DNA of 64,000 bases. Source: Deltaproteobacteria bacterium. Its GTDB lineage: Bacteria; Desulfobacterota; Desulfuromonadia; Desulfuromonadales; JAAYDE01. Each line of letters opens with the position of its first letter. Position 1 is the stretch's first letter. The position numbers and the translations under genes were made by a program. Below are positions 1 to 64,000 of this stretch, piece by piece. The notes beneath the pieces were generated by a model. It was not told where the DNA came from. It made no database searches and worked only from the letters and a program-made list of their open reading frames with translations. Location of the stretch: the NCBI GenBank assembly GCA_012729375.1, contig JAAYDE010000073.1, positions 18,763 through 82,762 of the forward strand, read 5' to 3'.

Positions 1-401
1 AGCTCTTTTCCGGCAAGATGGTGATTGGCATCCAGGGTGATCTTGTCTTGATGAACCTCGGCGACGCGGACATGGATGGTTTTCCCCTTTTCGTTACCCA
101 TCTCGAAGACCTGCCCCAGTTCGGGGCTGATCCCCTCGGGGAAAGCGTTCCGCTCCACCTGGAATACAAAATTGTCGCGGTAGGGGCCATAGGCCTCCTT
201 TACCGACAGGCGCACCGATTTTTTTTCGCCGACGGCCATGCCGATAACCGCGTTGCTGAAACCGGGGATTATATCCTGGCTGCCGACTTCGAAAACCAGC
301 GGCTCTCCATCGAAAGTGGATTCGAATTCCTTGCCGTCGGTAAAGGTGCCACGATAGTGGACCTTGACGTTATCCCCTGCCTTAATTTGTTTTTTGGTCA
401 T
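1..401 (-). CDS. slyD: FKBP-type peptidyl-prolyl cis-trans isomerase, SlyD-like (N-terminal part; 3' end lies beyond window start)
   Basis: Not in the ORF track because there is no stop in the window. The reverse-strand ATG at 401..399 gives MTKKQIKAGDNVKVHYRGTFTDGKEFESTFDGEPLVFEVGSQDIIPGFSNAVIGMAVGEKK..., an FKBP core followed by an insert-in-flap-like segment. The listed + ORF 18..419 is its antisense shadow. Confidence 0.8.
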   Translation of the reverse strand, partial: MTKKQIKAGDNVKVHYRGTFTDGKEFESTFDGEPLVFEVGSQDIIPGFSNAVIGMAVGEKKSVRLSVKEAYGPYRDNFVFQVERNAFPEGISPELGQVFEMGNEKGKTIHVRVAEVHQDKITLDANHHLAGKE

Positions 402-486
402 TACAGTCCTCTTTCCTGATCATTTTTGAAAAAAACAAAGGCCGCCCTCGGCGAGCGGCCAGCGAAAGGGCCGATCCGCAAAATGG

Positions 487-927
487 TTACCAGCGGGAAA
501 TACGATAGCGTCCCGGTCCGGTCAGGAACAGGGCGATATAGACGCAGCCCAGTTCCAGGGCGTGAGAGGCTCCCGCCCATCCGGCGGCGGGATGACCGGG
601 GGGAAGATTGAGGTGGTGGAAGACCGCAACCACCATGGTACAGGCCAGGCCCAGCGCCGCGGGGCGGAACAGGATGCCGAAGATCAGCAACAGGGAGCCG
701 AAGAATTCGGCCATCGCCGCGAGCGCCCCCCACAGGACCGGCATGGTGTAGATGCCGAAAATCCCCATCGCGGCGCCGACCTTTTCCCAGACCTCGGGGC
801 CGCCGGTCAGCTTGGCGTAGCCGTGAAAAAAGATCATGCTGCCGCCGATTCCCACCCGCAGCAGCAGCAAACCCCAATTACGGTAGAACTCTTCCGTTCC
901 GAAGATTCGTTTCAGGGTCATGAACAC
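487..927 (-). CDS. DoxX family membrane protein
   Basis: 146 aa, four hydrophobic helices. LLLLRVGIGGSMIFFHGYAKL and AMAEFFGSLLLIFG are typical DoxX signatures. Confidence 0.75.
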   Translation of the reverse strand: MFMTLKRIFGTEEFYRNWGLLLLRVGIGGSMIFFHGYAKLTGGPEVWEKVGAAMGIFGIYTMPVLWGALAAMAEFFGSLLLIFGILFRPAALGLACTMVVAVFHHLNLPPGHPAAGWAGASHALELGCVYIALFLTGPGRYRISRW

Positions 928-1125
928 GGTGCATTCCCTTTCCCGGCAGACTGGATGTGAATGATTCGACAGTTTATCATGCTATCGGCCGGAAAGTAAG
1001 GTCCGGCCTGGCGGCCGAGGGAAAATCATGATATTAGAAAAACAACCCTGGGGTAACCGTCCGCTGCCGCCGGGGAATACCTCCGCAGGAAATGGGAAAT
1101 GCACTATGAAACAAAGGAGGAAACC

Positions 1126-1476
1126 GTGGACAAGCTGAGGGAAATGACCCGCAAAAGGAAGGAAGCCCACTCCCGCTTGCTGAATCTCGATTCCAGGGTT
1201 TATAAGGCTTTTCTGGCCATGGAAGAAGCGGCCTTCGCCGATGGTCACTTGCCGAAAAAGACCAAAGAACTGATCGCCGTGGGCATTTCGGTGGTGATCA
1301 ACTGCGAATCCTGCATGCAGTGGCACATCGAACAGGCGGCCCAGGCGGGGGCCGGCCGCGACGAGGTGCTGGAGGCCGTTGAAGTCGGCATCGAGATGGG
1401 CGGCGGTCCGGCCACCGTCTCCAGCCGTTTCGCCCTCGATGTGATGGCGGACGTGTTCGGCGCCATGGATCGGTGA
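1126..1476 (+). CDS. Carboxymuconolactone decarboxylase (AhpD-like) family protein
   Basis: ELIAVGISVVINCESCMQWHIEQA carries the CxxC of the AhpD/CMD fold. The GTG at 1126 sits 5 nt after AGGAGG. The track start ATG 1099 is an alternative. Confidence 0.7.
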   Translation: MDKLREMTRKRKEAHSRLLNLDSRVYKAFLAMEEAAFADGHLPKKTKELIAVGISVVINCESCMQWHIEQAAQAGAGRDEVLEAVEVGIEMGGGPATVSSRFALDVMADVFGAMDR

Positions 1477-1500
1477 CCTTCTAGCTATAGTGAGACGGCC

Positions 1501-2262
1501 TCACTCCTTTCGGTTTGTCAGCGAAAAACGCCAGGAACAGACCCACTCCTGCGGATGGGAATCGGGAGGACAGGCGAGACATTCGGTGGCGATACGGGAA
1601 TCGATGGCCCGGGCGAAGTAGGTGTATTCCACCAATCCCCCCGATTTGCAGGGGTAGTCGGCCAGCCCCTTGCGTTTGCGCGCCGCCTGCACCCGGCACT
1701 GATTCATCCGGAAGATGAAGCTCTGCGGGGTGTCGTCTTCAAAGGATTGTTCGTTCAGGCTGGCGTAAAGACGGAAATTCAAGGCGGTTTTCAATCCTGC
1801 GAGGCCGGGGTTTTCCGGCAGTTCAAGAAACCGCTTAATCGACCAGGCTTCAAAGGGCGAGAAATGGGCCCAGCAGGAATCGTTGCAGCGTTTGGCGTCA
1901 TTCATGCCGTGGGCGAACTCCACCGCCTGAAACCAAACCCCGTCCGTGGCCAGCCAATTGGCGGAAACCGCCTCGACGAGGGCGAGAAGTTTTTCCTTCG
2001 GCATGGATGTCAAAGCCTCGGGGAGACCGTCTTTTAGGGGGAATCCGAGCACCTTACTAAAGCGCCGAATCTGGATATCGAGGCCTTTGCCCAAAGCCTC
2101 GTCCATGGCCACCAGGGCTTCTTCGGTTCCCATCTGATGGACCGTTTCGGCAAACCAGAGGGCATGGTGAAGCATATTGCGATGAAAGATATCGAAGAGA
2201 AAACGAACCGTTTCCGTTTGGTTCAAATCTTCGATGGCGGCGGGCAGATTCTTTTTATCCAT
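1501..2262 (-). CDS. Hypothetical protein, Cys-rich C-terminus (possibly ATC-hydrolase-like/DUF6125; family recalled from memory only)
   Basis: Coding-like composition. The ATG at 2262 is preceded by GAGAGGA. C-terminus reads CRVQAARKRKGLADYPCKSGG...CLACPPDSH. Function not established. Confidence 0.6.
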   Translation of the reverse strand: MDKKNLPAAIEDLNQTETVRFLFDIFHRNMLHHALWFAETVHQMGTEEALVAMDEALGKGLDIQIRRFSKVLGFPLKDGLPEALTSMPKEKLLALVEAVSANWLATDGVWFQAVEFAHGMNDAKRCNDSCWAHFSPFEAWSIKRFLELPENPGLAGLKTALNFRLYASLNEQSFEDDTPQSFIFRMNQCRVQAARKRKGLADYPCKSGGLVEYTYFARAIDSRIATECLACPPDSHPQEWVCSWRFSLTNRKE

Positions 2263-2410
2263 GGCACGGTCCTCTCGGCGGAAGAATTTATTATCAAGCC
2301 TCACAGAAAATAGCAGAAGAAGAAAGGTTTGGCCATTGAGGATAGGGGCTTGGCGCCCTCAGGAACCGTATTGACTCCCAATGGAAATTGGGGTAAATGT
2401 TGAACTTCCC

Positions 2411-2486
2411 GCCATCCTAGCTCAGTCGGTAGAGCAGCTGATTCGTAATCAGCAGGTCGAGGGTTCGAGTCCCTTGGATGGCTCCA
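2411..2486 (+). tRNA. tRNA-Thr (anticodon CGU)
   Basis: 76 nt cloverleaf folded by hand. Acceptor GCCATCC/GGATGGC, D arm GCTC..GAGC, anticodon stem GCTGA/TCAGC with loop TTCGTAA (anticodon CGT), T arm GAGGG-TTCGAGT-CCCTT, and an encoded CCA. Confidence 0.93.
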
Positions 2487-2497
2487 GTAAAAAGAGA

Positions 2498-2530
2498 AAG
2501 GCTTGGCACTAAATGCCAGGCCTTTTTTGG
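2498..2530 (+). terminator. Rho-independent terminator after tRNA-Thr
   Basis: Stem AAGGCTTGGCA / TGCCAGGCCTT with a 5-nt loop, followed by TTTTTT. Confidence 0.8.
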
Positions 2531-2614
2531 TTTTGTGGTGGCCGGCGGCGAGGGTAACCCCGGGGCCGGTGGAAAGCGAAATTTTATTGACAGCGCCTTT
2601 ATCTTCAATTCAAT

Positions 2615-2634
2615 ATTTAGTTGATTGGCTAAAT
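2615..2634. promoter_or_regulatory. Candidate ArsR operator (inverted repeat ATTTAG-N8-CTAAAT) in the arsR promoter region
   Basis: Lies 20 nt upstream of the arsR start, downstream of a TTGACA box (2587..2592). Its left half ATTTAGTTGA is the reverse complement of TCAACTAAAT, which is found at 6310..6319 and 6862..6871. Confidence 0.4.
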
Positions 2635-2653
2635 TAGCAAAAAAGAGGTGGTT

Positions 2654-3025
2654 ATGGAAACAGCACTTGCCATCACCAAAGCATTGGCCGACGGCAACCG
2701 GCTCCGGGTCGTCATGGCGCTTACCGAACAGGCGGAACTCTGCATCTGCCAGATAACCGAGATGCTGGGGTGGTCCACCGCCACCGTATCCCGCCACATG
2801 AGCGTTCTTCAGAACGCCCGTCTGGTCAAGAGCCGCAAGGACGGCCGCTGGGTCTTCTACCGACTGGCGGAAGATTTCCCCGAGCCGCTGAAACGGTGGA
2901 TTATCGAGTCGCTAAACACAACGGAAGAAATCTCATCAGATCGCAACAATCTGAAGGCTATTCTTTCCTTCGAGCCGGATGAACTTTGCCGGAGACAGAA
3001 GACCAAAAGGAGCTGCCATGGCTGA
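2654..3025 (+). CDS. arsR: ArsR/SmtB family metalloregulator (arsenite-responsive type)
   Basis: Winged HTH with an ELCICQITEML (CxC) metalloid-binding motif. AGAGG RBS before ATG 2654. Overlaps arsC by 8 nt. Confidence 0.85.
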   Translation: METALAITKALADGNRLRVVMALTEQAELCICQITEMLGWSTATVSRHMSVLQNARLVKSRKDGRWVFYRLAEDFPEPLKRWIIESLNTTEEISSDRNNLKAILSFEPDELCRRQKTKRSCHG

Positions 3026-3467
3026 ACAGAGCAAAATCAAGTTGCTGTTTCTGTGTACCGGCAATTCCTGCCGCAGTCAGATGGCGGAAGGGTGGGCGCG
3101 CCATCTCAAGGGGGATGCGGTCGATGTCTGGTCGGCGGGGATCGAAACCCACGGCCTCAATCCCCGTGCCGTCCGCGTCATGGCGGAAGTCGGGGTGGAC
3201 ATCTCCGGCCAGCGTTCCAAATCCCTGGACGAGGTTGTCCATATTCCCTTCGACTTTGTGGTCACCGTCTGCGGCCACGCTCACGAGACCTGCCCCTTCT
3301 TTCCGGGCAAGGCGCGGGTGGTTCACGCCGGTTTCGACGATCCCCCTAAGTTCGCAAAAGAGGCCCGGAGTGAAGAAGAGGCTCTCGGCCATTACCGCCG
3401 CGTCCGGGATGAAATCCGCGCCTTCGTCGAAACCCTGCCGGAAGCCCTTGTCGGCAACAGAAAATGA
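3018..3467 (+). CDS. arsC: Arsenate reductase, LMW-PTPase family (thioredoxin-coupled type)
   Basis: [19 protein letters not shown]-loop plus a [13 protein letters not shown] Cys pair. AAAAGGAG RBS before ATG 3018. Confidence 0.88.
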
Positions 3468-4570
3468 TGACTCAAGGAGAGAAAAAGATGGCCAGCGAAC
3501 CTCTGTGCCCGACAACGCAACGAAGCGCCGGAAAAGGACTTTCCTTTCTCGACCGCTACCTGACCCTGTGGATTTTCGCCGCCATGGCGGTCGGGGTCGG
3601 CGCCGGCTGGCTGATCCCCGGCGCCAAGGAATTCGTCAACTTCTTCACCGTCGGCACCACCAACATCCCCATCGCCGTCGGCCTCATCCTGATGATGTAC
3701 CCTCCTTTCGCCAAGGTCCGCTACGAGGAGATGCCGGATGTTTTCCGCAACAAGCGGGTGCTGGCCCTCTCCCTGATCCAGAACTGGGTGATCGGCCCAC
3801 TGCTGATGTTTTTCATCGCCATCCTCTTTCTCCACAATTACCCCGAGTACATGGTGGGCCTGATCATGATCGGCCTGGCGCGCTGCATTGCCATGGTCAT
3901 CGTCTGGAACGAACTGGCCAAAGGGGATTCCGAATACGCCGCCGGGCTGGTCGCCTTCAACAGCGTCTTCCAAGTGGTTTTTTTCAGCGTCTACGCCTGG
4001 TTCTTCATCAGCGTGCTGCCGCCGCTGTTCGGCCTGAAGGGGTCGGTCATCGCCATCACCATCGGCCAGATCGCCGAGAGTGTCTTCATCTACCTCGGCA
4101 TCCCTTTTCTCGCCGGCGCCCTGACCCGCTACATCGGCGTCAAAGCCATGGGGCGGGAGCGTTATCACCAGGTGGTGGTGCCCCGGATCGGCCCCCTGAC
4201 CCTGATTGCCCTGCTTTTTACCATCGTTCTCATGTTCAGCCTGAAAGGTGATTTGATCGTCTCCATTCCCATGGATGTGGTGCGCATCGCCATTCCGCTG
4301 CTGGTCTACTTCGTGGTCATGTTCCTGGTATCCTTCTACATGGGGAAGAAGGTCGGCGCCGATTACAGCAAGACCACCACCCTGGCCTTCACCGCGGCCA
4401 GTAACAACTTCGAGCTGGCCATCGCCGTGGCCATCGCCGTTTTCGGACTCAACTCCGGAGCGGCCTTCGCCGCCGTCATCGGGCCGCTGGTGGAGGTGCC
4501 GGTGATGATCGGCCTGGTCAACGTCGCCCTCCGGTTCCAGCGGCGCTATTTTATCGCCCAGAATGTCTGA
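3464..4570 (+). CDS. acr3: Arsenite efflux permease, ACR3 family
   Basis: 368 aa polytopic protein. Contains [22 protein letters not shown], and [19 protein letters not shown], the hallmark Acr3 segments. ATGA overlap with the arsC stop. Confidence 0.9.
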
Positions 4571-4597
4571 AAGCAGGCCCCAACAAAGGAGGATGTT

Positions 4598-4813
4598 ATG
4601 ACGATCGAAGAACTGAGCACCCACTTTCACAAACTGTCCCATACCGAAAAATTGGTTTTTTTCAAAGCCATCATGCCGACCTTGTGCGCGCTCTTTAAAG
4701 ATGATCCCCAGCGAATGATGTCGGAAATGATGCCATTGTGCCGGGAGATGATGCAGGGTTGCTCCGGCGACATGTTCCGGATGATGCAGCAGATGATGAC
4801 AAGGCCTTCGTGA
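4598..4813 (+). CDS. Small Met/Cys-rich protein (71 aa), unknown function
   Basis: Strong RBS AGGAGG 6 nt before the ATG. 13 Met (mostly MM pairs) and 3 Cys in 71 aa. Directly follows acr3. Confidence 0.6.
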   Translation: MTIEELSTHFHKLSHTEKLVFFKAIMPTLCALFKDDPQRMMSEMMPLCREMMQGCSGDMFRMMQQMMTRPS

Positions 4814-4817
4814 ATAC

Positions 4818-4936
4818 GGCAAAATAGCTAAATAGGGATTGATTGACGCCGGCGGTCGTGGTGGACGGCAAGGTGGTTTTCCAGGGTGGATGCCGACGGC
4901 CGAGGAACTCGAAAAAAAATATTGTCCCAAAAATAA
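4818..4936 (+). pseudogene. Remnant of a thioredoxin-like 'redox-active disulfide protein 2' gene (C-terminal half, frameshifted)
   Basis: Three frames together read IAK*GLI / TPAVVVDGKVVFQG / MPTAEELEKK / ILSQK*. This resembles the C-terminus of small Trx-fold proteins usually found next to ArsP-type permeases. No N-terminal CxxC part is present, and an A8 run lies at the last frame change. Confidence 0.45.
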
Positions 4937-4994
4937 ATGCTGTCAAAGAGCGGGCTAAAACTGTTCTAAAACTGTTGCTATTGGAGAAACTTTC

Positions 4995-5378
4995 ATGGAA
5001 ATCACTTTCCCCGGCGGGGTCGCCGTTGAAGCCAGTTTCGACGGATTCACCGTGCGCACCGATCAGCCCCTGTCCCGCGGCGGTGAAAACTCGGCGCCGA
5101 CTCCATTTGATCTTTTCCTGGCCTCTTTGGGAACCTGCACCGGGTTCTTCGCCTGGCGGTTTTGCCAGGAGCGCGGCCTGTCCACAGATGGGCTCAGAGT
5201 GACCCTGGAGACGGAAAAGGACGCGCAAATGCACCGTTTGACCAGAATCAGCATAGTCATCCATCTGCCCGCCGGTTTTCCCGATAAATACCGGCAGGCG
5301 ATCGTGCTGGCGGCCAATCAGTGCAGCGTCAAAAAGGCGATTCTCGATCCGCCCGAGTTCGAGGTGCTGACCCGATAA
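4995..5378 (+). CDS. OsmC/Ohr family peroxiredoxin-like protein
   Basis: 127 aa with PFDLFLASLGTCTGFF and LAANQCSV, the two conserved OsmC cysteines. Confidence 0.8.
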   Translation: MEITFPGGVAVEASFDGFTVRTDQPLSRGGENSAPTPFDLFLASLGTCTGFFAWRFCQERGLSTDGLRVTLETEKDAQMHRLTRISIVIHLPAGFPDKYRQAIVLAANQCSVKKAILDPPEFEVLTR

Positions 5379-6281
5379 TCAAACCAGCAGATTGAAGACA
5401 TAACCGCCGATCACCGCCGTGGCCCAAATCACCAGGACCACCGCGCCGACCAGGCGTTTTCTGAAGATGCCCGCCAGCATGGCCATCTCCGGAATCGCCA
5501 TGCCGGCGCCGCCGATGATCAGGGCGATGACCGCCCCCAGGCTCATGCCTTTTTGGGAAAGGGCCAGTCCGATGGGGATGGCCGTTTCCGCCCGGATGTA
5601 AAGCGGAATACCGACCACGGCCGCCACCGGGATGGCGAAGGGGTTGCCGGGACCGGCGATCCGGGTTACAAAATCCTGGGGGATGTAGCCGTAAATCCCC
5701 GCGCCGATGCCGACGCCGATGAGCAGGTAGATGAGCACCGCCCGGAAATCCCCCCAGGCGGAGATGAAAGACGCTCTCAGTTTGCCGGGAAAATTCCGGG
5801 GGTTGGATTTGGCCTCCGGACCTTTGCAGCAACAGCATGATTGGCCTCTTACCTTCTTTACATAGCGCGCGCCGCCCGCCTTCTCCAGAAAAACGCCGAA
5901 CAGAACCGAGCCCGCAAAGGTCACCGTGAAATAAATCAGGCAGGCCTTGACGCCCATGAGCGCCCACACCATGCTGATGATGATCGGATTCAGTAAAGGC
6001 GAGGCGATGACAAAGGACATGACCGGCCCGAAGGGCGCTCCGGCCTGGAGCATCCCCAGCGTCATCGGGATGGTGGAACAGGCACAGAAAGGAGTCAGGG
6101 AGCCGACGACAGCGCCCAGAAAATTCCCCCATATGCCGCGCCGGGAAAGCCACTGGCGAAGTTTTTCCCGCGGCACATACAGCAAAAGCAGGGAGACAAC
6201 CGTGCTGATGCCCAGAAACAGCACCGTCAACTCGGCGGTGATCACGAAAAAGTAAAGCAGCGTATCCATCAGGGTATTCAT
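5379..6281 (-). CDS. Permease, PF03773/ArsP-like (putative organoarsenical or metalloid efflux)
   Basis: 300 aa polytopic protein. TPFCACSTIP matches the ArsP vicinal-Cys motif (TPFCSCS type). A central loop carries SCCCCK. Confidence 0.7.
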   Translation of the reverse strand: MNTLMDTLLYFFVITAELTVLFLGISTVVSLLLLYVPREKLRQWLSRRGIWGNFLGAVVGSLTPFCACSTIPMTLGMLQAGAPFGPVMSFVIASPLLNPIIISMVWALMGVKACLIYFTVTFAGSVLFGVFLEKAGGARYVKKVRGQSCCCCKGPEAKSNPRNFPGKLRASFISAWGDFRAVLIYLLIGVGIGAGIYGYIPQDFVTRIAGPGNPFAIPVAAVVGIPLYIRAETAIPIGLALSQKGMSLGAVIALIIGGAGMAIPEMAMLAGIFRKRLVGAVVLVIWATAVIGGYVFNLLV

Positions 6282-6298
6282 TTGACGGTCCCTCGCAA

Positions 6299-6319
6299 AG
6301 TTGACGATATCAACTAAAT
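6299..6319. promoter_or_regulatory. Palindromic operator candidate AGTTGA-N5-TCAACT(AAAT), copy 1
   Basis: 18 nt upstream of the ArsP-like ATG (6281) and 14 nt after the marR stop. Near-identical copy at 6851..6871. Confidence 0.5.
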
Positions 6320-6332
6320 GATCAAAAAATTT

Positions 6333-6779
6333 TTATCTCTTCAGGGATCCGGCCATGACGGTGACGGCCTTCATCACCTCGGGAACCGTTTCGGGCGGCA
6401 CCTTCGCCAGGAGTTCCTTGAATTTCTTCATATAGCGGGAGTTGGCCGAGCGGAGAATCCGTTCTCCTTTTTCCGTAATGACGACACAGCAGATTCTGGC
6501 ATCCTGCGGGGATTTCACCTTGTCGATGAGCCCCTTCCTGGCCAGGCGGTTGACGATCCGGGTGGCTCCGCTTTTGGTGAACCCCAGGGGATGGCCCACC
6601 ACCTGAACCGGGCAATCCGGGGTCACCGAAACCTTTTCCAGGGCGATAAATTCCGGCATGGTGAGATCGTCGCAGCATTCGCCCCGCAAACCCTTGGGCC
6701 CGAAATGCCAGGCGATCTCTATCAGGGATCGGCTCAGTTCTGAAACAATGGCTTCGGTCAATTTTCTTTCCTCCGACAT
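6333..6779 (-). CDS. MarR family transcriptional regulator
   Basis: 148 aa with LGFTKSGATRIVNRLARKGLIDK, a winged HTH. Two CC pairs (GECCDD, ARICCVV). Confidence 0.8.
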   Translation of the reverse strand: MSEERKLTEAIVSELSRSLIEIAWHFGPKGLRGECCDDLTMPEFIALEKVSVTPDCPVQVVGHPLGFTKSGATRIVNRLARKGLIDKVKSPQDARICCVVITEKGERILRSANSRYMKKFKELLAKVPPETVPEVMKAVTVMAGSLKR

Positions 6780-6850
6780 TTAATCCCCTGGGCAATCCGA
6801 CCCATCCACGCCATGGCGGTACGGATTTGCAGGGAAAGGTACCAAAAATA

Positions 6851-6871
6851 AGTTGATCATGTCAACTAAAT
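6851..6871. promoter_or_regulatory. Palindromic operator candidate AGTTGA-N5-TCAACT(AAAT), copy 2
   Basis: In the divergent marR / arsR2 intergenic region, 72 nt upstream of the marR start. Same flanks as copy 1 (AAGTTGA...TCAACTAAATG). Confidence 0.5.
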
Positions 6872-7000
6872 GGGCCTGAGAATTTTGTTTCCCCGGAAAA
6901 AGGCCACTTTTTCACGGAAAAAAGATTTTTCTCTAAAAAGATTTGCATTGTTCTTGGCTTTTTGGCTATATTGCCAAATAGGGGACGAAAGGAGATTGCC

Positions 7001-7333
7001 ATGTATCAGACCCAAAAGGCTCATCTGGCGGCCCGCGCCCGGATCATCAAGGCCATGGGGCACCCCAGCCGCCTCTTCATCATCGAGGAGCTGGGGCGGG
7101 GGGAGCGCTGTGTCTTTGATCTGACAGCGATGATCGGCGCCGACGTCTCCACCGTCTCCAAACATCTGACGGTGCTCAAGCAGGCCGGTATCGTTCTCGA
7201 CGACAAGCGCGGCAATCAGGTTTTCTACCGTCTCCGCGTGCCCTGCATTCTCAATTTCTTCGGCTGCGTGGAGTCGGTGATGGAAGCGCAGCGGAAAGAG
7301 CATCTGGCGCTGGCGGAGCGGGTCGCCCGCTGA
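7001..7333 (+). CDS. ArsR/SmtB family transcriptional regulator (second copy)
   Basis: RIIKAMGHPSRLFIIEELGRGERCVFDL...VSKHLTVLKQAGIV HTH, with a C-terminal Cys pair VPCILNFFGC. AAAGGAGA RBS before ATG 7001. Confidence 0.8.
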   Translation: MYQTQKAHLAARARIIKAMGHPSRLFIIEELGRGERCVFDLTAMIGADVSTVSKHLTVLKQAGIVLDDKRGNQVFYRLRVPCILNFFGCVESVMEAQRKEHLALAERVAR

Positions 7334-7397
7334 AAAATATTTTTTCAGGCATTTGCCCTTTAGGCCAAGCGTCTGGAATTTAAGGTGAGGTTTTTTC

Positions 7398-8720
7398 ATG
7401 GACTGGAAAAAGGAATGGAAACCGCTGGCCTTGATTTTGGCGGTCTTCGCCGCCTGTTACTACTTGCCGGTGGAGTGGTTGCAGGCCACCCGGCGCATCG
7501 AGAACGCCCTGTGGGAATCGCTTTATCTGGTCAAATGGTACGCCCGCGAACACGTGCTCCTCTGCCTGGTGCCGGCTTTTTTCATCGCCGGCGCCGTCGG
7601 GGTCTTCGTCAGTCAGGCGGCGGTCATGAAGTATCTCGGCCCCCGCGCCAACAAGGTGCTGGCCTACGGAGTCGCTTCCGTTTCCGGCACCGTGCTGGCG
7701 GTCTGTTCCTGCACCATTCTGCCGCTGTTTGCCGGCATCTACCGGATGGGGGCGGGGCTGGGACCGGCCAGCGCCTTTCTCTACTCGGGGCCGGCCATCA
7801 ACATCCTCGCCATCGTGCTGACGGCCTCCGTCCTCGGTCCCGAAATGGGCATCGCCCGGGCCGTCGGCGCCGTGGTTTTCGCCGTGGTCATCGGTTTGTG
7901 CATGCATTTCATCTTCCGCAAGGAGGAAGAGGCCAAATTCGAGGCGGCGGCCGGTTTTCCCGAACCGGAAGTTCAGCGCCCTCTGTGGCAGACAGCCCTC
8001 TATTTCGCTGCCATGGTCGGCATCCTGGTTTTCGCCAACTGGGGGCGCCCGGAGGAAACCAGCGGTTTGTGGCACCTCATCTACTCCTCGAAATGGTGGA
8101 TTTCTTCCCTGTTCGCCCTGGCTTTGGCCGTTATTCTGGTCCTCTGGTTCAAGGTCGGCAGGGGTCCGATGCTGCTGGCGGCTTTGCCGGTCATGGTCCT
8201 GGCCCTGGTTTTTCCTCAATATCCGGCGCTGGCCTTTGTCGCCGGGAGCATCGGCCTGTCGGTGCTGACCGCCACCGGCGGGGGTAAAAAGGATGGCGAA
8301 CTTCAGGAATGGTTTGACGTCTCCTGGGATTTCGCCAAAAAGATCATGCCGCTGCTGTTCTGGGGTGTGCTGATCTCCGGCGCTTTGCTGGGCCGGCCCG
8401 AGAACGAGGGTCTGATCCCTTCCCAGTGGATTTCGGGTCTGGTGGGAGGCAACTCGTTGGGGGCCAATCTCTTTGCGTCGGTGGTGGGGGCCTTCATGTA
8501 TTTCGCCACCCTCACCGAGGTGCCGATTCTGCAGGGGCTGCTCGGCGCCGGCATGGGCAAGGGTCCGGCTTTGGCCCTGCTTTTGGCCGGTCCGGCCCTG
8601 TCGCTGCCCAACATGCTGGTCATCCGCAGTGTCATGGGGACCAAGAAAACAATCGTCTTTGTCGCCCTGGTCATTGTCATGGCGACCCTGAGCGGCCTGA
8701 TATTCGGCGCTTTTTACTGA
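7398..8720 (+). CDS. Permease, PF03773/ArsP-like, long form (440 aa)
   Basis: Polytopic protein. VLAVCSCTILPLFAGIYRMGAGLGPASAFLYSGPAINILAI is the conserved CxC-containing core of this family. Confidence 0.75.
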   Translation: MDWKKEWKPLALILAVFAACYYLPVEWLQATRRIENALWESLYLVKWYAREHVLLCLVPAFFIAGAVGVFVSQAAVMKYLGPRANKVLAYGVASVSGTVLAVCSCTILPLFAGIYRMGAGLGPASAFLYSGPAINILAIVLTASVLGPEMGIARAVGAVVFAVVIGLCMHFIFRKEEEAKFEAAAGFPEPEVQRPLWQTALYFAAMVGILVFANWGRPEETSGLWHLIYSSKWWISSLFALALAVILVLWFKVGRGPMLLAALPVMVLALVFPQYPALAFVAGSIGLSVLTATGGGKKDGELQEWFDVSWDFAKKIMPLLFWGVLISGALLGRPENEGLIPSQWISGLVGGNSLGANLFASVVGAFMYFATLTEVPILQGLLGAGMGKGPALALLLAGPALSLPNMLVIRSVMGTKKTIVFVALVIVMATLSGLIFGAFY

Positions 8721-9421
8721 CCTTGACTTTTCAGGAGACGGAACCAGCGTCGCGAAAATGTTAACAAAGCAGCTGAACATGCCGAAGCCTCGATTGACCG
8801 GGATTAAGGGGATGAAAGGGGTTCATGCCACAATCAAACAAAAGCTTTTACCGACGCAAAGAACGCGAAGAAAGACCAACAAAAAACGCCTTGAGGCTAA
8901 AAACACGGGCGCCTGTATGGATTGTGAATATATCCGTATCGAAAAACAAGGATTAAGCCGCTTCAATAAAAAACACTTTGCCGGCGAACGGCCCGCGCCT
9001 TGACCATTCCCCGGGAACCTTCTCGGCGCCAGCAAAGACACCGTTTTTGAGCAGCCGGCCAAAGAACACCGATTGGCCGCGGTCGGGCGGCGCCCGTTTT
9101 TCTCTTTTCCCGTTTCCCCCTCCGTGCCGTCCCGGCCTCGGCAACCGGTGACTTCCCCACCCTTTTTTAATCTTTTTTCCAGAGCAGACTTTCCTTTTCC
9201 GTCTCATCTCTATTCCCCGAAAATCATTTATTTCTCGAAAGTCCCACAGGCCAAACCAAAAAGATTTGATATGAAAAAGACTGCCTTCGAAAGAAATTAT
9301 ACCAATTTTGTCCTAAATTTATAAATATATAAACTTATTGAGTTAAATTTATTTTTTAAATTTTTTTCCAAAGCTTCCGAGAATATTTTTATCCCCCTTT
9401 GCACGGATCGCTTTTTTTCTG

Positions 9422-9450
9422 TTGACAGGCCATGCCAATGGAGTTATATG
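9422..9450 (+). promoter_or_regulatory. Possible sigma70-type promoter for the ATP-grasp/KamA operon
   Basis: TTGACA (9422..9427), 17 nt spacer, TATATG (weak -10). Preceded by a very AT-rich tract (9240..9420). Leaves a roughly 160-nt leader. Confidence 0.3.
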
Positions 9451-9615
9451 CGAGATAACAAGCCTTTGTTCAGGCCCGGATGCTCACGACTCAAGTGCAT
9501 AAAAGCAACCCCTTTTAATGCTATAGCCCAAAGCATCCAGGGCCCCAGGAGCAAGGTTTCCTCTCCCTTGGGAGAGTATCGCAAGTCGTTTTTCAGGCTC
9601 TAAAAGGGGTTCGTT

Positions 9616-10650
9616 ATGCACGTCGCACTCGCCTTCAACCTGCGGGAATCCGCAGGCGCGGCTTGCGTTCACGCGCAATCCGCCATCGACGACCGTTTCG
9701 CCGAATGGGATGACATTCACACCATCCAGGCGGTGCAGACGGCCCTCTCCAAGCGTTATCAGGTCACTCCCGTAAATGCCGATCTGGATGCTTTCCATTC
9801 CTTCCGCGAACTGAGGCCGGACCTTGTTTTCAACATGGCCGAGGGTTTTCACGGCGCCAGCCGCGAAGCCCAAATCCCGGCCATGCTCGATATGCTCGGC
9901 ATTCCCTACACCGGCAGCGATCCGGTCACCCTCGGTATCTGCCTGGACAAGCGCCGTACCAAAGAGATCCTGGCCTACCACCGCATCCCCACGGCCCGTT
10001 TCGTCACCGTCTCCTGTCTGCAGGAACTGCCGGAACATTTCCGCTATCCGCTGATCGTCAAGCCGATTCTGGAAGGCTCCAGCAAGGGAGTGACCGACCG
10101 CGCCCTGGTTCGCAACCGCACCGAGCTCAAAGATCAGGTTTCCTGGGCCCTTGACGCCTACCGTCAACCGATACTGGTCGAGGAATACCTGGCCGGGCGG
10201 GAATTCACCGCGGCGCTGCTCGGCAACGGCGCCGACCTGCGGGTTCTGCCCATCGTGGAGATCGATTTCGCCTCCCTTCCCCAAGGCGCCAATCCGATCT
10301 ATTCCTATGAAGCCAAGTGGATCTGGGATACCGAGGAGGCGCCCCTGCCGATCTTCGTCTGTCCGGCCCAGGTGGAAGCAGACCTCGCCCGCAACATCGA
10401 GGAGGTCTGCCGCAGGGCCTTCACCGTCCTCGGCTGCCGCGACTGGTGTCGCATCGACGTGCGCCTCGATGGTGAAGGCACCCCCAACGTCATCGAACTG
10501 AACCCGCTCCCCGGCATTCTTCCGCGCCCGGAGCAAAACAGCTGTTTCCCCAAGGCGGCCCGCGCCGCGGGCCTCACTTACGACGACCTGGTCCTGACGG
10601 TGGCCGATGTCGCCTGCCGGCGCCTGGGACTTGAGAACAGGGGGCGCTGA
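9616..10650 (+). CDS. ATP-grasp ligase, D-alanine--D-alanine ligase-like (copy 1)
   Basis: 344 aa with PLIVKPILEGSSKGV, VEEYLAGREFT and VIELNPLPG, the ATP-grasp motifs. Confidence 0.8.
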   Translation: MHVALAFNLRESAGAACVHAQSAIDDRFAEWDDIHTIQAVQTALSKRYQVTPVNADLDAFHSFRELRPDLVFNMAEGFHGASREAQIPAMLDMLGIPYTGSDPVTLGICLDKRRTKEILAYHRIPTARFVTVSCLQELPEHFRYPLIVKPILEGSSKGVTDRALVRNRTELKDQVSWALDAYRQPILVEEYLAGREFTAALLGNGADLRVLPIVEIDFASLPQGANPIYSYEAKWIWDTEEAPLPIFVCPAQVEADLARNIEEVCRRAFTVLGCRDWCRIDVRLDGEGTPNVIELNPLPGILPRPEQNSCFPKAARAAGLTYDDLVLTVADVACRRLGLENRGR

Positions 10651-11663
10651 TGAACATCGCTGTCTGCTATAATCGCGTCCCTCCCAAACTGATCCGGGGA
10701 GAGGCCACCGACCGCATTTCCGAGGAAGGAGCGGAGGCTCAGGCCCAGGCCGTCGGCACCGCTCTCGAAAAACTGGGGCACCGGGTGTGCTTGGTGCCGC
10801 TGGGGGCCTCTCTTGCCGCCTTTGTCAACGATCTTCAGGAAGCCGCGGTTGATCTGGTCTTCAACCTGTGTGAGGGTTTCTGGGGAGAAAGCCGCATGGA
10901 AATGAATGTGGCCGCCCTTCTGGAGATGCTGGGCACACCCTGCACCGGATCCTCGCCCCTGTGCCTCGGTGTCACCCAGAACAAAACCCTGACCAAAGCG
11001 TTGCTGATCCAACATGGGCTGCCCACTCCGAAATCGATTACGGTGCGCGGCGAACACCTTTTCGCCCGCGCCAAAAACCTCTCCTGGCCGCTGATCGTCA
11101 AACCGGCCACGGAGGACGCCAGCCTCGGCATCGGCCCGGAAAGCGTGGTGACGGATGAAAAATCCCTGCACGAGCGGGTCCGCCATATCCACAACCGCTA
11201 CCAGCAGGCGGTACTGGTGGAGGAGTACATCGACGGCCGGGAGTTCAACGTCTCCCTGCTGGGAGGCGAGAAGCCGCGGGTCCTCCCCCTGGCGGAGATC
11301 CGTTTCGACTCCTCCCTCCCCTGGAAACTGGTCACCTATGCCGGCAAATGGCAGGAGGATTCCCCCGACTACACCGGAACCCAGGTGGCCTGCCCGGCTC
11401 AGGTTTCCGTCCGTGAGGATTTCCTGGTGCGGGACGTGGCCCTGCGCGCCTATAAGCTGCTCGGCTGCCGGGATTACGCCAGGGTCGATATCCGTCTGCG
11501 GGACGGCGTCCCTTACATTCTGGAAGTCAACGCCAACCCCGATATTTCACCCGATGCCGGACTGGCCCGGAGCGCCCGGGCCGGCGGCCTCGACTATCCG
11601 CAACTGATCGAACGCATCATTCGTATGGCCCTTAAACGCAAGGAGAATTGCCATGCTGCGTAA
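10650..11663 (+). CDS. ATP-grasp ligase, D-alanine--D-alanine ligase-like (copy 2)
   Basis: 337 aa paralog with PLIVKPATEDASLGI, VEEYIDGREFNV and ILEVNANPD. Its start overlaps the previous stop (TGATG). Confidence 0.8.
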   Translation: MNIAVCYNRVPPKLIRGEATDRISEEGAEAQAQAVGTALEKLGHRVCLVPLGASLAAFVNDLQEAAVDLVFNLCEGFWGESRMEMNVAALLEMLGTPCTGSSPLCLGVTQNKTLTKALLIQHGLPTPKSITVRGEHLFARAKNLSWPLIVKPATEDASLGIGPESVVTDEKSLHERVRHIHNRYQQAVLVEEYIDGREFNVSLLGGEKPRVLPLAEIRFDSSLPWKLVTYAGKWQEDSPDYTGTQVACPAQVSVREDFLVRDVALRAYKLLGCRDYARVDIRLRDGVPYILEVNANPDISPDAGLARSARAGGLDYPQLIERIIRMALKRKENCHAA

Positions 11664-12135
11664 CCTGGAACCGCAAGACTTCGACCCTCTCTCGTCCATC
11701 CTCCGGCGCACGGGAGCTTTTACCGAGCCAGAGGTGGAATGTGCGCTGGAGCTTCTCGATACCGTACTCAACCGGCCCGAGCAACGGGACTATCTGGTGA
11801 CCGTTGCCGTGGAGGACAATCGAGTGGCCGGTTACATCCTGTACGGACCCATCCCCCTGACCGAATTCAGTTATGACATCTACTGGATCGCCATCGACCC
11901 CGATCTGCAGGGCCGCCATATCGGCCGCCGGCTGCTGCGTCATTCGGAGCAGGACATACTGGCCCGCGGCGGCAAGCTGATCTGCATCGAAACCAGCTCC
12001 CAGTCGGGGTACACCGGAACCCGTCAGTTCTATCTCCACAACGGTTACGAGGAAGAAAGCCGGATCCGCGATTTCTACCGTTCGGGCGATGACCGCATCA
12101 CCTACGTCAAGCGGCTTTCGGCGGAAGGGAGGTAG
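11653..12135 (+). CDS. GNAT family N-acetyltransferase
   Basis: 160 aa with IAIDPDLQGRHIGRRLL, the acetyl-CoA binding Q/RxxGxG/A motif. Overlaps the upstream gene by 11 nt. Confidence 0.8.
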   Translation: MLRNLEPQDFDPLSSILRRTGAFTEPEVECALELLDTVLNRPEQRDYLVTVAVEDNRVAGYILYGPIPLTEFSYDIYWIAIDPDLQGRHIGRRLLRHSEQDILARGGKLICIETSSQSGYTGTRQFYLHNGYEEESRIRDFYRSGDDRITYVKRLSAEGR

Positions 12136-12139
12136 GGTG

Positions 12140-13231
12140 ATGAATTCCTGGAAACAGATGCTGAAGGAAAGTATGGTCCGGCCGGCGGACCTGGTGAAAC
12201 GTTTCGGCGTCGACCCCCGTCCCCTGGAAAAGGTCGTGGCCCGCTACCCGATGCGCGTCACCCCCTACTACCTGGGTCTGATCCAGTCGGTGGACGATCC
12301 CATCTGGCGCCAGGCGGTACCCTCGGAAGAGGAATTGCAGGCCGGCGCCTGCGTGGCCGATCCGCTGGACGAGGAAAACCAGAGCCCGGTCCCCAACCTG
12401 GTGCACCGCTATCCCGACCGGGTACTCTTTCTCGTCAGCTCGGAATGCGCCATGTACTGCCGGTTCTGCACCCGCAAACGCAAGGTCGGCTGCGCGCAGA
12501 TGCGCATTACCCGCGACACATTGCGCCAGGGACTCGACTACATCCGCTGCCACCCGCAGGTGCGCGACGTCATCCTCTCCGGCGGCGACCCCCTGCTGTT
12601 GCCCGATGAAACCCTGGAATGGATCCTCAAGGAACTGCGCGCCATCCCCTCGGTGGAGATCATCCGCATCGGCAGCCGTGTGCCCGTGGTGCTTCCCCAG
12701 CGAATCACTCCCCACCTGACGCGGATGTTGAAGAAATATCATCCTCTCTACCTCAACACCCACTTCAACCATCCCCTGGAGATCACTCCTGAGGCGGCCG
12801 GCGCCTGTGGCCGCCTGGCCGATGTGGGCATCCCCCTGGGCAACCAGTCGGTGCTGCTGCGCGGGGTGAACGACGACGTGGCGACGATGAGGCGTCTGGT
12901 GCAGAAACTGCTGTCCATCCGCGTCAAGCCCTATTACCTCTACCAGGCCGACCTGGTCGAGGGAACCGACCACTTCCGCACCACGGTGGAGGAGGGGATT
13001 GCTATCATCGACGGCATCCGCGGTCATACTTCCGGCCTGGGGGTGCCCGCCTTCGTCATCGACGCCCCCGGCGGCGGCGGCAAAATCCCCTTGCTTCCCG
13101 ACTATCTCCAGCAGATGGGGGAAGAAGTGGTGCTGCGCAACTACCAGCACCGCCGCTTCAGCTACCCCAACGGCCGGTCGGCCCCCGAGGCAGAGCCCCT
13201 GGTTGGGAACATGGGTTCTTGGGCCCGCTGA
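12140..13231 (+). CDS. KamA family radical SAM aminomutase (lysine 2,3-aminomutase-like)
   Basis: SSECAMYCRFCTRKRKVG (CxxxCxxC), GGDPLLL, NQSVLLRGVNDD, PYYLYQADL and VIDAPGGGGKIP. RBS GGAAGGGAGG before the start. The track ORF start 12089 overlaps the GNAT gene and was rejected. Confidence 0.85.
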   Translation: MNSWKQMLKESMVRPADLVKRFGVDPRPLEKVVARYPMRVTPYYLGLIQSVDDPIWRQAVPSEEELQAGACVADPLDEENQSPVPNLVHRYPDRVLFLVSSECAMYCRFCTRKRKVGCAQMRITRDTLRQGLDYIRCHPQVRDVILSGGDPLLLPDETLEWILKELRAIPSVEIIRIGSRVPVVLPQRITPHLTRMLKKYHPLYLNTHFNHPLEITPEAAGACGRLADVGIPLGNQSVLLRGVNDDVATMRRLVQKLLSIRVKPYYLYQADLVEGTDHFRTTVEEGIAIIDGIRGHTSGLGVPAFVIDAPGGGGKIPLLPDYLQQMGEEVVLRNYQHRRFSYPNGRSAPEAEPLVGNMGSWAR

Positions 13232-13434
13232 ACAGCATTTGGCACAAAGGACAGCCGCTTCAGGATTGACGAGCTTTTTTGGAAATCGGTTCCCCTATGG
13301 AAACGTCCCTCAACCGATAAATTAAATATGCTCTTAGGGTGTTGACAGGCGTTGAAGCTTGTTTTAGAAAAATGGTTAAGAGCCTCGGGCAATGAAGAGA
13401 AGTTGCGGGGAAAAACCTTTTAAACGGGGGATTT

Positions 13435-13875
13435 ATGAAAAAATTTTTATTTTTGGTTTTTTTCGGTCTCTTGTTGACGCCGTTGACGGTTGTGGCGGAA
13501 GACACAATCCAGGATTATTCGATCAGGGAGGCGCTGGGTGAAGAAAAAATTAAAAATGTCCTCGGCGACGATGTGAAGTTTTATTTCGGCACTCAGCGGC
13601 ACGGCAAGGTGTTAAAAAAATTTGGCAATTTCCGAACCAGCAAAAAGGCCAACGCCTTCATGAAAAGCAAGGAATCGGCTTGCCAGTGGGCCTTTGCCTC
13701 GTCATTGAAAGCATTTAAAGACAGGGCGTTAAGGGAAGGCGGAAACGCCGTGATCAACATCCAGTCCAACTACAACAACGTGAGGACCGCCAGCTCCGAA
13801 ACCTACAAATGCGGGTCGGGGGCCGCGGTTGCCGGCGTCGCCCTGGTCGGCGATGTCGTTAGACTGGCAGAATAA
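13435..13875 (+). CDS. Secreted hypothetical protein (146 aa)
   Basis: Signal peptide MKKFLFLVFFGLLLTPLTVVA. Lower GC than its neighbours. No function assignable. Confidence 0.6.
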   Translation: MKKFLFLVFFGLLLTPLTVVAEDTIQDYSIREALGEEKIKNVLGDDVKFYFGTQRHGKVLKKFGNFRTSKKANAFMKSKESACQWAFASSLKAFKDRALREGGNAVINIQSNYNNVRTASSETYKCGSGAAVAGVALVGDVVRLAE

Positions 13876-13940
13876 AAAGCTGAGACAACCCCTTTGATTA
13901 ACAAGGTCCCGCCAATCGGGAACCGGTGACGGAACCGGCC

Positions 13941-13971
13941 AAGGCCTCCCCAAAACGGAGGCCTTTTGTTT
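13941..13971 (+). terminator. Rho-independent terminator
   Basis: AAGGCCTCC / GGAGGCCTT stem, 7-nt loop, then TTTTGTTT. Confidence 0.75.
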
Positions 13972-14074
13972 GCAAAGAAGCAAATTATCCATGGCGGAAT
14001 TTACAGGAGGTGAGAAGCTGGGTTAAAATAGCCGAGCCCATGCGGGCATCGAATGTAAACGCAAAGGAGAAGCG

Positions 14075-14704
14075 ATGTCTCTTGCAGTGAAACTTTGGCA
14101 TGAAAACCGCGATCTGGCTCTGGCCTCTCTCAACAACCCCTTTGTCCAAGGGCTTCGGGACGGCTCTCTGGATCGCCGGCGGTTTGCCTATTACGTCGGC
14201 CAGGACGCCTTCTTTCTGAGAGCCTTCGCCCGGGCCTACGTCATCGCCGGCGCCAAGGCTCCCGAATGGGAGGATTTCATCCGCCTCCATGAACTCGCCG
14301 CCGGGGTTTTCGGCGAATTGAAATTGCACGCCAAATACGCTGAAAGCTGGGGAGTGGACCTGGTCCATGTAAAAGCCGCCCCTGCCACGCGCCGCTACAC
14401 CGACTTCGTCATGGCCACCGCCTGGGGCTTCGACGCGGCGATGACCGTCACCGCCCTGACCCCGTGCATGCGCCTTTACGCCTGGCTGGGCCGGGAGTTG
14501 GCCAAAACCGAGCCCCCGGCCCATCTCTACAGTGACTGGATCCACACTTACAGCGGGGAGGAAATCGACGGGCTGGCCTGCCAGTTGGAAGGGCTCGTCG
14601 ACAAATACGCGGCGGACACCCCGCAGATCCGGACCATCTATCGTTACGCTATGGAATGCGAAAGGGATTTCTTCCAGGCGGCGTTCACCAGTATCCCCGG
14701 TTAA
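14075..14704 (+). CDS. tenA: TenA family thiaminase II / aminopyrimidine aminohydrolase
   Basis: NPFVQGLRDGSLDRRRFAYYVGQDAFFL and a TPCMRLYAW motif, typical of TenA/PqqC-like proteins. Confidence 0.75.
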   Translation: MSLAVKLWHENRDLALASLNNPFVQGLRDGSLDRRRFAYYVGQDAFFLRAFARAYVIAGAKAPEWEDFIRLHELAAGVFGELKLHAKYAESWGVDLVHVKAAPATRRYTDFVMATAWGFDAAMTVTALTPCMRLYAWLGRELAKTEPPAHLYSDWIHTYSGEEIDGLACQLEGLVDKYAADTPQIRTIYRYAMECERDFFQAAFTSIPG

Positions 14705-14726
14705 TCCTTTCCTCCCCGGAGACGCA

Positions 14727-15986
14727 ATGGACCACGATTTCGGATTCTTCCTGGAAGAAAAAGACCAAGACGAAAAGGCCGCCAATTTGCGCCGTGCCCA
14801 TCTTGCTCTGGTACAGGGCAACCACAGGGAAGCCCTGCATCTGGCGGAAGAGATCCTCGAGCACAGCCCCCTGGATGTCGATGCCCTCAATCTGGCTGCC
14901 GCGGCATCTTTCAATCTGGATGAGTTGTCGGTGGCCGCCGTCCTTTTCCGCAAGGTGCTTCTTTACGACCCCGACAATGCCGGCGCCCACCACAATTACG
15001 GCATCCTTCTGGAGCGCCAGGGAAAATTAAACGAGGCGGTCACCCATTTCCAGCGCTGTATTCAGCTCCAGCCCGACTTTCCCGAGTCTTACATCCATCT
15101 TGGCAACATCCTGGAAAACCTTCGTCAGGAAAAGGAAGCCGCCGATTTCTATCGCCAGGCTCTCCAGCGCCTGCCCGAAGGAGGGGAAAACTACTTTCAG
15201 CGCGGCTATCTCCTCAACCGCCTGGGGGAATTTGAACAGGCCCTGGAAAATTTCCAACGCTCGATCGCAGCCCACTGCCAGGAGGCGGCCAGCTATAACG
15301 GGCTCGGCTACGTTCTCTCGGCTCTATACCGGGATGCGGAGGCCCTGGTCAATTTCAACCGAGCTATTGCTCTTCATCCCGAGGATGCCAGCTTTCACTT
15401 CAACCGCGGCCTCTCCCTGTTACGCCTCAAGAATTACCGGGAAGGAATCGAAAGCTTTATCTGTGCCCTCGAACTGAGCGCCCCACTGTGGGGGGCGGTC
15501 ATGGAAAACGTTCGTCTGCTGATCGAAAAAGCCCCGCCAGATGCCGTCCAGGAACTTCTCGACCAGGCCGAAAAGGTCCGCTCGGGAAGTCCTGAAATCC
15601 CCTTTTTCCGGGCACTTTTGCTGCTGGAAGAAGGACATCCGGAGGAAGCCCTGAGTGGCCTGGAGGAGAGTTTGAAACGGAATCCGGGATCGATTCAGGT
15701 TCTCCACCTCAAGGGAACCGTGCTCCGCCAGCTGAAACGCTACGACGCCGCCCTCGACTGCTTCGACACCATCCTCGGTCGTGCCGGAGATATTCCTTTG
15801 GCCCATTACGGGCGGGCCGCAGTCCTCGCCCTTCAGGGCCGGACCGGTGACGCCATAGCAGCACTGACGGCCGCCTCCCAGAAAGATCGCCAGCTTCTCG
15901 ACCGGGCCTGGGAGGATTCGGCCTTCGACCCCATCCGCCAAGACCCGGCTTTCCTCCGCCTGATCCGTGCCCGCAATGTCTCCTGA
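14727..15986 (+). CDS. Tetratricopeptide repeat (TPR) protein
   Basis: Repeated 34-aa A/L/Y/N-patterned units (for example AHHNYGILLERQGKLNEAVTHFQRCIQLQPD). The track ORF start 14532 overlaps tenA, so the internal ATG 14727 was chosen. Confidence 0.75.
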   Translation: MDHDFGFFLEEKDQDEKAANLRRAHLALVQGNHREALHLAEEILEHSPLDVDALNLAAAASFNLDELSVAAVLFRKVLLYDPDNAGAHHNYGILLERQGKLNEAVTHFQRCIQLQPDFPESYIHLGNILENLRQEKEAADFYRQALQRLPEGGENYFQRGYLLNRLGEFEQALENFQRSIAAHCQEAASYNGLGYVLSALYRDAEALVNFNRAIALHPEDASFHFNRGLSLLRLKNYREGIESFICALELSAPLWGAVMENVRLLIEKAPPDAVQELLDQAEKVRSGSPEIPFFRALLLLEEGHPEEALSGLEESLKRNPGSIQVLHLKGTVLRQLKRYDAALDCFDTILGRAGDIPLAHYGRAAVLALQGRTGDAIAALTAASQKDRQLLDRAWEDSAFDPIRQDPAFLRLIRARNVS

Positions 15987-16458
15987 GCGCAGTCACCGGC
16001 AAAAACCGATGATCGGCGTGATCGGCGCTTCCCACCCCTCCCCCGCCGGTTACCGTCTTGCCGTCGAGGTGGGCCGGCTCATTGCCAGCCACGGCGCGGT
16101 GCTGGTCTGCGGCGGCCTCGGTGGGGTGATGGAAGGAGCCTGCCGGGGATGCCGCGAAGCAGGCGGGGAAACCGTCGGCATTCTCCCCGGCGACGATGCC
16201 CGCCACGCCAATGCCTATGTAAGCCTGGCCATCGTCACCAACATGGGACACGCCCGTAACGTCATCCTCGCCCATACCGCTGCGGCACTGATCGCGGTCG
16301 AAGGAGAATACGGCACTCTTTCCGAAATGGCGGTAGCCCTTAAACTGGGGCGAACGGTGATATCCCTGGGCGCCTGGCCAGGTCTGCCCGGAGTGATCTA
16401 TGTAGAGGATGCCGCGACGGCGGTACGAAAGGCCTTGGAGTTTTCAGAATTTAACTGA
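15967..16458 (+). CDS. TIGR00725-like (LOG/SLOG Rossmann-fold) protein
   Basis: IGVIGAS...VLVCGGLGGVMEGACRG...GILPG...AVEGEYGTLSE pattern. The true start may be the internal ATG at 16009. Confidence 0.65.
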   Translation: MPAMSPERSHRQKPMIGVIGASHPSPAGYRLAVEVGRLIASHGAVLVCGGLGGVMEGACRGCREAGGETVGILPGDDARHANAYVSLAIVTNMGHARNVILAHTAAALIAVEGEYGTLSEMAVALKLGRTVISLGAWPGLPGVIYVEDAATAVRKALEFSEFN

Positions 16459-16469
16459 CGGGAGGGAAC

Positions 16470-17507
16470 ATGGCGCTGGATTTGGAACGTTCGAAGAGGA
16501 TTTCCTCGCAATTGGTTGAGGGTTTGCGAGGCAAAGGGCGGGTACTGATTCTGTCCCACGACAATCCGGATCCCGATTCTCTCGCCGCCGCCATGGCCCT
16601 TAAACATTTTATCGTCATAAAAACCGGGCAGCAGTGTGTGGTCGCTTACGGCGGTATCATCGGTCGCGGTGAAAACCTGGTCATGGTCAAGGAACTGGAA
16701 ATCGACGCGGTCCCCCTCGAAAAACTCGATCCCGAAGATTTTCAGGTGATCTGCCTTGTCGATACCCAACCCGGTGTCGGCAACAATTCCCTGCCCGCCA
16801 ACCTGCCCGTGGATCTGGTCATCGACCATCATCCGCTTCGCCCGCAAACGCAACAATGCCGCTGGTTCGATATCCGCGAGGATTACGGCTGCACCGCCAC
16901 CATACTGTTCGAATATCTCAAAGCCCAGGAGGTTTCCTTCGGCACCAAGCTGGCAACCATCATCTACTATGCCATCAAATCGGAAACCCAGGAACTGGGC
17001 AGAGAGTGGTGCCCCGCCGACCGGGAAGCCTATCTGGCCCTTTTTCCTCTGGTCAACAACCGTATTCTCTTCAACATCACCCACCCCAAGGTTCCCCGCT
17101 GTTATTTTTTCTCTTTCAACAAGGCACTGAAAAACGCCCGCATTTATGAAGATCTTCTTATTTTTAATCTCTTTTCCGTCAACAACCCCGATATGGTGTC
17201 GGAAATGGCCGACTTTTTGCTGCGCATGGAAGGGGTAGCCCTGGTCCTGGGTATGGGCCTTTTCAATGGAAAAGAGATCATCTCCCTGCGCACCGCAACG
17301 ATCAATCTCTTAGCGGGAGACCTGATCGGCAGGATTATCGGCGACCTGGGCACCTCCGGCGGCCACGGCCTGATGGCAGGAGGCCAGATCCCCGACGTGG
17401 ACAGCGAACCGGCAGCCCAGCGCCGTCTGCAGGCTGTCCTGACCGATCGGCTCCTCAACTGTCTGGATCGCCAGGAGCGGAAAGGGAAGAAGCTCATTCC
17501 GTCTTGA
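16470..17507 (+). CDS. DHH family phosphoesterase (NrnA-like)
   Basis: ILSHDNPDPDSLAAAMA, VDTQP, VIDHHP and a GGHGLMAGG (DHHA1) motif. Confidence 0.8.
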   Translation: MALDLERSKRISSQLVEGLRGKGRVLILSHDNPDPDSLAAAMALKHFIVIKTGQQCVVAYGGIIGRGENLVMVKELEIDAVPLEKLDPEDFQVICLVDTQPGVGNNSLPANLPVDLVIDHHPLRPQTQQCRWFDIREDYGCTATILFEYLKAQEVSFGTKLATIIYYAIKSETQELGREWCPADREAYLALFPLVNNRILFNITHPKVPRCYFFSFNKALKNARIYEDLLIFNLFSVNNPDMVSEMADFLLRMEGVALVLGMGLFNGKEIISLRTATINLLAGDLIGRIIGDLGTSGGHGLMAGGQIPDVDSEPAAQRRLQAVLTDRLLNCLDRQERKGKKLIPS

Positions 17508-17595
17508 ATTTCTCAGGAGTTTTTCAATATATTATTCATCCCTTTTGCCGGCCTTTTGAACAAAGGAACGACATTCCCTCACGGATACGCAAAGC

Positions 17596-18669
17596 ATGGG
17601 AAGAAACCTGATTTTTTTGTCTTTTTTGCTCCTCCTCATGCCCTCTTTCGGGGAGGCGGCAGTGGAGATTTCCCTGCGCGGTCAGAAACCGCAACGCCTG
17701 GAAGAGGTCTACATACACGAGGGCACCGCCTATCTCGCTCTCGACGACGTTCTTCCGCTCTTGGGCCTCGACGGCCGCTGGGATTCGGTGGACCATGTCT
17801 ATCGGATTGAAACACACCAGGGGACGGCTGTCGTCTTTCCCGGCTGCACCTATCTGCGCAGGGGCAACCACTTCATGCCGATTCCCCATTCCCCCCGTTT
17901 CATCGACGGCAGACTGCGGGTATCCGAAGATTTCGTCCGCGCTCAGCTGCCGGCTTTTCTGGGGCTGGAAATCCGCTACCGCAATCTGGACCCGCCACCC
18001 TCTTCCGGCCGCTCCCGCGAGGAAAACCTCGATCACCTCTTTTCTTTCCTGCTCCGCAAAAAGGAACTGCGGGGCGGTTTCGGCCTGCGCGGCGTGGCCA
18101 TCGACCCGGGCCATGGCGGCACCGACCCCGGCGCGGTCGGCCTTTATGGCCTCACGGAAAAGGATGTATCCCTGGAAGTGGCCCGCCTGCTGGCCAAAGA
18201 AATCAAGATGCGCCTTGGCCTGCCGGTCGTCCTGACCAGGGACAAGGACTACTCCCTGAACCTGCGCCAACGTCTGCAGGCGGTGGATAAAGCGGAGGCG
18301 GATATCCTGATCATCCTCCATGCCCAGTCCTCTTTTCGGGAACAGCCGGAAGGAGCGACCCTATTCATCCGCCCCCAGAAAAACGCCCCCGGACTTTCGC
18401 CGGCGACCAATGAGGAAAGCCGCCAACTGGCCGAGAAACTGGGCGATGCCCTGTTCGGCGCCGGCCTGCGGGTCAACGGCATCCGTTCAGCCCCCCTGCT
18501 GCCTCTGGGCGAGGGAGACCTTCCCACCGTTCTGGTGGAACTGGGATACCTGACCAACCCGGCGGACAACGCCCGGCTCAACGATGCGGATACACAGCGA
18601 AAAATAGCCCAGGCCCTTTTCCAGGGGATTGAACGTTTTTCCGCCTCAAGAAAGGAGATGCAACCTTGA
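17596..18669 (+). CDS. N-acetylmuramoyl-L-alanine amidase (AmiC-type) with N-terminal signal peptide
   Basis: GVAIDPGHGGTDPGAVG, ILIILHAQS and VLVELGYLTNPAD, the Amidase_3 motifs. Confidence 0.85.
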   Translation: MGRNLIFLSFLLLLMPSFGEAAVEISLRGQKPQRLEEVYIHEGTAYLALDDVLPLLGLDGRWDSVDHVYRIETHQGTAVVFPGCTYLRRGNHFMPIPHSPRFIDGRLRVSEDFVRAQLPAFLGLEIRYRNLDPPPSSGRSREENLDHLFSFLLRKKELRGGFGLRGVAIDPGHGGTDPGAVGLYGLTEKDVSLEVARLLAKEIKMRLGLPVVLTRDKDYSLNLRQRLQAVDKAEADILIILHAQSSFREQPEGATLFIRPQKNAPGLSPATNEESRQLAEKLGDALFGAGLRVNGIRSAPLLPLGEGDLPTVLVELGYLTNPADNARLNDADTQRKIAQALFQGIERFSASRKEMQP

Positions 18670-19388
18670 ACCGGTCACGCAGCGACGGGAGAAAAAGTGG
18701 CGATTTGCGGTCGATCCACTTCCAGTTGGCCTTCAACCGTTTTGCCGAGGGCTCCGTGCTGACCTGCTTCGGCGACACGGTGGTGCTGTGCAACGCTTCC
18801 GTGGAGGAAACGGTGCCCCCCTTCCTGCGCGGCCAGGGGCGGGGTTGGATCACCGCCGAATATGCCATGATTCCCCGCGCCGGCCAGACCCGCTCCCCCC
18901 GGGAGTCGGTGCGCGGCAAAATCAACGGCCGCACCCATGAAATTCAGCGTCTCATCGGCCGCTCCCTGCGGGCGGTCACCGACCTCTCCCTTCTGGGGGA
19001 ACGGACCATCGTCCTCGATTGTGATGTTCTCCAGGCCGATGGCGGTACCCGCACCGCCGCCGTCACCGGCTCCTGCCTGGCCCTTTTCATGGCTTTGAAG
19101 AAAATGCTGGAAAAGGGACAGATCGGCTCATTTCCCCTGCGGGAGATGGTGGCGGCGGTGAGCGTCGGCCTGGTGGAAGGAATTCCCCTCATCGACCTCA
19201 ATTATGAAGAGGACTCCCGGGCCGCCGTCGATATGAACTTCGTCGTCACCGAATCCGGACATTTCGTGGAGATTCAGGGAACGGGCGAAGAGGCCCCTTT
19301 TACCGGTGAGGATTTTGAGGCATTGCGGGAATTGGCCTTGTCCGGTATCCGCAAATTGATCCATCTGCAGCAAGAAGCTCTGAGGTGA
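18666..19388 (+). CDS. rph: Ribonuclease PH
   Basis: GSVLTCFGDTVVLC, GRTHEIQRLIGRSLRAV and DCDVLQADGGTRTAAVTG. Confidence 0.92.
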   Translation: MNRSRSDGRKSGDLRSIHFQLAFNRFAEGSVLTCFGDTVVLCNASVEETVPPFLRGQGRGWITAEYAMIPRAGQTRSPRESVRGKINGRTHEIQRLIGRSLRAVTDLSLLGERTIVLDCDVLQADGGTRTAAVTGSCLALFMALKKMLEKGQIGSFPLREMVAAVSVGLVEGIPLIDLNYEEDSRAAVDMNFVVTESGHFVEIQGTGEEAPFTGEDFEALRELALSGIRKLIHLQQEALR

Positions 19389-19394
19389 CCGCCC

Positions 19395-20006
19395 GTGGAC
19401 CTGCTGCTTGCCACCCGCAATCCGGGAAAACTTCATGAAATAGAATTGCTTCTGGCGGGCACCGGTATCCGCGTGCGCAGTGTCAGTGAATTTTCCCACA
19501 TCCCTGAAATCGAGGAGGACGGCGATACCTTCGAGGCCAATGCCCGGAAGAAGGCGCAAACCGTGGCCGACCTGAGCGGTCTGCCGACCCTGGCGGACGA
19601 TTCCGGTTTGCAAGTCAAGGAATTAAGAGGGCTGCCCGGAGTGCGCTCCTCCCGCTACGCCGGCGAATCGGCGAGCGACGCCGACAATACCCGAAAACTT
19701 TTAGCGGCCATGGAACACATCCCCTTCCCGCGACGCCGGGCCGCCTTTTGCTGCGTTATGGCGCTGTGCCGCCCGCGGGGGGAATGCCACCTTTTTCATG
19801 GCCATCTGGAGGGGATTATTCTGGAGAAACAGAGGGGCAGCGGCGGGTTCGGCTATGATCCGGTTTTTCTGGTGGCGGAATACGGTAAAACCCTGGCGGA
19901 ACTTGGGACCGACATCAAAAACCGCATCAGCCATCGGGGCCAAGCGCTACGGCAAGTTGTCGACTTTCTTCGCTGTCTCCCACCGGCGACCTTTGCCGTG
20001 AAGTAA
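19395..20006 (+). CDS. rdgB: RdgB/HAM1 non-canonical purine NTP pyrophosphatase
   Basis: [29 protein letters not shown] and SHRGQAL. GTG start. Conserved rph-rdgB pairing. Confidence 0.9.
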
Positions 20007-20015
20007 TGAAAACTC

Positions 20016-20043
20016 TTGATTCCCCGGAAATTGGTGATAGAAT
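20016..20043 (+). promoter_or_regulatory. Sigma70-type promoter for the Lpp-like gene
   Basis: TTGATT (20016..20021), 16 nt spacer, TAGAAT (20038..20043). Confidence 0.5.
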
Positions 20044-20114
20044 TCTGCTTGATTTTAGGCCTCAGGTCCTAAAAAACGTTTTTTTTTTGAGTGGAACTCA
20101 AAAGGAGGAGTAAA

Positions 20115-20381
20115 ATGGTACGCAATTGGAAAATGGTTCTTGGGGGTGCATGCGTAGGTCTTATGCTGGTTGGCTGCACAGCCACCCTGTCCACCGAAGA
20201 TCGCGCCAAGTTGGACGAAGCCATCGCCGCCAGCGCAGCCGCAGCCAAAGCCGCTCAGAGCGCGGAAATGAGCGCCAATGCCGCCACTGCAGCCGCTCAA
20301 AAAGCGGAAGCAGCGGCAGCGACAGCCCAGGCCAATGCCCAGGCATCCAAAAAGGCTTTCGAAGCAGGCCTCAAAAAGTAA
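20115..20381 (+). CDS. Alanine-zipper outer-membrane lipoprotein, Braun Lpp-like
   Basis: AAGGAGG RBS. Lipobox LMLVGC. The mature part is an Ala/Gln/Lys-rich coiled coil ending in ...EAGLKK (C-terminal Lys). Confidence 0.75.
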   Translation: MVRNWKMVLGGACVGLMLVGCTATLSTEDRAKLDEAIAASAAAAKAAQSAEMSANAATAAAQKAEAAAATAQANAQASKKAFEAGLKK

Positions 20382-20397
20382 TGGATGCACCTTGTGC

Positions 20398-20436
20398 GAC
20401 GAAAAAAGCCCCGGAAACGGGGCTTTTTTCGTCGCG
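20398..20436. terminator. Bidirectional rho-independent terminator
   Basis: GCGACGAAAAAAGCCCCG / CGGGGCTTTTTTCGTCGC, a perfect long hairpin between convergent genes. Confidence 0.85.
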
Positions 20437-20459
20437 AATTCCTTCAGGGGAGAAACGTG

Positions 20460-21365
20460 TCATCTTTCGGAGATGGCAAAGGGAAGGCCGCTTTTTTTTT
20501 CCATTTCCCGCCACACCCTGGGCCAGCCGATCTTGCCCTCCCATTCCAGAAGCGCCCGCATCCGCAAAATCTCATTGACCATATTTCCCGGCTGTTCCCT
20601 TTGGTCGGGATAAATTTCCGCCCACAGTTTATTGTCCCGCACGCCGACCTTCACCGGTTGATAAACAATGGTGACTGGCGTTTTTACCTCAACCCGGGAA
20701 AAGAGGTCGTCGATATCCCGGGGATAGAGACGAATGCATCCATGACTGACGCGGCGGCCGACCCCCAAGGGGCGGTGAGTGCCGTGAATGCCGTACCCTT
20801 TGATGGAGAGTCCCAGCCAATAGCCGCCAAGGGGGTTGTCAGGCCCCGGAGGCACCATGGTGGGCTGATTCGGTCTTTCGTTTCTGATCGATTCAGGCAC
20901 CATCCAGGTCGGATTGCGCACCTTTGAGGCCAGGAAAAACCGCCCCACAGGCGTATCCCACCCCTCTCTGCCGATGCCGATGGGATAAATCCGCAGGCGC
21001 AGACGACCATTTTCCCGCCAGAAATGATAAAGGCGGAATTCCGGAATGTTGATGACGATCCCCGGTTCCGGCTTCTGGGGCACTATGGCCTCATAGGGAA
21101 TAACAATACGCTGCCCTTTGGGCGGCATCCAGGGATCGACTCCGGGATTGGCATTGGCCAGGTTTTCATAGCCGACACCGGCGCGGAAGGCCAATTCCAC
21201 CAGACTTTCATTGGCTTTGATGGTGTAGACAGGATTGACGCCAACGATGGGAGCGGGGTTCCCGGGAGGAAGGAAGGACTGGTCCGGCTCCAGGGGATAC
21301 CAAGCGAAAGCCGGGCCGGAAAGGAAAAAAACCATCAGAAGAAATAATAAGCTGAACCTGTTCAT
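20460..21365 (-). CDS. L,D-transpeptidase (YkuD domain) with signal peptide and LysM-like N-terminal segment
   Basis: GIHGTHRPLGVGRRVSHGCIRL catalytic motif. Signal MNRFSLLFLLMVFFLSGPAFA. Confidence 0.85.
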   Translation of the reverse strand: MNRFSLLFLLMVFFLSGPAFAWYPLEPDQSFLPPGNPAPIVGVNPVYTIKANESLVELAFRAGVGYENLANANPGVDPWMPPKGQRIVIPYEAIVPQKPEPGIVINIPEFRLYHFWRENGRLRLRIYPIGIGREGWDTPVGRFFLASKVRNPTWMVPESIRNERPNQPTMVPPGPDNPLGGYWLGLSIKGYGIHGTHRPLGVGRRVSHGCIRLYPRDIDDLFSRVEVKTPVTIVYQPVKVGVRDNKLWAEIYPDQREQPGNMVNEILRMRALLEWEGKIGWPRVWREMEKKSGLPFAISER

Positions 21366-21391
21366 AGGAAGGATCGTGTCAAGGTTGGGGG

Positions 21392-22126
21392 TTAGGGGTC
21401 ATGCCGATGGGGAAGGGATCCGTGGGGATGGGCGTGAAAGTGACGATGAAGGGTTATTTTCTCATCGCCGCAGATTTGTCCGTCAGTCATGGCATAGACA
21501 GCCCGCACCGATTTTTCCAGAAAATCGTACTCATGGGAAATGATGATATAGGAGATCTTCAGCCCGTTGAGAATCCGCAGAAAATTATTCCTGGTTGTTT
21601 CGTCAAGACCGTTGGTCGGTTCATCCAGCAGAAGCACTTCCGGTTCCATGGACAGCAAGGTCGCCAGCGACACCAACTTTTTTTCGCCTCCCGAAAGACG
21701 GTGGATAAGCCGCCCTTCAAAACCCGCCAGGCCCAGATCCTTCAGGGTCCGCATGGCGATTCGGCGTGCTTCGGCCGGCGTTTTACCGAGATTCAGGGGG
21801 CCGAAAGCGACATCCTCCAAAACCGTGGGGGAAAAAAGCTGGTCGTCGGCATCCTGAAAAAGCAGGCCGATGCGACGCCGGGCGACGACAAAATCCTCCT
21901 CGGTCGCAAGACGGCGGCCGAAGGCCTCGATATGCCCGCGGGATGGTTTCAGAAGCCCCACGATCAGATGGAAAAACGTCGTCTTGCCGGACCCGTTCAG
22001 CCCGGTCAGGCCCAGCCGGTCCCCTTCTCTGAGTTCGAAGTCAAGGCCCTTGAGAACCGGGACACCGCCGGGGTAGGAAAAATGGATATCGGACAGCTTT
22101 AGAAGCAAACCAGGTTCGTCAGCCAT
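21392..22126 (-). CDS. nikO: ECF transporter ATPase, NikO/CbiO
   Basis: GLNGSGKTT Walker A, LSGGEKKLVSLA signature, LLLDEPT Walker B, and a His-rich tail HRHFHAHPHGSLPHRHDP. The track ORF extends to 22690 in a frame overlapping nikQ, so the internal ATG 22126 was chosen. Confidence 0.85.
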   Translation of the reverse strand: MADEPGLLLKLSDIHFSYPGGVPVLKGLDFELREGDRLGLTGLNGSGKTTFFHLIVGLLKPSRGHIEAFGRRLATEEDFVVARRRIGLLFQDADDQLFSPTVLEDVAFGPLNLGKTPAEARRIAMRTLKDLGLAGFEGRLIHRLSGGEKKLVSLATLLSMEPEVLLLDEPTNGLDETTRNNFLRILNGLKISYIIISHEYDFLEKSVRAVYAMTDGQICGDEKITLHRHFHAHPHGSLPHRHDP

Positions 22127-22866
22127 GGCCAAGTCGACACCACCCCCGGCGGAATGAACAGAGCCACCGCCCAAAACCAATCCGCTCTGCGGAAGCGCAT
22201 CTCCTCCAGCGCCGGAAACCGTCCCCGAAACCCACGGCAAATCATGGCCCGGTGCACCTGGTCGGCCCGCAACGAGGCTCTCAGAAAGAGCATGCCAACC
22301 AGGTAGGCGTAAGTGCGGTAGGTGTGGAGGTCGGTCCGCGGTTGAAAGGAACGCAACCGGACCATCCTCTCCAGGCGGTGGTATTCCTGTTCCAGAACAA
22401 AGATGTAACGATAGCAGAAAAGGAGAATGTATACCAGTTTTTCCGGAAAATGAAAACGGTAAAGGACCTGTCCGATGACACCGATGGGAAGGGGCCCGAC
22501 AAAAACGGCAAGGACGACAAGAATGGCTGTGGCCTTGAGGGTGACCATCCCGGCAAGCTGGAAACCGGCGGCGGTGAAAGAAATCGGTCCCAGGGCGAAG
22601 AGCGGCCGGCCGGCAACGGTCAAGGGCAGGACGACCCACAGAAAAAGGATGAAAAGATATGCCGGCAGGAGCCTGCGCGCCACCTGCCAAAGGCCGGGTT
22701 TGGTGGCAGCCAGGATCATCCCGGAAAAACCGAGGCCCGCCCAGAGGGCCGGCCAGCGGGCAGACAAAGCGACGGCAAAGGAGAAAAGGACGGCAAAGAG
22801 GACTTTCAGGCGCGGATCGATCCTCTTGACAGGGCCGTCGGGAATGACAAGGGGTTCAGGGATCAC
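22099..22866 (-). CDS. nikQ: ECF transporter transmembrane (T) component, NikQ/CbiQ
   Basis: RIDPRLKVLFAVLF start and polytopic character. ...RSF...R motif region (ERMVRLRSFQPR). Confidence 0.85.
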   Translation of the reverse strand: MIPEPLVIPDGPVKRIDPRLKVLFAVLFSFAVALSARWPALWAGLGFSGMILAATKPGLWQVARRLLPAYLFILFLWVVLPLTVAGRPLFALGPISFTAAGFQLAGMVTLKATAILVVLAVFVGPLPIGVIGQVLYRFHFPEKLVYILLFCYRYIFVLEQEYHRLERMVRLRSFQPRTDLHTYRTYAYLVGMLFLRASLRADQVHRAMICRGFRGRFPALEEMRFRRADWFWAVALFIPPGVVSTWPWLTNLVCF

Positions 22867-22884
22867 GGCGGATTGCCCCGGAGA

Positions 22885-23493
22885 TCATTTCTTGCGGTAA
22901 CGGAAGTAGGCGGCGGCTCCCATCAAGCCGAGGATGTAGCCGACACCGCCGACAACATCCCGCAGGCCGGGGGCTGGGTCGCGCAGCTCCACCAGGGCGC
23001 GCTCGATGGGTTGAAGACGGCGCTCGAGCAGGGCATCGACCAGCTTTTCCAGCTCCTTGCCCGCCTCGCCGGAAAGGTTTGTCAGCGCGGCAGCATGGGC
23101 ATAGTCGTCACCCGCAGCCGCCGGCGCCTCCCGGGTCGGCTGGGCGTGGCCCAGTTCGGCGGCGGTCACCAGCCACTCGGCCCGATGGCCCATAGACGCG
23201 TCGAGAACAATCCTGAGATCCGTAACCGCCGGAACGGCAAAGGAAAAGAGCCCGCCGTCGTCGGTTTTCCCGGTCACCAATGGGTTCCCCTCCCCGGCGT
23301 AAACGGCCACCGCCCCCCCCTTGACGGGTTTGTTGTTGGAAAACTTGCTTGCGGTGTGAATGCTCTCTGCCTCCACCCAGGCAAAGATGGTCACCCGGTG
23401 GGCCGCAACCGGGGACGAAAAAAAGAGGAAAGCGAGGAACAGAACTCCGCCCATCCGGAATTTTGAGCCGATGGAGAACCGTGCCAACTTCAT
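22885..23493 (-). CDS. NikL-like accessory membrane protein (signal/TM, beta-rich periplasmic domain, C-terminal TM)
   Basis: The ATG overlaps the nikM stop (ATGA). The predicted mature N-terminus is HRVTIFAWVE. The C-terminal anchor is VVGGVGYILGLMGAAAYFRYRKK. The NikL assignment rests on position in a Nik(K)MLQO-type operon. Confidence 0.55.
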   Translation of the reverse strand: MKLARFSIGSKFRMGGVLFLAFLFFSSPVAAHRVTIFAWVEAESIHTASKFSNNKPVKGGAVAVYAGEGNPLVTGKTDDGGLFSFAVPAVTDLRIVLDASMGHRAEWLVTAAELGHAQPTREAPAAAGDDYAHAAALTNLSGEAGKELEKLVDALLERRLQPIERALVELRDPAPGLRDVVGGVGYILGLMGAAAYFRYRKK

Positions 23494-24104
23494 GTGGGTC
23501 GACCTTTTCGAAAGAAAGGAAGCAAAGAAGGTTGGACCCTGTTCAGAAAGGAGACGCAGAAAGCGGTGATGATGCCTTCGATGATCATGACCGGAAAGTG
23601 GGCCGCAACCAACAGTGAAGCCGCTTTCAGAAAATGTCCGTTGCTCAGGACCAGGGCCAGGGCGGCCAGGAGGGCGGCGAAAAGAACAGACAACGCACCG
23701 CCGGCAAAAGCCGCGCCCCAGAGTGGCATGCGCAGATTCAGGGCCCCACGCACCAAATAGTAACAGATCACGGCGGGCAGAGCCATGATGAGGGTGTTGA
23801 CCCCGAGCACGGCAAGGCCGCCGAATTGAAACAGCACCGCTTGCAAAGTCAAGGCCGTCAAAATAGCCGGAAAAGCGCCCCATCCCAGGAGCAGGCCGAC
23901 CATTCCATTGAGAATCAGATGCACGTTGCCGGGGCCTAAAGGAACATGAATCAGGGACGCGACGAAAAAAGAAGCGGCGAGGATTCCCGCCCGGCCGGTT
24001 TCTTCCAGGGAAAGCCTTTTCAGTCCCAGCGCCGTGGCGGCCACGGTCAAAGCCAGGCCGGAAACAAGAACAGGAGCGCTGAGAACGCCTTCCGAAATAT
24101 GCAT
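23490..24104 (-). CDS. nikM: ECF substrate-capture component NikM/CbiM
   Basis: The N-terminus MHISEGVL carries the Met-His metal-binding N-terminus characteristic of CbiM/NikM. 204 aa polytopic protein. Confidence 0.88.
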   Translation of the reverse strand: MHISEGVLSAPVLVSGLALTVAATALGLKRLSLEETGRAGILAASFFVASLIHVPLGPGNVHLILNGMVGLLLGWGAFPAILTALTLQAVLFQFGGLAVLGVNTLIMALPAVICYYLVRGALNLRMPLWGAAFAGGALSVLFAALLAALALVLSNGHFLKAASLLVAAHFPVMIIEGIITAFCVSFLNRVQPSLLPFFRKGRPT

Positions 24105-24187
24105 CTTGGCTGCTTCCAGTTGGTAAAAAACACCGCCCCGGCACCGGGGCGGCGCCGCGGTTTGGCGCTATCGTGGGCTCAGAGCGG

Positions 24188-24970
24188 CTACTTTTTGGTT
24201 TGCCAATCGACAAACTCCACCCACAGCACGGCGCCCAGCTCGACATCCTTCGCCTCATCCCCACGCTTCAGCTTTTCCGGCGCCGTATGCAGGGCGGCAA
24301 AACCCCACCAGCCGGCTTGCGGAGCCGCGTAGGTAAAAACGCCGTTGGCGTCGGCTTTGACCGACTGGGTGATCATGTATTCCGTCGGCGCTACGGCTTT
24401 GCCGTCGCGGTTGTAGTACTCCACCTCCACTAGGGCGTTGGGAACGGCTTTGCCCTCCAGTTTGACAACCCCCTGGAAGACATTGCCGACGTAGAGCCCG
24501 AAGGGTCTGGAGAGAGGCACGATCTCGGTTCTCAGGCCGATTTCGCCGGCCCAGCCCTCGTCGTCGCCGAAGGCGGCGACCAGGGTTTTGGTGTAATGGA
24601 TGATGAAGCAATCTTCCGCGGGCTCCCAATAGGGCTGGGGCTCCATGTAGAACTGATAGACACCAGGACGGCTCAGGGGATAATCGATCTGCCAGCCGCC
24701 CTGACCGAGGATGGCGGCCTTCTTCAGCCCGGCAAGGAGGTCGGTTTTGGCGCCCTGGGCCATGACTCCGAAAACCCTGGGTTTTTGCAGATCCATACCG
24801 GCCCTCTCGAAGGGATGGGAAAAAGAGATCTGCAGATTCAGGGTGCGGGAATCGTCCGCCATGACCATGGAATCAGACGGGATGATCATCCCGAAATGGG
24901 CCCAGGCGGGAAGGCAGAAAAGAATCGACAAAGAAACAAAAAACGACACATGACCGAGTTTTCTTTTCAT
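24188..24970 (-). CDS. Periplasmic DUF4198 protein, NikK-like nickel-binding component
   Basis: Signal peptide ending LPAWA, then a mature HFGMIIPS. Beta-rich. GGAGG RBS before ATG 24970. Confidence 0.7.
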
Positions 24971-25152
24971 CGCCACACCTCCGGATCTTCACAGATTCAT
25001 GGAAAAGATTTAACGTATAACAAAAATAATTTTTACAGGACTTAACCGAATAAATTTTTAAAAAAAGTAGCACGATAGGGTCATAAAATCCAGCGGAAAA
25101 ATGAATTGTCAAGATGATTGGGAAAACGGGCCGGGAAACCGTGGATGTGCTT

Positions 25153-25569
25153 TCAGATGTTTTTGCCGGTAGTGGTCATCACCAGTTTGCCGTGCTTGAC
25201 GCCGCGGGCACCGATCATCTCGTCGGCCAGTTTTTTGACATCTCCCGCTTTGCCCTTGACCACTATCACCTCCAGGCAGTTGTGTTCGTCAAGGTGAACG
25301 TGGAGGGCGGAAATGACCGACCCGTGACTGGCGTGTTGGCGGTCGTTAAGTTGCCGGGCAAGTTCTCTGGTGTGGTGATCGTAGACGAGGGTGACGGTAC
25401 CGACGATTTCTTCTTCGGCGCTGGCGGAGGCCTCGGTGACCAGAGTGTCGCGGATCAGATCCCGTATCGCCTCGGAGCGGTTCACATAACCCTTTTCGGC
25501 GATGAGATCGTCAAACTGTTTGAGAAGACGGCTGTCGATGGATATCCCGAAACGAAGCAAGTGAGACAT
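25153..25569 (-). CDS. nikR: Nickel-responsive regulator NikR
   Basis: [18 protein letters not shown] ribbon-helix-helix N-terminus. The C-terminal domain carries HHTRE...[10 protein letters not shown], the Ni-binding His/Cys set. Confidence 0.88.
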
Positions 25570-25689
25570 GGCCCTCCCCTTGACAAAACCGGTTATTTTT
25601 TCCTTTAACACAGAGCCGTTTACAAATCAAGAAGCGATCCCCGGGACTTATTCTCCGACAGGCGATCCACAGACTTGCCAACAGATTGC

Positions 25690-25705
25690 AAACAATATGT
25701 TGTGG
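25690..25705. promoter_or_regulatory. NrdR box 1
   Basis: AAACAATATGTTGTGG matches the NrdR-box palindrome type acaCwAtATaTwGtgt. Confidence 0.65.
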
Positions 25706-25721
25706 GGCAACGTAAAACAAA

Positions 25722-25737
25722 AAACAACATATTGTGT
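25722..25737. promoter_or_regulatory. NrdR box 2
   Basis: AAACAACATATTGTGT. Its core is the reverse complement of the box 1 core. Centre-to-centre spacing is 32 bp (about 3 helical turns), and it lies 72 nt upstream of the nrdD ATG. Confidence 0.65.
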
Positions 25738-25808
25738 TTTTCCGCCTTGACTCTGTGCTTGACTCTGGTAAATTGAGAGGCGGTTTATCATCCTTGAATG
25801 GAGGAAAG

Positions 25809-27797
25809 ATGCTGGAATTCATCCGTAAAAGGGACGGCCGCCTGGCTCCTTTTGAGGAAGAGAAAATTGCCCAGGCCATCATCAAGGCGGTCAAGGCGGT
25901 CGGCGGTGAGGATTTTGAAAAGGCCCGCCAGATCTGCCGTCAGGTGGTGGGTTATCTGGCCATCTTTTACAAAGACGAGCGCATCCCCACCGTAGAGAAT
26001 GTCCAGGACCTGGTCGAGAAATGCCTGATCGAGAACGGCCACGCCAAGGTCGCCAAGGCCTACATCCTCTACCGCAAACAGCGGGAAAGCCTGCGGGAAA
26101 CCCGCGAGTTCATGAAAAAATCGATCGAATCGATCGATTCCTATCTGACCCAGGAGGATTGGCGGGTCCATGAAAACGCCAACATGGGCTATTCCCTGCA
26201 GGGACTCAACAACCACATCGCCTCCAACATCACCAGCAACTACTGGCTCAACAAGATTTACCCCTCCTACATCGCCGCAGCTCACATCAACGGCGATTTC
26301 CACATCCATGACCTCGGCATGCTGTCGGTTTACTGCTGCGGCTGGGATCTTCGCGACCTGCTGATCAAGGGGTTCGCCGGCGCCTACGGCAAGGTGCAGA
26401 GCGGACCGCCGCGCCATTTTCGCACGGCGTTGGGCCAGGCCGTCAATTTTTTCTACACCCTGCAGGGGGAATCGGCCGGCGCCCAGGCCTTCGCCAACTT
26501 CGACACCCTCCTGGCCCCCTTCATCCGCTACGACGACCTCGACTATACGGATGTCAAACAGGCCGTCCAGGAATTCATCTTCAACATGAACGTGCCCACC
26601 CGGGTGGGTTTCCAGACCCCCTTCACCAACATCACCCTGGACATGACCCCTCCCGCCACCCTGGGCCGGGAGGCGGTCATCATCGGCGGCAAGGCCATGG
26701 ACGCCTGCTACGGCGATTTTCAGGAAGAGATGGATCTCTTCAACCGCGCCTTCTGCGAGGTGATGATGCAGGGGGACTATTCGGGGCGCATCTTCTCCTT
26801 TCCCATCCCCACCTACAACATCACCCGCAGCCTCGATTGGGAGAGCGCCCGTTTCCAGCCGATCTGGGAGATGACCGCCAAATACGGCATTCCTTATTTC
26901 AGCAATTTCATCAATTCCGATATGGATCCCGAGGACGCGCGGTCGATGTGCTGCCGTCTCCGGTTGGACAACCGCGAGTTGCGCCGGCGCGGCGGCGGCC
27001 TGTTCGGCTCCAACCCGCTGACCGGTTCCATCGGCGTGGTCACCCTCAACCTTCCCCGCGCCGCCCACCAGGCCCGAACGAAGCAAGCCTTCCTGGAGCG
27101 GATCGGCGAACTGATGAAACTGGCGGCGGAATCCCTGGTCATCAAACGCAAACAGCTGGAGCGCTTCACCGAGGATGGCCTCTACCCCTTCAGCCGCTTT
27201 TACCTCTCCGCCATCCGCGGCCGATCGGGACAATATTGGGACAACCATTTTTCCACCATCGGCCTGATCGGCATGAACGAGGCCTGCCTCAACCTCCTCG
27301 GGCGCAGCATCGCCACTGCCGAGGGAAAAGCCCTGGCCGAAGAAACCCTGCTCTTCATGCGCGACCGGCTGGCCGCTTTCCAGGAGGAGACCGGCCATCT
27401 TTTTAACCTCGAGGCGACTCCCGGCGAGGGGACCAGTTTCCGTTTGGCCAAAAAGGACCGTCAGCTCTACCCCGACCTGATCACCGCTGGCCGTGCCGAG
27501 CCCTATTACACCAATTCCTCGCAGCTGCCGGTCGGTGCCACCGATGACATTTTCGGGGCCCTCACCCACCAGGACAGACTGCAGACCCTTTACACCGGCG
27601 GCACGGTTTTTCACGGCTTTCTCGGCGAGCGCCTCGAGGACTGGAAGAGCGCCCGCCTGCTGGTGAAACGGATCGCGGAGAATTTCCACCTGCCCTATTT
27701 CACCATCAGTCCGACCTTCACCATCTGCCCGGTGCATGGCTATATCGCCGGCGAACACTTTGACTGTCCCTATGCCCAGGAAGGATCGTTTCCCTGA
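25809..27797 (+). CDS. nrdD: Anaerobic ribonucleoside-triphosphate reductase NrdD, large part lacking the glycyl-radical tail
   Basis: ATP-cone MLEFIRKRDGRLAPFEEEKI. Class III RNR core (NSDMDPEDARSMCCRL, EATPGEG, LPYFTISPTFTICPVHGY). Ends at TGA 27795..27797 before any RVxG motif. Confidence 0.9.
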   Translation: MLEFIRKRDGRLAPFEEEKIAQAIIKAVKAVGGEDFEKARQICRQVVGYLAIFYKDERIPTVENVQDLVEKCLIENGHAKVAKAYILYRKQRESLRETREFMKKSIESIDSYLTQEDWRVHENANMGYSLQGLNNHIASNITSNYWLNKIYPSYIAAAHINGDFHIHDLGMLSVYCCGWDLRDLLIKGFAGAYGKVQSGPPRHFRTALGQAVNFFYTLQGESAGAQAFANFDTLLAPFIRYDDLDYTDVKQAVQEFIFNMNVPTRVGFQTPFTNITLDMTPPATLGREAVIIGGKAMDACYGDFQEEMDLFNRAFCEVMMQGDYSGRIFSFPIPTYNITRSLDWESARFQPIWEMTAKYGIPYFSNFINSDMDPEDARSMCCRLRLDNRELRRRGGGLFGSNPLTGSIGVVTLNLPRAAHQARTKQAFLERIGELMKLAAESLVIKRKQLERFTEDGLYPFSRFYLSAIRGRSGQYWDNHFSTIGLIGMNEACLNLLGRSIATAEGKALAEETLLFMRDRLAAFQEETGHLFNLEATPGEGTSFRLAKKDRQLYPDLITAGRAEPYYTNSSQLPVGATDDIFGALTHQDRLQTLYTGGTVFHGFLGERLEDWKSARLLVKRIAENFHLPYFTISPTFTICPVHGYIAGEHFDCPYAQEGSFP

Positions 27798-27854
27798 CGT
27801 TTTCCCCCTAGCGGCATGTTGCCGCGCTGTTGACGATTCTCAAGGAGACCTGCC

Positions 27855-28007
27855 ATGGCTCAGAAATGTACCGCTAAAACCGAGGTGTATTCCCGCGTAT
27901 GCGGATTTTTCCGCCCCGTTCAGCAATGGAACAAAGGGAAAAAAGAAGAATTCCAGGACCGCCGCGAGTTCTCTCTCAATCCCTCCTTCCCCGAAAAGAA
28001 AGAGTAG
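27855..28007 (+). CDS. 50-codon ORF encoding the NrdD C-terminal glycyl-radical loop
   Basis: Not in the ORF track (under 60 aa). AAGGAGA RBS 6 nt upstream. Reads MAQKCTAKTEVYSRVCGFFRPVQQWNKGKKEEFQDRREFSLNPSFPEKKE. Same reading frame as nrdD. Confidence 0.7.
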   Translation: MAQKCTAKTEVYSRVCGFFRPVQQWNKGKKEEFQDRREFSLNPSFPEKKE

Positions 28008-28013
28008 CGGGCG

Positions 28014-28718
28014 GTGACGATCAAAGGTTTCCAGGGCACCAGCCTCCTCGACTACCCCGGTAAAATCAGTTCCCTGCTCTTTTTCGGCGGCTGCAACCTG
28101 ACCTGCCCTTTCTGCCACAACCCAGGTCTGGTCCTCGACCCCGGCCAATACCCCGACCACCCTCGGGAGCAAATCCTCGCAGAGCTGGAGTCCCGGCGCC
28201 CCTTCATCGATGCCGTGGTGATCTCCGGCGGCGAACCGACCCTCGCCCCCGACCTGGAAGAACTCCTGCAGGAGGTCAAAAATCTCGGCCTCTGCGTCAA
28301 ACTCGACACCAACGGTCTGCGGCCGGAGGTTCTGGAAAACCTGCTGCGCCGGCAATTGGTCGATTTCGTCGCCGTCGATATCAAAACCTCTCTGGACCGC
28401 TACCCTGAGCTGCATTCCCGGCCCGTCGAAGCGGCCGCCCTGGCGGGAAGCATCCGGCTGCTCTTGCGTCCCCCATCAACTTCGGTGGCATATGAATTCC
28501 GCACCACCTGTGTTCCCGGCCTGGTCGAAGAAAGGGATCTGGAAGCCATGGGCCGCGCCATTCGCGGCGCCCGCCGCTGGGTTTTGCAGCAGTACGTCCC
28601 CGGCCACGCCCTGAACAACTCCTGGCGCCTGCTGGAACCCCATTCCACCGAAAAACTTCATCATTTCGCTGCCAAAGCGAAAAATTTTGCGGCCGAGGTT
28701 CTGCTCCGCGGAGTATAA
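28014..28718 (+). CDS. nrdG: Anaerobic RNR activating enzyme NrdG (radical SAM)
   Basis: SLLDYPGKISSLLFFGGCNLTCPFCHNP (CxxxCxxC). GTG start. Confidence 0.88.
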   Translation: MTIKGFQGTSLLDYPGKISSLLFFGGCNLTCPFCHNPGLVLDPGQYPDHPREQILAELESRRPFIDAVVISGGEPTLAPDLEELLQEVKNLGLCVKLDTNGLRPEVLENLLRRQLVDFVAVDIKTSLDRYPELHSRPVEAAALAGSIRLLLRPPSTSVAYEFRTTCVPGLVEERDLEAMGRAIRGARRWVLQQYVPGHALNNSWRLLEPHSTEKLHHFAAKAKNFAAEVLLRGV

Positions 28719-28867
28719 TGGCCGCGCTTTGAAAACCGTTCATAAATTGGCCGGCGCCCGAACAGCCGCACTGAAGCTTTGCCGCCTCGATTTTCCGATA
28801 CCTTATCCGCCCCCTCTGCCTTCGGTTTCCTGTGGTGGTTTTAAGCGGTACTTTGTTAGGAGATGAA

Positions 28868-29131
28868 ATGGAGGAGGACCTGACCTATCCCAAGGAGGAC
28901 GAGGATCTGAAGCGCCGCGTGGCAGGCGAGGTGCTGCGCCTCCTCGAACAAGGGGGAGAAATGCCGTCCGTTGCGGAAGTGGTGGAAATTATCGAGGGTG
29001 TCTGCTCGAAGGTCCACGCCCTGATGCGCCGCGAGGAACTCCCCCTGCGGCGGATCGACCTCCGCAAGGAGACCGAAAGCTGTTTGAACAACCGAGGAAA
29101 GAACCGGGGAGAGCCGGAAACCGGCGGCTGA
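28868..29131 (+). CDS. Small acidic hypothetical protein
   Basis: AGGAGA RBS 5 nt before ATG 28868. No recognisable family. Confidence 0.4.
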   Translation: MEEDLTYPKEDEDLKRRVAGEVLRLLEQGGEMPSVAEVVEIIEGVCSKVHALMRREELPLRRIDLRKETESCLNNRGKNRGEPETGG

Positions 29132-29217
29132 TCCCTGCGGCGGCCTTCCTGCCCGAAACGCCGCCGCGACGATAAAAAAATGTCCAATGCCGATCGCCAG
29201 GGAGAACAGCGGACACC

Positions 29218-29967
29218 ATGATGAACTATCTTGAAAGGGAGCGAGCCATGAATCAGCGAAGAACCGTTGAAGCCTTCCTCCTGGGCCTGTTTATCTGTGG
29301 AGGATTGATCGGACTGGGCTATCTCGTTTCCAAGGGCGTTCTGGAGATGAAAAAATTGGAACGGACCGTCACCGTCAAAGGTCTCTCGGAGCGCGAAGCC
29401 CCGGCCGATATCGCCATCTGGCCGATTTCCTTCAGCGAGGCCGACAATGATCTGAGCGCCCTTTACGGGACCATCCAGAAGAAAACCGACATCATCTCCA
29501 CCTTTCTCAAGGACAACGGCTTCACCGAGGCGGACATCTCCATTGCCGTTCCCAACATCGTCGACCGCGAGGCGCAAAGCTACGGCGATACCAGCCGCAT
29601 CAAGTACCGCTACACGGCCACGGCCAACCTCTCGGTCTACTCCACCAAGGTGGACGAAATCCGCAAGGCCATGAAAAAGATCGTTGAACTGATCGAAAAG
29701 GGAATCGCCCTGGCGGGCCAGGATTATCAGGCCAGGCCCCAATTCCTGTTCACCAAGCTGAACGACCTCAAGCCGGAGATGATCGAGGAAGCAACCCGCA
29801 ACGCCCGCGAAGTGGCGGAGAAATTCGCCAAGGATTCCAACAGTCGCCTCGGCAAGATCAGAAAAGCCTCCCAGGGGCAGTTCTCCATCGACGACCGCGA
29901 CAGCGACACCCCGCACATCAAAAAGGTCCGCGTGGTCTCGACGGTGGAATATTATCTGTCTGACTGA
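29218..29967 (+). CDS. SIMPL (DUF541) domain protein with N-terminal membrane anchor
   Basis: Anchor FLLGLFICGGLIGLGYL. KIRKASQGQFSI...VRVVSTVEYYL is typical of SIMPL/26-kDa periplasmic antigen proteins. Confidence 0.7.
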   Translation: MMNYLERERAMNQRRTVEAFLLGLFICGGLIGLGYLVSKGVLEMKKLERTVTVKGLSEREAPADIAIWPISFSEADNDLSALYGTIQKKTDIISTFLKDNGFTEADISIAVPNIVDREAQSYGDTSRIKYRYTATANLSVYSTKVDEIRKAMKKIVELIEKGIALAGQDYQARPQFLFTKLNDLKPEMIEEATRNAREVAEKFAKDSNSRLGKIRKASQGQFSIDDRDSDTPHIKKVRVVSTVEYYLSD

Positions 29968-30125
29968 TCGAAAACGGCTTCGCCGCTGAATGGGCGACAG
30001 GCCCTCCCCCCCGCTGCGCCGGTACTTCTTCGCTTAGCCGGTTCACTCGCCCCGCAAGCGGCCTTCGCCCGCGGGGCCTTTTCCCCGGCAACCGCTTGCC
30101 AACGCCATTAGACAAGAGGATGACC

Positions 30126-30908
30126 ATGACCATCCCCCTCTACCAGGTCGACGCCTTCACCGGCACACTCTTCGCCGGCAATCCAGCCGCCGTTGTTTTC
30201 CCCTCCGCGGAACTTTCTGCCGCAACCATGCAGGCCATCGCCGCCGAGAACAACCTGGCCGAGACCGCTTTTGTTCTCCCCGCTGAAGACGGCTTCCGGA
30301 TTCGTTGGTTCACCCCTTCGGTCGAGGTCGATCTGTGCGGCCACGCCACCCTGGCTTCGGCCCATGTCCTCTTCAGCCACCGGGGTTTCCCCTGGGAAAC
30401 GATCTCCTTCTCTTCCAAAAGCGGTACCTTGCAGGTGCGCAAAGACGGCGAACTGCTGGTCCTCGATTTCCCCGCCGATACCCTTTGCGCCGTGGAAATC
30501 CCGCCGGGGCTGAGCGCTGGTCTCGGTGTCGAACCCCGTGAGATCTATCGGGGAAAAGATGATTACCTGGCCGTCCTCGGGGATGAAAAGGAAATTGCCG
30601 GCCTGGCCCCGAACACGGCCCGTCTGAGCGCCGTCCACTGCCGGGGGGTGATCGTCACCGCCCCGGGGTCGGGTGTCGATTTCGTTTCCCGTTTCTTTGC
30701 CCCCCGGATCGGCATCAACGAAGACCCGGTCACCGGCTCCGCCCATACCGCTCTGGTTCCCTACTGGGCCAAACGCCTGGGGAAAACCCGCCTGCGGGCA
30801 CGGCAGCTCTCTCCCCGGGGCGGCGAACTGAACTGCCGCGATTGCGGCGCGAGAGTCGAAATCGCCGGCCGGGCGGTGACCTATCTGATCGGGGAGATCG
30901 TCCTGTGA
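30126..30908 (+). CDS. PhzF family isomerase
   Basis: IPLYQVDAFTGTLFAGNPAAVV, ETAFV, CGHATLA and EDPVTGSAH motifs. Confidence 0.85.
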   Translation: MTIPLYQVDAFTGTLFAGNPAAVVFPSAELSAATMQAIAAENNLAETAFVLPAEDGFRIRWFTPSVEVDLCGHATLASAHVLFSHRGFPWETISFSSKSGTLQVRKDGELLVLDFPADTLCAVEIPPGLSAGLGVEPREIYRGKDDYLAVLGDEKEIAGLAPNTARLSAVHCRGVIVTAPGSGVDFVSRFFAPRIGINEDPVTGSAHTALVPYWAKRLGKTRLRARQLSPRGGELNCRDCGARVEIAGRAVTYLIGEIVL

Positions 30909-30971
30909 GGGGAGTCGGGTGGGAGAAAGCCGGTTTCTTTTTCCTGGGGAAACTCTTCAGCCTGTCACCCT

Positions 30972-31439
30972 TCAGGCGATGACATAGGCCCCCGTGCCCA
31001 CGGCGATCAGGCTGTCGCGGTCGTTGTGCAGCTCGACCCGGCTGACCGCCACCTTGCGGCCGATCCTCAGGATGTGCCCCGTGGCCACAAACCACTTGCC
31101 GAGGCCGGGGCGCAGGTAATCGACCCGCAGGTCGATGGTGCCGAGTTTGCCGAACAGGGCCAGTTTTTTCTCCAGAGGCTCTCCCGCCAGGTGACGCTGG
31201 GAGCCGATGAAAGCCACCAGGCCGCCGGTGACATCGATGACGGTGGAAATGACCCCGCCGTGGAGGGTGCCGCGCTGGTAGTTGCCCACCAGTTCCTCGC
31301 GCATTGCGAAGCGGACCCGGGGATTTTCCGGATCGAGGGAGTCAACCTTGAGACCCAGCATTCTGTTGAAAGGTATCTTGTCGTCGAAAATGCCCTGGAT
31401 GATGGGCAGAATGTCCTCTCCGTTTCCTGCCTCGGACAT
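30972..31439 (-). CDS. PaaI/YigI-like hotdog-fold thioesterase
   Basis: PFNRMLGLKV...GTLHGGVISTVIDVTGG, the hotdog thioesterase signature. Confidence 0.8.
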   Translation of the reverse strand: MSEAGNGEDILPIIQGIFDDKIPFNRMLGLKVDSLDPENPRVRFAMREELVGNYQRGTLHGGVISTVIDVTGGLVAFIGSQRHLAGEPLEKKLALFGKLGTIDLRVDYLRPGLGKWFVATGHILRIGRKVAVSRVELHNDRDSLIAVGTGAYVIA

Positions 31440-31454
31440 GAAAATATCCTCCTT

Positions 31455-32345
31455 TCAATAAAACTCCGACCGGTCATCGGCCGTCTCCCGGAACCAGCGG
31501 GGATGGCGGGCCGCCTCTTGCAGAGCCGCTTCCGCCTGAGCGATGATGCGATGCCGATCCTTGGGATAGGTGCCGGAAAGAAACAGCAGGTTGGAAACGT
31601 GATCGGAGCGCAGGATGGTTCCGCGGGGTTCCAGGCGGCGGACCATATGCAGTGCCTCCCCGAGGATTGCGCCGTTGGTGAGGGGCTCGATCAAGGAAAA
31701 ATAGCCGTCGTTGCCGCCGCGCATCAGGGTCAACAGGGAAAAATAACGGGGTGAGAGGGCGCTGATCCATGCCGCCGTGGCCTCGGCATGCTCGACACTG
31801 CGCGCCTTGCCGGCCAGCCCCAGAACGGCGGTGACCGAGAGCTTCATTGCCGCCTGCTGGGCCTTTTGGCAGTGCCCGAGCATTTCCCCGGCAGTGAAAC
31901 CCTTGCCTGCCAAGCGAAGGGTTTCACCATCACCGCTTTCCAGACCGAAGTAGAGAAGACGCAATTTCCTATCGCGAAGCTGCTCCAGTTCCTGCCGGCT
32001 CTTGGCTGCCAAACTTTTCGGCGAGGCATAGGCGGCCACGCGGGTCAGTCCGGGCAAGGCTGCGGCAAGACTGTCCAGAAGCCTCACCAGCTCCCCCTGA
32101 GGATAGATCAGCCCATCACCATCGCCGATGAAAACCCGCCGGACCAGATTCCGAAAGGATGCCGGTATGGATTCGACCTCCGCCAGCAGCTCCCAAAAGG
32201 GCCGGATCCGGAAGCGCTTGGTCTTGTACATGCCACAAAAGCGGCAGAGGTTGTGGGAACAGCCGATGGTCGCCTGAAGAATAAGGGAATCGGCCTCGGC
32301 GGGCGGGCGGAATACCGGCTCATCGTATGGAAAGAAACAATTCAT
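31455..32345 (-). CDS. Radical SAM protein with Cx4Cx2C cluster motif
   Basis: ILQATIGCSHNLCRFCGMYK, FIGDGDGL and YFGLESGD. The internal ATG 32345 was chosen over the track start 32531. The next gene follows after 16 nt. Confidence 0.75.
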   Translation of the reverse strand: MNCFFPYDEPVFRPPAEADSLILQATIGCSHNLCRFCGMYKTKRFRIRPFWELLAEVESIPASFRNLVRRVFIGDGDGLIYPQGELVRLLDSLAAALPGLTRVAAYASPKSLAAKSRQELEQLRDRKLRLLYFGLESGDGETLRLAGKGFTAGEMLGHCQKAQQAAMKLSVTAVLGLAGKARSVEHAEATAAWISALSPRYFSLLTLMRGGNDGYFSLIEPLTNGAILGEALHMVRRLEPRGTILRSDHVSNLLFLSGTYPKDRHRIIAQAEAALQEAARHPRWFRETADDRSEFY

Positions 32346-32544
32346 GGGAACTCGAAAAAATTTTTCGTGGCGAAGGATGGCAGGCCAAGCATAGGCCGAT
32401 TTGTACGTTCCCTGCCGGCATTTGTCAACGGGAGACAGGGAATGGTCCCACACAATATGACTGCCCACAGACCCCGGAACGACAGGACAACATCGACAGG
32501 AAGAGCAAAAAAAGACTATACTCAGGTTCAATCAGAGAAAAACC

Positions 32545-33021
32545 TTGCGCCAAACAATGCATCCGGATATCGCCATGCCATCAGGTAACGCCCTCGACCA
32601 TTTTCACCGCGACATCTCCTACCATGTGAGCATGGCGGACGACAAAACCATCGCCCTGATGGGAACCCTGCGCGACCGCTACCACGACATCGAGATCGAG
32701 ATCCTCGTCGACAGCCGCTTCTTGAAAATTACCGCTCTTAACACCTTTTTCCGCGCCGTCCCCTCCCCCTTCTGCCATGATGTCGAAAAACGCCTGCAAC
32801 TGCTCAGGGGCGCGGAAATCGCCCGCGGTATCAACCGGCGCATCGCCGAAGTCCTGGGCGGGCCGGAAGGCTGCGGCAACCTGAGAAGCATGCTGATGGG
32901 CATGCTCCCTCTGGCCATCAACGCCCGCGCCGCCGCCGGCCTCGACGACGAAAGCCGCATGCTGGAGGTGATGCACGAGCAGATGAGAGGAACCTGCGCC
33001 GGCTTCCCGGAAAACGGCTAG
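32545..33021 (+). CDS. DUF2889-like protein
   Basis: 158 aa with C-terminal GPEGCGNLRSMLMGMLPLAINA, characteristic of DUF2889 (recalled from memory). Confidence 0.5.
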   Translation: MRQTMHPDIAMPSGNALDHFHRDISYHVSMADDKTIALMGTLRDRYHDIEIEILVDSRFLKITALNTFFRAVPSPFCHDVEKRLQLLRGAEIARGINRRIAEVLGGPEGCGNLRSMLMGMLPLAINARAAAGLDDESRMLEVMHEQMRGTCAGFPENG

Positions 33022-33077
33022 AAAACGATTACGGCAGAATCCTCGCCGTCCCCATCCCCTCTTCTCCCATATTAATT

Positions 33078-33107
33078 TTGACAACCGGTTGTCCGGGATT
33101 GTATATT
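33078..33107 (+). promoter_or_regulatory. Sigma70-type promoter of the cbi operon
   Basis: TTGACA (33078..33083), 18 nt spacer, TATATT (33102..33107). Confidence 0.6.
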
Positions 33108-33111
33108 TCCT

Positions 33112-33320
33112 CCGTACGAGTTCCCGTTTTCGGGATTGATAGGGAAGACGGTGAGAATCCGTCGCGGACCCGCCGCCGTAACCGGAGACGAACCCCGCAA
33201 CAGCCACTGTCCCTTGCCGGGTGCAGGAAAAAGATCTTTTCCGCAGCCCTTTGGGGATGGGAAGGCGCGGCCAGTAGGATGACCCGGAAGCCGGAAGACC
33301 TGCTCGGATTGATGACATTG
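33112..33320 (+). promoter_or_regulatory. Cobalamin riboswitch (aptamer) no. 1
   Basis: Conserved elements TAGGGAAGACGGTGAGAATCCGTC, B12 box AGCCACTGTCCC, GGGAAGGCG and CCGGAAGACCTGC. Confidence 0.88.
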
Positions 33321-33366
33321 GCATTCTCCCCGGGTTTCGGGAGGATCTGTCATGGGACGAAAATCG

Positions 33367-33407
33367 GCGTCCGCGTCTCTTTTTCAGGGTTGCGGACGCT
33401 TTTTTTT
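33367..33407 (+). terminator. Riboswitch expression-platform terminator
   Basis: GCGTCCGC / GCGGACGC stem followed by TTTTTTTT, 30 nt before cbiL. Confidence 0.8.
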
Positions 33408-33438
33408 GCCCGTATTCTCCCATCCCCGGCATACGCCA

Positions 33439-34175
33439 TGGAGCACAGCACCATGAACATCCCACTCGGCAAACTTTACGGCGTCGGCGTCGGCCCCGGC
33501 GACCCGCAGCTGTTGACTCTCAAAGCCGTCGCCATCTTCCGCAAGGTTCAGGTCATCTTCGCCATCACCGGACCTAACAGCCAGGAGAGCGTTTCCGGGG
33601 GAATTCTCAAAGAATTGGGCGACTGCCGGGCGCGCCGGGAAAACCTCCTTTTCTCCATGGCCGGATCCATGGAGGAACGGATCGCCTGCTGGGAACAGGC
33701 CGCCCAACGGGTGACCGAGGTGCTCGCCGCCGGCGAGGACGCGGCCATCGCTATCCTCGGCGATCCCCTGATCTACAGCACCTTCGGTTATCTGCGCCGG
33801 CAGATCCTGAGGCGGCTGCCCGAGGCGCCCATCGAGGTGGTGCCGGGGATCACCTCCTTTCAGGCGGCCGCCGCCCTGCGCGGCGAGCCGCTGGTCGAAA
33901 ACCGGGAGATCCTCACCGTCATTCCGGCCCTGGAGAACTCCGGCGCCAATCGGGAAGCGCTGAAAAACACCGACACCGCGGTTCTTCTCAAAACCTACCG
34001 CAACCGCGACGACCATATTCGCCAGGTGATCGAAACCATGGCGCCGGCCAGCCTCCTTTACGCGGCCCGCATCGGCCACAACGGGGCGGTTCTGGAAACC
34101 GATCCCGGCGCCATCGCGGCCCTGCCCGCCGATTACCTTTCCCTGCTGATCGCCAAAAGGACCGCCGATGCCTAG
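33439..34175 (+). CDS. cbiL: Cobalt-factor II (precorrin-2) C20-methyltransferase
   Basis: LYGVGVGPGDPQLLTLKA and ILGDPLIYSTF. The track ORF start 33078 would run through the riboswitch and was rejected. Confidence 0.85.
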
Positions 34176-34860
34176 CCCGCCAAAAAACAGCCCCTGCGCA
34201 GAGATTATGAACGGCATCCGCTGGGACTTGAGCGGCGCCGAAGTGGAAGCGGAAAGCTTCCGCAGAATCGAGGCGGAAACAGGGGAGATCGCCCTGCCCC
34301 TTCCCCAATGGCGGGTGGTGCGGCGCCTGATCCACGCCGCCGGGGATTGCTCTTTGCGGGACCAGGTGGTATTCGCCCACAACCCCGTGGAGGCGGGATT
34401 GCAGGCGCTGCGCGAGGGGGTCCCCCTCTATGCCGATTCCAACATGATCCGCAGCGGGATTTCCATCGTCAAGCTGCGCCGTTTCTGCAGCCGCTACAGC
34501 CGCCAAGACATCCATTGCCACGTCGCCGCCCCCGACGTCGCCCGCCACGCCCAAGAAACCGGCCGCACCAGGGCCCTGTGCGCCCTGGAAAAAAACCCCG
34601 GCGTTCTGAACGGCGGCATCGTCCTCATCGGCAACGCGCCCCTGGCCCTCGCCGGGCTGACCCGCATGATCCTCGCGGGGGAGGTACGCCCCCGCCTGGT
34701 CATCGCCATGCCGGTCGGATTCGTCAATGTCGTGGAGTCGAAACAGCTGATCATGGCCACGGAAATCCCCCACATTGTTGTGCGCGGACGGCGCGGCGGC
34801 AGCCCCCTGGCGGTGGCGGCCCTGCACGGCATCATGGAAAGCGGAGACGCAACGCCATGA
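34168..34860 (+). CDS. cbiC: Cobalt-precorrin-8 methylmutase
   Basis: VVRRLIHAAGD, IGNAPLAL, AMPVGFVN and RGGSPLAVAALH. Confidence 0.88.
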   Translation: MPSPPKNSPCAEIMNGIRWDLSGAEVEAESFRRIEAETGEIALPLPQWRVVRRLIHAAGDCSLRDQVVFAHNPVEAGLQALREGVPLYADSNMIRSGISIVKLRRFCSRYSRQDIHCHVAAPDVARHAQETGRTRALCALEKNPGVLNGGIVLIGNAPLALAGLTRMILAGEVRPRLVIAMPVGFVNVVESKQLIMATEIPHIVVRGRRGGSPLAVAALHGIMESGDATP

Positions 34861-35999
34861 CCGGCTTTATAAAAACAGCCGGCGCCGACGGGCTGCGCAG
34901 CGGCTTCAGCACGGGCGCCTATGCCGCGGCCACGGCGGTGGCGGCATGGCGGCGCCTGCAGGGACAACCCTTCATGACCCCGCTCCCGTTACGCTTCGCC
35001 GACGGACGGACCCGGGATATCGCCGTCGCCGGGGTTGCCCTGCACGCCGAGGACAGGGCCGAGTCCTGGGCGGTCAAGGACGGCGGCGACGACATCGACA
35101 TCACCGACCAGGCGTTGATCCGCGCCCAGGTGAGCCGCGCCGCCGGACTCCAACCCCGGCCCGAGGACTTCGTGGAAAACTGCGGCGCGGCAACACTGAT
35201 TCTCCGCGGCGGCATGGGGGTGGGTCTGGTAAAACGGGCCGGTCTCGACGTGCCCCCGGGAAAATGGGCGATCAACCCAACCCCCCGGGCCATGATCGGG
35301 GATAATTTGCGCCATGCCGGCGCGGGCGACCATAAAGAGCCCCTGCTGATCGAAATCTCCGTCGACAACGGCGCGGAACTGGCCATTCGCACTCTCAATC
35401 CTCTGCTCGGCATCGACGGCGGGCTGTCCATTCTCGGCACCAGCGGGCTGGTGATTCCCTGCTCCAACGTCGCCTACAGGGAAACGATCCGCGTGTTGAT
35501 ACGAGGCGCGGCGGCGGCCGGAACAAAGCGGCTGGCCCTGGTCACGGGAGGAAGAACCCATGGCTGGCTGCGCCGTATCGATCCCCATCTTGCCGAATAC
35601 GCCATCTTCCGCATCGGCGATTTTATCCGCGAAGCCCTCGAGATCTGCGCCGGCCAGGGTATCCCCAGGGTCACGATTGGCTGCATGGCGGGAAAGCTGG
35701 CCAAATACGCCCTCGGCCACGCCAACACCCATGCCCACCAGGTTGCCCTGGACATGGCGGCAGTCCTTCATCTGCTTGGCACGCGGGGTTTTTCTTATGA
35801 CCAATCCTTGGGAGGAAGGAACTTCAGTTCTTTCCGGGAATTTCTGGAATCCCTCGCCGAGCCGGAACAAAAACAGGCCGTTGCCATCCTCGCCCGGGAA
35901 GCGGGCGGCCTTTTCCGCCAATGGGCTCCCGATCTGGAGGTGGAAATCCTGGTCTTCAATCCCGGCGGAGAGCTGTTCTCGAAGGACACCGGATCATGA
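34857..35999 (+). CDS. cbiD: Cobalt-precorrin-5B C1-methyltransferase
   Basis: GLRSGFSTGAYAAATAVAA and GGLSILGTSGLVIPCS. ATGA overlap with cbiC. Confidence 0.88.
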   Translation: MTGFIKTAGADGLRSGFSTGAYAAATAVAAWRRLQGQPFMTPLPLRFADGRTRDIAVAGVALHAEDRAESWAVKDGGDDIDITDQALIRAQVSRAAGLQPRPEDFVENCGAATLILRGGMGVGLVKRAGLDVPPGKWAINPTPRAMIGDNLRHAGAGDHKEPLLIEISVDNGAELAIRTLNPLLGIDGGLSILGTSGLVIPCSNVAYRETIRVLIRGAAAAGTKRLALVTGGRTHGWLRRIDPHLAEYAIFRIGDFIREALEICAGQGIPRVTIGCMAGKLAKYALGHANTHAHQVALDMAAVLHLLGTRGFSYDQSLGGRNFSSFREFLESLAEPEQKQAVAILAREAGGLFRQWAPDLEVEILVFNPGGELFSKDTGS

Positions 36000-37216
36000 A
36001 GGGACGCCTGACCATCATCGGCTGCGGCACCAGCCGCATCGATCTGCCCCCCCGGCACCGGCAGGCTTTGGCCGAGGCCGAGGTGCTGGCCGGCGGCCGC
36101 CGCCTGCTCGACTGGTTTCCGCGCTTCGCGGGAGAAATTGTGGAAATCGGCACGCCGCTGGCGGAAACGGCCGCCAGGCTGTACGCCCTGGCGGCTACCC
36201 GTAAGGTCGCCCTGCTGGCCTCCGGAGATCCTCTCTTTTTCGGCATCGGCGCCCATTTTACCGACCCTCCCGAGGGTCTGGAAGTGATCTTTCTGGCCAA
36301 CATCACCGCCGCCCAGCAGGCCCTGGCGAGGTTCGCCCTGCCCTGGTCCGAGGCCCGTTTCTTCTCGGTTCACGGACGCCGTGCTCCGCTCCCCTGGCGG
36401 CGGATCCTCGGCGCCGAAACCGCCGTCGTTTACACCGACCCGCAGCGTCATCCCGGCGTCATCGCCGCCGAACTGGCGGCCGTTTATCCCCCGGCGGGGG
36501 AAAGAGCGGCGGCGGTGGCCGAAAACCTCGGCGGCGCCGAACATCTGGTCAAGGGGAAACTCGGTGACATCGCCGGCCGGGAGTTTTCCGGCCTGGCGGT
36601 GCTGGTTCTGTTGCCGACCCCGGCTCAGGGCCGACTGATCACGCCCTGCCTGTCCCTGGGGGAGGAAGACGAGAGCTTCCTCCGTCGGGATAACCTCATC
36701 ACCCATGCCGAGGTGCGGGCGGTGGTCCTTGCCAAATTGCGTCTGGGAGGAGGGGTGCTGTGGGACCTGGGGGCCGGCAGTGGCTCGGTGGCCGTCGAGG
36801 CCTGCGGCCTCTGTTCCGCATTGACGGCCTACGCGGTGGAAAAGGAGCCGCAACGGGTGGCGATGGTCGCCGAAAACGTGCGCCGCGCCGGTCTGGCCTC
36901 CTGCCATGCCGTCCAGGGCGACATCCTGCAGACCCTGGAGCGACTCCCGGCGCCGCGAGCCGTCTTTGTCGGTGGCGGCGGCAAAGAGGTGGGCGCAATC
37001 GTGAGCCAGGCTTTTTCCGCCCTGCGACCCGGCGGCCGCCTGGTCGCCTCGGCCGTCCTGCTGACCAGTAAAGAACGCCTCCAGAACGTCTTGGCAGGGT
37101 TCCGCGTCGAGATCGTCGAAATCGACATCCGCCGGGCCGTGCCGATCGGTGACGGGCGGATGATGAAGCCCGACAACCCGGTCACGCTGTATGTTTTCGA
37201 AAAACCGGGGGCTTAA
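35996..37216 (+). CDS. cbiET: Fused CbiE/CbiT (cobalt-precorrin-7 C5-methyltransferase / cobalt-precorrin-6B C15-methyltransferase, decarboxylating)
   Basis: N-terminal half LTIIGCGTS...LLASGDPLFFGIG. C-terminal half ITHAEVRAVVLAKLRL...WDLGAGSGSVAVEA. ATGA overlap with cbiD. Confidence 0.85.
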   Translation: MKGRLTIIGCGTSRIDLPPRHRQALAEAEVLAGGRRLLDWFPRFAGEIVEIGTPLAETAARLYALAATRKVALLASGDPLFFGIGAHFTDPPEGLEVIFLANITAAQQALARFALPWSEARFFSVHGRRAPLPWRRILGAETAVVYTDPQRHPGVIAAELAAVYPPAGERAAAVAENLGGAEHLVKGKLGDIAGREFSGLAVLVLLPTPAQGRLITPCLSLGEEDESFLRRDNLITHAEVRAVVLAKLRLGGGVLWDLGAGSGSVAVEACGLCSALTAYAVEKEPQRVAMVAENVRRAGLASCHAVQGDILQTLERLPAPRAVFVGGGGKEVGAIVSQAFSALRPGGRLVASAVLLTSKERLQNVLAGFRVEIVEIDIRRAVPIGDGRMMKPDNPVTLYVFEKPGA

Positions 37217-37303
37217 TGGGCTTTACCAGGATTTGCTTCTTCATCCCCTTCATCCCTGTTGCCGCAGGTGTTGATTTTAGTTTTTTTGAGTCAGGGTAAG
37301 CTG

Positions 37304-39979
37304 ATGACCAACAAAGTCCTGAAACCGGGTTGGGTTACCTTTGCCGGAGCCGGCCCCGGCGCTCCGGATCTGCTGACCGTCCGCTGCCGCGACGCCATCG
37401 CCGAAGCCGATGTCATCGTCTATGCCGGTTCCCTGGTCGCCCCCGAGGTACTCGCCGGCGCCGCTTTCGGTTGCCGCCTTTACGACAGCGCCGCCATGGC
37501 TCTGCCGGCCATTACCGAAACGCTGATCAATGCCGCCCGGCAAGGCCTCAAGGTGCTGCGTCTGCATACCGGCGACCCATCCCTCTACGGGGCGACGGCG
37601 GAGCAGATGGCAGCCCTCGACCTGGCCGCCATCCCCCATGAAATGATCCCGGGGGTGAGCGCGGTGTTCGCGGCCGCCGCCGCTTTGCGAGCCGAGCTGA
37701 CTCTTCCCGAGATCTCCCAGACCCTGATCCTGAGCCGGCGCGGCGGCCGCACCCCGGTGCCGGAAAAGGAGCGGCTGGAGAAGCTGGCAACGCACGGCGC
37801 CACCCTGGCCCTCTACCTGAGCGTCGCCGACCTGGCGGCCGTGGTGGACGACCTGCGGCGCGGCGGCTATCCCCCGGAAACCCCCGCCGCCGTGGTCTAC
37901 CGCGCTTCCTGGCCGGATGAAAAGATAGTTGAAGGGACTCTGGTGACCCTCGCCGACCAGGTCCGCCAGGCTGGCATCGACCGCCAAGCGGTCATCCTTG
38001 TCGGCGCGGCCCTGGCCCGCCGCGGCGTTCCTTCCTCCCGGCTCTACGATCCGGCTTTTGGACACGGCTATCGCGGCGCGCAGGATAATCAGGCGTTGCC
38101 ACTTTCCCCCCTGCCCGCCGCGGTTTCCACGACATTCTGCGGACGGGTGGCGGTCTACGCCCTGACCGAAACCGGCTGCCGCCTCGGCCTGAAGATCGGC
38201 GCCGCCTTTTCCTGGGATGTTTTCCCGTCCCGCTCCCACGTCCCGCGGCCGCAATCCGCAGGCGACCGGGTGTTTCCCTTCCCGCCGGGGGATCTCAGCG
38301 TCCTGATCGAGGGAAACTGGCACCGCTACGACGGCCACCTGTTCATCATGGCCGCCGGCATCGTGGTGCGCTTTATCGCCCCTCTGCTGGAAGACAAGAC
38401 CCGTGATCCGGCGGTGGTCGTCTGCGACGAAAAGGGCCGGCACGCCGTCAGCCTCATCGGCGGCCACCTGTCCGGCGCCAACCGCCTCGCCGCCGTCGTG
38501 GCCGGACAGCTAGGCGGACAGGCGGTCCTGTCCACGGCCACCGACGTCCAGGGTCTGCCGGCCTTTGACGACTTCGCCGCGATCCGGGGAATGGAGATTT
38601 CCCATCCGGAGCGGATCAAGGCCCTCAACTCCCTGCTCCTCAACCGGCGTCCCATCGCCTGGGTCGACTCTGCCAACGAAATTCCCCAAGACTACCGCGC
38701 CTGCGCCAACATCGTTGCCGTCCCCAGCCTCGCCGCCGTCCCGGACACCGCGGAGGGCGTCGTCTTTTTGGGATCCGCGCCGGGCAGGGCCGGCTTGGGC
38801 CGCCCCCTGCTTCACCTCCGCCCCCTTCCCCTGGCCGTCGGCGTCGGTTGCCGCCGGGACACCCCCGCCGAGAAAATCCTCGCGGCCATCGACCGGACCC
38901 TGGCAAATTGCCATCTGGAAAAGGAGCGCGTGGCCTGCCTCGCCTCCATCGACCTGAAAGCCGACGAAAACGGCCTGCTGCAAGCCGCCGCCGCCCGCGA
39001 CTGGCCCCTGCGCTTTTTCAGCGCCGCCGAGTTGATGGGATTGCCGGTAGCCGCGCCCTCCCCCTTCGTGGAAAAAACCACCGGCAGCCCATCCGTCGCC
39101 GAGGCCGCCGCCCTGGCCGCCGGCCGGGGACGCCTGCTGACAACCAAACAGATTGAGGGCCCGGTAACCGTGGCGGTGGGCACCGTAGCCCGTTTGCCTG
39201 ACGCCGCTGGACAGACAGGCCGTCTGCGCGTCGTCGGCATTGGCTCCGGCACCCGCGACGGCATGACCCGCCAGGCGGTGACGGCGATCCGCGACGCCGA
39301 AATCATCGTCGGCTACCGGCCCTACTGCGCAATGATCGCCGCCCTGACCGGCGGGAAAAAGGTCGTCGCTTCGGGGATGAGGGAGGAGATTTCGCGCTGC
39401 GACAAGGCCCTCGACCTGGCCATGGCGGGACATTCCGTTGCTTTGGTGTGCTCCGGCGACGCCGGTATCTACGGCATGGCCGGTCTGGTCTTCGAACGGA
39501 TCGAAGCGCGCCGCCTGAACTTTTCGGAAGTCCGCGTTATTCCCGGCGTCACCGCCGCCGGCCTGGCGGCGGCGGCCGTGGGTGCGCCGCTGATGAACGA
39601 TTTCGCCGTTCTCAGCCTCTCCGACCTGCTCACCGCAAAGGAAAAAATCCTGCGCCGCCTGAAGCATGTCGCCCGTTCGGGCATGGCCTGCGCCCTCTAC
39701 AATCCCCGCAGCCGCAAGCGCCATGATCTGATCGTCAGCGCGTGCGACCTGTTCCGGCAGGAGCGGGGAGAGGATACTCCCGCTGCCGTCGTCACCGACG
39801 CCGGCAGGCGGGGGGAGACCGTCTGGACCGGGAGGCTGGCCGAACTTCCCGTAGAGGAAATCGGCATGTCGAGCGTCGTTCTCATCGGCGGGGCGGAGGC
39901 GCGTCTGGTCGGAAAATGGCTGGTGGAACCCCGCGGCTACGGCGTCAAAACGGATTTTTTCCCCGACGGGGAGGAGTGA
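37304..39979 (+). CDS. Triple fusion CbiF-CbiG-CbiH (C11-methyltransferase / cobalt-precorrin-5A hydrolase / C17-methyltransferase)
   Basis: 891 aa. N-terminal third VTFAGAGPGAPDLLTV...HTGDPSLYG (CbiF). Middle FIMAAGIVVRFIAPLL...VAVGVGCRR...SIDLKADE (CbiG). C-terminal third VVGIGSGTRDGMT...CSGDAGIYGMAG (CbiH). Confidence 0.85.
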   Translation: MTNKVLKPGWVTFAGAGPGAPDLLTVRCRDAIAEADVIVYAGSLVAPEVLAGAAFGCRLYDSAAMALPAITETLINAARQGLKVLRLHTGDPSLYGATAEQMAALDLAAIPHEMIPGVSAVFAAAAALRAELTLPEISQTLILSRRGGRTPVPEKERLEKLATHGATLALYLSVADLAAVVDDLRRGGYPPETPAAVVYRASWPDEKIVEGTLVTLADQVRQAGIDRQAVILVGAALARRGVPSSRLYDPAFGHGYRGAQDNQALPLSPLPAAVSTTFCGRVAVYALTETGCRLGLKIGAAFSWDVFPSRSHVPRPQSAGDRVFPFPPGDLSVLIEGNWHRYDGHLFIMAAGIVVRFIAPLLEDKTRDPAVVVCDEKGRHAVSLIGGHLSGANRLAAVVAGQLGGQAVLSTATDVQGLPAFDDFAAIRGMEISHPERIKALNSLLLNRRPIAWVDSANEIPQDYRACANIVAVPSLAAVPDTAEGVVFLGSAPGRAGLGRPLLHLRPLPLAVGVGCRRDTPAEKILAAIDRTLANCHLEKERVACLASIDLKADENGLLQAAAARDWPLRFFSAAELMGLPVAAPSPFVEKTTGSPSVAEAAALAAGRGRLLTTKQIEGPVTVAVGTVARLPDAAGQTGRLRVVGIGSGTRDGMTRQAVTAIRDAEIIVGYRPYCAMIAALTGGKKVVASGMREEISRCDKALDLAMAGHSVALVCSGDAGIYGMAGLVFERIEARRLNFSEVRVIPGVTAAGLAAAAVGAPLMNDFAVLSLSDLLTAKEKILRRLKHVARSGMACALYNPRSRKRHDLIVSACDLFRQERGEDTPAAVVTDAGRRGETVWTGRLAELPVEEIGMSSVVLIGGAEARLVGKWLVEPRGYGVKTDFFPDGEE

Positions 39980-39980
39980 C

Positions 39981-41354
39981 ATGGCGGGCGCCTTTTTCAG
40001 CCTGTGCGTCGCCGGCACCCACTCAGGAGTCGGCAAGACCACGGTGGCCCTCGGCCTGATGGCCGCCCTCCGGGAGCGGGGCCTGGTCGTGCAGCCCTTC
40101 AAGTGCGGTCCCGACTACATCGACGCCGGCCACCATGGCGGCATCTGCGGCCGGGCGTCGCGGAATCTCGATTCGTGGATGATGGGCGAAAATGGGGTGC
40201 GGGAAAGCTACGCCCGCGCCGTCCAAGACGCCGATGGAGCGCTGGTCGAGGGGGTGATGGGCCTTTTTGACGGCGCCTCCCCCACCTCCTCCGCGGGGAG
40301 CACCGCCCACATCGCCGAACTGCTCGAGCTGCCGGTACTGCTGGTCATCGACGCACGGGGCATGGCCCGCTCCATTGCCGCCATGGCCCAAGGCTACGCT
40401 GCTTTCATGCCCGCCCTGAAGTTTGCCGGGGTAATCGCCAACAACGTCGGCAGCTCACGCCATGCCCGCATCCTCGCTGACGCATTGACGGCCGCGGGGG
40501 GACCGCCTTTGCTCGGCGCCCTGCCCCGCGACAAGCATTGGGAACTTCCCGAACGCCATCTCGGCCTCATCGCCGCCCCGGAAAGAAACGTCAGAAAGGA
40601 ATGGTTCCGCGATCTGGGCCACGGCCTTGCCGACCACCTGGATATCGACGGGCTGCTCCAGGCGTCCCGATCCCTACGCCCCGCCGCCCGGCCCCTTCAG
40701 GCAAAGGATCGGGGCAGGGTAAGACTGGGCATCGCCCGGGACGCGGCCTTCCATTTCTACTACGAGGACAACCTCGACCTGCTCCGCGGCCTGGGCGCAG
40801 AGCTGGTGGAATTCTCCCCCTTGGCCGATGCCGCCCTGCCCGAAAAGCTGGACGGCCTCTACCTCGGCGGCGGCTTCCCGGAAATGTTCGCCCGCCAACT
40901 GCAAGACAATACCGCCATGCGCCACGCCATCGCCGCTTTCGCCCGGCAGGGGGGAAACATTTTCGCCGAATGCGGCGGTTTCATGTACCTGTGCCGCTCC
41001 CTGACCGACGCCGTCGGCAAGGAGTGGCGGATGTGCGGTCTTTTCGAGACCGCGACCCGCATGCACAGCCGCCGCGTGCGCCTCGGCTACGTCCGTGCCG
41101 CCACGGTGGCCGACGGACCCTTCGGGCCGGCGAACACCATGCTGCGCGGCCATGAGTTCCACTGGTCCTCCCTGGTGGAAGATAAAAGAAAGTGGAATCC
41201 GGTCTTCGAAGTCCGCGACGCCGAGGGCGGCAACCCCAGGGCGGCGGGTATCCGCCAGGGAAACATCTGGGCATCCTACATTCATCTCCACTTCGCTTCC
41301 AATCCCCAGGCCTGCCGATCCTGGCTTAGTCATCTGGGGGAGACGCAAGGATGA
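39981..41354 (+). CDS. cbiA: Cobyrinate a,c-diamide synthase
   Basis: AGTHSGVGKTTVALGLM, FKCGPDYID, and a glutamine amidotransferase C-terminal half (ECGGFMYL). Confidence 0.9.
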   Translation: MAGAFFSLCVAGTHSGVGKTTVALGLMAALRERGLVVQPFKCGPDYIDAGHHGGICGRASRNLDSWMMGENGVRESYARAVQDADGALVEGVMGLFDGASPTSSAGSTAHIAELLELPVLLVIDARGMARSIAAMAQGYAAFMPALKFAGVIANNVGSSRHARILADALTAAGGPPLLGALPRDKHWELPERHLGLIAAPERNVRKEWFRDLGHGLADHLDIDGLLQASRSLRPAARPLQAKDRGRVRLGIARDAAFHFYYEDNLDLLRGLGAELVEFSPLADAALPEKLDGLYLGGGFPEMFARQLQDNTAMRHAIAAFARQGGNIFAECGGFMYLCRSLTDAVGKEWRMCGLFETATRMHSRRVRLGYVRAATVADGPFGPANTMLRGHEFHWSSLVEDKRKWNPVFEVRDAEGGNPRAAGIRQGNIWASYIHLHFASNPQACRSWLSHLGETQG

Positions 41355-42142
41355 ACAGGGAACCAAAAAAAATTTTCGCGGGGCTGAAAAACCGGTTCCC
41401 CTTCCGCTTGGGAACAACCTCTTTCATCCTGCCTGCCGGATACGCCGAAAACGTGACCTTTCTCGGCCCGCTGGTGGACGATGTGGAACTGCTTTTTTTC
41501 GAGGCAACGCCGCCGCCTCCGGAAGAAGTGCGGCGACTGGCGATGCTGAAGGGGGAACATGATCTCTCCTACACCTTCCATCTGCCCCTCGATATCCATC
41601 CCGGCAGCGCCGACGAGGCCCTGCGCCGGGCCTCCATGGAACCGTGCCGCCGCCTGGTCGCCGCCACCGGCGAACTGGCGCCGCTGGCCTGGATCCTCCA
41701 TGTCCCCGCCGCGGGCGGTGAGCCACGCCCGGAATGGCAGCGGGACGCCCTGGAGCGCAGTATCGGGGAGTTGGCGAAGGAAGGGGTGGACAGGAAACAA
41801 CTCTGCCTGGAAACCCTCGATTATCCCTTTGCCGAAGTCATCTCCATGGCCGAAGAGCATGGGCTGGCCCTGTGCATCGACGTCGGCCACCTGCTGCGTT
41901 ACGGCTTTGCCGTCGCCGACTGCCTGGCGGCGGGCCGGAAACACTGCCGCGTAATCCATCTTCACGGCTTTTGCGGAGACCGGGATCACCAGGATATCTC
42001 GCTGTTTGCGCCGGCCCTCCTCGGCGCCGTCCGCGACGCTCTGGCCGGCGCAAACAAGGAGGACGCGGTTTTGACCCTCGAGGTGTTCAGCCTGAAAGCC
42101 CTCACCCGTTCCCTGGAAATCATGAGAGACTGTCTGCCATGA
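41351..42142 (+). CDS. Xylose-isomerase-like TIM-barrel protein, CbiR-like (possible cobamide remodelling phosphodiesterase)
   Basis: 263 aa. Translationally coupled on both sides inside the cob operon. Size and fold class match the AP-endonuclease-2 superfamily. Function inferred from context only. Confidence 0.5.
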   Translation: MNREPKKIFAGLKNRFPFRLGTTSFILPAGYAENVTFLGPLVDDVELLFFEATPPPPEEVRRLAMLKGEHDLSYTFHLPLDIHPGSADEALRRASMEPCRRLVAATGELAPLAWILHVPAAGGEPRPEWQRDALERSIGELAKEGVDRKQLCLETLDYPFAEVISMAEEHGLALCIDVGHLLRYGFAVADCLAAGRKHCRVIHLHGFCGDRDHQDISLFAPALLGAVRDALAGANKEDAVLTLEVFSLKALTRSLEIMRDCLP

Positions 42143-42657
42143 AAACCCTGACCTACATCAGCGGCGGCTCCCGCAGCGGCAAAAGCCGCCACGCCCTGGA
42201 ACTGGCCCGCGTCTTTGCAGGGCGCAAGGCCTTTATCGCCACCGCCCAGGCCACGGACGAGGAGATGACCGAGCGGATCCGGTGCCACCGGCGGGAACGC
42301 TCCGGCGACTTTCTCACCGTCGAGGAGCCGCTGGATCTGGCCGCCGCTCTAGGCCGCCTGCCCGCCGAGGTGGCGGTGGCGGTCATCGACTGCCTGACCC
42401 TGTGGCTGGCCAATCTGCTGTACCGCCACGGAGACGGCACAGATACCTATCCGGAGGTGGAGGATTTCCTGCGGGCGCTGGAAAATCCCCCCTGCAACCT
42501 GATCGTCGTCAGCAACGAGGTGGGCATGGGCATCGTCCCCGCCCATCCCCTGTCACGCCGTTTCCGGGATGCGGCCGGACGGCTCAACCAGCGGGTCGCA
42601 GCTCGGGCCGATCGCGCCTTGGTCATGATCAGCGGCATTCCACTGATTCTCAAATAG
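42139..42657 (+). CDS. cobU: Adenosylcobinamide kinase / adenosylcobinamide-phosphate guanylyltransferase
   Basis: ISGGSRSGKSRHA P-loop and VVSNEVGMGIVP. ATGA overlap upstream. Confidence 0.9.
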   Translation: MKTLTYISGGSRSGKSRHALELARVFAGRKAFIATAQATDEEMTERIRCHRRERSGDFLTVEEPLDLAAALGRLPAEVAVAVIDCLTLWLANLLYRHGDGTDTYPEVEDFLRALENPPCNLIVVSNEVGMGIVPAHPLSRRFRDAAGRLNQRVAARADRALVMISGIPLILK

Positions 42658-42681
42658 GCTCATTGAGGGAATAAATACGAT

Positions 42682-43731
42682 ATGCTTGAAACCATCGTCG
42701 AAAAAATACCCCTGGTGGACAAATCCCTACTGAAAGAGATTCTCGCCCGTCTCGACAATCTCACCAAGCCGCCCGGCAGCCTCGGAGTTCTGGAAGAGAT
42801 CGCCGCCGGCTACTGCCTGGCCACCGGCACCTCCCGGCCGTTGCTGGGACGCAAGGCCATCTTCACAATGGCGGCCGATCACGGCGTGGCGTGCCAGGGG
42901 GTTTCGGCCTTCCCCAGGGAAGTGACCCGGCAGATGGTCAGGAACATGCTTCAGGGGGGCGCCGCCGTCAATGTTCTCGCCCGCCACGCCGGCGCCGAGA
43001 CGCGCATCGTCGACATCGGCGTCGACGATCCCCTCATTGGAGCGCAAGGACTGATCCGCCGTAAAATCCGCAACGGCAGCGGCGACATCAGCCAGGGCCC
43101 GGCCATGACCCTGGAGGAAACCCGCCGCGCCATCCAGGTGGGGATCGACCTGGCCCTGGAAGCCGCCGATGAAGGATTCACCCTGATCGGCACCGGCGAG
43201 GTCGGCATCGGCAACACCACCCCTGCCGCCGCCCTGATCGCCGCCCTGTTGCCCTGCCCCCCGGAAGAGGTTACCGGCCGCGGCACCGGCCTCGACGATG
43301 CCGGCCTGAAGCGCAAGACGGACCTGGTCCGCCGCGCCCTGGAGGTGAACCGCGCCGCCCTCGCCACCCCCCTGGAAACCCTGGCGGCGGTGGGCGGCAT
43401 GGAATTCGCCGGTCTTTGCGGCCTCATCCTCGGCGCCGCTTCGCGGCGCATGCCGACGGTGGTCGACGGCTTCATCTCCGCCGCCGCCGCCCTGTGCGCC
43501 TGCCGAATCTGTCCGCGGGTCCGGGATTATCTTTTTTTCAGCCATTTTTCGGCCGAAAAAGGCTACGCCCGCTTTGCCGCCCTGATGGGAATCCGGCCGA
43601 TTCTCGACCTCGGCATGCGTCTCGGCGAAGGCACCGGCGCGGCCCTGGGCATGCAGATCATCGAGGCGGCAGTGAAGATTTACAACGAGATGGCGACCTT
43701 TGCCGCGGCCGGTGTCGCCGCCAAGGATTGA
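42682..43731 (+). CDS. cobT: Nicotinate-nucleotide--dimethylbenzimidazole phosphoribosyltransferase
   Basis: LDNLTKPPGSLGVLEE, GEVGIGNTTPAAAL and LGMRLGEGTGAAL. Confidence 0.9.
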   Translation: MLETIVEKIPLVDKSLLKEILARLDNLTKPPGSLGVLEEIAAGYCLATGTSRPLLGRKAIFTMAADHGVACQGVSAFPREVTRQMVRNMLQGGAAVNVLARHAGAETRIVDIGVDDPLIGAQGLIRRKIRNGSGDISQGPAMTLEETRRAIQVGIDLALEAADEGFTLIGTGEVGIGNTTPAAALIAALLPCPPEEVTGRGTGLDDAGLKRKTDLVRRALEVNRAALATPLETLAAVGGMEFAGLCGLILGAASRRMPTVVDGFISAAAALCACRICPRVRDYLFFSHFSAEKGYARFAALMGIRPILDLGMRLGEGTGAALGMQIIEAAVKIYNEMATFAAAGVAAKD

Positions 43732-44462
43732 TGGCCATGAGAGGACTGGTGACAGCCCTTCGCACCCTTTCCATCCTTCCCGCGCCGGGCCGGGATGCGG
43801 ACCGCATGGCCGCCGCCCTGCCCTGGTTTCCCGCCGTCGGCGCCCTGTTGGGCTGGCTGCTGCTGAGCGCCGCTTGGGGACTGGAACGGATCGGCCTCTG
43901 GGAGCAGGGCACCGCCTTCTTCGTCCTCGCCGCCGGAGTGGCACTGACGGGGGCGATCCATATCGACGGCGTCGCCGATTGCGCCGACGGCCTGGGAGGC
44001 GGCCGTGACCGGGAAAAACGCCTGGCCATCATGAAGGATTCCCATGTCGGTGTCTTCGGCGTCACCGCCGTCATCCTGCTGCTGCTCGGCAAATGGGTCT
44101 GCCTGACCCGCCTGTTCCAGACAGGAGGTCACCTGTGGCTGCCGACGGCCTGGATCGTCTCCCGCACCGCCCCCGTCGCCCTCGCCTTTTACCTTCCCTA
44201 CGCCCGGGACAAGGGAACCGGCGCCGATTTCGTGCGCGGCAGCCGCTGGCCACACCTGGCCGCCGCCCTGGCGTTGGCCTCCCTGCTGATTGCCCTCGGC
44301 GGCGGGGCGGCTCATCTTGGCGCCTGGATCCCGGCGCTGCCGATGGTTTTTTTGTGGGGATATTACACCCGGCGGCGCCTCGGCGGGGTCACCGGAGACG
44401 TCCTCGGCGCCGGCGTGGAAATGACCGAAACACTGATTCTGGCCACCGGGTGCCTGCCATGA
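43731..44462 (+). CDS. cobS: Adenosylcobinamide-GDP ribazoletransferase (cobalamin synthase)
   Basis: LRTLSILP...GAIHIDGVADCADGL...KDSHVGVFG. TGATG overlap with cobT. Confidence 0.9.
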   Translation: MAMRGLVTALRTLSILPAPGRDADRMAAALPWFPAVGALLGWLLLSAAWGLERIGLWEQGTAFFVLAAGVALTGAIHIDGVADCADGLGGGRDREKRLAIMKDSHVGVFGVTAVILLLLGKWVCLTRLFQTGGHLWLPTAWIVSRTAPVALAFYLPYARDKGTGADFVRGSRWPHLAAALALASLLIALGGGAAHLGAWIPALPMVFLWGYYTRRRLGGVTGDVLGAGVEMTETLILATGCLP

Positions 44463-45958
44463 GCAAAGCGCGCTGTCTGGCTCTGCTGGGAACCGCCTCC
44501 GATGTGGGCAAAAGCGTCGCCGTGACCGCCCTGTGCCGGATTTTCGCGAACCAGGGGGTGCGCGTAGCGCCCTTCAAGGCGCAGAACATGTCCAACAATT
44601 CCTACGTGACCCTGGACGGTCTGGAGATGGGCCGGGCGCAGATCGCCCAGGCCGAGGCGGCCCGCATCGAGCCCACCGTCGACATGAATCCGGTGCTGCT
44701 CAAGCCAAGCGGCGACACCACCTCCCAGGTCATTCTCCGCGGCCGACCGATCGGCAGCTGCCAAGCAGGCGACTACTACCGACACAGCGCGCACCTGTTC
44801 GGCGAGGCCCGGCACAGCCTCGACCGGCTGCGCGAGGCTTACGATCTGGTCATCCTCGAAGGGGCCGGCTCCTGCGCCGAGGTCAATCTCGCCCACCGCG
44901 ACATCGTCAACTTCCCCATGGCCCATGCCGCCCGGGCGCCGGTCGTTCTCACTGCGGACATCAGCCGCGGCGGCGTTTTCGCCCAGCTTCTCGGCACTCT
45001 GCAGGTGGTCTCCAAAAAAGACCGGCGACGGGTCGCCGGTTTCCTCGTCAACCGCTTCCGCGGCGATCCCGGCCTTTTTGAAGACGGCATCCGTTATCTG
45101 GAAAAACAGGGGCGGCGCCCCGTTTTCGGCGTCATCCCCCATTACGACCACATCGATATCGACCCCGAAGACAGCCAGGCCCTCGACCTCATCACCGATC
45201 CCACGGGGCTTCCCCGTCCGGGGAAAACGGCCATCGCCGTCCTCCGCCTGCCGCGCATCTCCAACTTCACGGACTTCTCCCCCCTGCAGCGCGATGGCGG
45301 AATCGACCTGCACTACCTGACCCGCCCGCGGCCCCTGGAACCTTACCATCTGGTCCTTCTGCCGGGGTCCAAAAACGTCCGCGCCGACCGCCGGTGGCTG
45401 GCCGAAAACGGCTGGGACCAGAGACTGGCGGCTTATGTGGCCAACGGCGGCCATCTCGGCGGCATCTGCGGCGGCTATCAGATCCTCGGCCGCCTCATCC
45501 GCGACCCGTCGGGGGTGGAAGGAACACCCGGCGCCACGAAAGGTTTGGGACTGCTCGACGTCGAAACCACCCTCAGCGCCGATAAAACGCTGGTGCGGAC
45601 GAGGGGCCTCTGGGCGGAACTGGGCCAGCCGGTGGCCGGATACGAAATCCACATGGGGCAGACCAGCGGCGCCACGGCCAACCCGGTCATCCGCACAAAC
45701 GAAGGCGCAAGCGACGGCTGCCGCAACGGCACCGGGCGCGTCTGGGGGGTCTATCTCCACGGCCTCTTCGACAGCCCCTCCTTTCGCCACGCCTTCCTGG
45801 CCGCCCTCGATTCCGCTTATCGTCCCGGAGCGGATGAGCCCGGCGCCGCCTTCAAGAACCGCCAGTACGACCTTCTCGCCGAGCATTTCCTCCGCCATCT
45901 CGACCTGGAGCGTTTGCTCGACGCCACCGGTTTACAGGAGTTCCGCCATGGCCGCTGA
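44459..45958 (+). CDS. cbiP: Cobyric acid synthase
   Basis: LLGTASDVGKSV, FKAQNMSNNS, LEGAGS, and a GATase C-terminal half (ICGGYQILG). ATGA overlap. Confidence 0.9.
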   Translation: MSKARCLALLGTASDVGKSVAVTALCRIFANQGVRVAPFKAQNMSNNSYVTLDGLEMGRAQIAQAEAARIEPTVDMNPVLLKPSGDTTSQVILRGRPIGSCQAGDYYRHSAHLFGEARHSLDRLREAYDLVILEGAGSCAEVNLAHRDIVNFPMAHAARAPVVLTADISRGGVFAQLLGTLQVVSKKDRRRVAGFLVNRFRGDPGLFEDGIRYLEKQGRRPVFGVIPHYDHIDIDPEDSQALDLITDPTGLPRPGKTAIAVLRLPRISNFTDFSPLQRDGGIDLHYLTRPRPLEPYHLVLLPGSKNVRADRRWLAENGWDQRLAAYVANGGHLGGICGGYQILGRLIRDPSGVEGTPGATKGLGLLDVETTLSADKTLVRTRGLWAELGQPVAGYEIHMGQTSGATANPVIRTNEGASDGCRNGTGRVWGVYLHGLFDSPSFRHAFLAALDSAYRPGADEPGAAFKNRQYDLLAEHFLRHLDLERLLDATGLQEFRHGR

Positions 45959-47039
45959 CCATACCGCCCACCGCCACGGCGGCGACCCTGCCGCGGATTT
46001 TCAGCGTCTCGGCCTGGCACCGCGGCCGGTCCTCGACTTCAGCGTCAACATCAACCCTCTGGGTCCGCCGCCGGAAATCACCGCGGCCTGGAACGGGTGG
46101 TGTGACGACATCCACCGTTATCCCACGCCCGACGGCCGGGGGGTGACCCGCTATTACGAAGAGCGCTTCGGTCTGGCGCCGGCAAGCGTGGCGGCGGGCA
46201 ACGGTTCGACGGAACTGATCTACCTCGTGCCCCGCGCCCTCGGCCTGAAAACGGCGGCGGTCGCCACCCCCGCCTTTCACGACTACCGCCGGTCGATCCT
46301 TGTCAACGGCGGCAAGGTGGTGGAATTTCCGGCCATGGCGGGCACGGAAGAGGAATGGGAAAGAAAGGTCGTGGAATTACTGCCCCGTGCGCAGGCCCTG
46401 TGGGTCGGCAACCCCAACAATCCCACCGGCCGGCTGATCGAAGCCGAGCGGCTTCTGAACCTGGCGGAACGCTTCCCGGAGAAATGGTTTCTGGTGGATG
46501 AAGCCTTCATCCAGTTCGTGGCGCAACCCGAAAACAATTCCCTCCTACATCCCTCGCGGTTGCGAAAAAACATCGTCGTCTTCCACTCCCTGACCAAGTT
46601 CTACGCCCTGGCCGGATTGCGCATCGGCGCCGCCATCGGCCATCCCCACACGATGGCCGCAATCCGCCGACACAAGGAACCGTGGAGCGTCAACCTCCCG
46701 GCGGAACGGGCCGCCGAAGGGCTTGCCGCCGCCACCGATTATGAGCTCAGCAGCAGACAACTGATGGCCGAAGAGAGAAAAGTGATGACCGTCTTCGTCC
46801 GCGAGTCGCCCATCATGGCGGCACTGGCACCTACGGCCAACTTCATCCTCGCCCGCTGGACAGCCACCCCGGACCTGGACGACCTGCTGCGCGGCATGCT
46901 GCGGCGGGGAATCCACCTGCGCGACGCCCGCAATTTTTCCGGCCTGGCGGACAACTGGTTCCGCTTCGCCATTCTGGGAGTGGGGGAAAACGAGCGACTG
47001 CGCCGGGCCTTCGGCGAACTGGCCGGGGAGGTACGCTGA
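45948..47039 (+). CDS. cobD: L-threonine-O-3-phosphate decarboxylase (aminotransferase class I/II fold)
   Basis: HGGD start, NPNNPTG, and HSLTKFYALAGLRIG (PLP lysine). Confidence 0.85.
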   Translation: MAADHTAHRHGGDPAADFQRLGLAPRPVLDFSVNINPLGPPPEITAAWNGWCDDIHRYPTPDGRGVTRYYEERFGLAPASVAAGNGSTELIYLVPRALGLKTAAVATPAFHDYRRSILVNGGKVVEFPAMAGTEEEWERKVVELLPRAQALWVGNPNNPTGRLIEAERLLNLAERFPEKWFLVDEAFIQFVAQPENNSLLHPSRLRKNIVVFHSLTKFYALAGLRIGAAIGHPHTMAAIRRHKEPWSVNLPAERAAEGLAAATDYELSSRQLMAEERKVMTVFVRESPIMAALAPTANFILARWTATPDLDDLLRGMLRRGIHLRDARNFSGLADNWFRFAILGVGENERLRRAFGELAGEVR

Positions 47040-48041
47040 ATGGCGGCGGCGCTGCTCCTTCTGGCGGCCGTTCTCATCGATGCCGCCATCGGCGACCCGG
47101 TCTATCCCTGGCACCCGGTCCGCCTCATGGGAAAAACCGCCGCCGCCGTGGAAAACCTGCTGCGGAAAACCGGTTGGGTGGGGTACTGTGGGGGAGGGCT
47201 GTTGCTGCTTTTGATGGTGACCCTGTTCGGCGGCGGCAGCTTTCTGCTCATGACCTCCCTGCAGACCGTGAACCGCTGGCTAGCGGCCCTCGGCGGCCTT
47301 TTTCTCCTCTACTCCAGCATCGCCCTGACCGACATGTTCCGGCACGCCGCGCCGGTGGCGACGGCGCTGAGGCGACAAGAGGCGGATGCGGCCCGGCAGG
47401 AGGTCCAGAAGATCGTCGGCCGGGATGCCCATCTTCTCGATGAGCAGGGAATAGCGCGGGCGGCCGTGGAAAGTGTCGCCGAGAGTTTCGTCGACGGCTT
47501 TCTGTCGCCCCTGTTCTGGTTTTCGGTCGGCGCCGCCGGGGCCGCCTTTGCGGGAACCGATCCCGTCATCTGGGGCGTTGCCGCGGCCATTACCTACCGC
47601 GTCACCAACACCCTCGACTCCATGGTCGGCTACCGCAACGAACGCTATCGGCGCTTCGGCACCGCCGCGGCCCGCAGCGACGATTTTCTGAACTTTATTC
47701 CGGCGCGCCTGGCCATCCCCATCCTCACCCTGGCCGCGCTGGTGTCCGGCCATGACGCCAAAGCCTGCTGGAAGGTCGCCCTCCGCGACCGGCTCAAGCA
47801 TGCCTCGCCCAATTCCGGCCATGCCGAAAGCAGCGTCGCCGGAGCCCTCGGCATCCGTCTCGGCGGCCCCACAGTCTATCCCCACGGCACCGTGGACAAG
47901 CCGTGGCTGGGGGATCAGTTCCCTGCCGCCGTGGACGCCCGCAGCATCGAGGACTGTTGCCGGTTGGTCCGCAGCGCCGGGTGGATCGGGCTGTTTTTTT
48001 CCCTCGTTCTCCTTGCGACTCTTGCCGCCGCCACCGGCTGA
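47040..48041 (+). CDS. cbiB: Adenosylcobinamide-phosphate synthase
   Basis: AAIGDPVYPWHPVRLMG, IVGRD, DSMVGYRN and PNSGHAE. Confidence 0.9.
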   Translation: MAAALLLLAAVLIDAAIGDPVYPWHPVRLMGKTAAAVENLLRKTGWVGYCGGGLLLLLMVTLFGGGSFLLMTSLQTVNRWLAALGGLFLLYSSIALTDMFRHAAPVATALRRQEADAARQEVQKIVGRDAHLLDEQGIARAAVESVAESFVDGFLSPLFWFSVGAAGAAFAGTDPVIWGVAAAITYRVTNTLDSMVGYRNERYRRFGTAAARSDDFLNFIPARLAIPILTLAALVSGHDAKACWKVALRDRLKHASPNSGHAESSVAGALGIRLGGPTVYPHGTVDKPWLGDQFPAAVDARSIEDCCRLVRSAGWIGLFFSLVLLATLAAATG

Positions 48042-48170
48042 GCCCAGAATCTTTCCCGAAAATGGCGGCCGATGACCAAAAAAACCGGCAATTAATGTTT
48101 TTAGTATTGGATTTTCACCTGTCACAAGCCACAGGATGGCCATTTTTTTTGAACCTGTCGAGGAGGCCTT

Positions 48171-48692
48171 ATGGAGCAAGGGTTCGTTCAGGTTTACACC
48201 GGTTGCGGCAAGGGAAAAACCACGGCGGCCACCGGCCTCATCGTCCGTGCCCTGGGACAGGGTTTCAGGGTTCTTCTGGTCCGTTTCCTGAAAACCAGCG
48301 ATGAGCCAAGCGGCGAGCTGATCTTCCTCAGGAATGCTCAAAATCTCGAGATCATCTCCTCGGGAATCGGCATCCTCAGAAAACCGGTCAATATGGAAGA
48401 GGTGCGAAGCAGCGTCGCGAAAACCTTCGCCCTGGCCCGGCAGAAGATTCTCGCCGGGGCCCTGGACCTTGTGGTGCTGGACGAGATCAACAACGTCCTC
48501 AGCAAAAAGCTGTTGCTGCTGCAGGAGGTTGTGGAGTTGATCGGGCAGCGCCCCACGGGAACGGAACTGGTTCTGACGGGACGCCACGCCCCCGCCGAGA
48601 TCATCGCCAAAGCCGACCTGGTGACCCGCATGGAGAAGGTGAAACACCCCTTCGACCGCGGCATCGGCGCCCGCCGGGGCATCGAATATTGA
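48171..48692 (+). CDS. cobO: Cob(I)yrinic acid a,c-diamide adenosyltransferase
   Basis: VYTGCGKGKTTAATG, LVVLDEIN, TGRHAP and HPFDRGIGARRGIEY. Confidence 0.9.
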   Translation: MEQGFVQVYTGCGKGKTTAATGLIVRALGQGFRVLLVRFLKTSDEPSGELIFLRNAQNLEIISSGIGILRKPVNMEEVRSSVAKTFALARQKILAGALDLVVLDEINNVLSKKLLLLQEVVELIGQRPTGTELVLTGRHAPAEIIAKADLVTRMEKVKHPFDRGIGARRGIEY

Positions 48693-48755
48693 TGGCAGGG
48701 GCACGGCGTGCCGTGCCCCGACCCAAATACCCATCGCCCCGGCCATTTTTTCGTA

Positions 48756-48784
48756 TTGACAACCCCCCTGTCATCCTCTTAAAT
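48756..48784 (+). promoter_or_regulatory. Sigma70-type promoter of the second riboswitch-controlled operon
   Basis: TTGACA (48756..48761), 17 nt spacer, TTAAAT (48779..48784). Confidence 0.55.
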
Positions 48785-48789
48785 GGCTG

Positions 48790-48985
48790 GGTCAACGGTG
48801 CTTGCAAAGCTCAATAGGGAATCCCGTGGAAATCGGGAGCGGTCCCGCCGCTGTGAGCCCCCCCTTGGAGGAAAACGCAAGGGAGCATGGTGCCGGCCAA
48901 GTACGCCACTGAAGAGACTTCAGCCTCTTCGGGAAGGTTGCCGGCAGCAGGGGCAAGCCAGAAGACCTGCCTTGACGATAGCCGT
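48790..48985 (+). promoter_or_regulatory. Cobalamin riboswitch (aptamer) no. 2
   Basis: AATAGGGAATCCCGTGGAAATCGGGAGCGGTCCCGCC, B12 box CGCCACTG, GGGAAGGT and AGCCAGAAGACCTGCC. Confidence 0.88.
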
Positions 48986-49040
48986 CCTTCTGCGGGAAAC
49001 AGCAAGGGGCAAAACAGCGAGGGCCAAGAAAACTGGGTGC

Positions 49041-49082
49041 AGCCCTTCAAACCGGAACCGGCTTGAAGGGCTTTTGTTTTTG
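49041..49082 (+). terminator. Riboswitch expression-platform terminator
   Basis: AGCCCTTCAA / TTGAAGGGCT stem followed by TTTTGTTTTT, 35 nt before the cbiK-like start. Confidence 0.8.
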
Positions 49083-49116
49083 CCCTGAAGCCGCAACATC
49101 GTGAAAGGGGCAAAGA

Positions 49117-49998
49117 ATGAAAAGGATCGTCACCGGAGGTTTGATCATGCTGCTGGGAATTTTTCTGACCGCTGCGGCCGTGGCCGGAGATCACAGCCAC
49201 CATCAACGCCAGAAAAAGCAAGGGATTCTTCTGGTCGCCTTCGGCACCAGCGTCCCCGATGCCGCCAGCGCCTATCAGAATATCGAACGGAAGGTGACGG
49301 CCGCCTACCCGGGCATCCCCGTCCGCTGGGCCTACACCTCGCCAACCATCCGCGCCAAGCTGGCCAAAAAGGGGCGGTTCATCGACGCGCCGCAAACCGC
49401 CCTGGCCAAGATGATGGACGAAGGCTTCACCCACGTTGCGGTGCAGTCCCTTCACATCATTCCCGGTGAGGAATTTCATCGCCTGGTCCAAAACGTCCGC
49501 GCCTTTACCGGCATGGCCGGCGGCTTTGAAAGCGTCCGCATCGGCCACCCTCTTTTAGGAACGCAGAAAGACCTGGAGCGGGTCGCCGCCGCCATGATCA
49601 AAAATATTCCCCGGGAACGCAAGCCAGCCGATGCGGTGGTGCTGATGGGACACGGAACGGCGCACCCGAGCAACGCTTTCTACGCTGCCATGATGTTCCA
49701 TTTCCAGCAGCAGGATCCCCATATCTTCGTTGGCTGCGTGGAAGGAGCACCGGAAATCGACGCCATCAAAGAGATGTTGCTGGCCAAAAAAATCGGCAAA
49801 GCCTATCTGATGCCGTTTATGGCGGTGGCGGGAGACCATGCTCTGAACGACATGGCCGGCGACGAGGCGGACTCCTGGAAGTCGATTCTGACGGCGGCGG
49901 ACGTCCAGTGTACGCCGGTTCTGAAAGGAATGGCGGAATACGACGATATCCTGAGCATCTGGGTGGATCATCTTGGCGCAGCGCTTGCCGGCTTCTGA
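49117..49998 (+). CDS. cbiK: CbiK-type sirohydrochlorin cobaltochelatase homolog with export signal (periplasmic CbiK-like)
   Basis: Signal peptide MKRIVTGGLIMLLGIFLTAAAVAG, then DHSHHQ. Chelatase core ILLVAFGTS...VAVQSLHIIPGEEF...LMGHGTAHP...MPFMAVAGDHA. Confidence 0.8.
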   Translation: MKRIVTGGLIMLLGIFLTAAAVAGDHSHHQRQKKQGILLVAFGTSVPDAASAYQNIERKVTAAYPGIPVRWAYTSPTIRAKLAKKGRFIDAPQTALAKMMDEGFTHVAVQSLHIIPGEEFHRLVQNVRAFTGMAGGFESVRIGHPLLGTQKDLERVAAAMIKNIPRERKPADAVVLMGHGTAHPSNAFYAAMMFHFQQQDPHIFVGCVEGAPEIDAIKEMLLAKKIGKAYLMPFMAVAGDHALNDMAGDEADSWKSILTAADVQCTPVLKGMAEYDDILSIWVDHLGAALAGF

Positions 49999-50041
49999 GC
50001 AAATCCTCCAGGGAAACAAAACAGACCGGGCAACCGACCCC

Positions 50042-51103
50042 ATGACGGCAAGAAAAACAAACAGAGCGGACGGTTCTCTCCCCAAACGCCTGCCCATGGG
50101 GATCCTGGCGGGATTTTTGTTGGCGGCGCTGGTCCTCATTATCATGACTTCCGCCAGCATGGGGTTTGTCCCTGTGTCTTTTACCGAGGCGGCACGAATC
50201 CTTTTCGTCCGTCTCGGCGGTCTTGAAAACGCGCTGGCGGGAATCGATCCGCTCCTGCCGGTCATCCTCCTGGAGGTGCGCCTGCCGCGCATCCTGGCCG
50301 CTGCCCTGGTGGGCGGGGGCCTGGCGGTTTCCGGCGCGGTTTTCCAGGGGATTCTGCTCAACCCCCTGGCCGACCCCTATACCCTCGGGGTCTCGGCGGG
50401 GGCGGCTTTCGGCGCCTCTCTGGCCTTTCTGCTCAACATCAGCTTTCTGGGCAACTGGTCCGTGTCCCTGTTCGCTTTCCTGGGGGCGGTGGCGACCCTG
50501 GCCGTGGTCATCCACCTTTCCTCCTCGGCGGGCGGCCTTTCCTCCAACAACCTGATCCTTTCGGGGATCATCGTCGCCGCCATCCTCGCCGCCGGCATCA
50601 GTTTCCTGAAATACCTGGCCGACGAACAGGTGGCGATCATCGTCTTCTGGCTGATGGGCAGCTTCGCCTCGCAGACCTGGTCCAATGTGTTCCTGGTACT
50701 GGTGGCTGTCGCCCTGGGCAGCACGGTTTTCGCCTTTTTTGCCCGCGACCTCAACCTGATGTCTCTGGGCGACCGCACCGCCGCCTCCCTGGGGGTGGAA
50801 ACCCGCCGGACGATGCTGGTGCTGCTGGTCGCCGCCTCCCTGATAGCGGCCGTCTGTGTGGCCATCTCCGGCATTATCGGCTTCGTCGGCCTGCTGGTGC
50901 CCCACATGATGCGCGTCCTGACCGGTCCCGACCACCGCCGGCTGCTTCCCGTCTGCCTGCTGGCGGGGGCGGTTCTGCTGGTGGCGGCTGACACCCTCAC
51001 CCGCGCCGTCCTGCCAAGGGAAATCCCCATCGGCGTCCTCACCGCCCTGATCGGCGGACCCTTTTTCTGTTATATTTTCCGCCGCCGGCAGATGCGTTCT
51101 TAA
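50042..51103 (+). CDS. FecCD/BtuC family ABC transporter permease
   Basis: LEVRLPRILAAALVGGGLAVSGAVFQGILLNPLADPYTLGVSAGAA and GIIGFVGLLVPHMMR. Confidence 0.88.
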   Translation: MTARKTNRADGSLPKRLPMGILAGFLLAALVLIIMTSASMGFVPVSFTEAARILFVRLGGLENALAGIDPLLPVILLEVRLPRILAAALVGGGLAVSGAVFQGILLNPLADPYTLGVSAGAAFGASLAFLLNISFLGNWSVSLFAFLGAVATLAVVIHLSSSAGGLSSNNLILSGIIVAAILAAGISFLKYLADEQVAIIVFWLMGSFASQTWSNVFLVLVAVALGSTVFAFFARDLNLMSLGDRTAASLGVETRRTMLVLLVAASLIAAVCVAISGIIGFVGLLVPHMMRVLTGPDHRRLLPVCLLAGAVLLVAADTLTRAVLPREIPIGVLTALIGGPFFCYIFRRRQMRS

Positions 51104-51107
51104 AGCC

Positions 51108-51908
51108 ATGGCCGCTATCCTGTCCGTGGACGACATCGCTTTCAGCTACTCCGGAAACAGGTTCATCGAAAAGCTTTGTGCCCTTTTCGAAGAGGGAAAA
51201 CTGTACGGTATCGTCGGCCCTAACGGCTGCGGAAAAACCACCCTGATCCACCTCCTGGCGGGATACCTGCGTCCCGGCGCGGGGCGCATCCTGCTGCAGG
51301 GCAAACCTCTGGCCCGCTACCCCAAAAGGGAACTGGCCAGAAAGATCGCCCTGGTGCCGCAGGATTTCGCGATCCATTTTCCCTTTTCCGTCAGGGAGCT
51401 GGTAATGATGGGCCGCTATCCCCACATGGCACGATTTTCGCCGCCATCCCACCTGGACCGGCAGCGGGTGGAGGAGGCCCTGGCTGCGACCGACACCGCG
51501 GCCTTCGCTCATCGCTATGTGACCGAACTGAGCGGCGGAGAGCGGCAACGGGTGGTGACGGCTCGCGCCCTGGCCCAGGACACCCCGGTCCTGCTCCTCG
51601 ATGAAGCGGCCTCGAACCTTGATATCCGCCACGCCCTGGCTCTTTTCAGTCAGGTCCGGGAGCGGGTCGAAAAAAAAGGCGTGACGGCGGTTGCCGTTTT
51701 TCATGATATCAACATGGCGGCCCGCACCTGTGACGACCTGATACTGATGAAAGAGGGACAAATCGAGGCTGCCGGGCCGGTCGGGGAGGTGCTGACACCG
51801 GAAAACCTGCTGCGGGTTTTCGATATCGAAGCGCGAGTCCGCTTCGAACCCTTTATCGAAGCCGACCAGGTCATTTTCGCGGAAGCGCAGAAATGGACCA
51901 TGAACTGA
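51108..51908 (+). CDS. ABC transporter ATP-binding protein (BtuD/FepC-like)
   Basis: GPNGCGKTT, LSGGERQRV and LLLDEAASNLD. Confidence 0.88.
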   Translation: MAAILSVDDIAFSYSGNRFIEKLCALFEEGKLYGIVGPNGCGKTTLIHLLAGYLRPGAGRILLQGKPLARYPKRELARKIALVPQDFAIHFPFSVRELVMMGRYPHMARFSPPSHLDRQRVEEALAATDTAAFAHRYVTELSGGERQRVVTARALAQDTPVLLLDEAASNLDIRHALALFSQVRERVEKKGVTAVAVFHDINMAARTCDDLILMKEGQIEAAGPVGEVLTPENLLRVFDIEARVRFEPFIEADQVIFAEAQKWTMN

Positions 51909-51940
51909 AAAACGGATTTCCCTTACCAGAAGAAATACCG

Positions 51941-52942
51941 ATGGTCAGATTCAACATCAAAAAATGGCTTGTCTCCTGGGTGGCGTTCCTCGCTGCCCTT
52001 TTGACGGGCCTTCCGGCTTTCGGGGCGGCATCGTCCCTGGCTTTGGAAGGAAAATGGATCACCGACCATGGAGGAAAGCGGATACGGATCGATGCTCCCT
52101 TCAAGAGAATCATCTCCCTGTACGGCGCCCATACGGAGAACCTGTTCGCCCTCGGCGGCGCCGAGGCGGTCATCGGCGTCGGCCGAAACGACCGTTATCC
52201 GCCCCAGGCCCGGCTGAAACCGGTCTTCCACTACCGGGAAGACGCCGAAAAATTCCTCGCCGCCCGGCCCGATCTGGTTCTGATCCGGCCGATGATCGCC
52301 GGCGCCTCACCGCAGCTGATTCCCAGGCTCGAGGCCGCCGGCATTACGGTGGTCTCCCTGCAACCCGGCAACGTGGACGAGATGTTCCGCTACTGGCGCA
52401 TCCTCGGCGCCCTCACCGGGCGGGAGGAGCAAGCCGAAGCCATGGTTGCCCAATTCCAGGCAAAGGTCGCCGCCTACCGCTTGCTGACGGCGTCGGTGAC
52501 GCCCAGGAAAAAGGTTTTCTTCGAGGCGGTCCACGCCAAGATGAAAACCTTTGCCCCCGACGCCATGGCCCTCTTCGCCCTGGAATGCGCCGGCGGCATC
52601 AATGTGGCGGAGGAGGCGACAAGCGTTCGGGGGAGCAACATCGCCGACTTCGGCAAAGAGCGGGTTCTCGCCCTCGGCAACGACATCGACGTCTATCTCG
52701 CCCAGGTCGGTCCGATGAACCGGCCGACCCTGGAGACGATCCGCGAAGAACCGGGATTCCAGGCCGTCAGGGCGGTGCGCACCGGCGCCATCCATCTCAT
52801 CGATGAGACCCTCGTCAGCCGACCCACTATGAGATTGGTGGAAGGAATCGCCGCCATCGGCGCCATCCTCTACCCCGACCGCTTCGGTTCCGAAGCCGTA
52901 GACGTATCGCCAACCACGGCGGGAAACGGCGATGCCCCCTAA
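51941..52942 (+). CDS. Periplasmic substrate-binding protein, BtuF/FhuD-like (PF01497 type)
   Basis: Signal peptide WLVSWVAFLAALLTGLPAFGA. RIISLYGAHTENLFALG and PDLVLI motifs. Confidence 0.8.
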   Translation: MVRFNIKKWLVSWVAFLAALLTGLPAFGAASSLALEGKWITDHGGKRIRIDAPFKRIISLYGAHTENLFALGGAEAVIGVGRNDRYPPQARLKPVFHYREDAEKFLAARPDLVLIRPMIAGASPQLIPRLEAAGITVVSLQPGNVDEMFRYWRILGALTGREEQAEAMVAQFQAKVAAYRLLTASVTPRKKVFFEAVHAKMKTFAPDAMALFALECAGGINVAEEATSVRGSNIADFGKERVLALGNDIDVYLAQVGPMNRPTLETIREEPGFQAVRAVRTGAIHLIDETLVSRPTMRLVEGIAAIGAILYPDRFGSEAVDVSPTTAGNGDAP

Positions 52943-53984
52943 AAAAAGTCCTTTCAATTATCGCCATGTTTGGCTTTCCCTGGTGGTTTCCGTCCTGTTG
53001 CTGACTATCGGCTGGCTCGGCGCGGAAAGCATCAGCGGCCGGATGCTGTCCCGGCAGTTGCTGTGGCCCCTGGTTCGGCTGATGGCCGTCATCGCCTGCG
53101 GCCTGGCCGTCGGGGAGTTGATCGAAGCCTCGGGGTGGAGCCGCCGCCTCGGTCTTCTAGCGCGCCCCGCTTTCCGCTTCGCCAATCTCGGCGATCGCTG
53201 TGGCGCGGCCTTCAGCGCCGCCTTTTTCTCCGGAACGGCGGCCAACACGATGCTCGCCGAATTCCACAGGGATGGAAAAATCACCACCCGCCAGCTTTTC
53301 CTGGCCAATCTCCTCAACCATTTCCCGGCCTATTTTCTGCACCTGCCCACCACCTTTTTCATCGTCCTGCCCCTTACCGGTAAAGCCGGCGCCCTTTATT
53401 TCCTGCTGACCTTTTCGGCCCTGCTGCTGCGTTGCGCCGGCTTTCTGCTTTACGGCCACTGCTTTGCAGCCGAAAACACCACCGCAGGCATCGATCCGGT
53501 GACGGAACCGACCAAGGAAAGAAAATTTTCTCTTACCCCTTTTATTTCCGCCATGGCGGACAAACTTCCTTATCGGCTCGCCGCCATCGCCGTCTATGTC
53601 ATCCCCGTCTACATCCTCGTCTTCATCCTCAACGCCCTGGGTCTGTTCTCTTTGCTGCAGGAAAAGATGGCCCATCTGGTGTCGAACAGCTTCATTCCCC
53701 TGGAATCCCTCTCCCTGGTGATCCTCGGCTTCACCGCCGAATTCACCTCCGGATTCGCCGCCGCCGGCGCCTTGCTCGACGCCGGCGCCATTACCCTCAA
53801 ACAGACAGTTCTGGCCCTGCTGATCGGCAACATCATCGCTTTTCCGCTGCGGGCCATCCGCCACCAGCTGCCCCGCTACGTGGGCATCTTTTCCCCGCGC
53901 CGGGGGCTGGAACTGCTGCTGCTGGGACAGGGCCTCCGAGTCCTCAGCCTGATGGCCGTCGGCACTCTCTATTACCTGCTTTGA
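52932..53984 (+). CDS. Nucleoside-recognition (Gate) domain membrane protein
   Basis: 350 aa polytopic protein with two Gate-like halves (GAAFSAAFFSGTAANTML; FTAEFTSGFAAAGALL). Overlaps the binding-protein gene by 11 nt. Confidence 0.6.
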   Translation: MPPKKSPFNYRHVWLSLVVSVLLLTIGWLGAESISGRMLSRQLLWPLVRLMAVIACGLAVGELIEASGWSRRLGLLARPAFRFANLGDRCGAAFSAAFFSGTAANTMLAEFHRDGKITTRQLFLANLLNHFPAYFLHLPTTFFIVLPLTGKAGALYFLLTFSALLLRCAGFLLYGHCFAAENTTAGIDPVTEPTKERKFSLTPFISAMADKLPYRLAAIAVYVIPVYILVFILNALGLFSLLQEKMAHLVSNSFIPLESLSLVILGFTAEFTSGFAAAGALLDAGAITLKQTVLALLIGNIIAFPLRAIRHQLPRYVGIFSPRRGLELLLLGQGLRVLSLMAVGTLYYLL

Positions 53985-54211
53985 GACATCCCATGAAGGG
54001 ATTTCGCCGTTTTCTTTCCACCGCGGCCCGCTTTCCCCGGGATTTTTTTGCGGAGGCTTTTCTGTACCGCCTTCGGCAACCGTGATATCCTTTTCATCCG
54101 GCTTTCAGCCGGAAAAAATCATCTTGCCAGCCAACAACGTCCGGAATTCAGCATTTACCTCTTTATGCAGGGGTTGAAAACGGACCCACCCCCAACCAAC
54201 GGAGACCCACC

Positions 54212-54493
54212 ATGATCAAAGCAGCCGCCCGCCATATCCTGGTCAAAACCGAGCAGGAGTGCAACGATCTGAAGCAGAAGATTGAAAACGGCGCCGATTT
54301 CGGCGCAATGGCCAAGCAGTTCTCGAAATGCCCCTCGGGAAGACGGGGGGGCGACCTCGGGGAATTTACCCAGGGGCAGATGGTGCAGGAATTCGACCAG
54401 GTAGTCTTCAAAGAAGCAGTGGGAAAGGTTCACGGCCCGGTGAAAACTCAGTTCGGCTACCACCTCATTGAGATCACCCGGCGCGGAGAATAA
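54212..54493 (+). CDS. ppiC: Parvulin-type peptidyl-prolyl isomerase PpiC
   Basis: [15 protein letters not shown]...[13 protein letters not shown]...[13 protein letters not shown]. Confidence 0.88.
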
Positions 54494-54523
54494 AAAAGCT
54501 CCCTTATGGGGAGCCTTAAAGAC

Positions 54524-54556
54524 AAAAAGCCCCGTGGAAATCCGCGGGGCTTTTTG
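54524..54556. terminator. Bidirectional rho-independent terminator (ppiC / cspA)
   Basis: AAAAAGCCCCG...CGGGGCTTTTT hairpin flanked by A and T tracts. Confidence 0.8.
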
Positions 54557-54574
54557 GTTTTTAAAAGTATTTTT

Positions 54575-54775
54575 TTAAATTTTGTTCACGTTGGTCGACT
54601 GCGGTCCCTTTTGTCCCTGGACCACATCAAACCGGACGCGATCGCCCTCCGCAAGTGATTTGAAACCTTCCCCCTGAATGGCGGAAAAATGAACGAACAC
54701 ATCAGGTCCATTATCCTGTTTGATGAAACCATAACCTTTTGCGTCGTTAAACCACTTTACTGTCCCTTCTGCCAT
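54575..54775 (-). CDS. cspA: Cold-shock protein, CspA family
   Basis: [15 protein letters not shown] (RNP1) and DVFVHFSAI (RNP2). Confidence 0.93.
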
Positions 54776-55031
54776 ACTTTTTTCTCCTTTTTTCCCCTGC
54801 GGGGGCTTTGTCGGTCGCGCCCGTTTCAGCCAATCGCCAAAAAGAAAACCACACGGATCACCGGGGTCCGTGCGGCTTATTTTTCAACTGATATGTTTTT
54901 TTGACACCGTGTCATACACCTGAAACTTGCGCAATCTTCCTAATTCAGGACGGAAGATATCATGGGATATGGAGGAAAACAACTTCTTTCTTTCCTTTTT
55001 TTAACTCCCGTGAAAATTTTCTGTCCGTTGC

Positions 55032-55826
55032 TCAGCGGTAGATCAACTGGTGGGCGCCGGTGAAATAGGCCCGCCGCCCCTGGATGAGAATCAACAGGGA
55101 GGTGACGGCGACACTGCCGGTGATGGCGCACATGATGGCGATCTGGTATTTAACGGCGATCATCGGTTCGGTGCCGGAAAGAATCTGCCCCGTCATCATG
55201 CCGGGAAGGAAGACGATCCCCATGGCCGCCATGGAGTTGATGGAAGGGATCAGTGCCGCCCGGAAGGCACTGCGCACCAGGTCGAAGGCCGCCGTGCGGG
55301 AGGAAGCGCCGAGACACAGAGCCGTCTCGATCTCGTCCCTGCGTTCCTTCATCTCCGAGGCGAGGCGTTCCGCCGCCAGACTGGCGCCGGTCATCGAATT
55401 GCCGATGATCATGCCGGTCAGCGGAATCAGATAGCGGGGATCATACCAGGGTTCCAGGCCGACGACGATGTGGCAGAAAAAGAAGGTCATCACTCCGCAG
55501 CCGATGAAAATGGATGAAGTGACGATGGTATAGAAGCGCGGCATCCGCGTCTGGACCCGTGAGGCTACCGTCTGGATGGCGAAAACCCCCATCACGACAA
55601 GAATCAGCAAAACCGGCCAAGGGCTTTTCAGGGCGAATATCAGATGCAGGAGATAGCCCGCCGCCAGCAGTTGCACGCCCATGCGCAGGGCGGCGACCAG
55701 CAGAGCGCGCTCCTGACCTATCTGTTGCCAGCGGCTCAAGCCGACCAGAAAGAGCACGACCCCATAGACCACGGCGAGATCGCTGTACCCCAGATCGATG
55801 ATCGCTTTCTCTTCCAGCATGGTCAC
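55032..55826 (-). CDS. fetB: UPF0014/FetB-type ABC transporter permease (putative iron export)
   Basis: 264 aa polytopic protein with IPLTGMIIGNSMTG and GMMTGQILSG, the YbbM/FetB signatures. Confidence 0.75.
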   Translation of the reverse strand: MTMLEEKAIIDLGYSDLAVVYGVVLFLVGLSRWQQIGQERALLVAALRMGVQLLAAGYLLHLIFALKSPWPVLLILVVMGVFAIQTVASRVQTRMPRFYTIVTSSIFIGCGVMTFFFCHIVVGLEPWYDPRYLIPLTGMIIGNSMTGASLAAERLASEMKERRDEIETALCLGASSRTAAFDLVRSAFRAALIPSINSMAAMGIVFLPGMMTGQILSGTEPMIAVKYQIAIMCAITGSVAVTSLLILIQGRRAYFTGAHQLIYR

Positions 55827-56584
55827 TCTCCTTCGGCGGGGATCTCCGCCAGAAACCGGGTCAGTTGCGGGCTCTTGGGTTTGCGGAAAAAATCCGCCGC
55901 CGCCCCCTCTTCCAATATCCTGCCGTCCTCCAGATAAAGCCCTTTGTCGGCGGCCCTCTCCATCAGGGGGAGATCATGGCTGACCATGAAGATGGTCATC
56001 CCCTCCTCCCGGCACAGGCTCCGGAAGTTGGCGACCAGCTTTTCGGCGGTGGGACGATCGAGGGCGCTGGTGCCTTCGTCGAGGATAAGGATCTCCGGCG
56101 CGCAGAGGAGGCCGCGGGCGAGGTGGACGCGCTGCTGCTGTCCGGCGGAAAGGGAGCGGGCATCCTCGGCGATCAGGCTGGCCGGCAGGCAGCAGAGATC
56201 AATGACCCGGCGGATACGAGAATCGTCCTTGGCCGGCGGCTTGTCGCCGCCGATGACGAAGGGGCGTTGCAGGTTTTCCAGCACCGTTCCGGAAAACATG
56301 AAGGCTTTTTGCTGGATGAGCATCACCCGGCGGCGCAGATCAAGGGGGTTCCCTTCGCGAATATCGCGCCCATGAAACAGGATGCGTCCGGCGCTCGGCT
56401 CTTCGAGGCGGTTGAAAAGCCGGATCAGGGTGGTTTTGCCGCCCCCCGAGGGACCGATCAGCGCCCACATTTCCCCTTTGCCGAGGCTGAGATCGACCCC
56501 CTTGAGAATCTCTTTGGTCGTCCCCTTTTCAGCGTCGGTCCGGCTCTTGAAAACCCCTTCGGCGCTCAGCACCTCCGTCATCAT
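55823..56584 (-). CDS. fetA: FetA/YbbL-type ABC transporter ATP-binding protein
   Basis: GPSGGGKTT, LSAGQQQRV and LILDEGTSALD. ATGA overlaps on both sides. The track ORF start 56773 was rejected. Confidence 0.8.
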   Translation of the reverse strand: MMTEVLSAEGVFKSRTDAEKGTTKEILKGVDLSLGKGEMWALIGPSGGGKTTLIRLFNRLEEPSAGRILFHGRDIREGNPLDLRRRVMLIQQKAFMFSGTVLENLQRPFVIGGDKPPAKDDSRIRRVIDLCCLPASLIAEDARSLSAGQQQRVHLARGLLCAPEILILDEGTSALDRPTAEKLVANFRSLCREEGMTIFMVSHDLPLMERAADKGLYLEDGRILEEGAAADFFRKPKSPQLTRFLAEIPAEGE

Positions 56585-57318
56585 CGGATCTCCTCCCGCA
56601 AGCGGGCCATGACCTTCTTCATATCCTCCCAGACTTCCCTTTTGCCGTTGGGATTGCGCAGCAGATAGGCGGGGTGGTAGGTGGGCATCAGCGGAATCCC
56701 CTCGTACTCCCGCCAATGTCCGCGCAGACGGCCGATGGGGGTGCGGTCGCGGAGCAGGGTCTGGGCGGAACAACGCCCCAGGGCGACCAGGAGCAGCGGG
56801 CGGATGGCCGCCAACTGGCGTTTCAGGAACGGCTCACAGGCGGCCACCTCTTCCGGCAGCGGATCACGGTTGCCGGGGGGCCGGCATTTGCCGACGTTAC
56901 AGATGTAGACCTCTTCCCGGCTCAAGCCCATGGCGAAAAGAATCCGGTCGAGGAGCTGCCCGGCCTCGCCGACAAAAGGAAACCCCTGGAGATCCTCCTC
57001 CCGCCCCGGCGCTTCACCGACAAAAACCAGACGGGCATGGGGATTGCCGGCGCCGAAAACGATCTTCTGCCGTTTCTCCGCCAGCGGGCAGCGCCGGCAT
57101 TCCCCCAGGTCGGCGCGGATCTCGTCGAGGGTTTCCGCCCCTGTCGCGGCAGACGGAAACGACCCCACCTGCGGCGCTGCGATGGGTGCCTCTTCTTTCT
57201 GAAAAGAGGCCGTCGCCGGCGGCAGAATTTCCTCCATGCCCATTTCCCGAAGCTCCTCCAGAAGATTACGGGTTCCCCGCAGGACTCCGCCCAGTTCTTG
57301 TCGCAACGAAGCAGTCAT
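56581..57318 (-). CDS. udg: Uracil-DNA glycosylase, family 4
   Basis: CRRCPLAEKR, VFVGEAPGREED, GFPFVGEAG, NVGKCRPPGNR and HPAYLLR. Confidence 0.88.
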   Translation of the reverse strand: MTASLRQELGGVLRGTRNLLEELREMGMEEILPPATASFQKEEAPIAAPQVGSFPSAATGAETLDEIRADLGECRRCPLAEKRQKIVFGAGNPHARLVFVGEAPGREEDLQGFPFVGEAGQLLDRILFAMGLSREEVYICNVGKCRPPGNRDPLPEEVAACEPFLKRQLAAIRPLLLVALGRCSAQTLLRDRTPIGRLRGHWREYEGIPLMPTYHPAYLLRNPNGKREVWEDMKKVMARLREEIR

Positions 57319-57591
57319 TCCGCACCTTTTTTGTGGAAAATATTCCCGGAAAGTATGGCACAAACCCCGGCCGGATGGAACCGCCTTCAGGAGCCATCAT
57401 CGCGCTCCACGGATCCGGTTTCCCCTTTTCCGGGGATCTTCTTTCAATAGGTGCGCTCGGGAGCATCCCCCCGCAGCGGCCCAGAGTCTCCGGTAAACGA
57501 CGAAAAACCTGCTATTATTGTGAGGAAACATTCTAACCCATTATTTTAACTAATCATTAACAATTTCTTCCGATTTGGCAGGCGTACCCCT

Positions 57592-59634
57592 ATGCTCGAA
57601 AAATCCTCCATCCTCCCCCGCCTGGATTTAATCCTGATCATTTTTGGTCTCATTTTGACCCTTGCTCTGAGTTGGCTTTCCTGGCGTTCGCTTGATCGTC
57701 TGGTTGCAGGTGTCGTTGCCATCAGCGGGGCAAAAACCGCCGGAACGGATATCCACGATGCCGCCGCCGGCCAGGCCCAAACAGGGGTGGAAAGGAGATC
57801 GAGGGATTTTTACGCTGGCACTGACCCACTCCCATGGGCGGACCACGCGCCAGGGGACGGGAATGGAATCTTCCCTAATCGGCTCCGCCATCTCCAAAAG
57901 GAAGTCATGCAAGGCTGGCTGTTCCATGCCGGCACCCTGTTTCTGGGATTTGTCTCCTGCGGCTTGCTGGCGGTCCGGATACGGCGGGCAAAAATAGTCG
58001 GGACCACCGCTTCTCCGGAGCTCTTCTGTGTGGCAAGTCAAGCCTCGGGACAGGTCGGGAAAGGAGAAAGACCGCTACCCTATTTCCCCGCTCCCGTGAC
58101 CGAAAACCAGTCGTGGGAGCCCAGCCATAAACTGCTCCAGCTGATTCTCGACAACATTCCCCAGTACGTCTTCTGGAAGGATCGTCATTCCATCTATCAG
58201 GGTTGCAATCGCAACTTCGCCCTGGCCGCAGGGGTCGGCGAACCGGAAAACATCGTCGGCAAAAACGATCATGACCTGGCCTGGGCCAACGAAGAATCCG
58301 ACTGGTATCGCAAATGCGACCGGGAGGTGATGGACAGCGGCATCGCCCTTTACCATATCGCGGAAAGCCAACTGCGGGCCGACGGCAAAAAAACCTGGAT
58401 CGACACCAACAAGATTCCCCTTCACGACGCCGCCGGGAAAGTGATCGGCATCCTCGGCACCTACGAGGACATCACGGAACGGAAACTGGTCGAGGAAAAC
58501 CTGGCCAAGGCTTTAAAGGACGCGGAACAGGCCCGGGAAAAGATCGACGCCATTCTCAAGTCGATGACCGACGGGCTGCTTGCCGTCGATACCGAGGGAC
58601 GAATCCAGCTGATGAACCGGGTGGCGGAAAAGATCGCCGGCATCGCCCCCGACTCGGGTCTGGCCAGGCCTCTGGAAAAGGTCATCGCGGAAAAAGGCCT
58701 GGTGGAGCAGATAGGGCGCACCCTGAAAGGGAAAGGACGCGGCAAGCCCCTGGAATGGAAGGTGTACGACCCGTCCAGCGGCAAGAACAAAACCTTGCTG
58801 GCCCTCACCAGCAAGGTCAAAAACCACCGCGGCGAGGTTACCGGCACCTTGACCCTCCTGCGGGACGTCACCCGCGAAAGGGAAGTCGACCGCATGAAAA
58901 ACGAATTCATCGCCACTGCCGCCCACGAACTGCGCACCCCCCTGACCACCCTCATGGGATTCTCCGAAATCCTCATGAAACCGGAGGAATTCGGCATCGG
59001 CGGGGAGGAGCAGAAACGCCAGTTCGTGGCCGCCATTCACGAAAGCGCGCGCCGCCTGAACCTGATCGTCTCCGATCTCCTCGATCTGAGCCGCGTCCAG
59101 TCGGGACGGATGATCAGCCTTCATCGCGTTCCCTGGGACATCACGGCGCTGTTGCGGGAACAGGTCCGGAAATACCGCAGCGAGAAAAAACTCCACACCT
59201 TTACCTGCGCTTTTCCGGAGCAGGCGGTGCCGTTGCTCATCGATCCGGCCAAGCTGGAACAGGTGGCGGATAACCTGATAAGCAATGCGGTCAAATTCTC
59301 CGCTGCGGGGACAACCGTGCATGTCAGCGGTGAAATCATCGGCGACACCTTCCAGGTCACCGTTACCGATCAGGGCATGGGCATGACAGCCGAACAGGTG
59401 GAAAGGGCTTTTGACAAATTCTACCGGGTTGACACCTCGGATACCGCTCCCGAAGGATTGGGGCTGGGCATGGCCATCGCCAAGAATATCATTGAAGCCC
59501 ATGGCGGCAGAATCTGGCTGGAAAGCGAGGTATGTGCGGGCACCAGGGCCTGTTTCAGCCTTAAACTGCCACAGTCGTCGCCGACAACGGACGGGGACAA
59601 AAACCTCCCGGACAAGAAGGGTGATCTGTTATAG
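57592..59634 (+). CDS. Membrane-bound PAS-domain sensor histidine kinase
   Basis: N-terminal TM segments and two PAS-like regions. HisKA box [16 protein letters not shown]. HATPase N/G boxes ([24 protein letters not shown]). Confidence 0.88.
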
Positions 59635-59641
59635 TAAAACG

Positions 59642-60556
59642 ATGTCCGTCTTCCCTGTAGCGATTGCCTTTCTCCTTCTGCTGCTGACCCCCGGCGACCT
59701 GTGGGCCTGGGGAATGGGCGTCCACCTCCAGGTAGGGTCGGAAATCCTCGCCAGTCTGGGGGTGCTCCCGCCCCTGGCGGCGGATGTGATCGGCCGTTTC
59801 TCCTTTGACTTTCTCTACGGCTGCATCAGCGCCGACATCACCATCGGCAAGAAATTCACCCATCATCTCCATCACTGCCATTCCTGGCGGGTCGGCCAAA
59901 AGATTCTCGATGCCGCCGACAGCGAGCCCCGCATGGCCTGCGCCCTGGGCTACCTGGCACACCTGGGAGCGGATACCATCGGTCACTCCTTTTTCGTTCC
60001 CTACAAAATGGTCCGCTCCTACAACACCCCCTTGCTCCGCCATACCTATTGGGAAATGAGGCTGGAAGCGATGGTCGACCCGACGGTGTGGAAGGTGGCC
60101 CAGGAGATCTCGCGGCGGGATTTCCGCGAAAACGACGCCATGATGCAGAGGGTGATCGCCGAGACCATTTTTTCGTTCAAAACCAACAAACAGATATTCA
60201 ACTCCCTGCTCCTGTTGAGCCGCCTGCGCCAGTGGCGGCGGGTGCTTCTCTCCCATTCCTATGTCAGCAAATGGACCATCAGCGAAGAAGATGCCCTGGA
60301 ATATCTCAGCCTGGCCAGGGAAGCCGCCCTCGACGTCCTCGTCCGCAAGGAGGAAAGTCCCTATTGGAAGGCCGATCCGACGGGAGAACGGGCGCTCCAG
60401 GCAGCCAAAATGATCCGCCGCAACCTCAACTCCCTGTGGCTGGACGGCAAACTGCCGCCCCGCGAGGCTCTGGAAATCATTCGCGAGCTGAAGGGGAAAT
60501 TCCGCGACGGGATCACCCAGCCCGACAAGCTCCTGGAACTGCTCTCGGCCGAGTGA
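59642..60556 (+). CDS. Zinc-dependent phospholipase C-like family protein with signal peptide
   Basis: Signal peptide, then WAWGMGVHLQVG, with His-rich motifs HHLHHCHSW and YLAHLGADTIGH. Confidence 0.6.
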   Translation: MSVFPVAIAFLLLLLTPGDLWAWGMGVHLQVGSEILASLGVLPPLAADVIGRFSFDFLYGCISADITIGKKFTHHLHHCHSWRVGQKILDAADSEPRMACALGYLAHLGADTIGHSFFVPYKMVRSYNTPLLRHTYWEMRLEAMVDPTVWKVAQEISRRDFRENDAMMQRVIAETIFSFKTNKQIFNSLLLLSRLRQWRRVLLSHSYVSKWTISEEDALEYLSLAREAALDVLVRKEESPYWKADPTGERALQAAKMIRRNLNSLWLDGKLPPREALEIIRELKGKFRDGITQPDKLLELLSAE

Positions 60557-60558
60557 GG

Positions 60559-60661
60559 CTGGTGACTGGTGACTGGTGACTGGTGACTGGTGACTGGTGA
60601 CTGGTGACTGGTGACTGGTGACTGGTGACTGGTGACTGGTGACTGGTGACTGGTGACTGGT
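60559..60661. repeat. Perfect heptanucleotide tandem repeat (CTGGTGA) x14 plus a 5-nt partial copy
   Basis: Counted directly: units begin at 60559 and every 7 nt through 60650, and a partial CTGGT follows at 60657. Starts 2 nt after the TGA of the PLC-like gene and lies 120 nt from the coaBC stop. Confidence 0.97.
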
Positions 60662-60780
60662 AAGTATAATTCAATGGCGGAAACGGGCATAACAAAAAAC
60701 AGTGATTTGTTCCCTTTCTATCGGGCTTTCATGCGCTGCGCCATGACCCTGCGCCGGGTTGCGAAGGGTGAGTGCCCTTG

Positions 60781-62004
60781 TCAGCGTCTGCGTTCGGCCG
60801 CGACCCGGTCGAGGATGCGCTCGGCCACCTGTTCTTTGGGCAGGCAGGGAAGGGTTTCGCAGTCGCCGTCGGCGGACAGCAGGGTGACGATGTTGGTGTC
60901 GGCGCCGAAACCGGCTTCGGGCCTGGTGATGTCATTGGCAACCACGAGGTCGAGGTTCTTGGCGGCCAGTTTGCGGCGGGCGTTTTCCAGAAGATTTTCC
61001 GATTCGGCGGCAAAGCCGATAACCAGCCGTCCCCCTTTGTTCCGTCCTATCTCGGCCAGGATGTCCAGGGTCTTCTCCAAACGCAGGGTGAGCCCCTCCG
61101 TCTCTTCCTTTTTCAGCTTGCGGGAAAAAGGCTCCGCCACCCGGAAATCGGCCACCGCCGCCGCCATGATGACCACAGAAACTTCGGCAAGACGGCCGAG
61201 TACGGCCTGACGCATCTCCTCGGCGCTGACCACGGGAACGAACTCCACTCCGGCCGGCGCCGGCAGACTGGTCGGCCCCGCCACCAGGATCGTCCGCGCC
61301 CCCCGCAGCCGAGCGATCCGGGCCAGGGCAAAGCCCATTTTCCCCGAAGAGAAATTGCCGATGAAGCGCGCCGGATCGATCTTTTCCACCGTCGGCCCGG
61401 CGCTGACCAGCACCGTCTCCCCGAGCAAATCACGGTCATGGAGCAGGCCCTCGATCTCAGCGAAAATCCGCTGGGGATCGGGGAACTTCCCCTGCCCTTC
61501 GGTGCCGCAGGCCAGGGCTCCGGTATCCGGCTCCAGAATGCGGCGCCCCAAGCCGGCCAGCTTGCGCAGATTCTCCTGGAGAATCGGATTCTCCCACATA
61601 TTGACATTCATCGCCGGAACGAACAGAACCGGCGCCCTGGTCGCCATCAGGGTGGTGGAGAGGAGATCGTCGGCGATGCCGCAGGCCGCTTTGCCGATCA
61701 GGTTGGCGGTGGCCGGAGCGATGACGAAGAGGTCGGCCCTTTCGGCCAGGGAGATGTGGCCGATATCCTGCTCACGGATGAGATCGAAAAGATCGCTGTG
61801 CACCGGCCGCCGGGAGAGGGTCTGGAAGGTCAGCGGGGTCACGAACCGGCGGGCGTTTTCGGTCATCACCACAAAGACCTCGGCCCCCGCTTTGGTCAGC
61901 AGGCGAAGCAGTTCCACCGCCTTGTAGACGGCAATGCCGCCGCACACGCCGAGAACGATCTTTTTCCCATCCAGACTACCGGCATTCTCCTTAAGGCAGT
62001 TCAT
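60781..62004 (-). CDS. coaBC: Bifunctional phosphopantothenoylcysteine decarboxylase / phosphopantothenate--cysteine ligase
   Basis: KIVLGVCGGIAVYK, PAMNVNMW, VSAGPTVEKIDPARFIGNFSSGKMG. Confidence 0.92.
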   Translation of the reverse strand: MNCLKENAGSLDGKKIVLGVCGGIAVYKAVELLRLLTKAGAEVFVVMTENARRFVTPLTFQTLSRRPVHSDLFDLIREQDIGHISLAERADLFVIAPATANLIGKAACGIADDLLSTTLMATRAPVLFVPAMNVNMWENPILQENLRKLAGLGRRILEPDTGALACGTEGQGKFPDPQRIFAEIEGLLHDRDLLGETVLVSAGPTVEKIDPARFIGNFSSGKMGFALARIARLRGARTILVAGPTSLPAPAGVEFVPVVSAEEMRQAVLGRLAEVSVVIMAAAVADFRVAEPFSRKLKKEETEGLTLRLEKTLDILAEIGRNKGGRLVIGFAAESENLLENARRKLAAKNLDLVVANDITRPEAGFGADTNIVTLLSADGDCETLPCLPKEQVAERILDRVAAERRR

Positions 62005-62639
62005 AACGGGCCTCCCGCCTTGGCCAGAAAGGGGTTGTGGGCTTTTTCCCGGCCGATGGTGGTGCCGGGTCCGTGCCCTGGATGGACAATGGTCTCATCG
62101 GGAAGGGTCAGCAGGCGTTCGCGGATGGAGGCCATGAGAACGGCGAAATCACCGCCGGGAAGATCGGTCCGGCCCACCGAGCCGGCAAAAAGGGTGTCGC
62201 CGGAAAAGAGGTGCCCCGCGACCAGAAAGGATACACCGCCGGGGGAATGGCCCGGTGTATGGATGACGCTGATTGGCAGGTCGCCGATGGCAAGGATCGC
62301 GCCATCCTCCAGAAACCGGGAGGGAGGCGGGGAGGCTTCCAGACGGCAGCCGAACATGGCCCCCTGAGAGCACATCGCCTCCAGCAGCTTGCAGTCGTTC
62401 CGGTGAATCAGCAGGTCGGCGCCGCTTTTCCTGATCAGTCCGGCGTTGCCGCCGACATGGTCGAAATGGCCGTGGGTGTTGGCCACGGCCCGCAATTGGA
62501 GCTTTTCCGCCGTCAGCAGATGCCAGATTTCTTCCTCGTCGCCGCCGGGGTCGATGACCAGCGCCGCACGGCTCCGGGGGCACGCCACCAGGTAGCAGTT
62601 GACATCCAGAGGGCCGACGGCCAATGCGTGGAGAATCAT
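62001..62639 (-). CDS. MBL-fold metallohydrolase (glyoxalase II-like)
   Basis: VANTHGHFDHVGG and HTPGHSPGG. ATGA overlap with coaBC. Confidence 0.85.
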   Translation of the reverse strand: MILHALAVGPLDVNCYLVACPRSRAALVIDPGGDEEEIWHLLTAEKLQLRAVANTHGHFDHVGGNAGLIRKSGADLLIHRNDCKLLEAMCSQGAMFGCRLEASPPPSRFLEDGAILAIGDLPISVIHTPGHSPGGVSFLVAGHLFSGDTLFAGSVGRTDLPGGDFAVLMASIRERLLTLPDETIVHPGHGPGTTIGREKAHNPFLAKAGGPL

Positions 62640-62642
62640 CGT

Positions 62643-63788
62643 TTATTCCTCCTCGGAGCTGCGGGTGAAAAACAATTCCAGGTTCTTGCCTTTGAGTTGC
62701 TCGCCCAGACTCACGCGCAACTCCCGGCCGCCGCCCGATCTGTTTTCCCTGGCTTGCGGCGCGGGCTTTTTGGGTTCCGCTGCTGCCGGCTTTTGCGAAA
62801 CGTCGGCGGCCGCTTCCCGCTCGCCGGCGGCTCTTTCTCCGCCGAAACCTTTGAAGAAGTAGCGCTCCAAAAGACGGTGGTAGCCGGTCCAGGATTCGTC
62901 TCCGTTGCAATCGTTTTCCAGGTGGAGGCGGACGGCGCTGATCTTGGCGTCAAGGTCGTCGAGCATGTTGAGGATGACCGCTTCCAGGGTCTTGGGACGC
63001 TTCGGGGAGCCGAAATCGTACTGGCCATGGTGGGAGAGCAGGAGATGCTTGAGGATGACCGCCTTTTCGGCAGGGAAGTCGGGGATGTGGCGGATCTTCT
63101 CGGTCACCATCTCGACGCCGAGCATGATATGTCCCAGCAGTTTGCCGTCGTCGGTATAATCGAAACTGCGCCGGAAGGAGAGTTCCGTCGTCTTGCCGAG
63201 ATCGTGAAGCAAGGCCGACGTCACCAGCAGATCCCGGTCCAGGTCGCGGTAACGGCGGCTGATTTCCTCGGCCAGGTCGGCCACCGCCAGGGAATGCTCC
63301 AGCAGCCCGCCGACATAGACGTGGTGCATGCTCTTGGCGGCAGGCGCCAGGCAGAAACGGTGGAACAGCCCGTCATCGGCGATGATCCCCTCGAGGAGGG
63401 CACGGTAATGGGGGTCTCTCACACCTTGCGCCCGGGCAACGAATTCAGCCGCCATCTCCTCCCGGTCGCGGGGGGCGGTCGGCAGGTAATCCGCCAGATT
63501 AACCTCCTTTTCGGGAAGGGGCTTGAGTTCCTGCACCACCAGCTGCATTTTGCCGAGGTAGCGGGAGGCCCGCCCCCGCACCCAGAGAAAGTCGTCCTTG
63601 CGGAAGCGGTCCTCCAGTTCATCCACCCGGTCCCAGATCCGCCCCTCCAGTTCGCCGCTGCGGTCCATGAGACGGATGGTCATGTAGGGCTTGCCGTTCT
63701 TGGCCATGGCGGTCACTTTGTCTTTGACCAGAAAGGTGCTTTCCACCAGATCCCGCTCCTGGATATCGTTGACAAATTGCGTTTTCAC
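62643..63788 (-). CDS. yhaM: 3'-5' exoribonuclease YhaM-like (OB fold + HD domain) with low-complexity C-terminal extension
   Basis: N-terminal OB fold (FLVKDKVTAMAKNGKPYMTIRLMDRSG). HD domain (GGLLEHSL, ALLHDLGK, SHHG). Confidence 0.8.
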   Translation of the reverse strand: MKTQFVNDIQERDLVESTFLVKDKVTAMAKNGKPYMTIRLMDRSGELEGRIWDRVDELEDRFRKDDFLWVRGRASRYLGKMQLVVQELKPLPEKEVNLADYLPTAPRDREEMAAEFVARAQGVRDPHYRALLEGIIADDGLFHRFCLAPAAKSMHHVYVGGLLEHSLAVADLAEEISRRYRDLDRDLLVTSALLHDLGKTTELSFRRSFDYTDDGKLLGHIMLGVEMVTEKIRHIPDFPAEKAVILKHLLLSHHGQYDFGSPKRPKTLEAVILNMLDDLDAKISAVRLHLENDCNGDESWTGYHRLLERYFFKGFGGERAAGEREAAADVSQKPAAAEPKKPAPQARENRSGGGRELRVSLGEQLKGKNLELFFTRSSEEE

Positions 63789-64000
63789 GAATCGATTCCG
63801 CTTCCTTTCATCTTGGTGAGAATGAGATCGGCGGTTTTCAAACCATCCACCGCCGCACTGATGATACCTCCGGCATGCCCCGCGCCCTCTCCCACGGGAT
63901 AAAGCCCGGGGTGGGACAGGGAAGCGCCGTCTTCTCCCCGCAGGATGCGCAGCGGAGCCGAAGTCCGGCTTTCCACGCCGATCAGCACCGCTTCCCGGCT
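63785..64000 (-). CDS. FAD-dependent oxidoreductase (COG2509-like), C-terminal part only
   Basis: Ends ...HPGLYPVGEGAGHAGGIISAAVDGLKTADLIL. The 5' end lies beyond the window. Confidence 0.6.
   Translation of the reverse strand, partial: SREAVLIGVESRTSAPLRILRGEDGASLSHPGLYPVGEGAGHAGGIISAAVDGLKTADLILTKMKGSGIDS

Follow-up and report, generated by a model that had tools for sequence, protein, structure and literature searches.

What would be made by an operon that joins two D-Ala-D-Ala-ligase (Ddl)-like ATP-grasp enzymes to a small acetyltransferase and a lysine aminomutase? Such a locus lies in a 64,000-nt stretch of DNA from a Deltaproteobacteria bacterium (GCA_012729375.1 JAAYDE010000073.1:18763-82762; hereafter the window), and its four genes are as follows.

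AG1, 9616-10650, + strand: 344 aa, Ddl-fold ATP-grasp carboxylate-amine ligase (Pfam PF07478, E 2e-36)
AG2, 10650-11663, + strand: 337 aa, paralogous Ddl-like ATP-grasp ligase (Pfam PF07478, E 2e-33)
GNAT, 11653-12135, + strand: 160 aa, small GNAT N-acetyltransferase (Pfam Acetyltransf_7 and Acetyltransf_1)
KamA, 12140-13231, + strand: 363 aa, short-form radical-SAM/PLP lysine 2,3-aminomutase (Pfam Radical_SAM and LAM_C)

The four-gene operon and its enzymes

A sequence-only reading of this DNA had described a tightly coupled operon, and its overlaps and 4-nt gap between 9616 and 13231 on the + strand were all verified in the sequence. AG1 and AG2 share 1 nt within TGATG at 10648-10652, AG2 and GNAT overlap by 11 nt (11653-11663), and GNAT and KamA are separated by 4 nt (12136-12139), with Shine-Dalgarno (SD)-like sequences 5' of the start codons of GNAT and KamA. 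KamA could also begin at an in-frame ATG at 12089, but 12140 was adopted because it fits both the homologues, which have 361-363 aa, and the database protein P0001, which is identical. Inspection of the gene junctions found no small ORFs between the cassette genes, and the PADLOC defence-system models returned only a 17.6-bit match of generic radical-SAM character to pVip. The four genes are best explained as a single operon encoding a small-molecule pathway. Our literature search found no paper on the AG1-AG2-GNAT-KamA cassette, an uncharacterised operon.

Every motif cited in the sequence-only reading is present in the proteins. In KamA, these are CAMYCRFC (CxxxCxxC) at residues 103-110, YQADL at 268 and IDAPGGGGK at 307. 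HMMER alignment to the clostridial lysine 2,3-aminomutase (PDB 2A5H), with which KamA shares 185 of 310 aligned residues (60%), places the last two motifs on D293, D330 and K337. KamA keeps the equivalents of the PLP lysine K337, the ε-amino-binding D293 and D330 and the carboxylate-binding R134; the Asp pair that the sequence-only reading took to bind the lysine ε-amino group is therefore correct. In glutamate 2,3-aminomutase, Lys/Asn stand in place of D293/D330. KamA scored 473.9 bits against the AblA/KamA model TIGR03820, its highest score (model positions 38-358 of 417) yet below the equivalog cut-off of 525.4, and it passes the KamA family model TIGR00238 (314.2 bits, cut-off 199.2). It is a short form that lacks the C-terminal ~55 residues, with neither the C-terminal multimerisation domain nor the Zn site (C268, C375, C377, C380); C268 aligns to an Asp. 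An assignment to EpmB was rejected (TIGR03821, 260.9 bits, cut-off 369.3; no efp/epmA linkage), and so was one to the glutamate or arginine 2,3-aminomutases (423 and 363 bits, cut-offs 650 and 600; both Asp kept). The scores and the lysine-binding residues agree with the earlier claim of an aminomutase for a basic substrate.

AG1 and AG2 are paralogues (39% identical), and Dala_Dala_lig_C is the Pfam domain found in both. Neither was accepted as a genuine Ddl: both fall below every Ddl cut-off (NF002378, the best Ddl model, cut-off 243 bits: AG1 187.2, AG2 168.5; TIGR01205, cut-off 245.65 bits: AG1 149.2, AG2 142.9), though the Ddl fold and catalytic residues are intact. The AF2 model of AG1 (pLDDT 93.4) has the complete three-domain Ddl fold, and each of its 50 best PDB matches is a Ddl or Van ligase; TM to DdlB was 0.75-0.86 in the best matches (lower further down the list) at 27-28% identity. 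By HMMER alignment to DdlB (2DLN/1IOV), K112, K149, E189, E196 and K234 of AG1 correspond to K97, K144, E180, E187 and K215, and R279, D281, E294 and N296 to R255, D257, E270 and N272; these ATP/Mg2+ and catalytic residues are invariant in the family. In contrast, the Ddl substrate triad E15-S150-Y216 with L282 is not conserved as a set. Y216 is replaced by W235 and L282 by C310, S150 and S281 are kept, and E30 may be the equivalent of E15, judged only by its position before helix 1. In AG2, Tyr216 is also Trp according to the paralogue alignment and the list of conserved positions, from which the ATP-grasp core residues were likewise read by eye as kept; Ala157 occupies the place read by eye as equivalent to S150. 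Of the cassette proteins AG1 is the best conserved, with 115 positions at least 90% conserved across phyla. The RimK Pfam model matched AG2 marginally (22.2 bits, cut-off 21, no domain stretch passing) and AG1 not at all. The closed, two-substrate Ddl type of these enzymes argues for small substrates.

GNAT gave no match to AblB (TIGR03827) even at E ≤ 10, in a library assumed to include that model. RimI was rejected (TIGR01575, 48.3 bits, cut-off 86.4), although it was nonetheless the best family match. Over residues 3-152, GNAT is homologous to an uncharacterised protein from structural genomics (PDB 2R7H, E 9e-31). The substrate of GNAT could be unrelated to the ligase products.

Conservation, polyamine genes and a shared leader RNA

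The order AG1-AG2-GNAT-KamA was found in 66 of the 80 related genome loci, which represent five or more phyla, and since it recurs in so many independent loci, the arrangement is not due to chance. Carriers belong to Desulfuromonadales, Ignavibacteriota, Kryptonia, Acidobacteriota and Planctomycetota and include groundwater, freshwater and hot-spring lineages; Desulfovibrio and Woeseia have the cassette genes in another order. The flanking genes are lineage-specific and differ between loci. Fusion proteins of the types AG-AG, AG-GNAT and KamA-AG are known, the last being metagenomic singletons that may be frameshift artefacts. The gene-neighbourhood check thus bears out conservation as a unit, reinforced by the fusions. 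With an aminomutase outside the EpmB clade, ligases below the Ddl cut-offs and a unit conserved across phyla, neither of the grounds that the sequence-only reading had named against itself applies. Its candidate, a co-translated operon for β-amino-acid ligation and acetylation apart from AblA/AblB and EpmA/EpmB, is supported in its core, given a KamA nearest to AblA/KamA, no AblB match and ligases below the Ddl cut-offs.

In six loci, translationally coupled SpeY, SpeB and PvlArgDC genes, which make up the homospermidine pathway (PMC13625781), lie upstream of AG1-AG2 in the stead of KamA. In these loci AG1 keeps 113 of its 115 conserved positions, and AG2 keeps 64 of 66. In addition, at least 15 loci have a GNAT-HDAC gene next to the operon, and the PDB entries that match it best are without exception acetylpolyamine amidohydrolases (APAH-like). 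The 64,000-nt window itself contains neither homospermidine nor APAH-like genes.

Upstream of AG1, the following elements were found.

Promoter, 9422-9450, + strand: σ70-like, -35 TTGACA (9422-9427), 17-nt spacer, -10 TATATG (9445-9450), read from sequence
Leader, 9457-9615, + strand: structured, riboswitch-like 5' leader RNA of ~160 nt
SD region, 9602-9611, + strand: AAAAGGGGTT, complementary to the anti-SD AACCCCTTTT at 9507-9516, read from sequence

Twelve Desulfuromonadales loci have conserved -35 and -10 elements at this same position; a consensus promoter scanner missed this promoter because its -10 ends in G. The leader consists of a long closing helix (P1/P2), a small GCC/GGC hairpin, a AUAAAAAG/CUUUUUAU hairpin and then a variable hairpin, and its invariant anti-SD segment (9501-9518) allows an alternative pairing with the SD, the SD/anti-SD columns being paired in 12 of 12 sequences by RNAalifold. 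The fold of the leader in the window sequesters the SD and AUG (dG -52.7 kcal/mol, z -2.39). The leader has covariation support. Across 43 copies aligned by MAFFT and left unfitted, paired cells made up 78.6%, compared to at most 53.8% when the partners were slid, and none of 500 shuffles reached any of the five measures. No Rfam model among 4227 matched at its gathering score, the best sub-threshold matches (E 1.9 and 7) being unrelated sRNAs. A covariance model (R1) found 58 copies, which, among the loci examined, occur only in Desulfuromonadales-type loci. Furthermore, the leader precedes MgtC-family genes as well, in six metagenome loci, and in one locus (L014) an MgtC gene directly follows KamA. 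This structured leader RNA, upstream of both the cassette and mgtC-type genes, is previously undescribed. MgtC is linked to Mg2+ in other bacteria, and the common leader suggests that the cassette and the mgtC-family genes share a cation (Mg2+/polycation) homeostasis regulon. The predicted on/off logic of the leader has no obvious fit to induction at low Mg2+. Taken together, the homospermidine genes, the APAH-like deacetylase and the leader shared with mgtC point to a polyamine-like product and to cation homeostasis.

A proposed pathway and its alternatives

We consider it somewhat probable that the operon encodes an ATP-dependent pathway to an N-acetylated, β-lysine-containing, polyamine-like small molecule, possibly linked to Mg2+/cation homeostasis. 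We infer in what order the steps occur, which substrates the ligases use, what is made and what role it has in physiology. KamA, as we propose from its sequence, would convert L-lysine to β-lysine (3,6-diaminohexanoate). AG1 and AG2, probably acting as a pair, would each turn a carboxylate into an acyl phosphate at the expense of ATP and couple it to an amine, and GNAT would acetylate a free amine with acetyl-CoA. As the sequence-only reading had put forward, β-lysine may be ligated twice. The product would most likely be an N-acetylated β-lysine amide or pseudopeptide of polyamine character, such as a β-lysyl-polyamine or a short β-lysine conjugate, and could be de-acetylated by the APAH-like deacetylase that many genomes encode beside the operon. 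In Desulfuromonadales, the leader may control translation by alternately exposing and sequestering the SD and start codon.

The operon might instead serve the known N-ε-acetyl-β-lysine osmolyte route (AblA with an acetyltransferase like AblB), the ligases being accessory or further derivatising its product. The top score of KamA with the AblA model, the GNAT gene directly adjoining it and the marine or haloalkaliphilic habit of some carriers, e.g. Geoalkalibacter halelectricus, would all fit, and in Pelobacter carbinolicus, of the same order, the ablA/ablB pair Pcar_1401/1402 is annotated as a salt-tolerance route (PMC3543383). However, we regard this reading as unlikely: the 160-aa GNAT does not match AblB, the ligases are translationally coupled, colinear in those 66 of 80 loci and at times fused to GNAT or KamA, and the earlier idea of an osmolyte found no specific support among groundwater, freshwater and hot-spring carriers whose gene context is polyamines and mgtC (cations) instead of salt.

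Modification of a peptide or protein, either as a graspetide-type RiPP or as EF-P-like β-lysylation by ATP-grasp enzymes, is a second alternative. Microviridin clusters likewise contain two ATP-grasp ligases and a GNAT (mdnB/mdnC/mdnD), the alternative partners KamA and the deoxyhypusine-synthase homologue belong to EF-P/eIF5A-modification families, and RimI, the best family match of GNAT, is a protein N-acetyltransferase. We nevertheless hold it to be quite unlikely, as no ORF for a precursor or carrier was found within the genes or between them, the fold of the ligases is the closed Ddl type (RimK marginal in AG2, none in AG1) and KamA keeps its residues for binding free lysine. Moreover, the product of SpeY homologues is a free polyamine (PMC13625781), and a separate yjeK-efp pair is already present in Desulfuromonas (PMC2821294). 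No EF-P gene lies within the 64,000-nt window, and none was present among the called neighbours.

It is also rather improbable that the ligases polymerise β-lysine, by itself or together with another residue, to give an oligomeric or polymeric polycation like cyanophycin or poly-lysine that GNAT caps or detoxifies. Two ligase activities beside one monomer-supplying enzyme would suit such a role, as would the association of polycation (polyamine) genes and a deacetylase with the cassette, and streptothricins provide a precedent in their oligo-β-lysine chains, which are inactivated by GNAT acetylation. Ddl-type enzymes are, however, dipeptide ligases with an enclosed site, the Pfam scan gave no primer-binding or extra domains, and export genes are not conserved among the recurrent neighbours. 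That AG1 and AG2 are ordinary cell-wall D-Ala-D-Ala ligases merely adjoining an aminomutase is extremely improbable: Pfam/NCBIfam names are Ddl-like and public annotations read D-alanine--D-alanine ligase, but the scores (187 and 168.5 bits) stay below 243, Tyr216 is Trp in both, they are found paired as paralogues or fused, and their synteny is with KamA and GNAT (66/80 loci), not mur/fts.

Comparison with known systems

Several known systems come close to the cassette. In AblA/AblB of methanogens and green sulfur bacteria, an AblA/KamA-clade aminomutase also stands beside an acetyl-CoA-dependent acetyltransferase, with β-lysine as the committed intermediate. In contrast, the cassette has a smaller GNAT of another family with no AblB match, a KamA without the C-terminal domain and two integral Ddl-like ligases, and no link to salt was found. 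EpmA/EpmB resembles it in a truncated KamA-family aminomutase that provides β-lysine for amide linkage; here, KamA lies outside the EpmB clade (261 bits vs 369), no EpmA/efp is nearby, and the ligases are ATP-grasp enzymes rather than aaRS paralogues.

The cassette ligase shares with the Ddl/VanA family the three-domain fold and the ATP/Mg2+ and acyl-phosphate catalytic residues, but its N-terminal substrate loop reads AEWD..T where Ddl has GGxSxE, Y216 is Trp, and the ligases are paired paralogues below the family cut-offs, outside a cell-wall (mur/fts) context. Microviridin (graspetide) clusters share the set of two ATP-grasp ligases and a GNAT, whereas the cassette has no precursor peptide or transporter, its ligases are of the Ddl fold and not the RimK/graspetide type, and it includes an aminomutase for a free amino acid. 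Membership of the graspetide/microviridin class was rejected, there being no candidate small ORF and only a marginal RimK match.

Synthesis of NAGGN, by the bifunctional GNAT/ATP-grasp enzyme Ngg and AsnO, yields an N-acetylated dipeptide-type solute without ribosome or NRPS. It resembles the cassette in its logic of ATP-grasp plus GNAT, with GNAT/ATP-grasp fusions in both, but it is built from glutamine, whereas the cassette would use β-lysine, no amidotransferase and two Ddl-type ligases. Glutathionylspermidine synthetase, SpeG and acetylpolyamine amidohydrolase similarly combine ATP-grasp amide formation on a polycationic amine with a pair of acetylation and deacetylation steps, and in other genomes the cassette is physically linked to APAH-like and to homospermidine genes. 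The likeness of its ligases and GNAT to this polyamine amide metabolism is one of logic and context, and the use of β-lysine in such metabolism would be new.

Layout and enzymes of the cassette

Two Ddl-like ATP-grasp ligases (AG1 and AG2), a GNAT acetyltransferase and a lysine 2,3-aminomutase (KamA) follow one another behind a promoter and leader:

9422-9615, plus strand: promoter and 5′ leader (leader 9457-9615), conserved in the alignment of upstream regions
9616-10650, plus strand: AG1, 344 aa, Pfam Dala_Dala_lig_C
10650-11663, plus strand: AG2, 337 aa, Pfam Dala_Dala_lig_C
11653-12135, plus strand: GNAT, 160 aa, Pfam GNAT
12140-13231, plus strand: KamA, 363 aa, Pfam Radical_SAM and LAM_C

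Inspection of the sequence showed that AG1 and AG2 overlap by 1 nt (TGATG) and AG2 and GNAT by 11 nt, that GNAT and KamA are separated by a 4-nt gap, and that Shine-Dalgarno (SD)-like sequences lie 5′ of the GNAT and KamA starts. The coupled four-gene operon described in the sequence-only reading was borne out in every detail of ORFs, junctions and Pfam domains. An alternative in-frame ATG is found at 12089, upstream of KamA; we placed the start at 12140, since the homologues are 361-363 aa long and a database protein (P0001) is identical to KamA.

KamA aligned with the Clostridium subterminale lysine 2,3-aminomutase 2A5H, its sole solved relative, with 185 identities in 310 aligned residues (60%, E = 1e-121). 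The CxxxCxxC motif and the Asp residues of YQADL and IDAPGGGGK that the earlier reading had picked out are all present, the motif as CAMYCRFC and the two Asp at positions D293 and D330 of 2A5H. In addition, the Lys following the second Asp aligned with the PLP lysine K337, and the Arg of CTRKR with R134. In lysine 2,3-aminomutase, D293, D330, K337 and R134 are substrate and cofactor binding residues. The Zn-site residue C268 is replaced by Asp in KamA. AblA ranked top among the NCBIfam models (474 bits, cut-off 525), followed by glutamate 2,3-aminomutase (423, cut-off 650), arginine 2,3-aminomutase (363, cut-off 600) and EpmB (261, cut-off 369), and only the cut-off of the general KamA-family model was passed. 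The score under the AblA cut-off is explained by a missing C-terminal segment, as model positions 38-358 of 417 were matched. No EF-P gene was found within the window. With 261 bits against a cut-off of 369, KamA does not fall in the EpmB clade, a placement that the sequence-only reading had named, jointly with ligases that match cell-wall Ddl, as counting against its own proposal; from its sequence we regard KamA as a true lysine 2,3-aminomutase of short form.

AG1 and AG2 are paralogues (39% identity, E = 3e-63) that are closer to each other than either is to any Ddl. The AlphaFold model of AG1 (pLDDT 93.4, pTM 0.91) superposed over its full length on DdlB (TM 0.75-0.86, 27-28% identity), and its top 50 PDB matches were all Ddl or Van ligases. 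In an HMMER alignment with E. coli DdlB, the ATP/Mg2+ and acyl-phosphate residues of AG1 were present, Y216 was replaced by Trp and L282 by Cys. Yet in profile searches both proteins scored far under every Ddl, Van and RimK cut-off, and the family carries motifs of its own (AE(W/F)D..T, FN.AEG..G..RE, YSYEAKW.WD, CRD..RID.RLD and E.NPLPG). Fold and kept catalytic residues, set beside the low scores, the substitutions and these motifs, indicate that AG1 and AG2 are not Ddl themselves but would perform Ddl-like chemistry, the ATP-dependent ligation of two small substrates. That the ligases are ordinary cell-wall Ddl, the other half of that joint condition, is effectively excluded. Cluster look-ups returned as curated names only ‘hypothetical protein’ or ‘D-alanine-D-alanine ligase’.

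GNAT reached 48 bits with the RimI model (cut-off 86), matched AAC(6′) enzymes weakly and gave no match to AblB in a profile search even at E ≤ 10. Residues 3-152 are homologous to PDB 2R7H (E = 9e-31), a solved structural-genomics entry titled ‘putative D-alanine N-acetyltransferase’; the closest relatives in a search seeded with the 2R7H sequence were Desulfovibrio-group proteins.

The genes directly upstream, for a regulator of the ArsR family (6962-7333) and a permease of ArsP type (7398-8720), seem unrelated to the cassette. The ~700 nt 5′ of the promoter (8720-9420) hold no convincing ORF; a terminator-like hairpin (9076-9099) and a very AT-rich tract (~9290-9400) are both located upstream of the promoter. 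The gene 3′ of KamA (13435-13875) encodes a 146-aa protein whose N-terminus is hydrophobic and resembles a signal peptide, with a weak, sub-threshold YbjQ-like match, and ends at a strong terminator (13941-13965); it is probably outside the cassette, because it recurs only in two near-identical contigs (L004 and L005). Elsewhere in the window (21392-27797), translations read as a CbiMNQO-type cobalt/nickel ECF transporter with a NikR-like regulator (25153-25611, minus strand), next to which lies an anaerobic ribonucleotide reductase gene (25734-27797); AT skew is unusually high (0.30) in the 22-24 kb bin. Cobalamin riboswitches at 33101-33321 and 48779-48988 (115 and 86 bits) enclose a block of raised G+C content at ~34-48 kb (65-68%, compared to 55-62% elsewhere in the window).

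Conservation, fusions and polyamine-linked variants

Desulfuromonadales are rich in close homologues of KamA and AG1, and the four genes lie colinear between unrelated flanks in Desulfuromonas versatilis and Geoalkalibacter halelectricus. When one genome per GTDB species was scanned with a query alignment of 7 sequences, more than 592 related stretches were returned. Among the best 80 loci, 66 carried AG1-AG2-GNAT-KamA in the same order and 3 further loci were cut by contig ends; gene-neighbourhood conservation, which the sequence-only reading had proposed to check, was therefore found, and it extends across several phyla. The carriers in the locus set belong to Desulfuromonadales, Ignavibacteriota (MAGs labelled Ignavibacterium album and Melioribacter roseus, and the isolate Rosettibacter primus), Kryptonia, Acidobacteriota, Planctomycetota, Bacteroidota-labelled MAGs and one Bacillota MAG. 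In our reading of the sequences, the neighbours in Ignavibacteria are housekeeping genes such as recG, gpsA, plsY and dnaG, an arrangement unlike that of a mobile island for secondary metabolites.

Gene order varies elsewhere. Woeseia has KamA, AG, an HDAC-type gene and GNAT, and Desulfovibrio mangrovi and a close relative of the 2R7H source have a sigma-54 activator followed by KamA, AG, AG and GNAT. The activator gene lies directly 5′ of KamA in the Desulfovibrio loci L086 (3857-5293) and L087 (3874-5310), so regulation there would be protein-based rather than through a leader RNA. Tractable, cultured carriers include Desulfuromonas versatilis, Geoalkalibacter halelectricus and Desulfovibrio mangrovi. 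In its distribution the cassette resembles core genome, and it is common among anaerobes and further environmental bacteria (Desulfuromonadales, Desulfovibrio, Ignavibacteriota, Kryptonia, Acidobacteriota and Planctomycetota).

A search of 1.84 billion representative proteins (E ≤ 1e-30) matched 1339 clusters, many of ~650-790 aa and aligned in two stretches. Pfam confirmed AG-AG, AG-GNAT, KamA-AG and AG-KamA fusions in single polypeptides; AG-AG and AG-GNAT came from several independent sources, and the KamA fusions, as singletons or doubletons, could be artefacts.

Six loci that lack KamA (L016, L022, L038, L066, L067 and L082) carry polyamine-pathway genes with overlapping stop and start codons directly 5′ of AG1-AG2: a deoxyhypusine-synthase homologue (SpeY) in 5 of 6, an arginase-family protein in 4 of 6 and a pyruvoyl arginine decarboxylase in 5 of 6. 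SpeY, a ureohydrolase and arginine decarboxylase produce homospermidine via bis(guanidino)homospermidine (2026 JBC paper, PMC13625781). The arginase-family gene gives way to one for a 312-aa protein with a faint ATP-grasp match in L038 and L066. In most KamA-less loci, AG1-AG2 is followed by GNAT, then a SAM methyltransferase and sometimes a second GNAT. Of the positions conserved to at least 90% in KamA-linked clusters, the ligases of these loci keep 113 of 115 in AG1 and 64 of 66 in AG2, which argues that they are the same enzymes and not re-specified. Alternative supply of amines to re-specified ligases, by KamA or by homospermidine genes, is thus disfavoured, and beta-lysine and homospermidine more probably feed together into a single pathway or regulon. 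Furthermore, a GNAT-HDAC fusion gene adjoins the operon in at least 15 loci of Desulfuromonadales, Desulfovibrio and Woeseia, and the best PDB matches of its product are all acetylpolyamine amidohydrolases (APAH; 6PHR, E = 3.5e-78, 9GKZ, 3MEN and 3Q9B). Both the homospermidine genes and the APAH-like gene are absent from the window.

A leader RNA common to AG1 and mgtC

When the sequences 5′ of AG1 were aligned, 12 of 13 Desulfuromonadales loci shared a conserved promoter (TTGACA, 17 nt, TATAyG) and a conserved ~160-nt 5′ UTR. A sigma-54 promoter like that in Desulfovibrio was also considered; no above-chance site was found 5′ of AG1. The leader matched no Rfam family. Two pairings are open to its invariant segment AAAAGCAACCCCTTTTTA, either with the SD AAAAGGGGTT or locally, as the hairpin AUAAAAAG/CUUUUUAU, and the minimum-energy folds of individual copies adopt one or the other; in the window copy, the predicted fold sequesters the SD and AUG (dG -52.7 kcal/mol, z -2.39). 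We evaluated covariation with a five-helix model on an unfitted MAFFT alignment of 43 leader copies. In this alignment 78.6% of cells were paired, compared to at most 53.8% with slid partners, 26 pairs showed double changes, and 0 of 500 shuffles reached any of five measures. In the model-fitted alignment of 51 distinct copies, 85% were paired and every base pair within P1, P2 and P5 covaried. These values support a real leader structure, although they are not probabilities, since a single member supplied the structure and the copies are related to one another. Among the loci collected, the covariance model of the leader (R1) matched only Desulfuromonadales-type ones, and none in other phyla.

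An exact-pattern scan of metagenomes gave 47 leader loci, 35 of them directly 5′ of AG1. In six (L094, L107, L110, L114, L119 and L122), leader and promoter precede a gene for an MgtC-family membrane protein (PF02308, E = 3e-29). In L094 (motif 4671-4693, minus strand), L107, L110 and L122, the leader SD-ATG opens a short ORF in a frame different from that of mgtC, which starts ~110 nt beyond the leader ATG; this ORF may encode a leader peptide. Locus L014 has the order APAH-like gene, leader, AG1, AG2, GNAT, KamA and MgtC, with the MgtC-family gene (5958-6485) directly 3′ of KamA on the same strand. MgtC proteins are part of low-Mg2+ responses in Salmonella and other bacteria. A leader common to AG1 and mgtC suggests a shared cation-related signal, and the leader is a candidate for a new riboswitch or leader class.

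Proposed pathway and comparison with known systems

The sequence analysis established how the operon is built, to which families the enzymes belong and which catalytic and substrate residues they keep, together with synteny, fusions and the RNA structure. Beyond this, we infer that KamA would make beta-lysine, that AG1, as the most conserved partner and the one fused to KamA, would probably use it directly, and that AG2 would carry out a second ligation. GNAT would then acetylate a remaining amine, and the APAH-like enzyme could reverse this step. Most plausibly, the product is a small acetylated beta-lysine conjugate with polyamine character. We favour a small-molecule beta-lysine ligation pathway with some confidence, and hold its refinement towards polyamine or cation homeostasis only tentatively. 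More speculative, and rather unlikely as a whole, is a new metabolite class in which a heteromeric Ddl-like pair joins beta-lysine to a polyamine (for example homospermidine) with reversible N-acetylation, giving an organic polycation in Mg2+/cation homeostasis, the Desulfuromonadales cassette and mgtC being controlled by a new riboswitch class that senses Mg2+, polyamine or the product.

One rival is the plain acetyl-beta-lysine osmolyte route, for which an ablA/ablB pair is annotated in Pelobacter carbinolicus (PMC3543383); however, it leaves the obligatory ligases and the non-AblB GNAT unexplained. The ligases could conceivably produce a polymer. Modification of a peptide or protein lacks a substrate gene and fits the closed Ddl fold poorly. 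No small ORF for a RiPP or carrier-protein system was found upstream of or between the cassette genes, the AG1-AG2 gaps of Ignavibacteria are N-terminal insertions of AG2, and a defence system was rejected as PADLOC gave no match.

If a beta-lysine ligation pathway is correct, the database labels (D-Ala-D-Ala ligase and lysine 2,3-aminomutase) conceal an unknown metabolite, and informative names for the cassette proteins were not found in public databases. Identification of the product would extend beta-lysine and polyamine chemistry by a new branch and correct annotations in many genomes, given more than 592 related stretches from the genome scan alone; the view that, in this bacterial order, a KamA/GNAT pair denotes the acetyl-beta-lysine osmolyte may need revision. 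The leader RNA is a concrete riboswitch candidate with two informative gene associations. The full-text literature searched, which did not include the Iyer/Aravind 2009 amidoligase survey where a mention is possible, contained no description of the cassette. All of its enzyme families are already known, and NAGGN is a precedent for an ATP-grasp ligase and a GNAT making a solute; the gene combination, its wide distribution, the context of polyamine genes and mgtC, and the leader RNA seem not to have been described before in the literature open to search.

Follow-up and report, generated by a model that had tools for sequence, protein, structure and literature searches.

A length-variable CTGGTGA array between the convergent 3' ends of a phospholipase C-family gene and coaBC is probably a near-neutral, slippage-driven microsatellite

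Does a long and error-free array of a 7-bp unit, lodged between the converging ends of two genes, serve the bacterium that carries it, or is it simply tolerated there? The question is raised by positions 60559-60661 of the window (the whole 64-kb stretch of DNA that was analysed), where the raw sequence reads as 14 uninterrupted CTGGTGA units followed by CTGGT. Tandem Repeats Finder reports a period of 7, 14.7 copies, 100% matches, 0 indels, and the consensus CTGGTGA over the same interval, confirming the original prediction of a perfect 14-fold repeat with a partial unit. The tract is the only long array that this program finds within the window, and the two-unit pattern CTGGTGACTGGTGA, searched with up to 2 mismatches, returns 15 matches, 14 of them inside the tract, against 0.29 expected from shuffles. 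Head-to-tail copies of the unit are thus far above chance, as in the long SSR/VNTR class with units of 5-11 nt. As a separate observation, the window outside the tract contains 19 single CTGGTGA/TCACCAG heptamers, against about 6 expected from shuffles; this excess probably originates from CTG-GTG codon pairs and not from a dispersed motif.

The tract follows the stop codon of the PLC-family gene (TGA, 60554-60556) at a distance of 2 nt, filled by GG, and lies within the 224-nt convergent spacer of this gene and coaBC (Table 1), precisely where it had been placed at first, in the 3' region shared by the two. The TGA in every unit closes 3/3 frames of the + strand and the - strand of the tract is stop-free, again in agreement with the earlier description. 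The second G before the tract is polymorphic in the population, with two contigs (L136 and L142) reading GAGTGAGA-CTGGTGA vs GAGTGAGG-CTGGTGA, and the A allele at 60558 lengthens the periodic register of the tract by two bases. The remainder of the spacer, beyond the tract, is common to the repeat-bearing sister species (L130/L143) and missing in more distant relatives, as seen by alignment.

Table 1. Features at and around the heptanucleotide tract, with positions in the window
Feature	Position	Strand	Basis and remarks
Zn-dependent phospholipase C (PLC) family gene, 304 aa	59642..60556	+	Pfam PF00882 Zn_dep_PLPC, E = 1.1e-20; = NLV24522.1
GG dinucleotide between stop codon and tract	60557..60558	+	60558 G/A polymorphic in the population
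Heptanucleotide array, (CTGGTGA)x14 + CTGGT	60559..60661	.	Tandem Repeats Finder; spanned alleles of 8, 9, 12, 14, and 18 units
Remainder of the convergent spacer, non-repetitive, single-copy, 119 nt	60662..60780	.	Alignment and BLAST
Degenerate homologue of the coaBC intrinsic terminator, between coaBC and tract	60691..60719	-	Alignment to sister species
coaBC (phosphopantothenoylcysteine decarboxylase / phosphopantothenate-cysteine ligase)	60781..62004	-	PF04127, E = 1e-68; PF02441, E = 1e-36; = NLV24523.1

The products of the two flanking genes (NLV24522 and NLV24523, the latter being CoaBC) and a neighbouring HD-domain protein (NLV24525) are exact matches to a MAG named 'Deltaproteobacteria bacterium', and the nearest named homologues of the PLC-family protein belong to Desulfuromonadaceae MAGs (84%) and to Desulfuromonas species (~60%). 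By these protein matches, the host is an uncultured, Desulfuromonas-like organism that recurs across several metagenome projects. The best start of the PLC-family gene is at 59642, and 311-aa variants of its product differ solely in the called start codon at the N-terminus, which eliminates a slippage-driven C-terminal extension of the protein as a candidate consequence of the repeat.

The exact CoaBC and PLC-family proteins are encoded by dozens of metagenome contigs, and more than 15 independent contigs carry the CTGGTGA unit with identical flanks, both sets coming from several projects and assemblers, so that the tract itself is no assembly artefact. Its length varies. In contigs that include the entire tract together with its two intact flanks, there are 8 (L004), 9 (L138), 12 (L006), and 18 (L001, the same as L133) perfect units, next to the 14 perfect units of the window; the flanks of the 12-, 14-, and 18-unit alleles are more than 99.9% identical, and the alleles of 8 and 9 units are less certain. 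Specifically, the 18-unit contig L001 and the window differ by 2 mismatches in 9,220 aligned nt, the tract being the sole gap, and an alignment of four sequences contains 4 segregating sites in 3,865 ungapped columns, with 70/70 gap columns inside the tract. Because so few columns segregate while all gaps fall within the tract, its length has changed about 10^3 times as often as a single site has undergone base substitution. Differences of whole units between near-identical flanks, as read from short-read assemblies, are those of a VNTR. Two options of the original prediction, a hypervariable VNTR and a recent slipped-strand expansion, are both backed by copy numbers that differ among near-identical strains and between two contigs of the sister species.

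All these copy numbers derive from short-read de Bruijn assemblies, and a tandem array forms a cycle in the de Bruijn graph, which explains why contigs break at k-1 repeat bases: Logan contigs (k = 31) end after 30 repeat bases, a SPAdes contig (k = 55) after 54, and MEGAHIT contigs (k = 59 stage) after 58, and contigs broken in this manner provide lower bounds on copy number only. The tract is a systematic and reproducible break point in short-read assemblies of the host; the contigs that end in it are L002, L003, L005, L007, L008, L129, L134-L137, L139, L140, and L142. Moreover, the 8-unit SPAdes allele (61 nt), which may be collapsed, and the 18-unit allele (131 nt) have the maximum lengths that can be resolved at k = 55 and k = 127, respectively. 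The many ends at exactly 30, 54, or 58 nt and these two maximal alleles are what would be expected if the whole copy-number variation were an artefact of one allele too long for the assemblers. However, the 12-unit allele of the k141 MEGAHIT contig L006 does not coincide with a resolution limit, and in the sister species two alleles much shorter than any k, one of 1.7 units (12 nt) and one of 4.7 units (33 nt), are nonetheless distinct. In addition, the k127 contigs L002, L134, and L135 stop on both sides at 17 units plus CTGGT, that is, at 124 nt and not at the 126 nt that k-1 would give, as a mixture predicts; this break appears to be a branch point, where a 17-unit allele and an allele of at least 18 units coexist in one sample. 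On these three grounds, the polymorphism can be regarded as real, the exact allele spectrum being less sure, and a pure assembly artefact is quite improbable. Contig ends within the tract were themselves considered as evidence of heterogeneity and set aside, as most of them reflect the k-1 limit and an allele branch would account only for the 124-nt breaks of the k127 contigs and perhaps for that of L129 (110 nt).

The history of the locus in relatives is consistent with repeated turnover of the array. In the sister species, represented by L143 (GCA_012512925.1) and L130, the PLC-family protein is 84% identical and the gene end reads TGAGG-(CTGGTGG)n-CTGGT-TAGAATAATT..., with n = 4 in L143 and n = 1 in L130; the two contigs are 98.45% identical over 1,807 nt and have (CTGGTGG) at 4.7 vs 1.7 units, at a site orthologous to the tract. 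A further lineage (L146; PLC 80% aa) reads TGAGG-(CTGGTGA), with at least 4 units up to the contig end. Other relatives retain the convergent gene pair without the repeat, with a spacer of 23 nt in L144/L145 (PLC 82% aa), 8 nt in L147 (68%), and 51 nt in L149 (67%), and the same holds for L131 and L132 (58% and 54%). The three repeat-bearing lineages share only about 78-81% DNA identity, and yet within each of them the array has no imperfect unit and is uniform at the seventh base, which is A or G depending on the lineage. Since a divergence of ~20% would have degraded static arrays, each array was, as inferred from this comparison, regenerated or homogenised far more recently than the lineages split, via contraction to 1-2 units and re-expansion, a pattern that corresponds to the classical microsatellite life cycle. 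The locus offers a natural snapshot of that cycle: one species has a polymorphic array that can be as short as 1.7 units, another has perfect arrays of between 8 and at least 18 units, all units of an array share the same variant, and the next relatives have no array at all. Against neutrality, the presence of an array at one exact site in three lineages diverged by ~20% could reflect selective maintenance. A mobile element or MITE carrying the repeat was rejected, as BLAST of the remaining spacer (60662-60780) against the window and all recovered loci returns orthologous copies only.

The most familiar role for a tract of this kind is that of a contingency locus, in which length changes switch an overlapping ORF or promoter on and off. 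Three features would suit such a switch: 7 nt is not divisible by 3, no frame of the - strand is closed and an ATG is available at 60690, and a TATAAT hexamer (60665-60670) lies just past the tract. However, the (SPVTSHQ)n ORFs of the - strand (60361-60690 and 60513-60695) are preceded by no Shine-Dalgarno sequence, extend antisense into the PLC gene, and are without an ATG in the sister species, and the earlier dismissal of the SPVTSHQ frame as an artefact holds. The promoter scan finds no promoter-like site at the tract, its only match in the scanned region being located ~1.1 kb upstream. Because the TATAAT lies after the tract, copy number cannot alter the -35/-10 spacing, and a promoter-spacer switch through this hexamer was discarded, since any -35/-10 pair would be situated wholly downstream of the tract, whose 3' end does not move. 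The array is found 3' of both neighbours and outside any ORF, -35/-10 gap, or 5' region; as had been anticipated, it is not a classical phase-variation switch, and a contingency function is scarcely credible. Over 60300-61000, Rfam yields no match even at E <= 1, and near the tract no family reaches its gathering score.

The option of a terminator-region element fares poorly, in that the terminator scan finds no terminator-like site at the tract and such arrays have no strand preference relative to genes (see below). In the sister species, a canonical - strand coaBC terminator, composed of GAAGGGGACAAATCCCTTC and the T-run GTTTTTTT, is present at the aligned position (L143:1675-1703) between coaBC and the repeat, and the tract therefore belongs to the PLC side. 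The copy of this terminator in the window fails the terminator scan, folds weakly, and has lost the 3' arm of its stem, and coaBC transcription may read into the tract in the window species.

Strand-specific predicted folding is the only physical property of the tract that stands out. The + strand RNA of the tract is computed to fold at -56.7 kcal/mol (z = -12.6) into one long stem with G.G mismatches, in which ACUGGU is self-complementary with two G.U pairs, whereas the - strand RNA is unstructured (-6.2 kcal/mol); as single-stranded DNA, the hairpin-prone strand reaches -11.2 vs 0 kcal/mol for the other. By its predicted energy this is a stable stem-loop, a property shared with REP-like and terminator hairpins; the 64-kb window contains no other copy, in contrast with multicopy REP elements. 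In the native context, predicted stem stability increases linearly with copy number, each added unit contributing about -4.5 kcal/mol, from -52.9 kcal/mol (8 units) to -97.9 kcal/mol (18 units). A long predicted hairpin right after the PLC stop may affect the stability of the mRNA 3' end, which would also speak against neutrality. It can thus be proposed that the tract ends the PLC mRNA as a G.U stem-loop, protecting it from 3' exonucleases or replacing a terminator, and that copy number might act as a population-level expression rheostat, by analogy with REP elements or the proposed STRR hairpins. In favour of this proposal, besides the rise of stability with unit number from 8 to 18, the strand asymmetry of folding ranks in the top 2% when all heptamer arrays are compared, the A-to-G change of the sister-species unit keeps the pairing (A-U to G.U), the coaBC terminator of the sister species separates coaBC from the tract and so leaves the latter on the PLC side, the scan finds no other terminator-like site for the PLC-family gene, and STRR arrays are said to form hairpins and possibly to stabilise transcripts (PMC2670836).

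Nevertheless, the hairpin is not exceptional, and a claim to that effect was withdrawn: z-scores against shuffles are misleading for any tandem repeat, and a 14-copy CUGGUGA array stands at the 11th percentile of all 2,340 distinct heptamer arrays and ranks 24th among the 60 units with its base composition, so that a fold of equal or greater stability is reached by ~1 in 9 heptamer arrays. The + strand stem is followed by AAGUAUAAUUCAAU and has no U-tract, and hence is not an intrinsic terminator; moreover, the sister-species contig with 1.7 units cannot form the hairpin, and the PLC gene is truncated in some members of the population.

The distribution of the same unit in other genomes bears both on this proposal and on the singularity of the tract. 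When bacterial and archaeal genomes, one for each species, were surveyed for three CTGGTGA units in tandem, at least 120 DNA stretches were returned, and the initial claim that such a repeat is very unusual for a bacterial chromosome is not supported, given these at least 120 places in genomes of many phyla and the over-representation of heptamers (PMC4692102). The matches listed include cyanobacteria (Capilliphycus, Sphaerospermopsis, Lyngbya, Oscillatoria), Planctomycetota, Acidobacteriota, Bacteroidota, Betaproteobacteria, Geobacter argillaceus, and Dialister; among them, array length reaches ~18 units (L019, Pedobacter, and L047, a betaproteobacterium), and CTGGTGA arrays often adjoin arrays of one-base variants (ACTGGGG, TTGGTGA, GCTGGTG, ACTGGTA). 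Two matches have a composite architecture: L018:4180-4565, on a Capilliphycus salinus chromosome, consists of (ACTGGTG)n blocks with ACTGAAAA-type spacers between them, and L072:440-740, in a Planctomycetota MAG, of alternating GCTGGTG/ACTGGTG blocks with a recurrence of ~91 nt.

Orientation was surveyed in 123 array clusters among the matches listed, with the tract masked before crude ORF calling, and no strand bias of the arrays relative to genes was found in these clusters after masking. Specifically, arrays at gene 3' ends are in the folding orientation in 63 cases and in the non-folding one in 56, and those at 5' ends in 39 and 40 cases, respectively (among the matches listed). An apparent placement downstream of co-directional genes in a first survey (57 vs 24) was rejected as an artefact of ORFs that cross the stop-free strand, and disappeared after masking. 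Gene 3' ends are preferred over 5' ends (119 vs 79) and convergent over divergent spacers (23 vs 11) among the matches listed, a pattern that purifying selection against insertions in promoter regions would leave. The lack of strand bias and the 3'-end preference support the view that most bacterial heptamer SSRs are tolerated by-products of slippage. The nearly even split at gene 3' ends is not what a folding-dependent function would require, and the proposal that the tract ends the PLC mRNA as a tunable hairpin is, with this result added, rather unlikely. The more specific claim that a selected, length-tunable 3'-UTR stem-loop sets PLC-family mRNA stability, or the collision of convergent transcription with coaBC, is decidedly unlikely; if true, it would amount to a graded, heritable, and reversible expression rheostat operated from a gene 3' end, a mode of SSR control not established in bacteria, and the persistence of the array in three lineages diverged by ~20% would be due to selection.

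Known heptamer systems provide a further term of comparison. Among long bacterial SSRs with units of 5-11 nt, heptamers are over-represented and polymerase slippage is the proposed cause (Mrazek et al. 2007, as presented in PMC4692102), and intergenic heptamer arrays are kept between the same genes in related species while their length and sequence vary (PMC4692102). The tract is likewise a perfect head-to-tail 7-nt array, intergenic, length-variable between close relatives, and hosted by a free-living non-pathogenic bacterium; it differs from this class in nothing essential and adds one more locus with a documented population polymorphism. The intergenic heptamers GGGAATC of Xanthomonas and GGGGA(T/C)T of Nostoc, present in dozens per genome, fold into G-quadruplexes (PMC4692102) and have G3-4 runs in their units, whereas CTGGTGA has GG only, short of the run of at least 3 G per unit that such folding calls for. 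Cyanobacterial STRR arrays are intergenic tandem repeats of 7-bp units (PMC2670836). The tract shares with them the period of 7, the intergenic position, and the capacity to form hairpins, and CTGGTGA itself occurs in Capilliphycus, Sphaerospermopsis, Lyngbya, and other cyanobacteria, often beside ACTGGGG arrays (among the matches listed). The STRR units described by Mazel et al. in 1990 are reportedly CCCCAGT, TTGGTCA, and CAACAGT, and the reverse strand of the CTGGTGA unit, CACCAGT, is one mismatch from two of them. However, STRRs are dispersed, many-copy families of filamentous cyanobacteria; here, one array was found in the 64 kb analysed of a deltaproteobacterial MAG, with the unit CTGGTGA/TCACCAG in place of a canonical STRR unit and a Desulfuromonas-like host.

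Three other heptamer systems have a different anatomy. The 7-bp repeats of Haemophilus influenzae hmw1A/hmw2A, present in 13-38 copies and strain-variable by slippage (as described in PMC2651432, citing Dawid et al. 1999), lie, in that account, ~100 bp upstream of the genes in the promoter region and modulate expression, while the tract is 3' of both neighbours. The TAACTGA repeats of marine Beggiatoaceae, cyanobacteria, and Bacteroidetes occur mostly in 2-6 copies a few nt upstream of start codons, in ~170 sets per genome (PMC4679880); like CTGGTGA, they are TGA-containing direct heptamer repeats with a patchy distribution over distant phyla, but their RNA is predicted to be unstructured (0 kcal/mol), unlike that of the tract. 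The heptanucleotide elements of Geobacter metallireducens, GGGACCG x4 and MTYCTGA x5, have a fixed number of 4-5 units within longer conserved elements, 16-49 per genome (PMC2700814), and share with the tract the Desulfuromonadales lineage and the intergenic, tandem heptamer arrangement without being expandable pure arrays. None of these three anatomies matches a pure, expandable array located 3' of both genes.

The Geobacter elements and the TAACTGA repeats of Beggiatoaceae are also the proposed precedents for a protein-binding or chromosome-structuring array, in which the 14 repeats would act, by analogy, as an iterated site for a DNA- or RNA-binding protein. The identity of the iterated sites, the annotation of heptanucleotide 'global regulatory' elements in Desulfuromonadales (PMC2700814), and the excess of single heptamers elsewhere in the window would be compatible with this role; yet that excess is plausibly explained by codon pairs, only one array exists in 64 kb, and both the Geobacter elements (fixed units, many copies) and the TAACTGA repeats (upstream of starts) are built otherwise (PMC2700814, PMC4679880). 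Furthermore, a copy number ranging from 1.7 to at least 18 and the absence in close relatives are unexpected for a binding site, and a 7-bp period sets successive sites on different helical faces. Protein binding, which the original prediction had listed among its options, found no supporting evidence here, strand preference of such arrays included, and is very improbable.

Overall, the tract is real, hypervariable, and still active, and it is probably a hypermutable, near-neutral heptanucleotide microsatellite, driven by slippage, with no dedicated function, and tolerated in a convergent spacer. This reading rests on the copy-number differences among near-identical strains, on the rate and history of change at the site, on the position of the tract outside any ORF, on the lack of a terminator or promoter site at the tract and of an Rfam match, and on the commonness of CTGGTGA arrays, which occur at 120 or more places with no strand bias. 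The array would most likely have originated by slippage from a direct repeat of 1-2 units, and would gain and lose whole 7-bp units by slipped-strand mispairing during replication. A weak, strand-specific hairpin of the G/T-rich strand may stabilise slipped intermediates. In triplet-repeat models, expansion is favoured when the hairpin-prone strand is the nascent lagging strand. The cumulative GC skew of the window falls throughout, and on this basis it may be speculated that the hairpin-prone, G/T-rich strand is the nascent lagging strand here. The tract would persist since a change of length costs nothing between two convergent 3' ends, its effects on fitness being presumably negligible. What is new is one more heptamer locus with population polymorphism; heptamers were already known as the favoured long repeats of free-living bacteria, and the locus points to no new mechanism. 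In practical terms, the tract is a strain-level marker, with alleles that differ between samples whose flanking kilobases are nearly identical.

Some further observations concern the surroundings of the tract. In contig L129, the PLC-family gene is otherwise 99% identical but has 7 substitutions clustered in ~26 nt (L129:2480-2539, corresponding to 60242-60301 of the window); through one of them a TAA stop arises, and the gene is truncated at residue 215; an independent ENA contig encodes a similar 215-aa product (truncated proteins P0007 and P0009). The cluster could be a patch of local recombination or hypermutation, or could mark the pseudogenisation of the gene adjoining the tract. Farther away, the window contains two full-length cobalamin riboswitches on the + strand (33101-33321 and 48779-48988; 115 and 86 bits), which bracket a G+C-rich block at ~34-48 kb (about 0.65-0.68 vs 0.55-0.62 elsewhere). 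Lastly, one 2-kb bin of the window (22001-24000) has an unusually high AT skew of +0.30.
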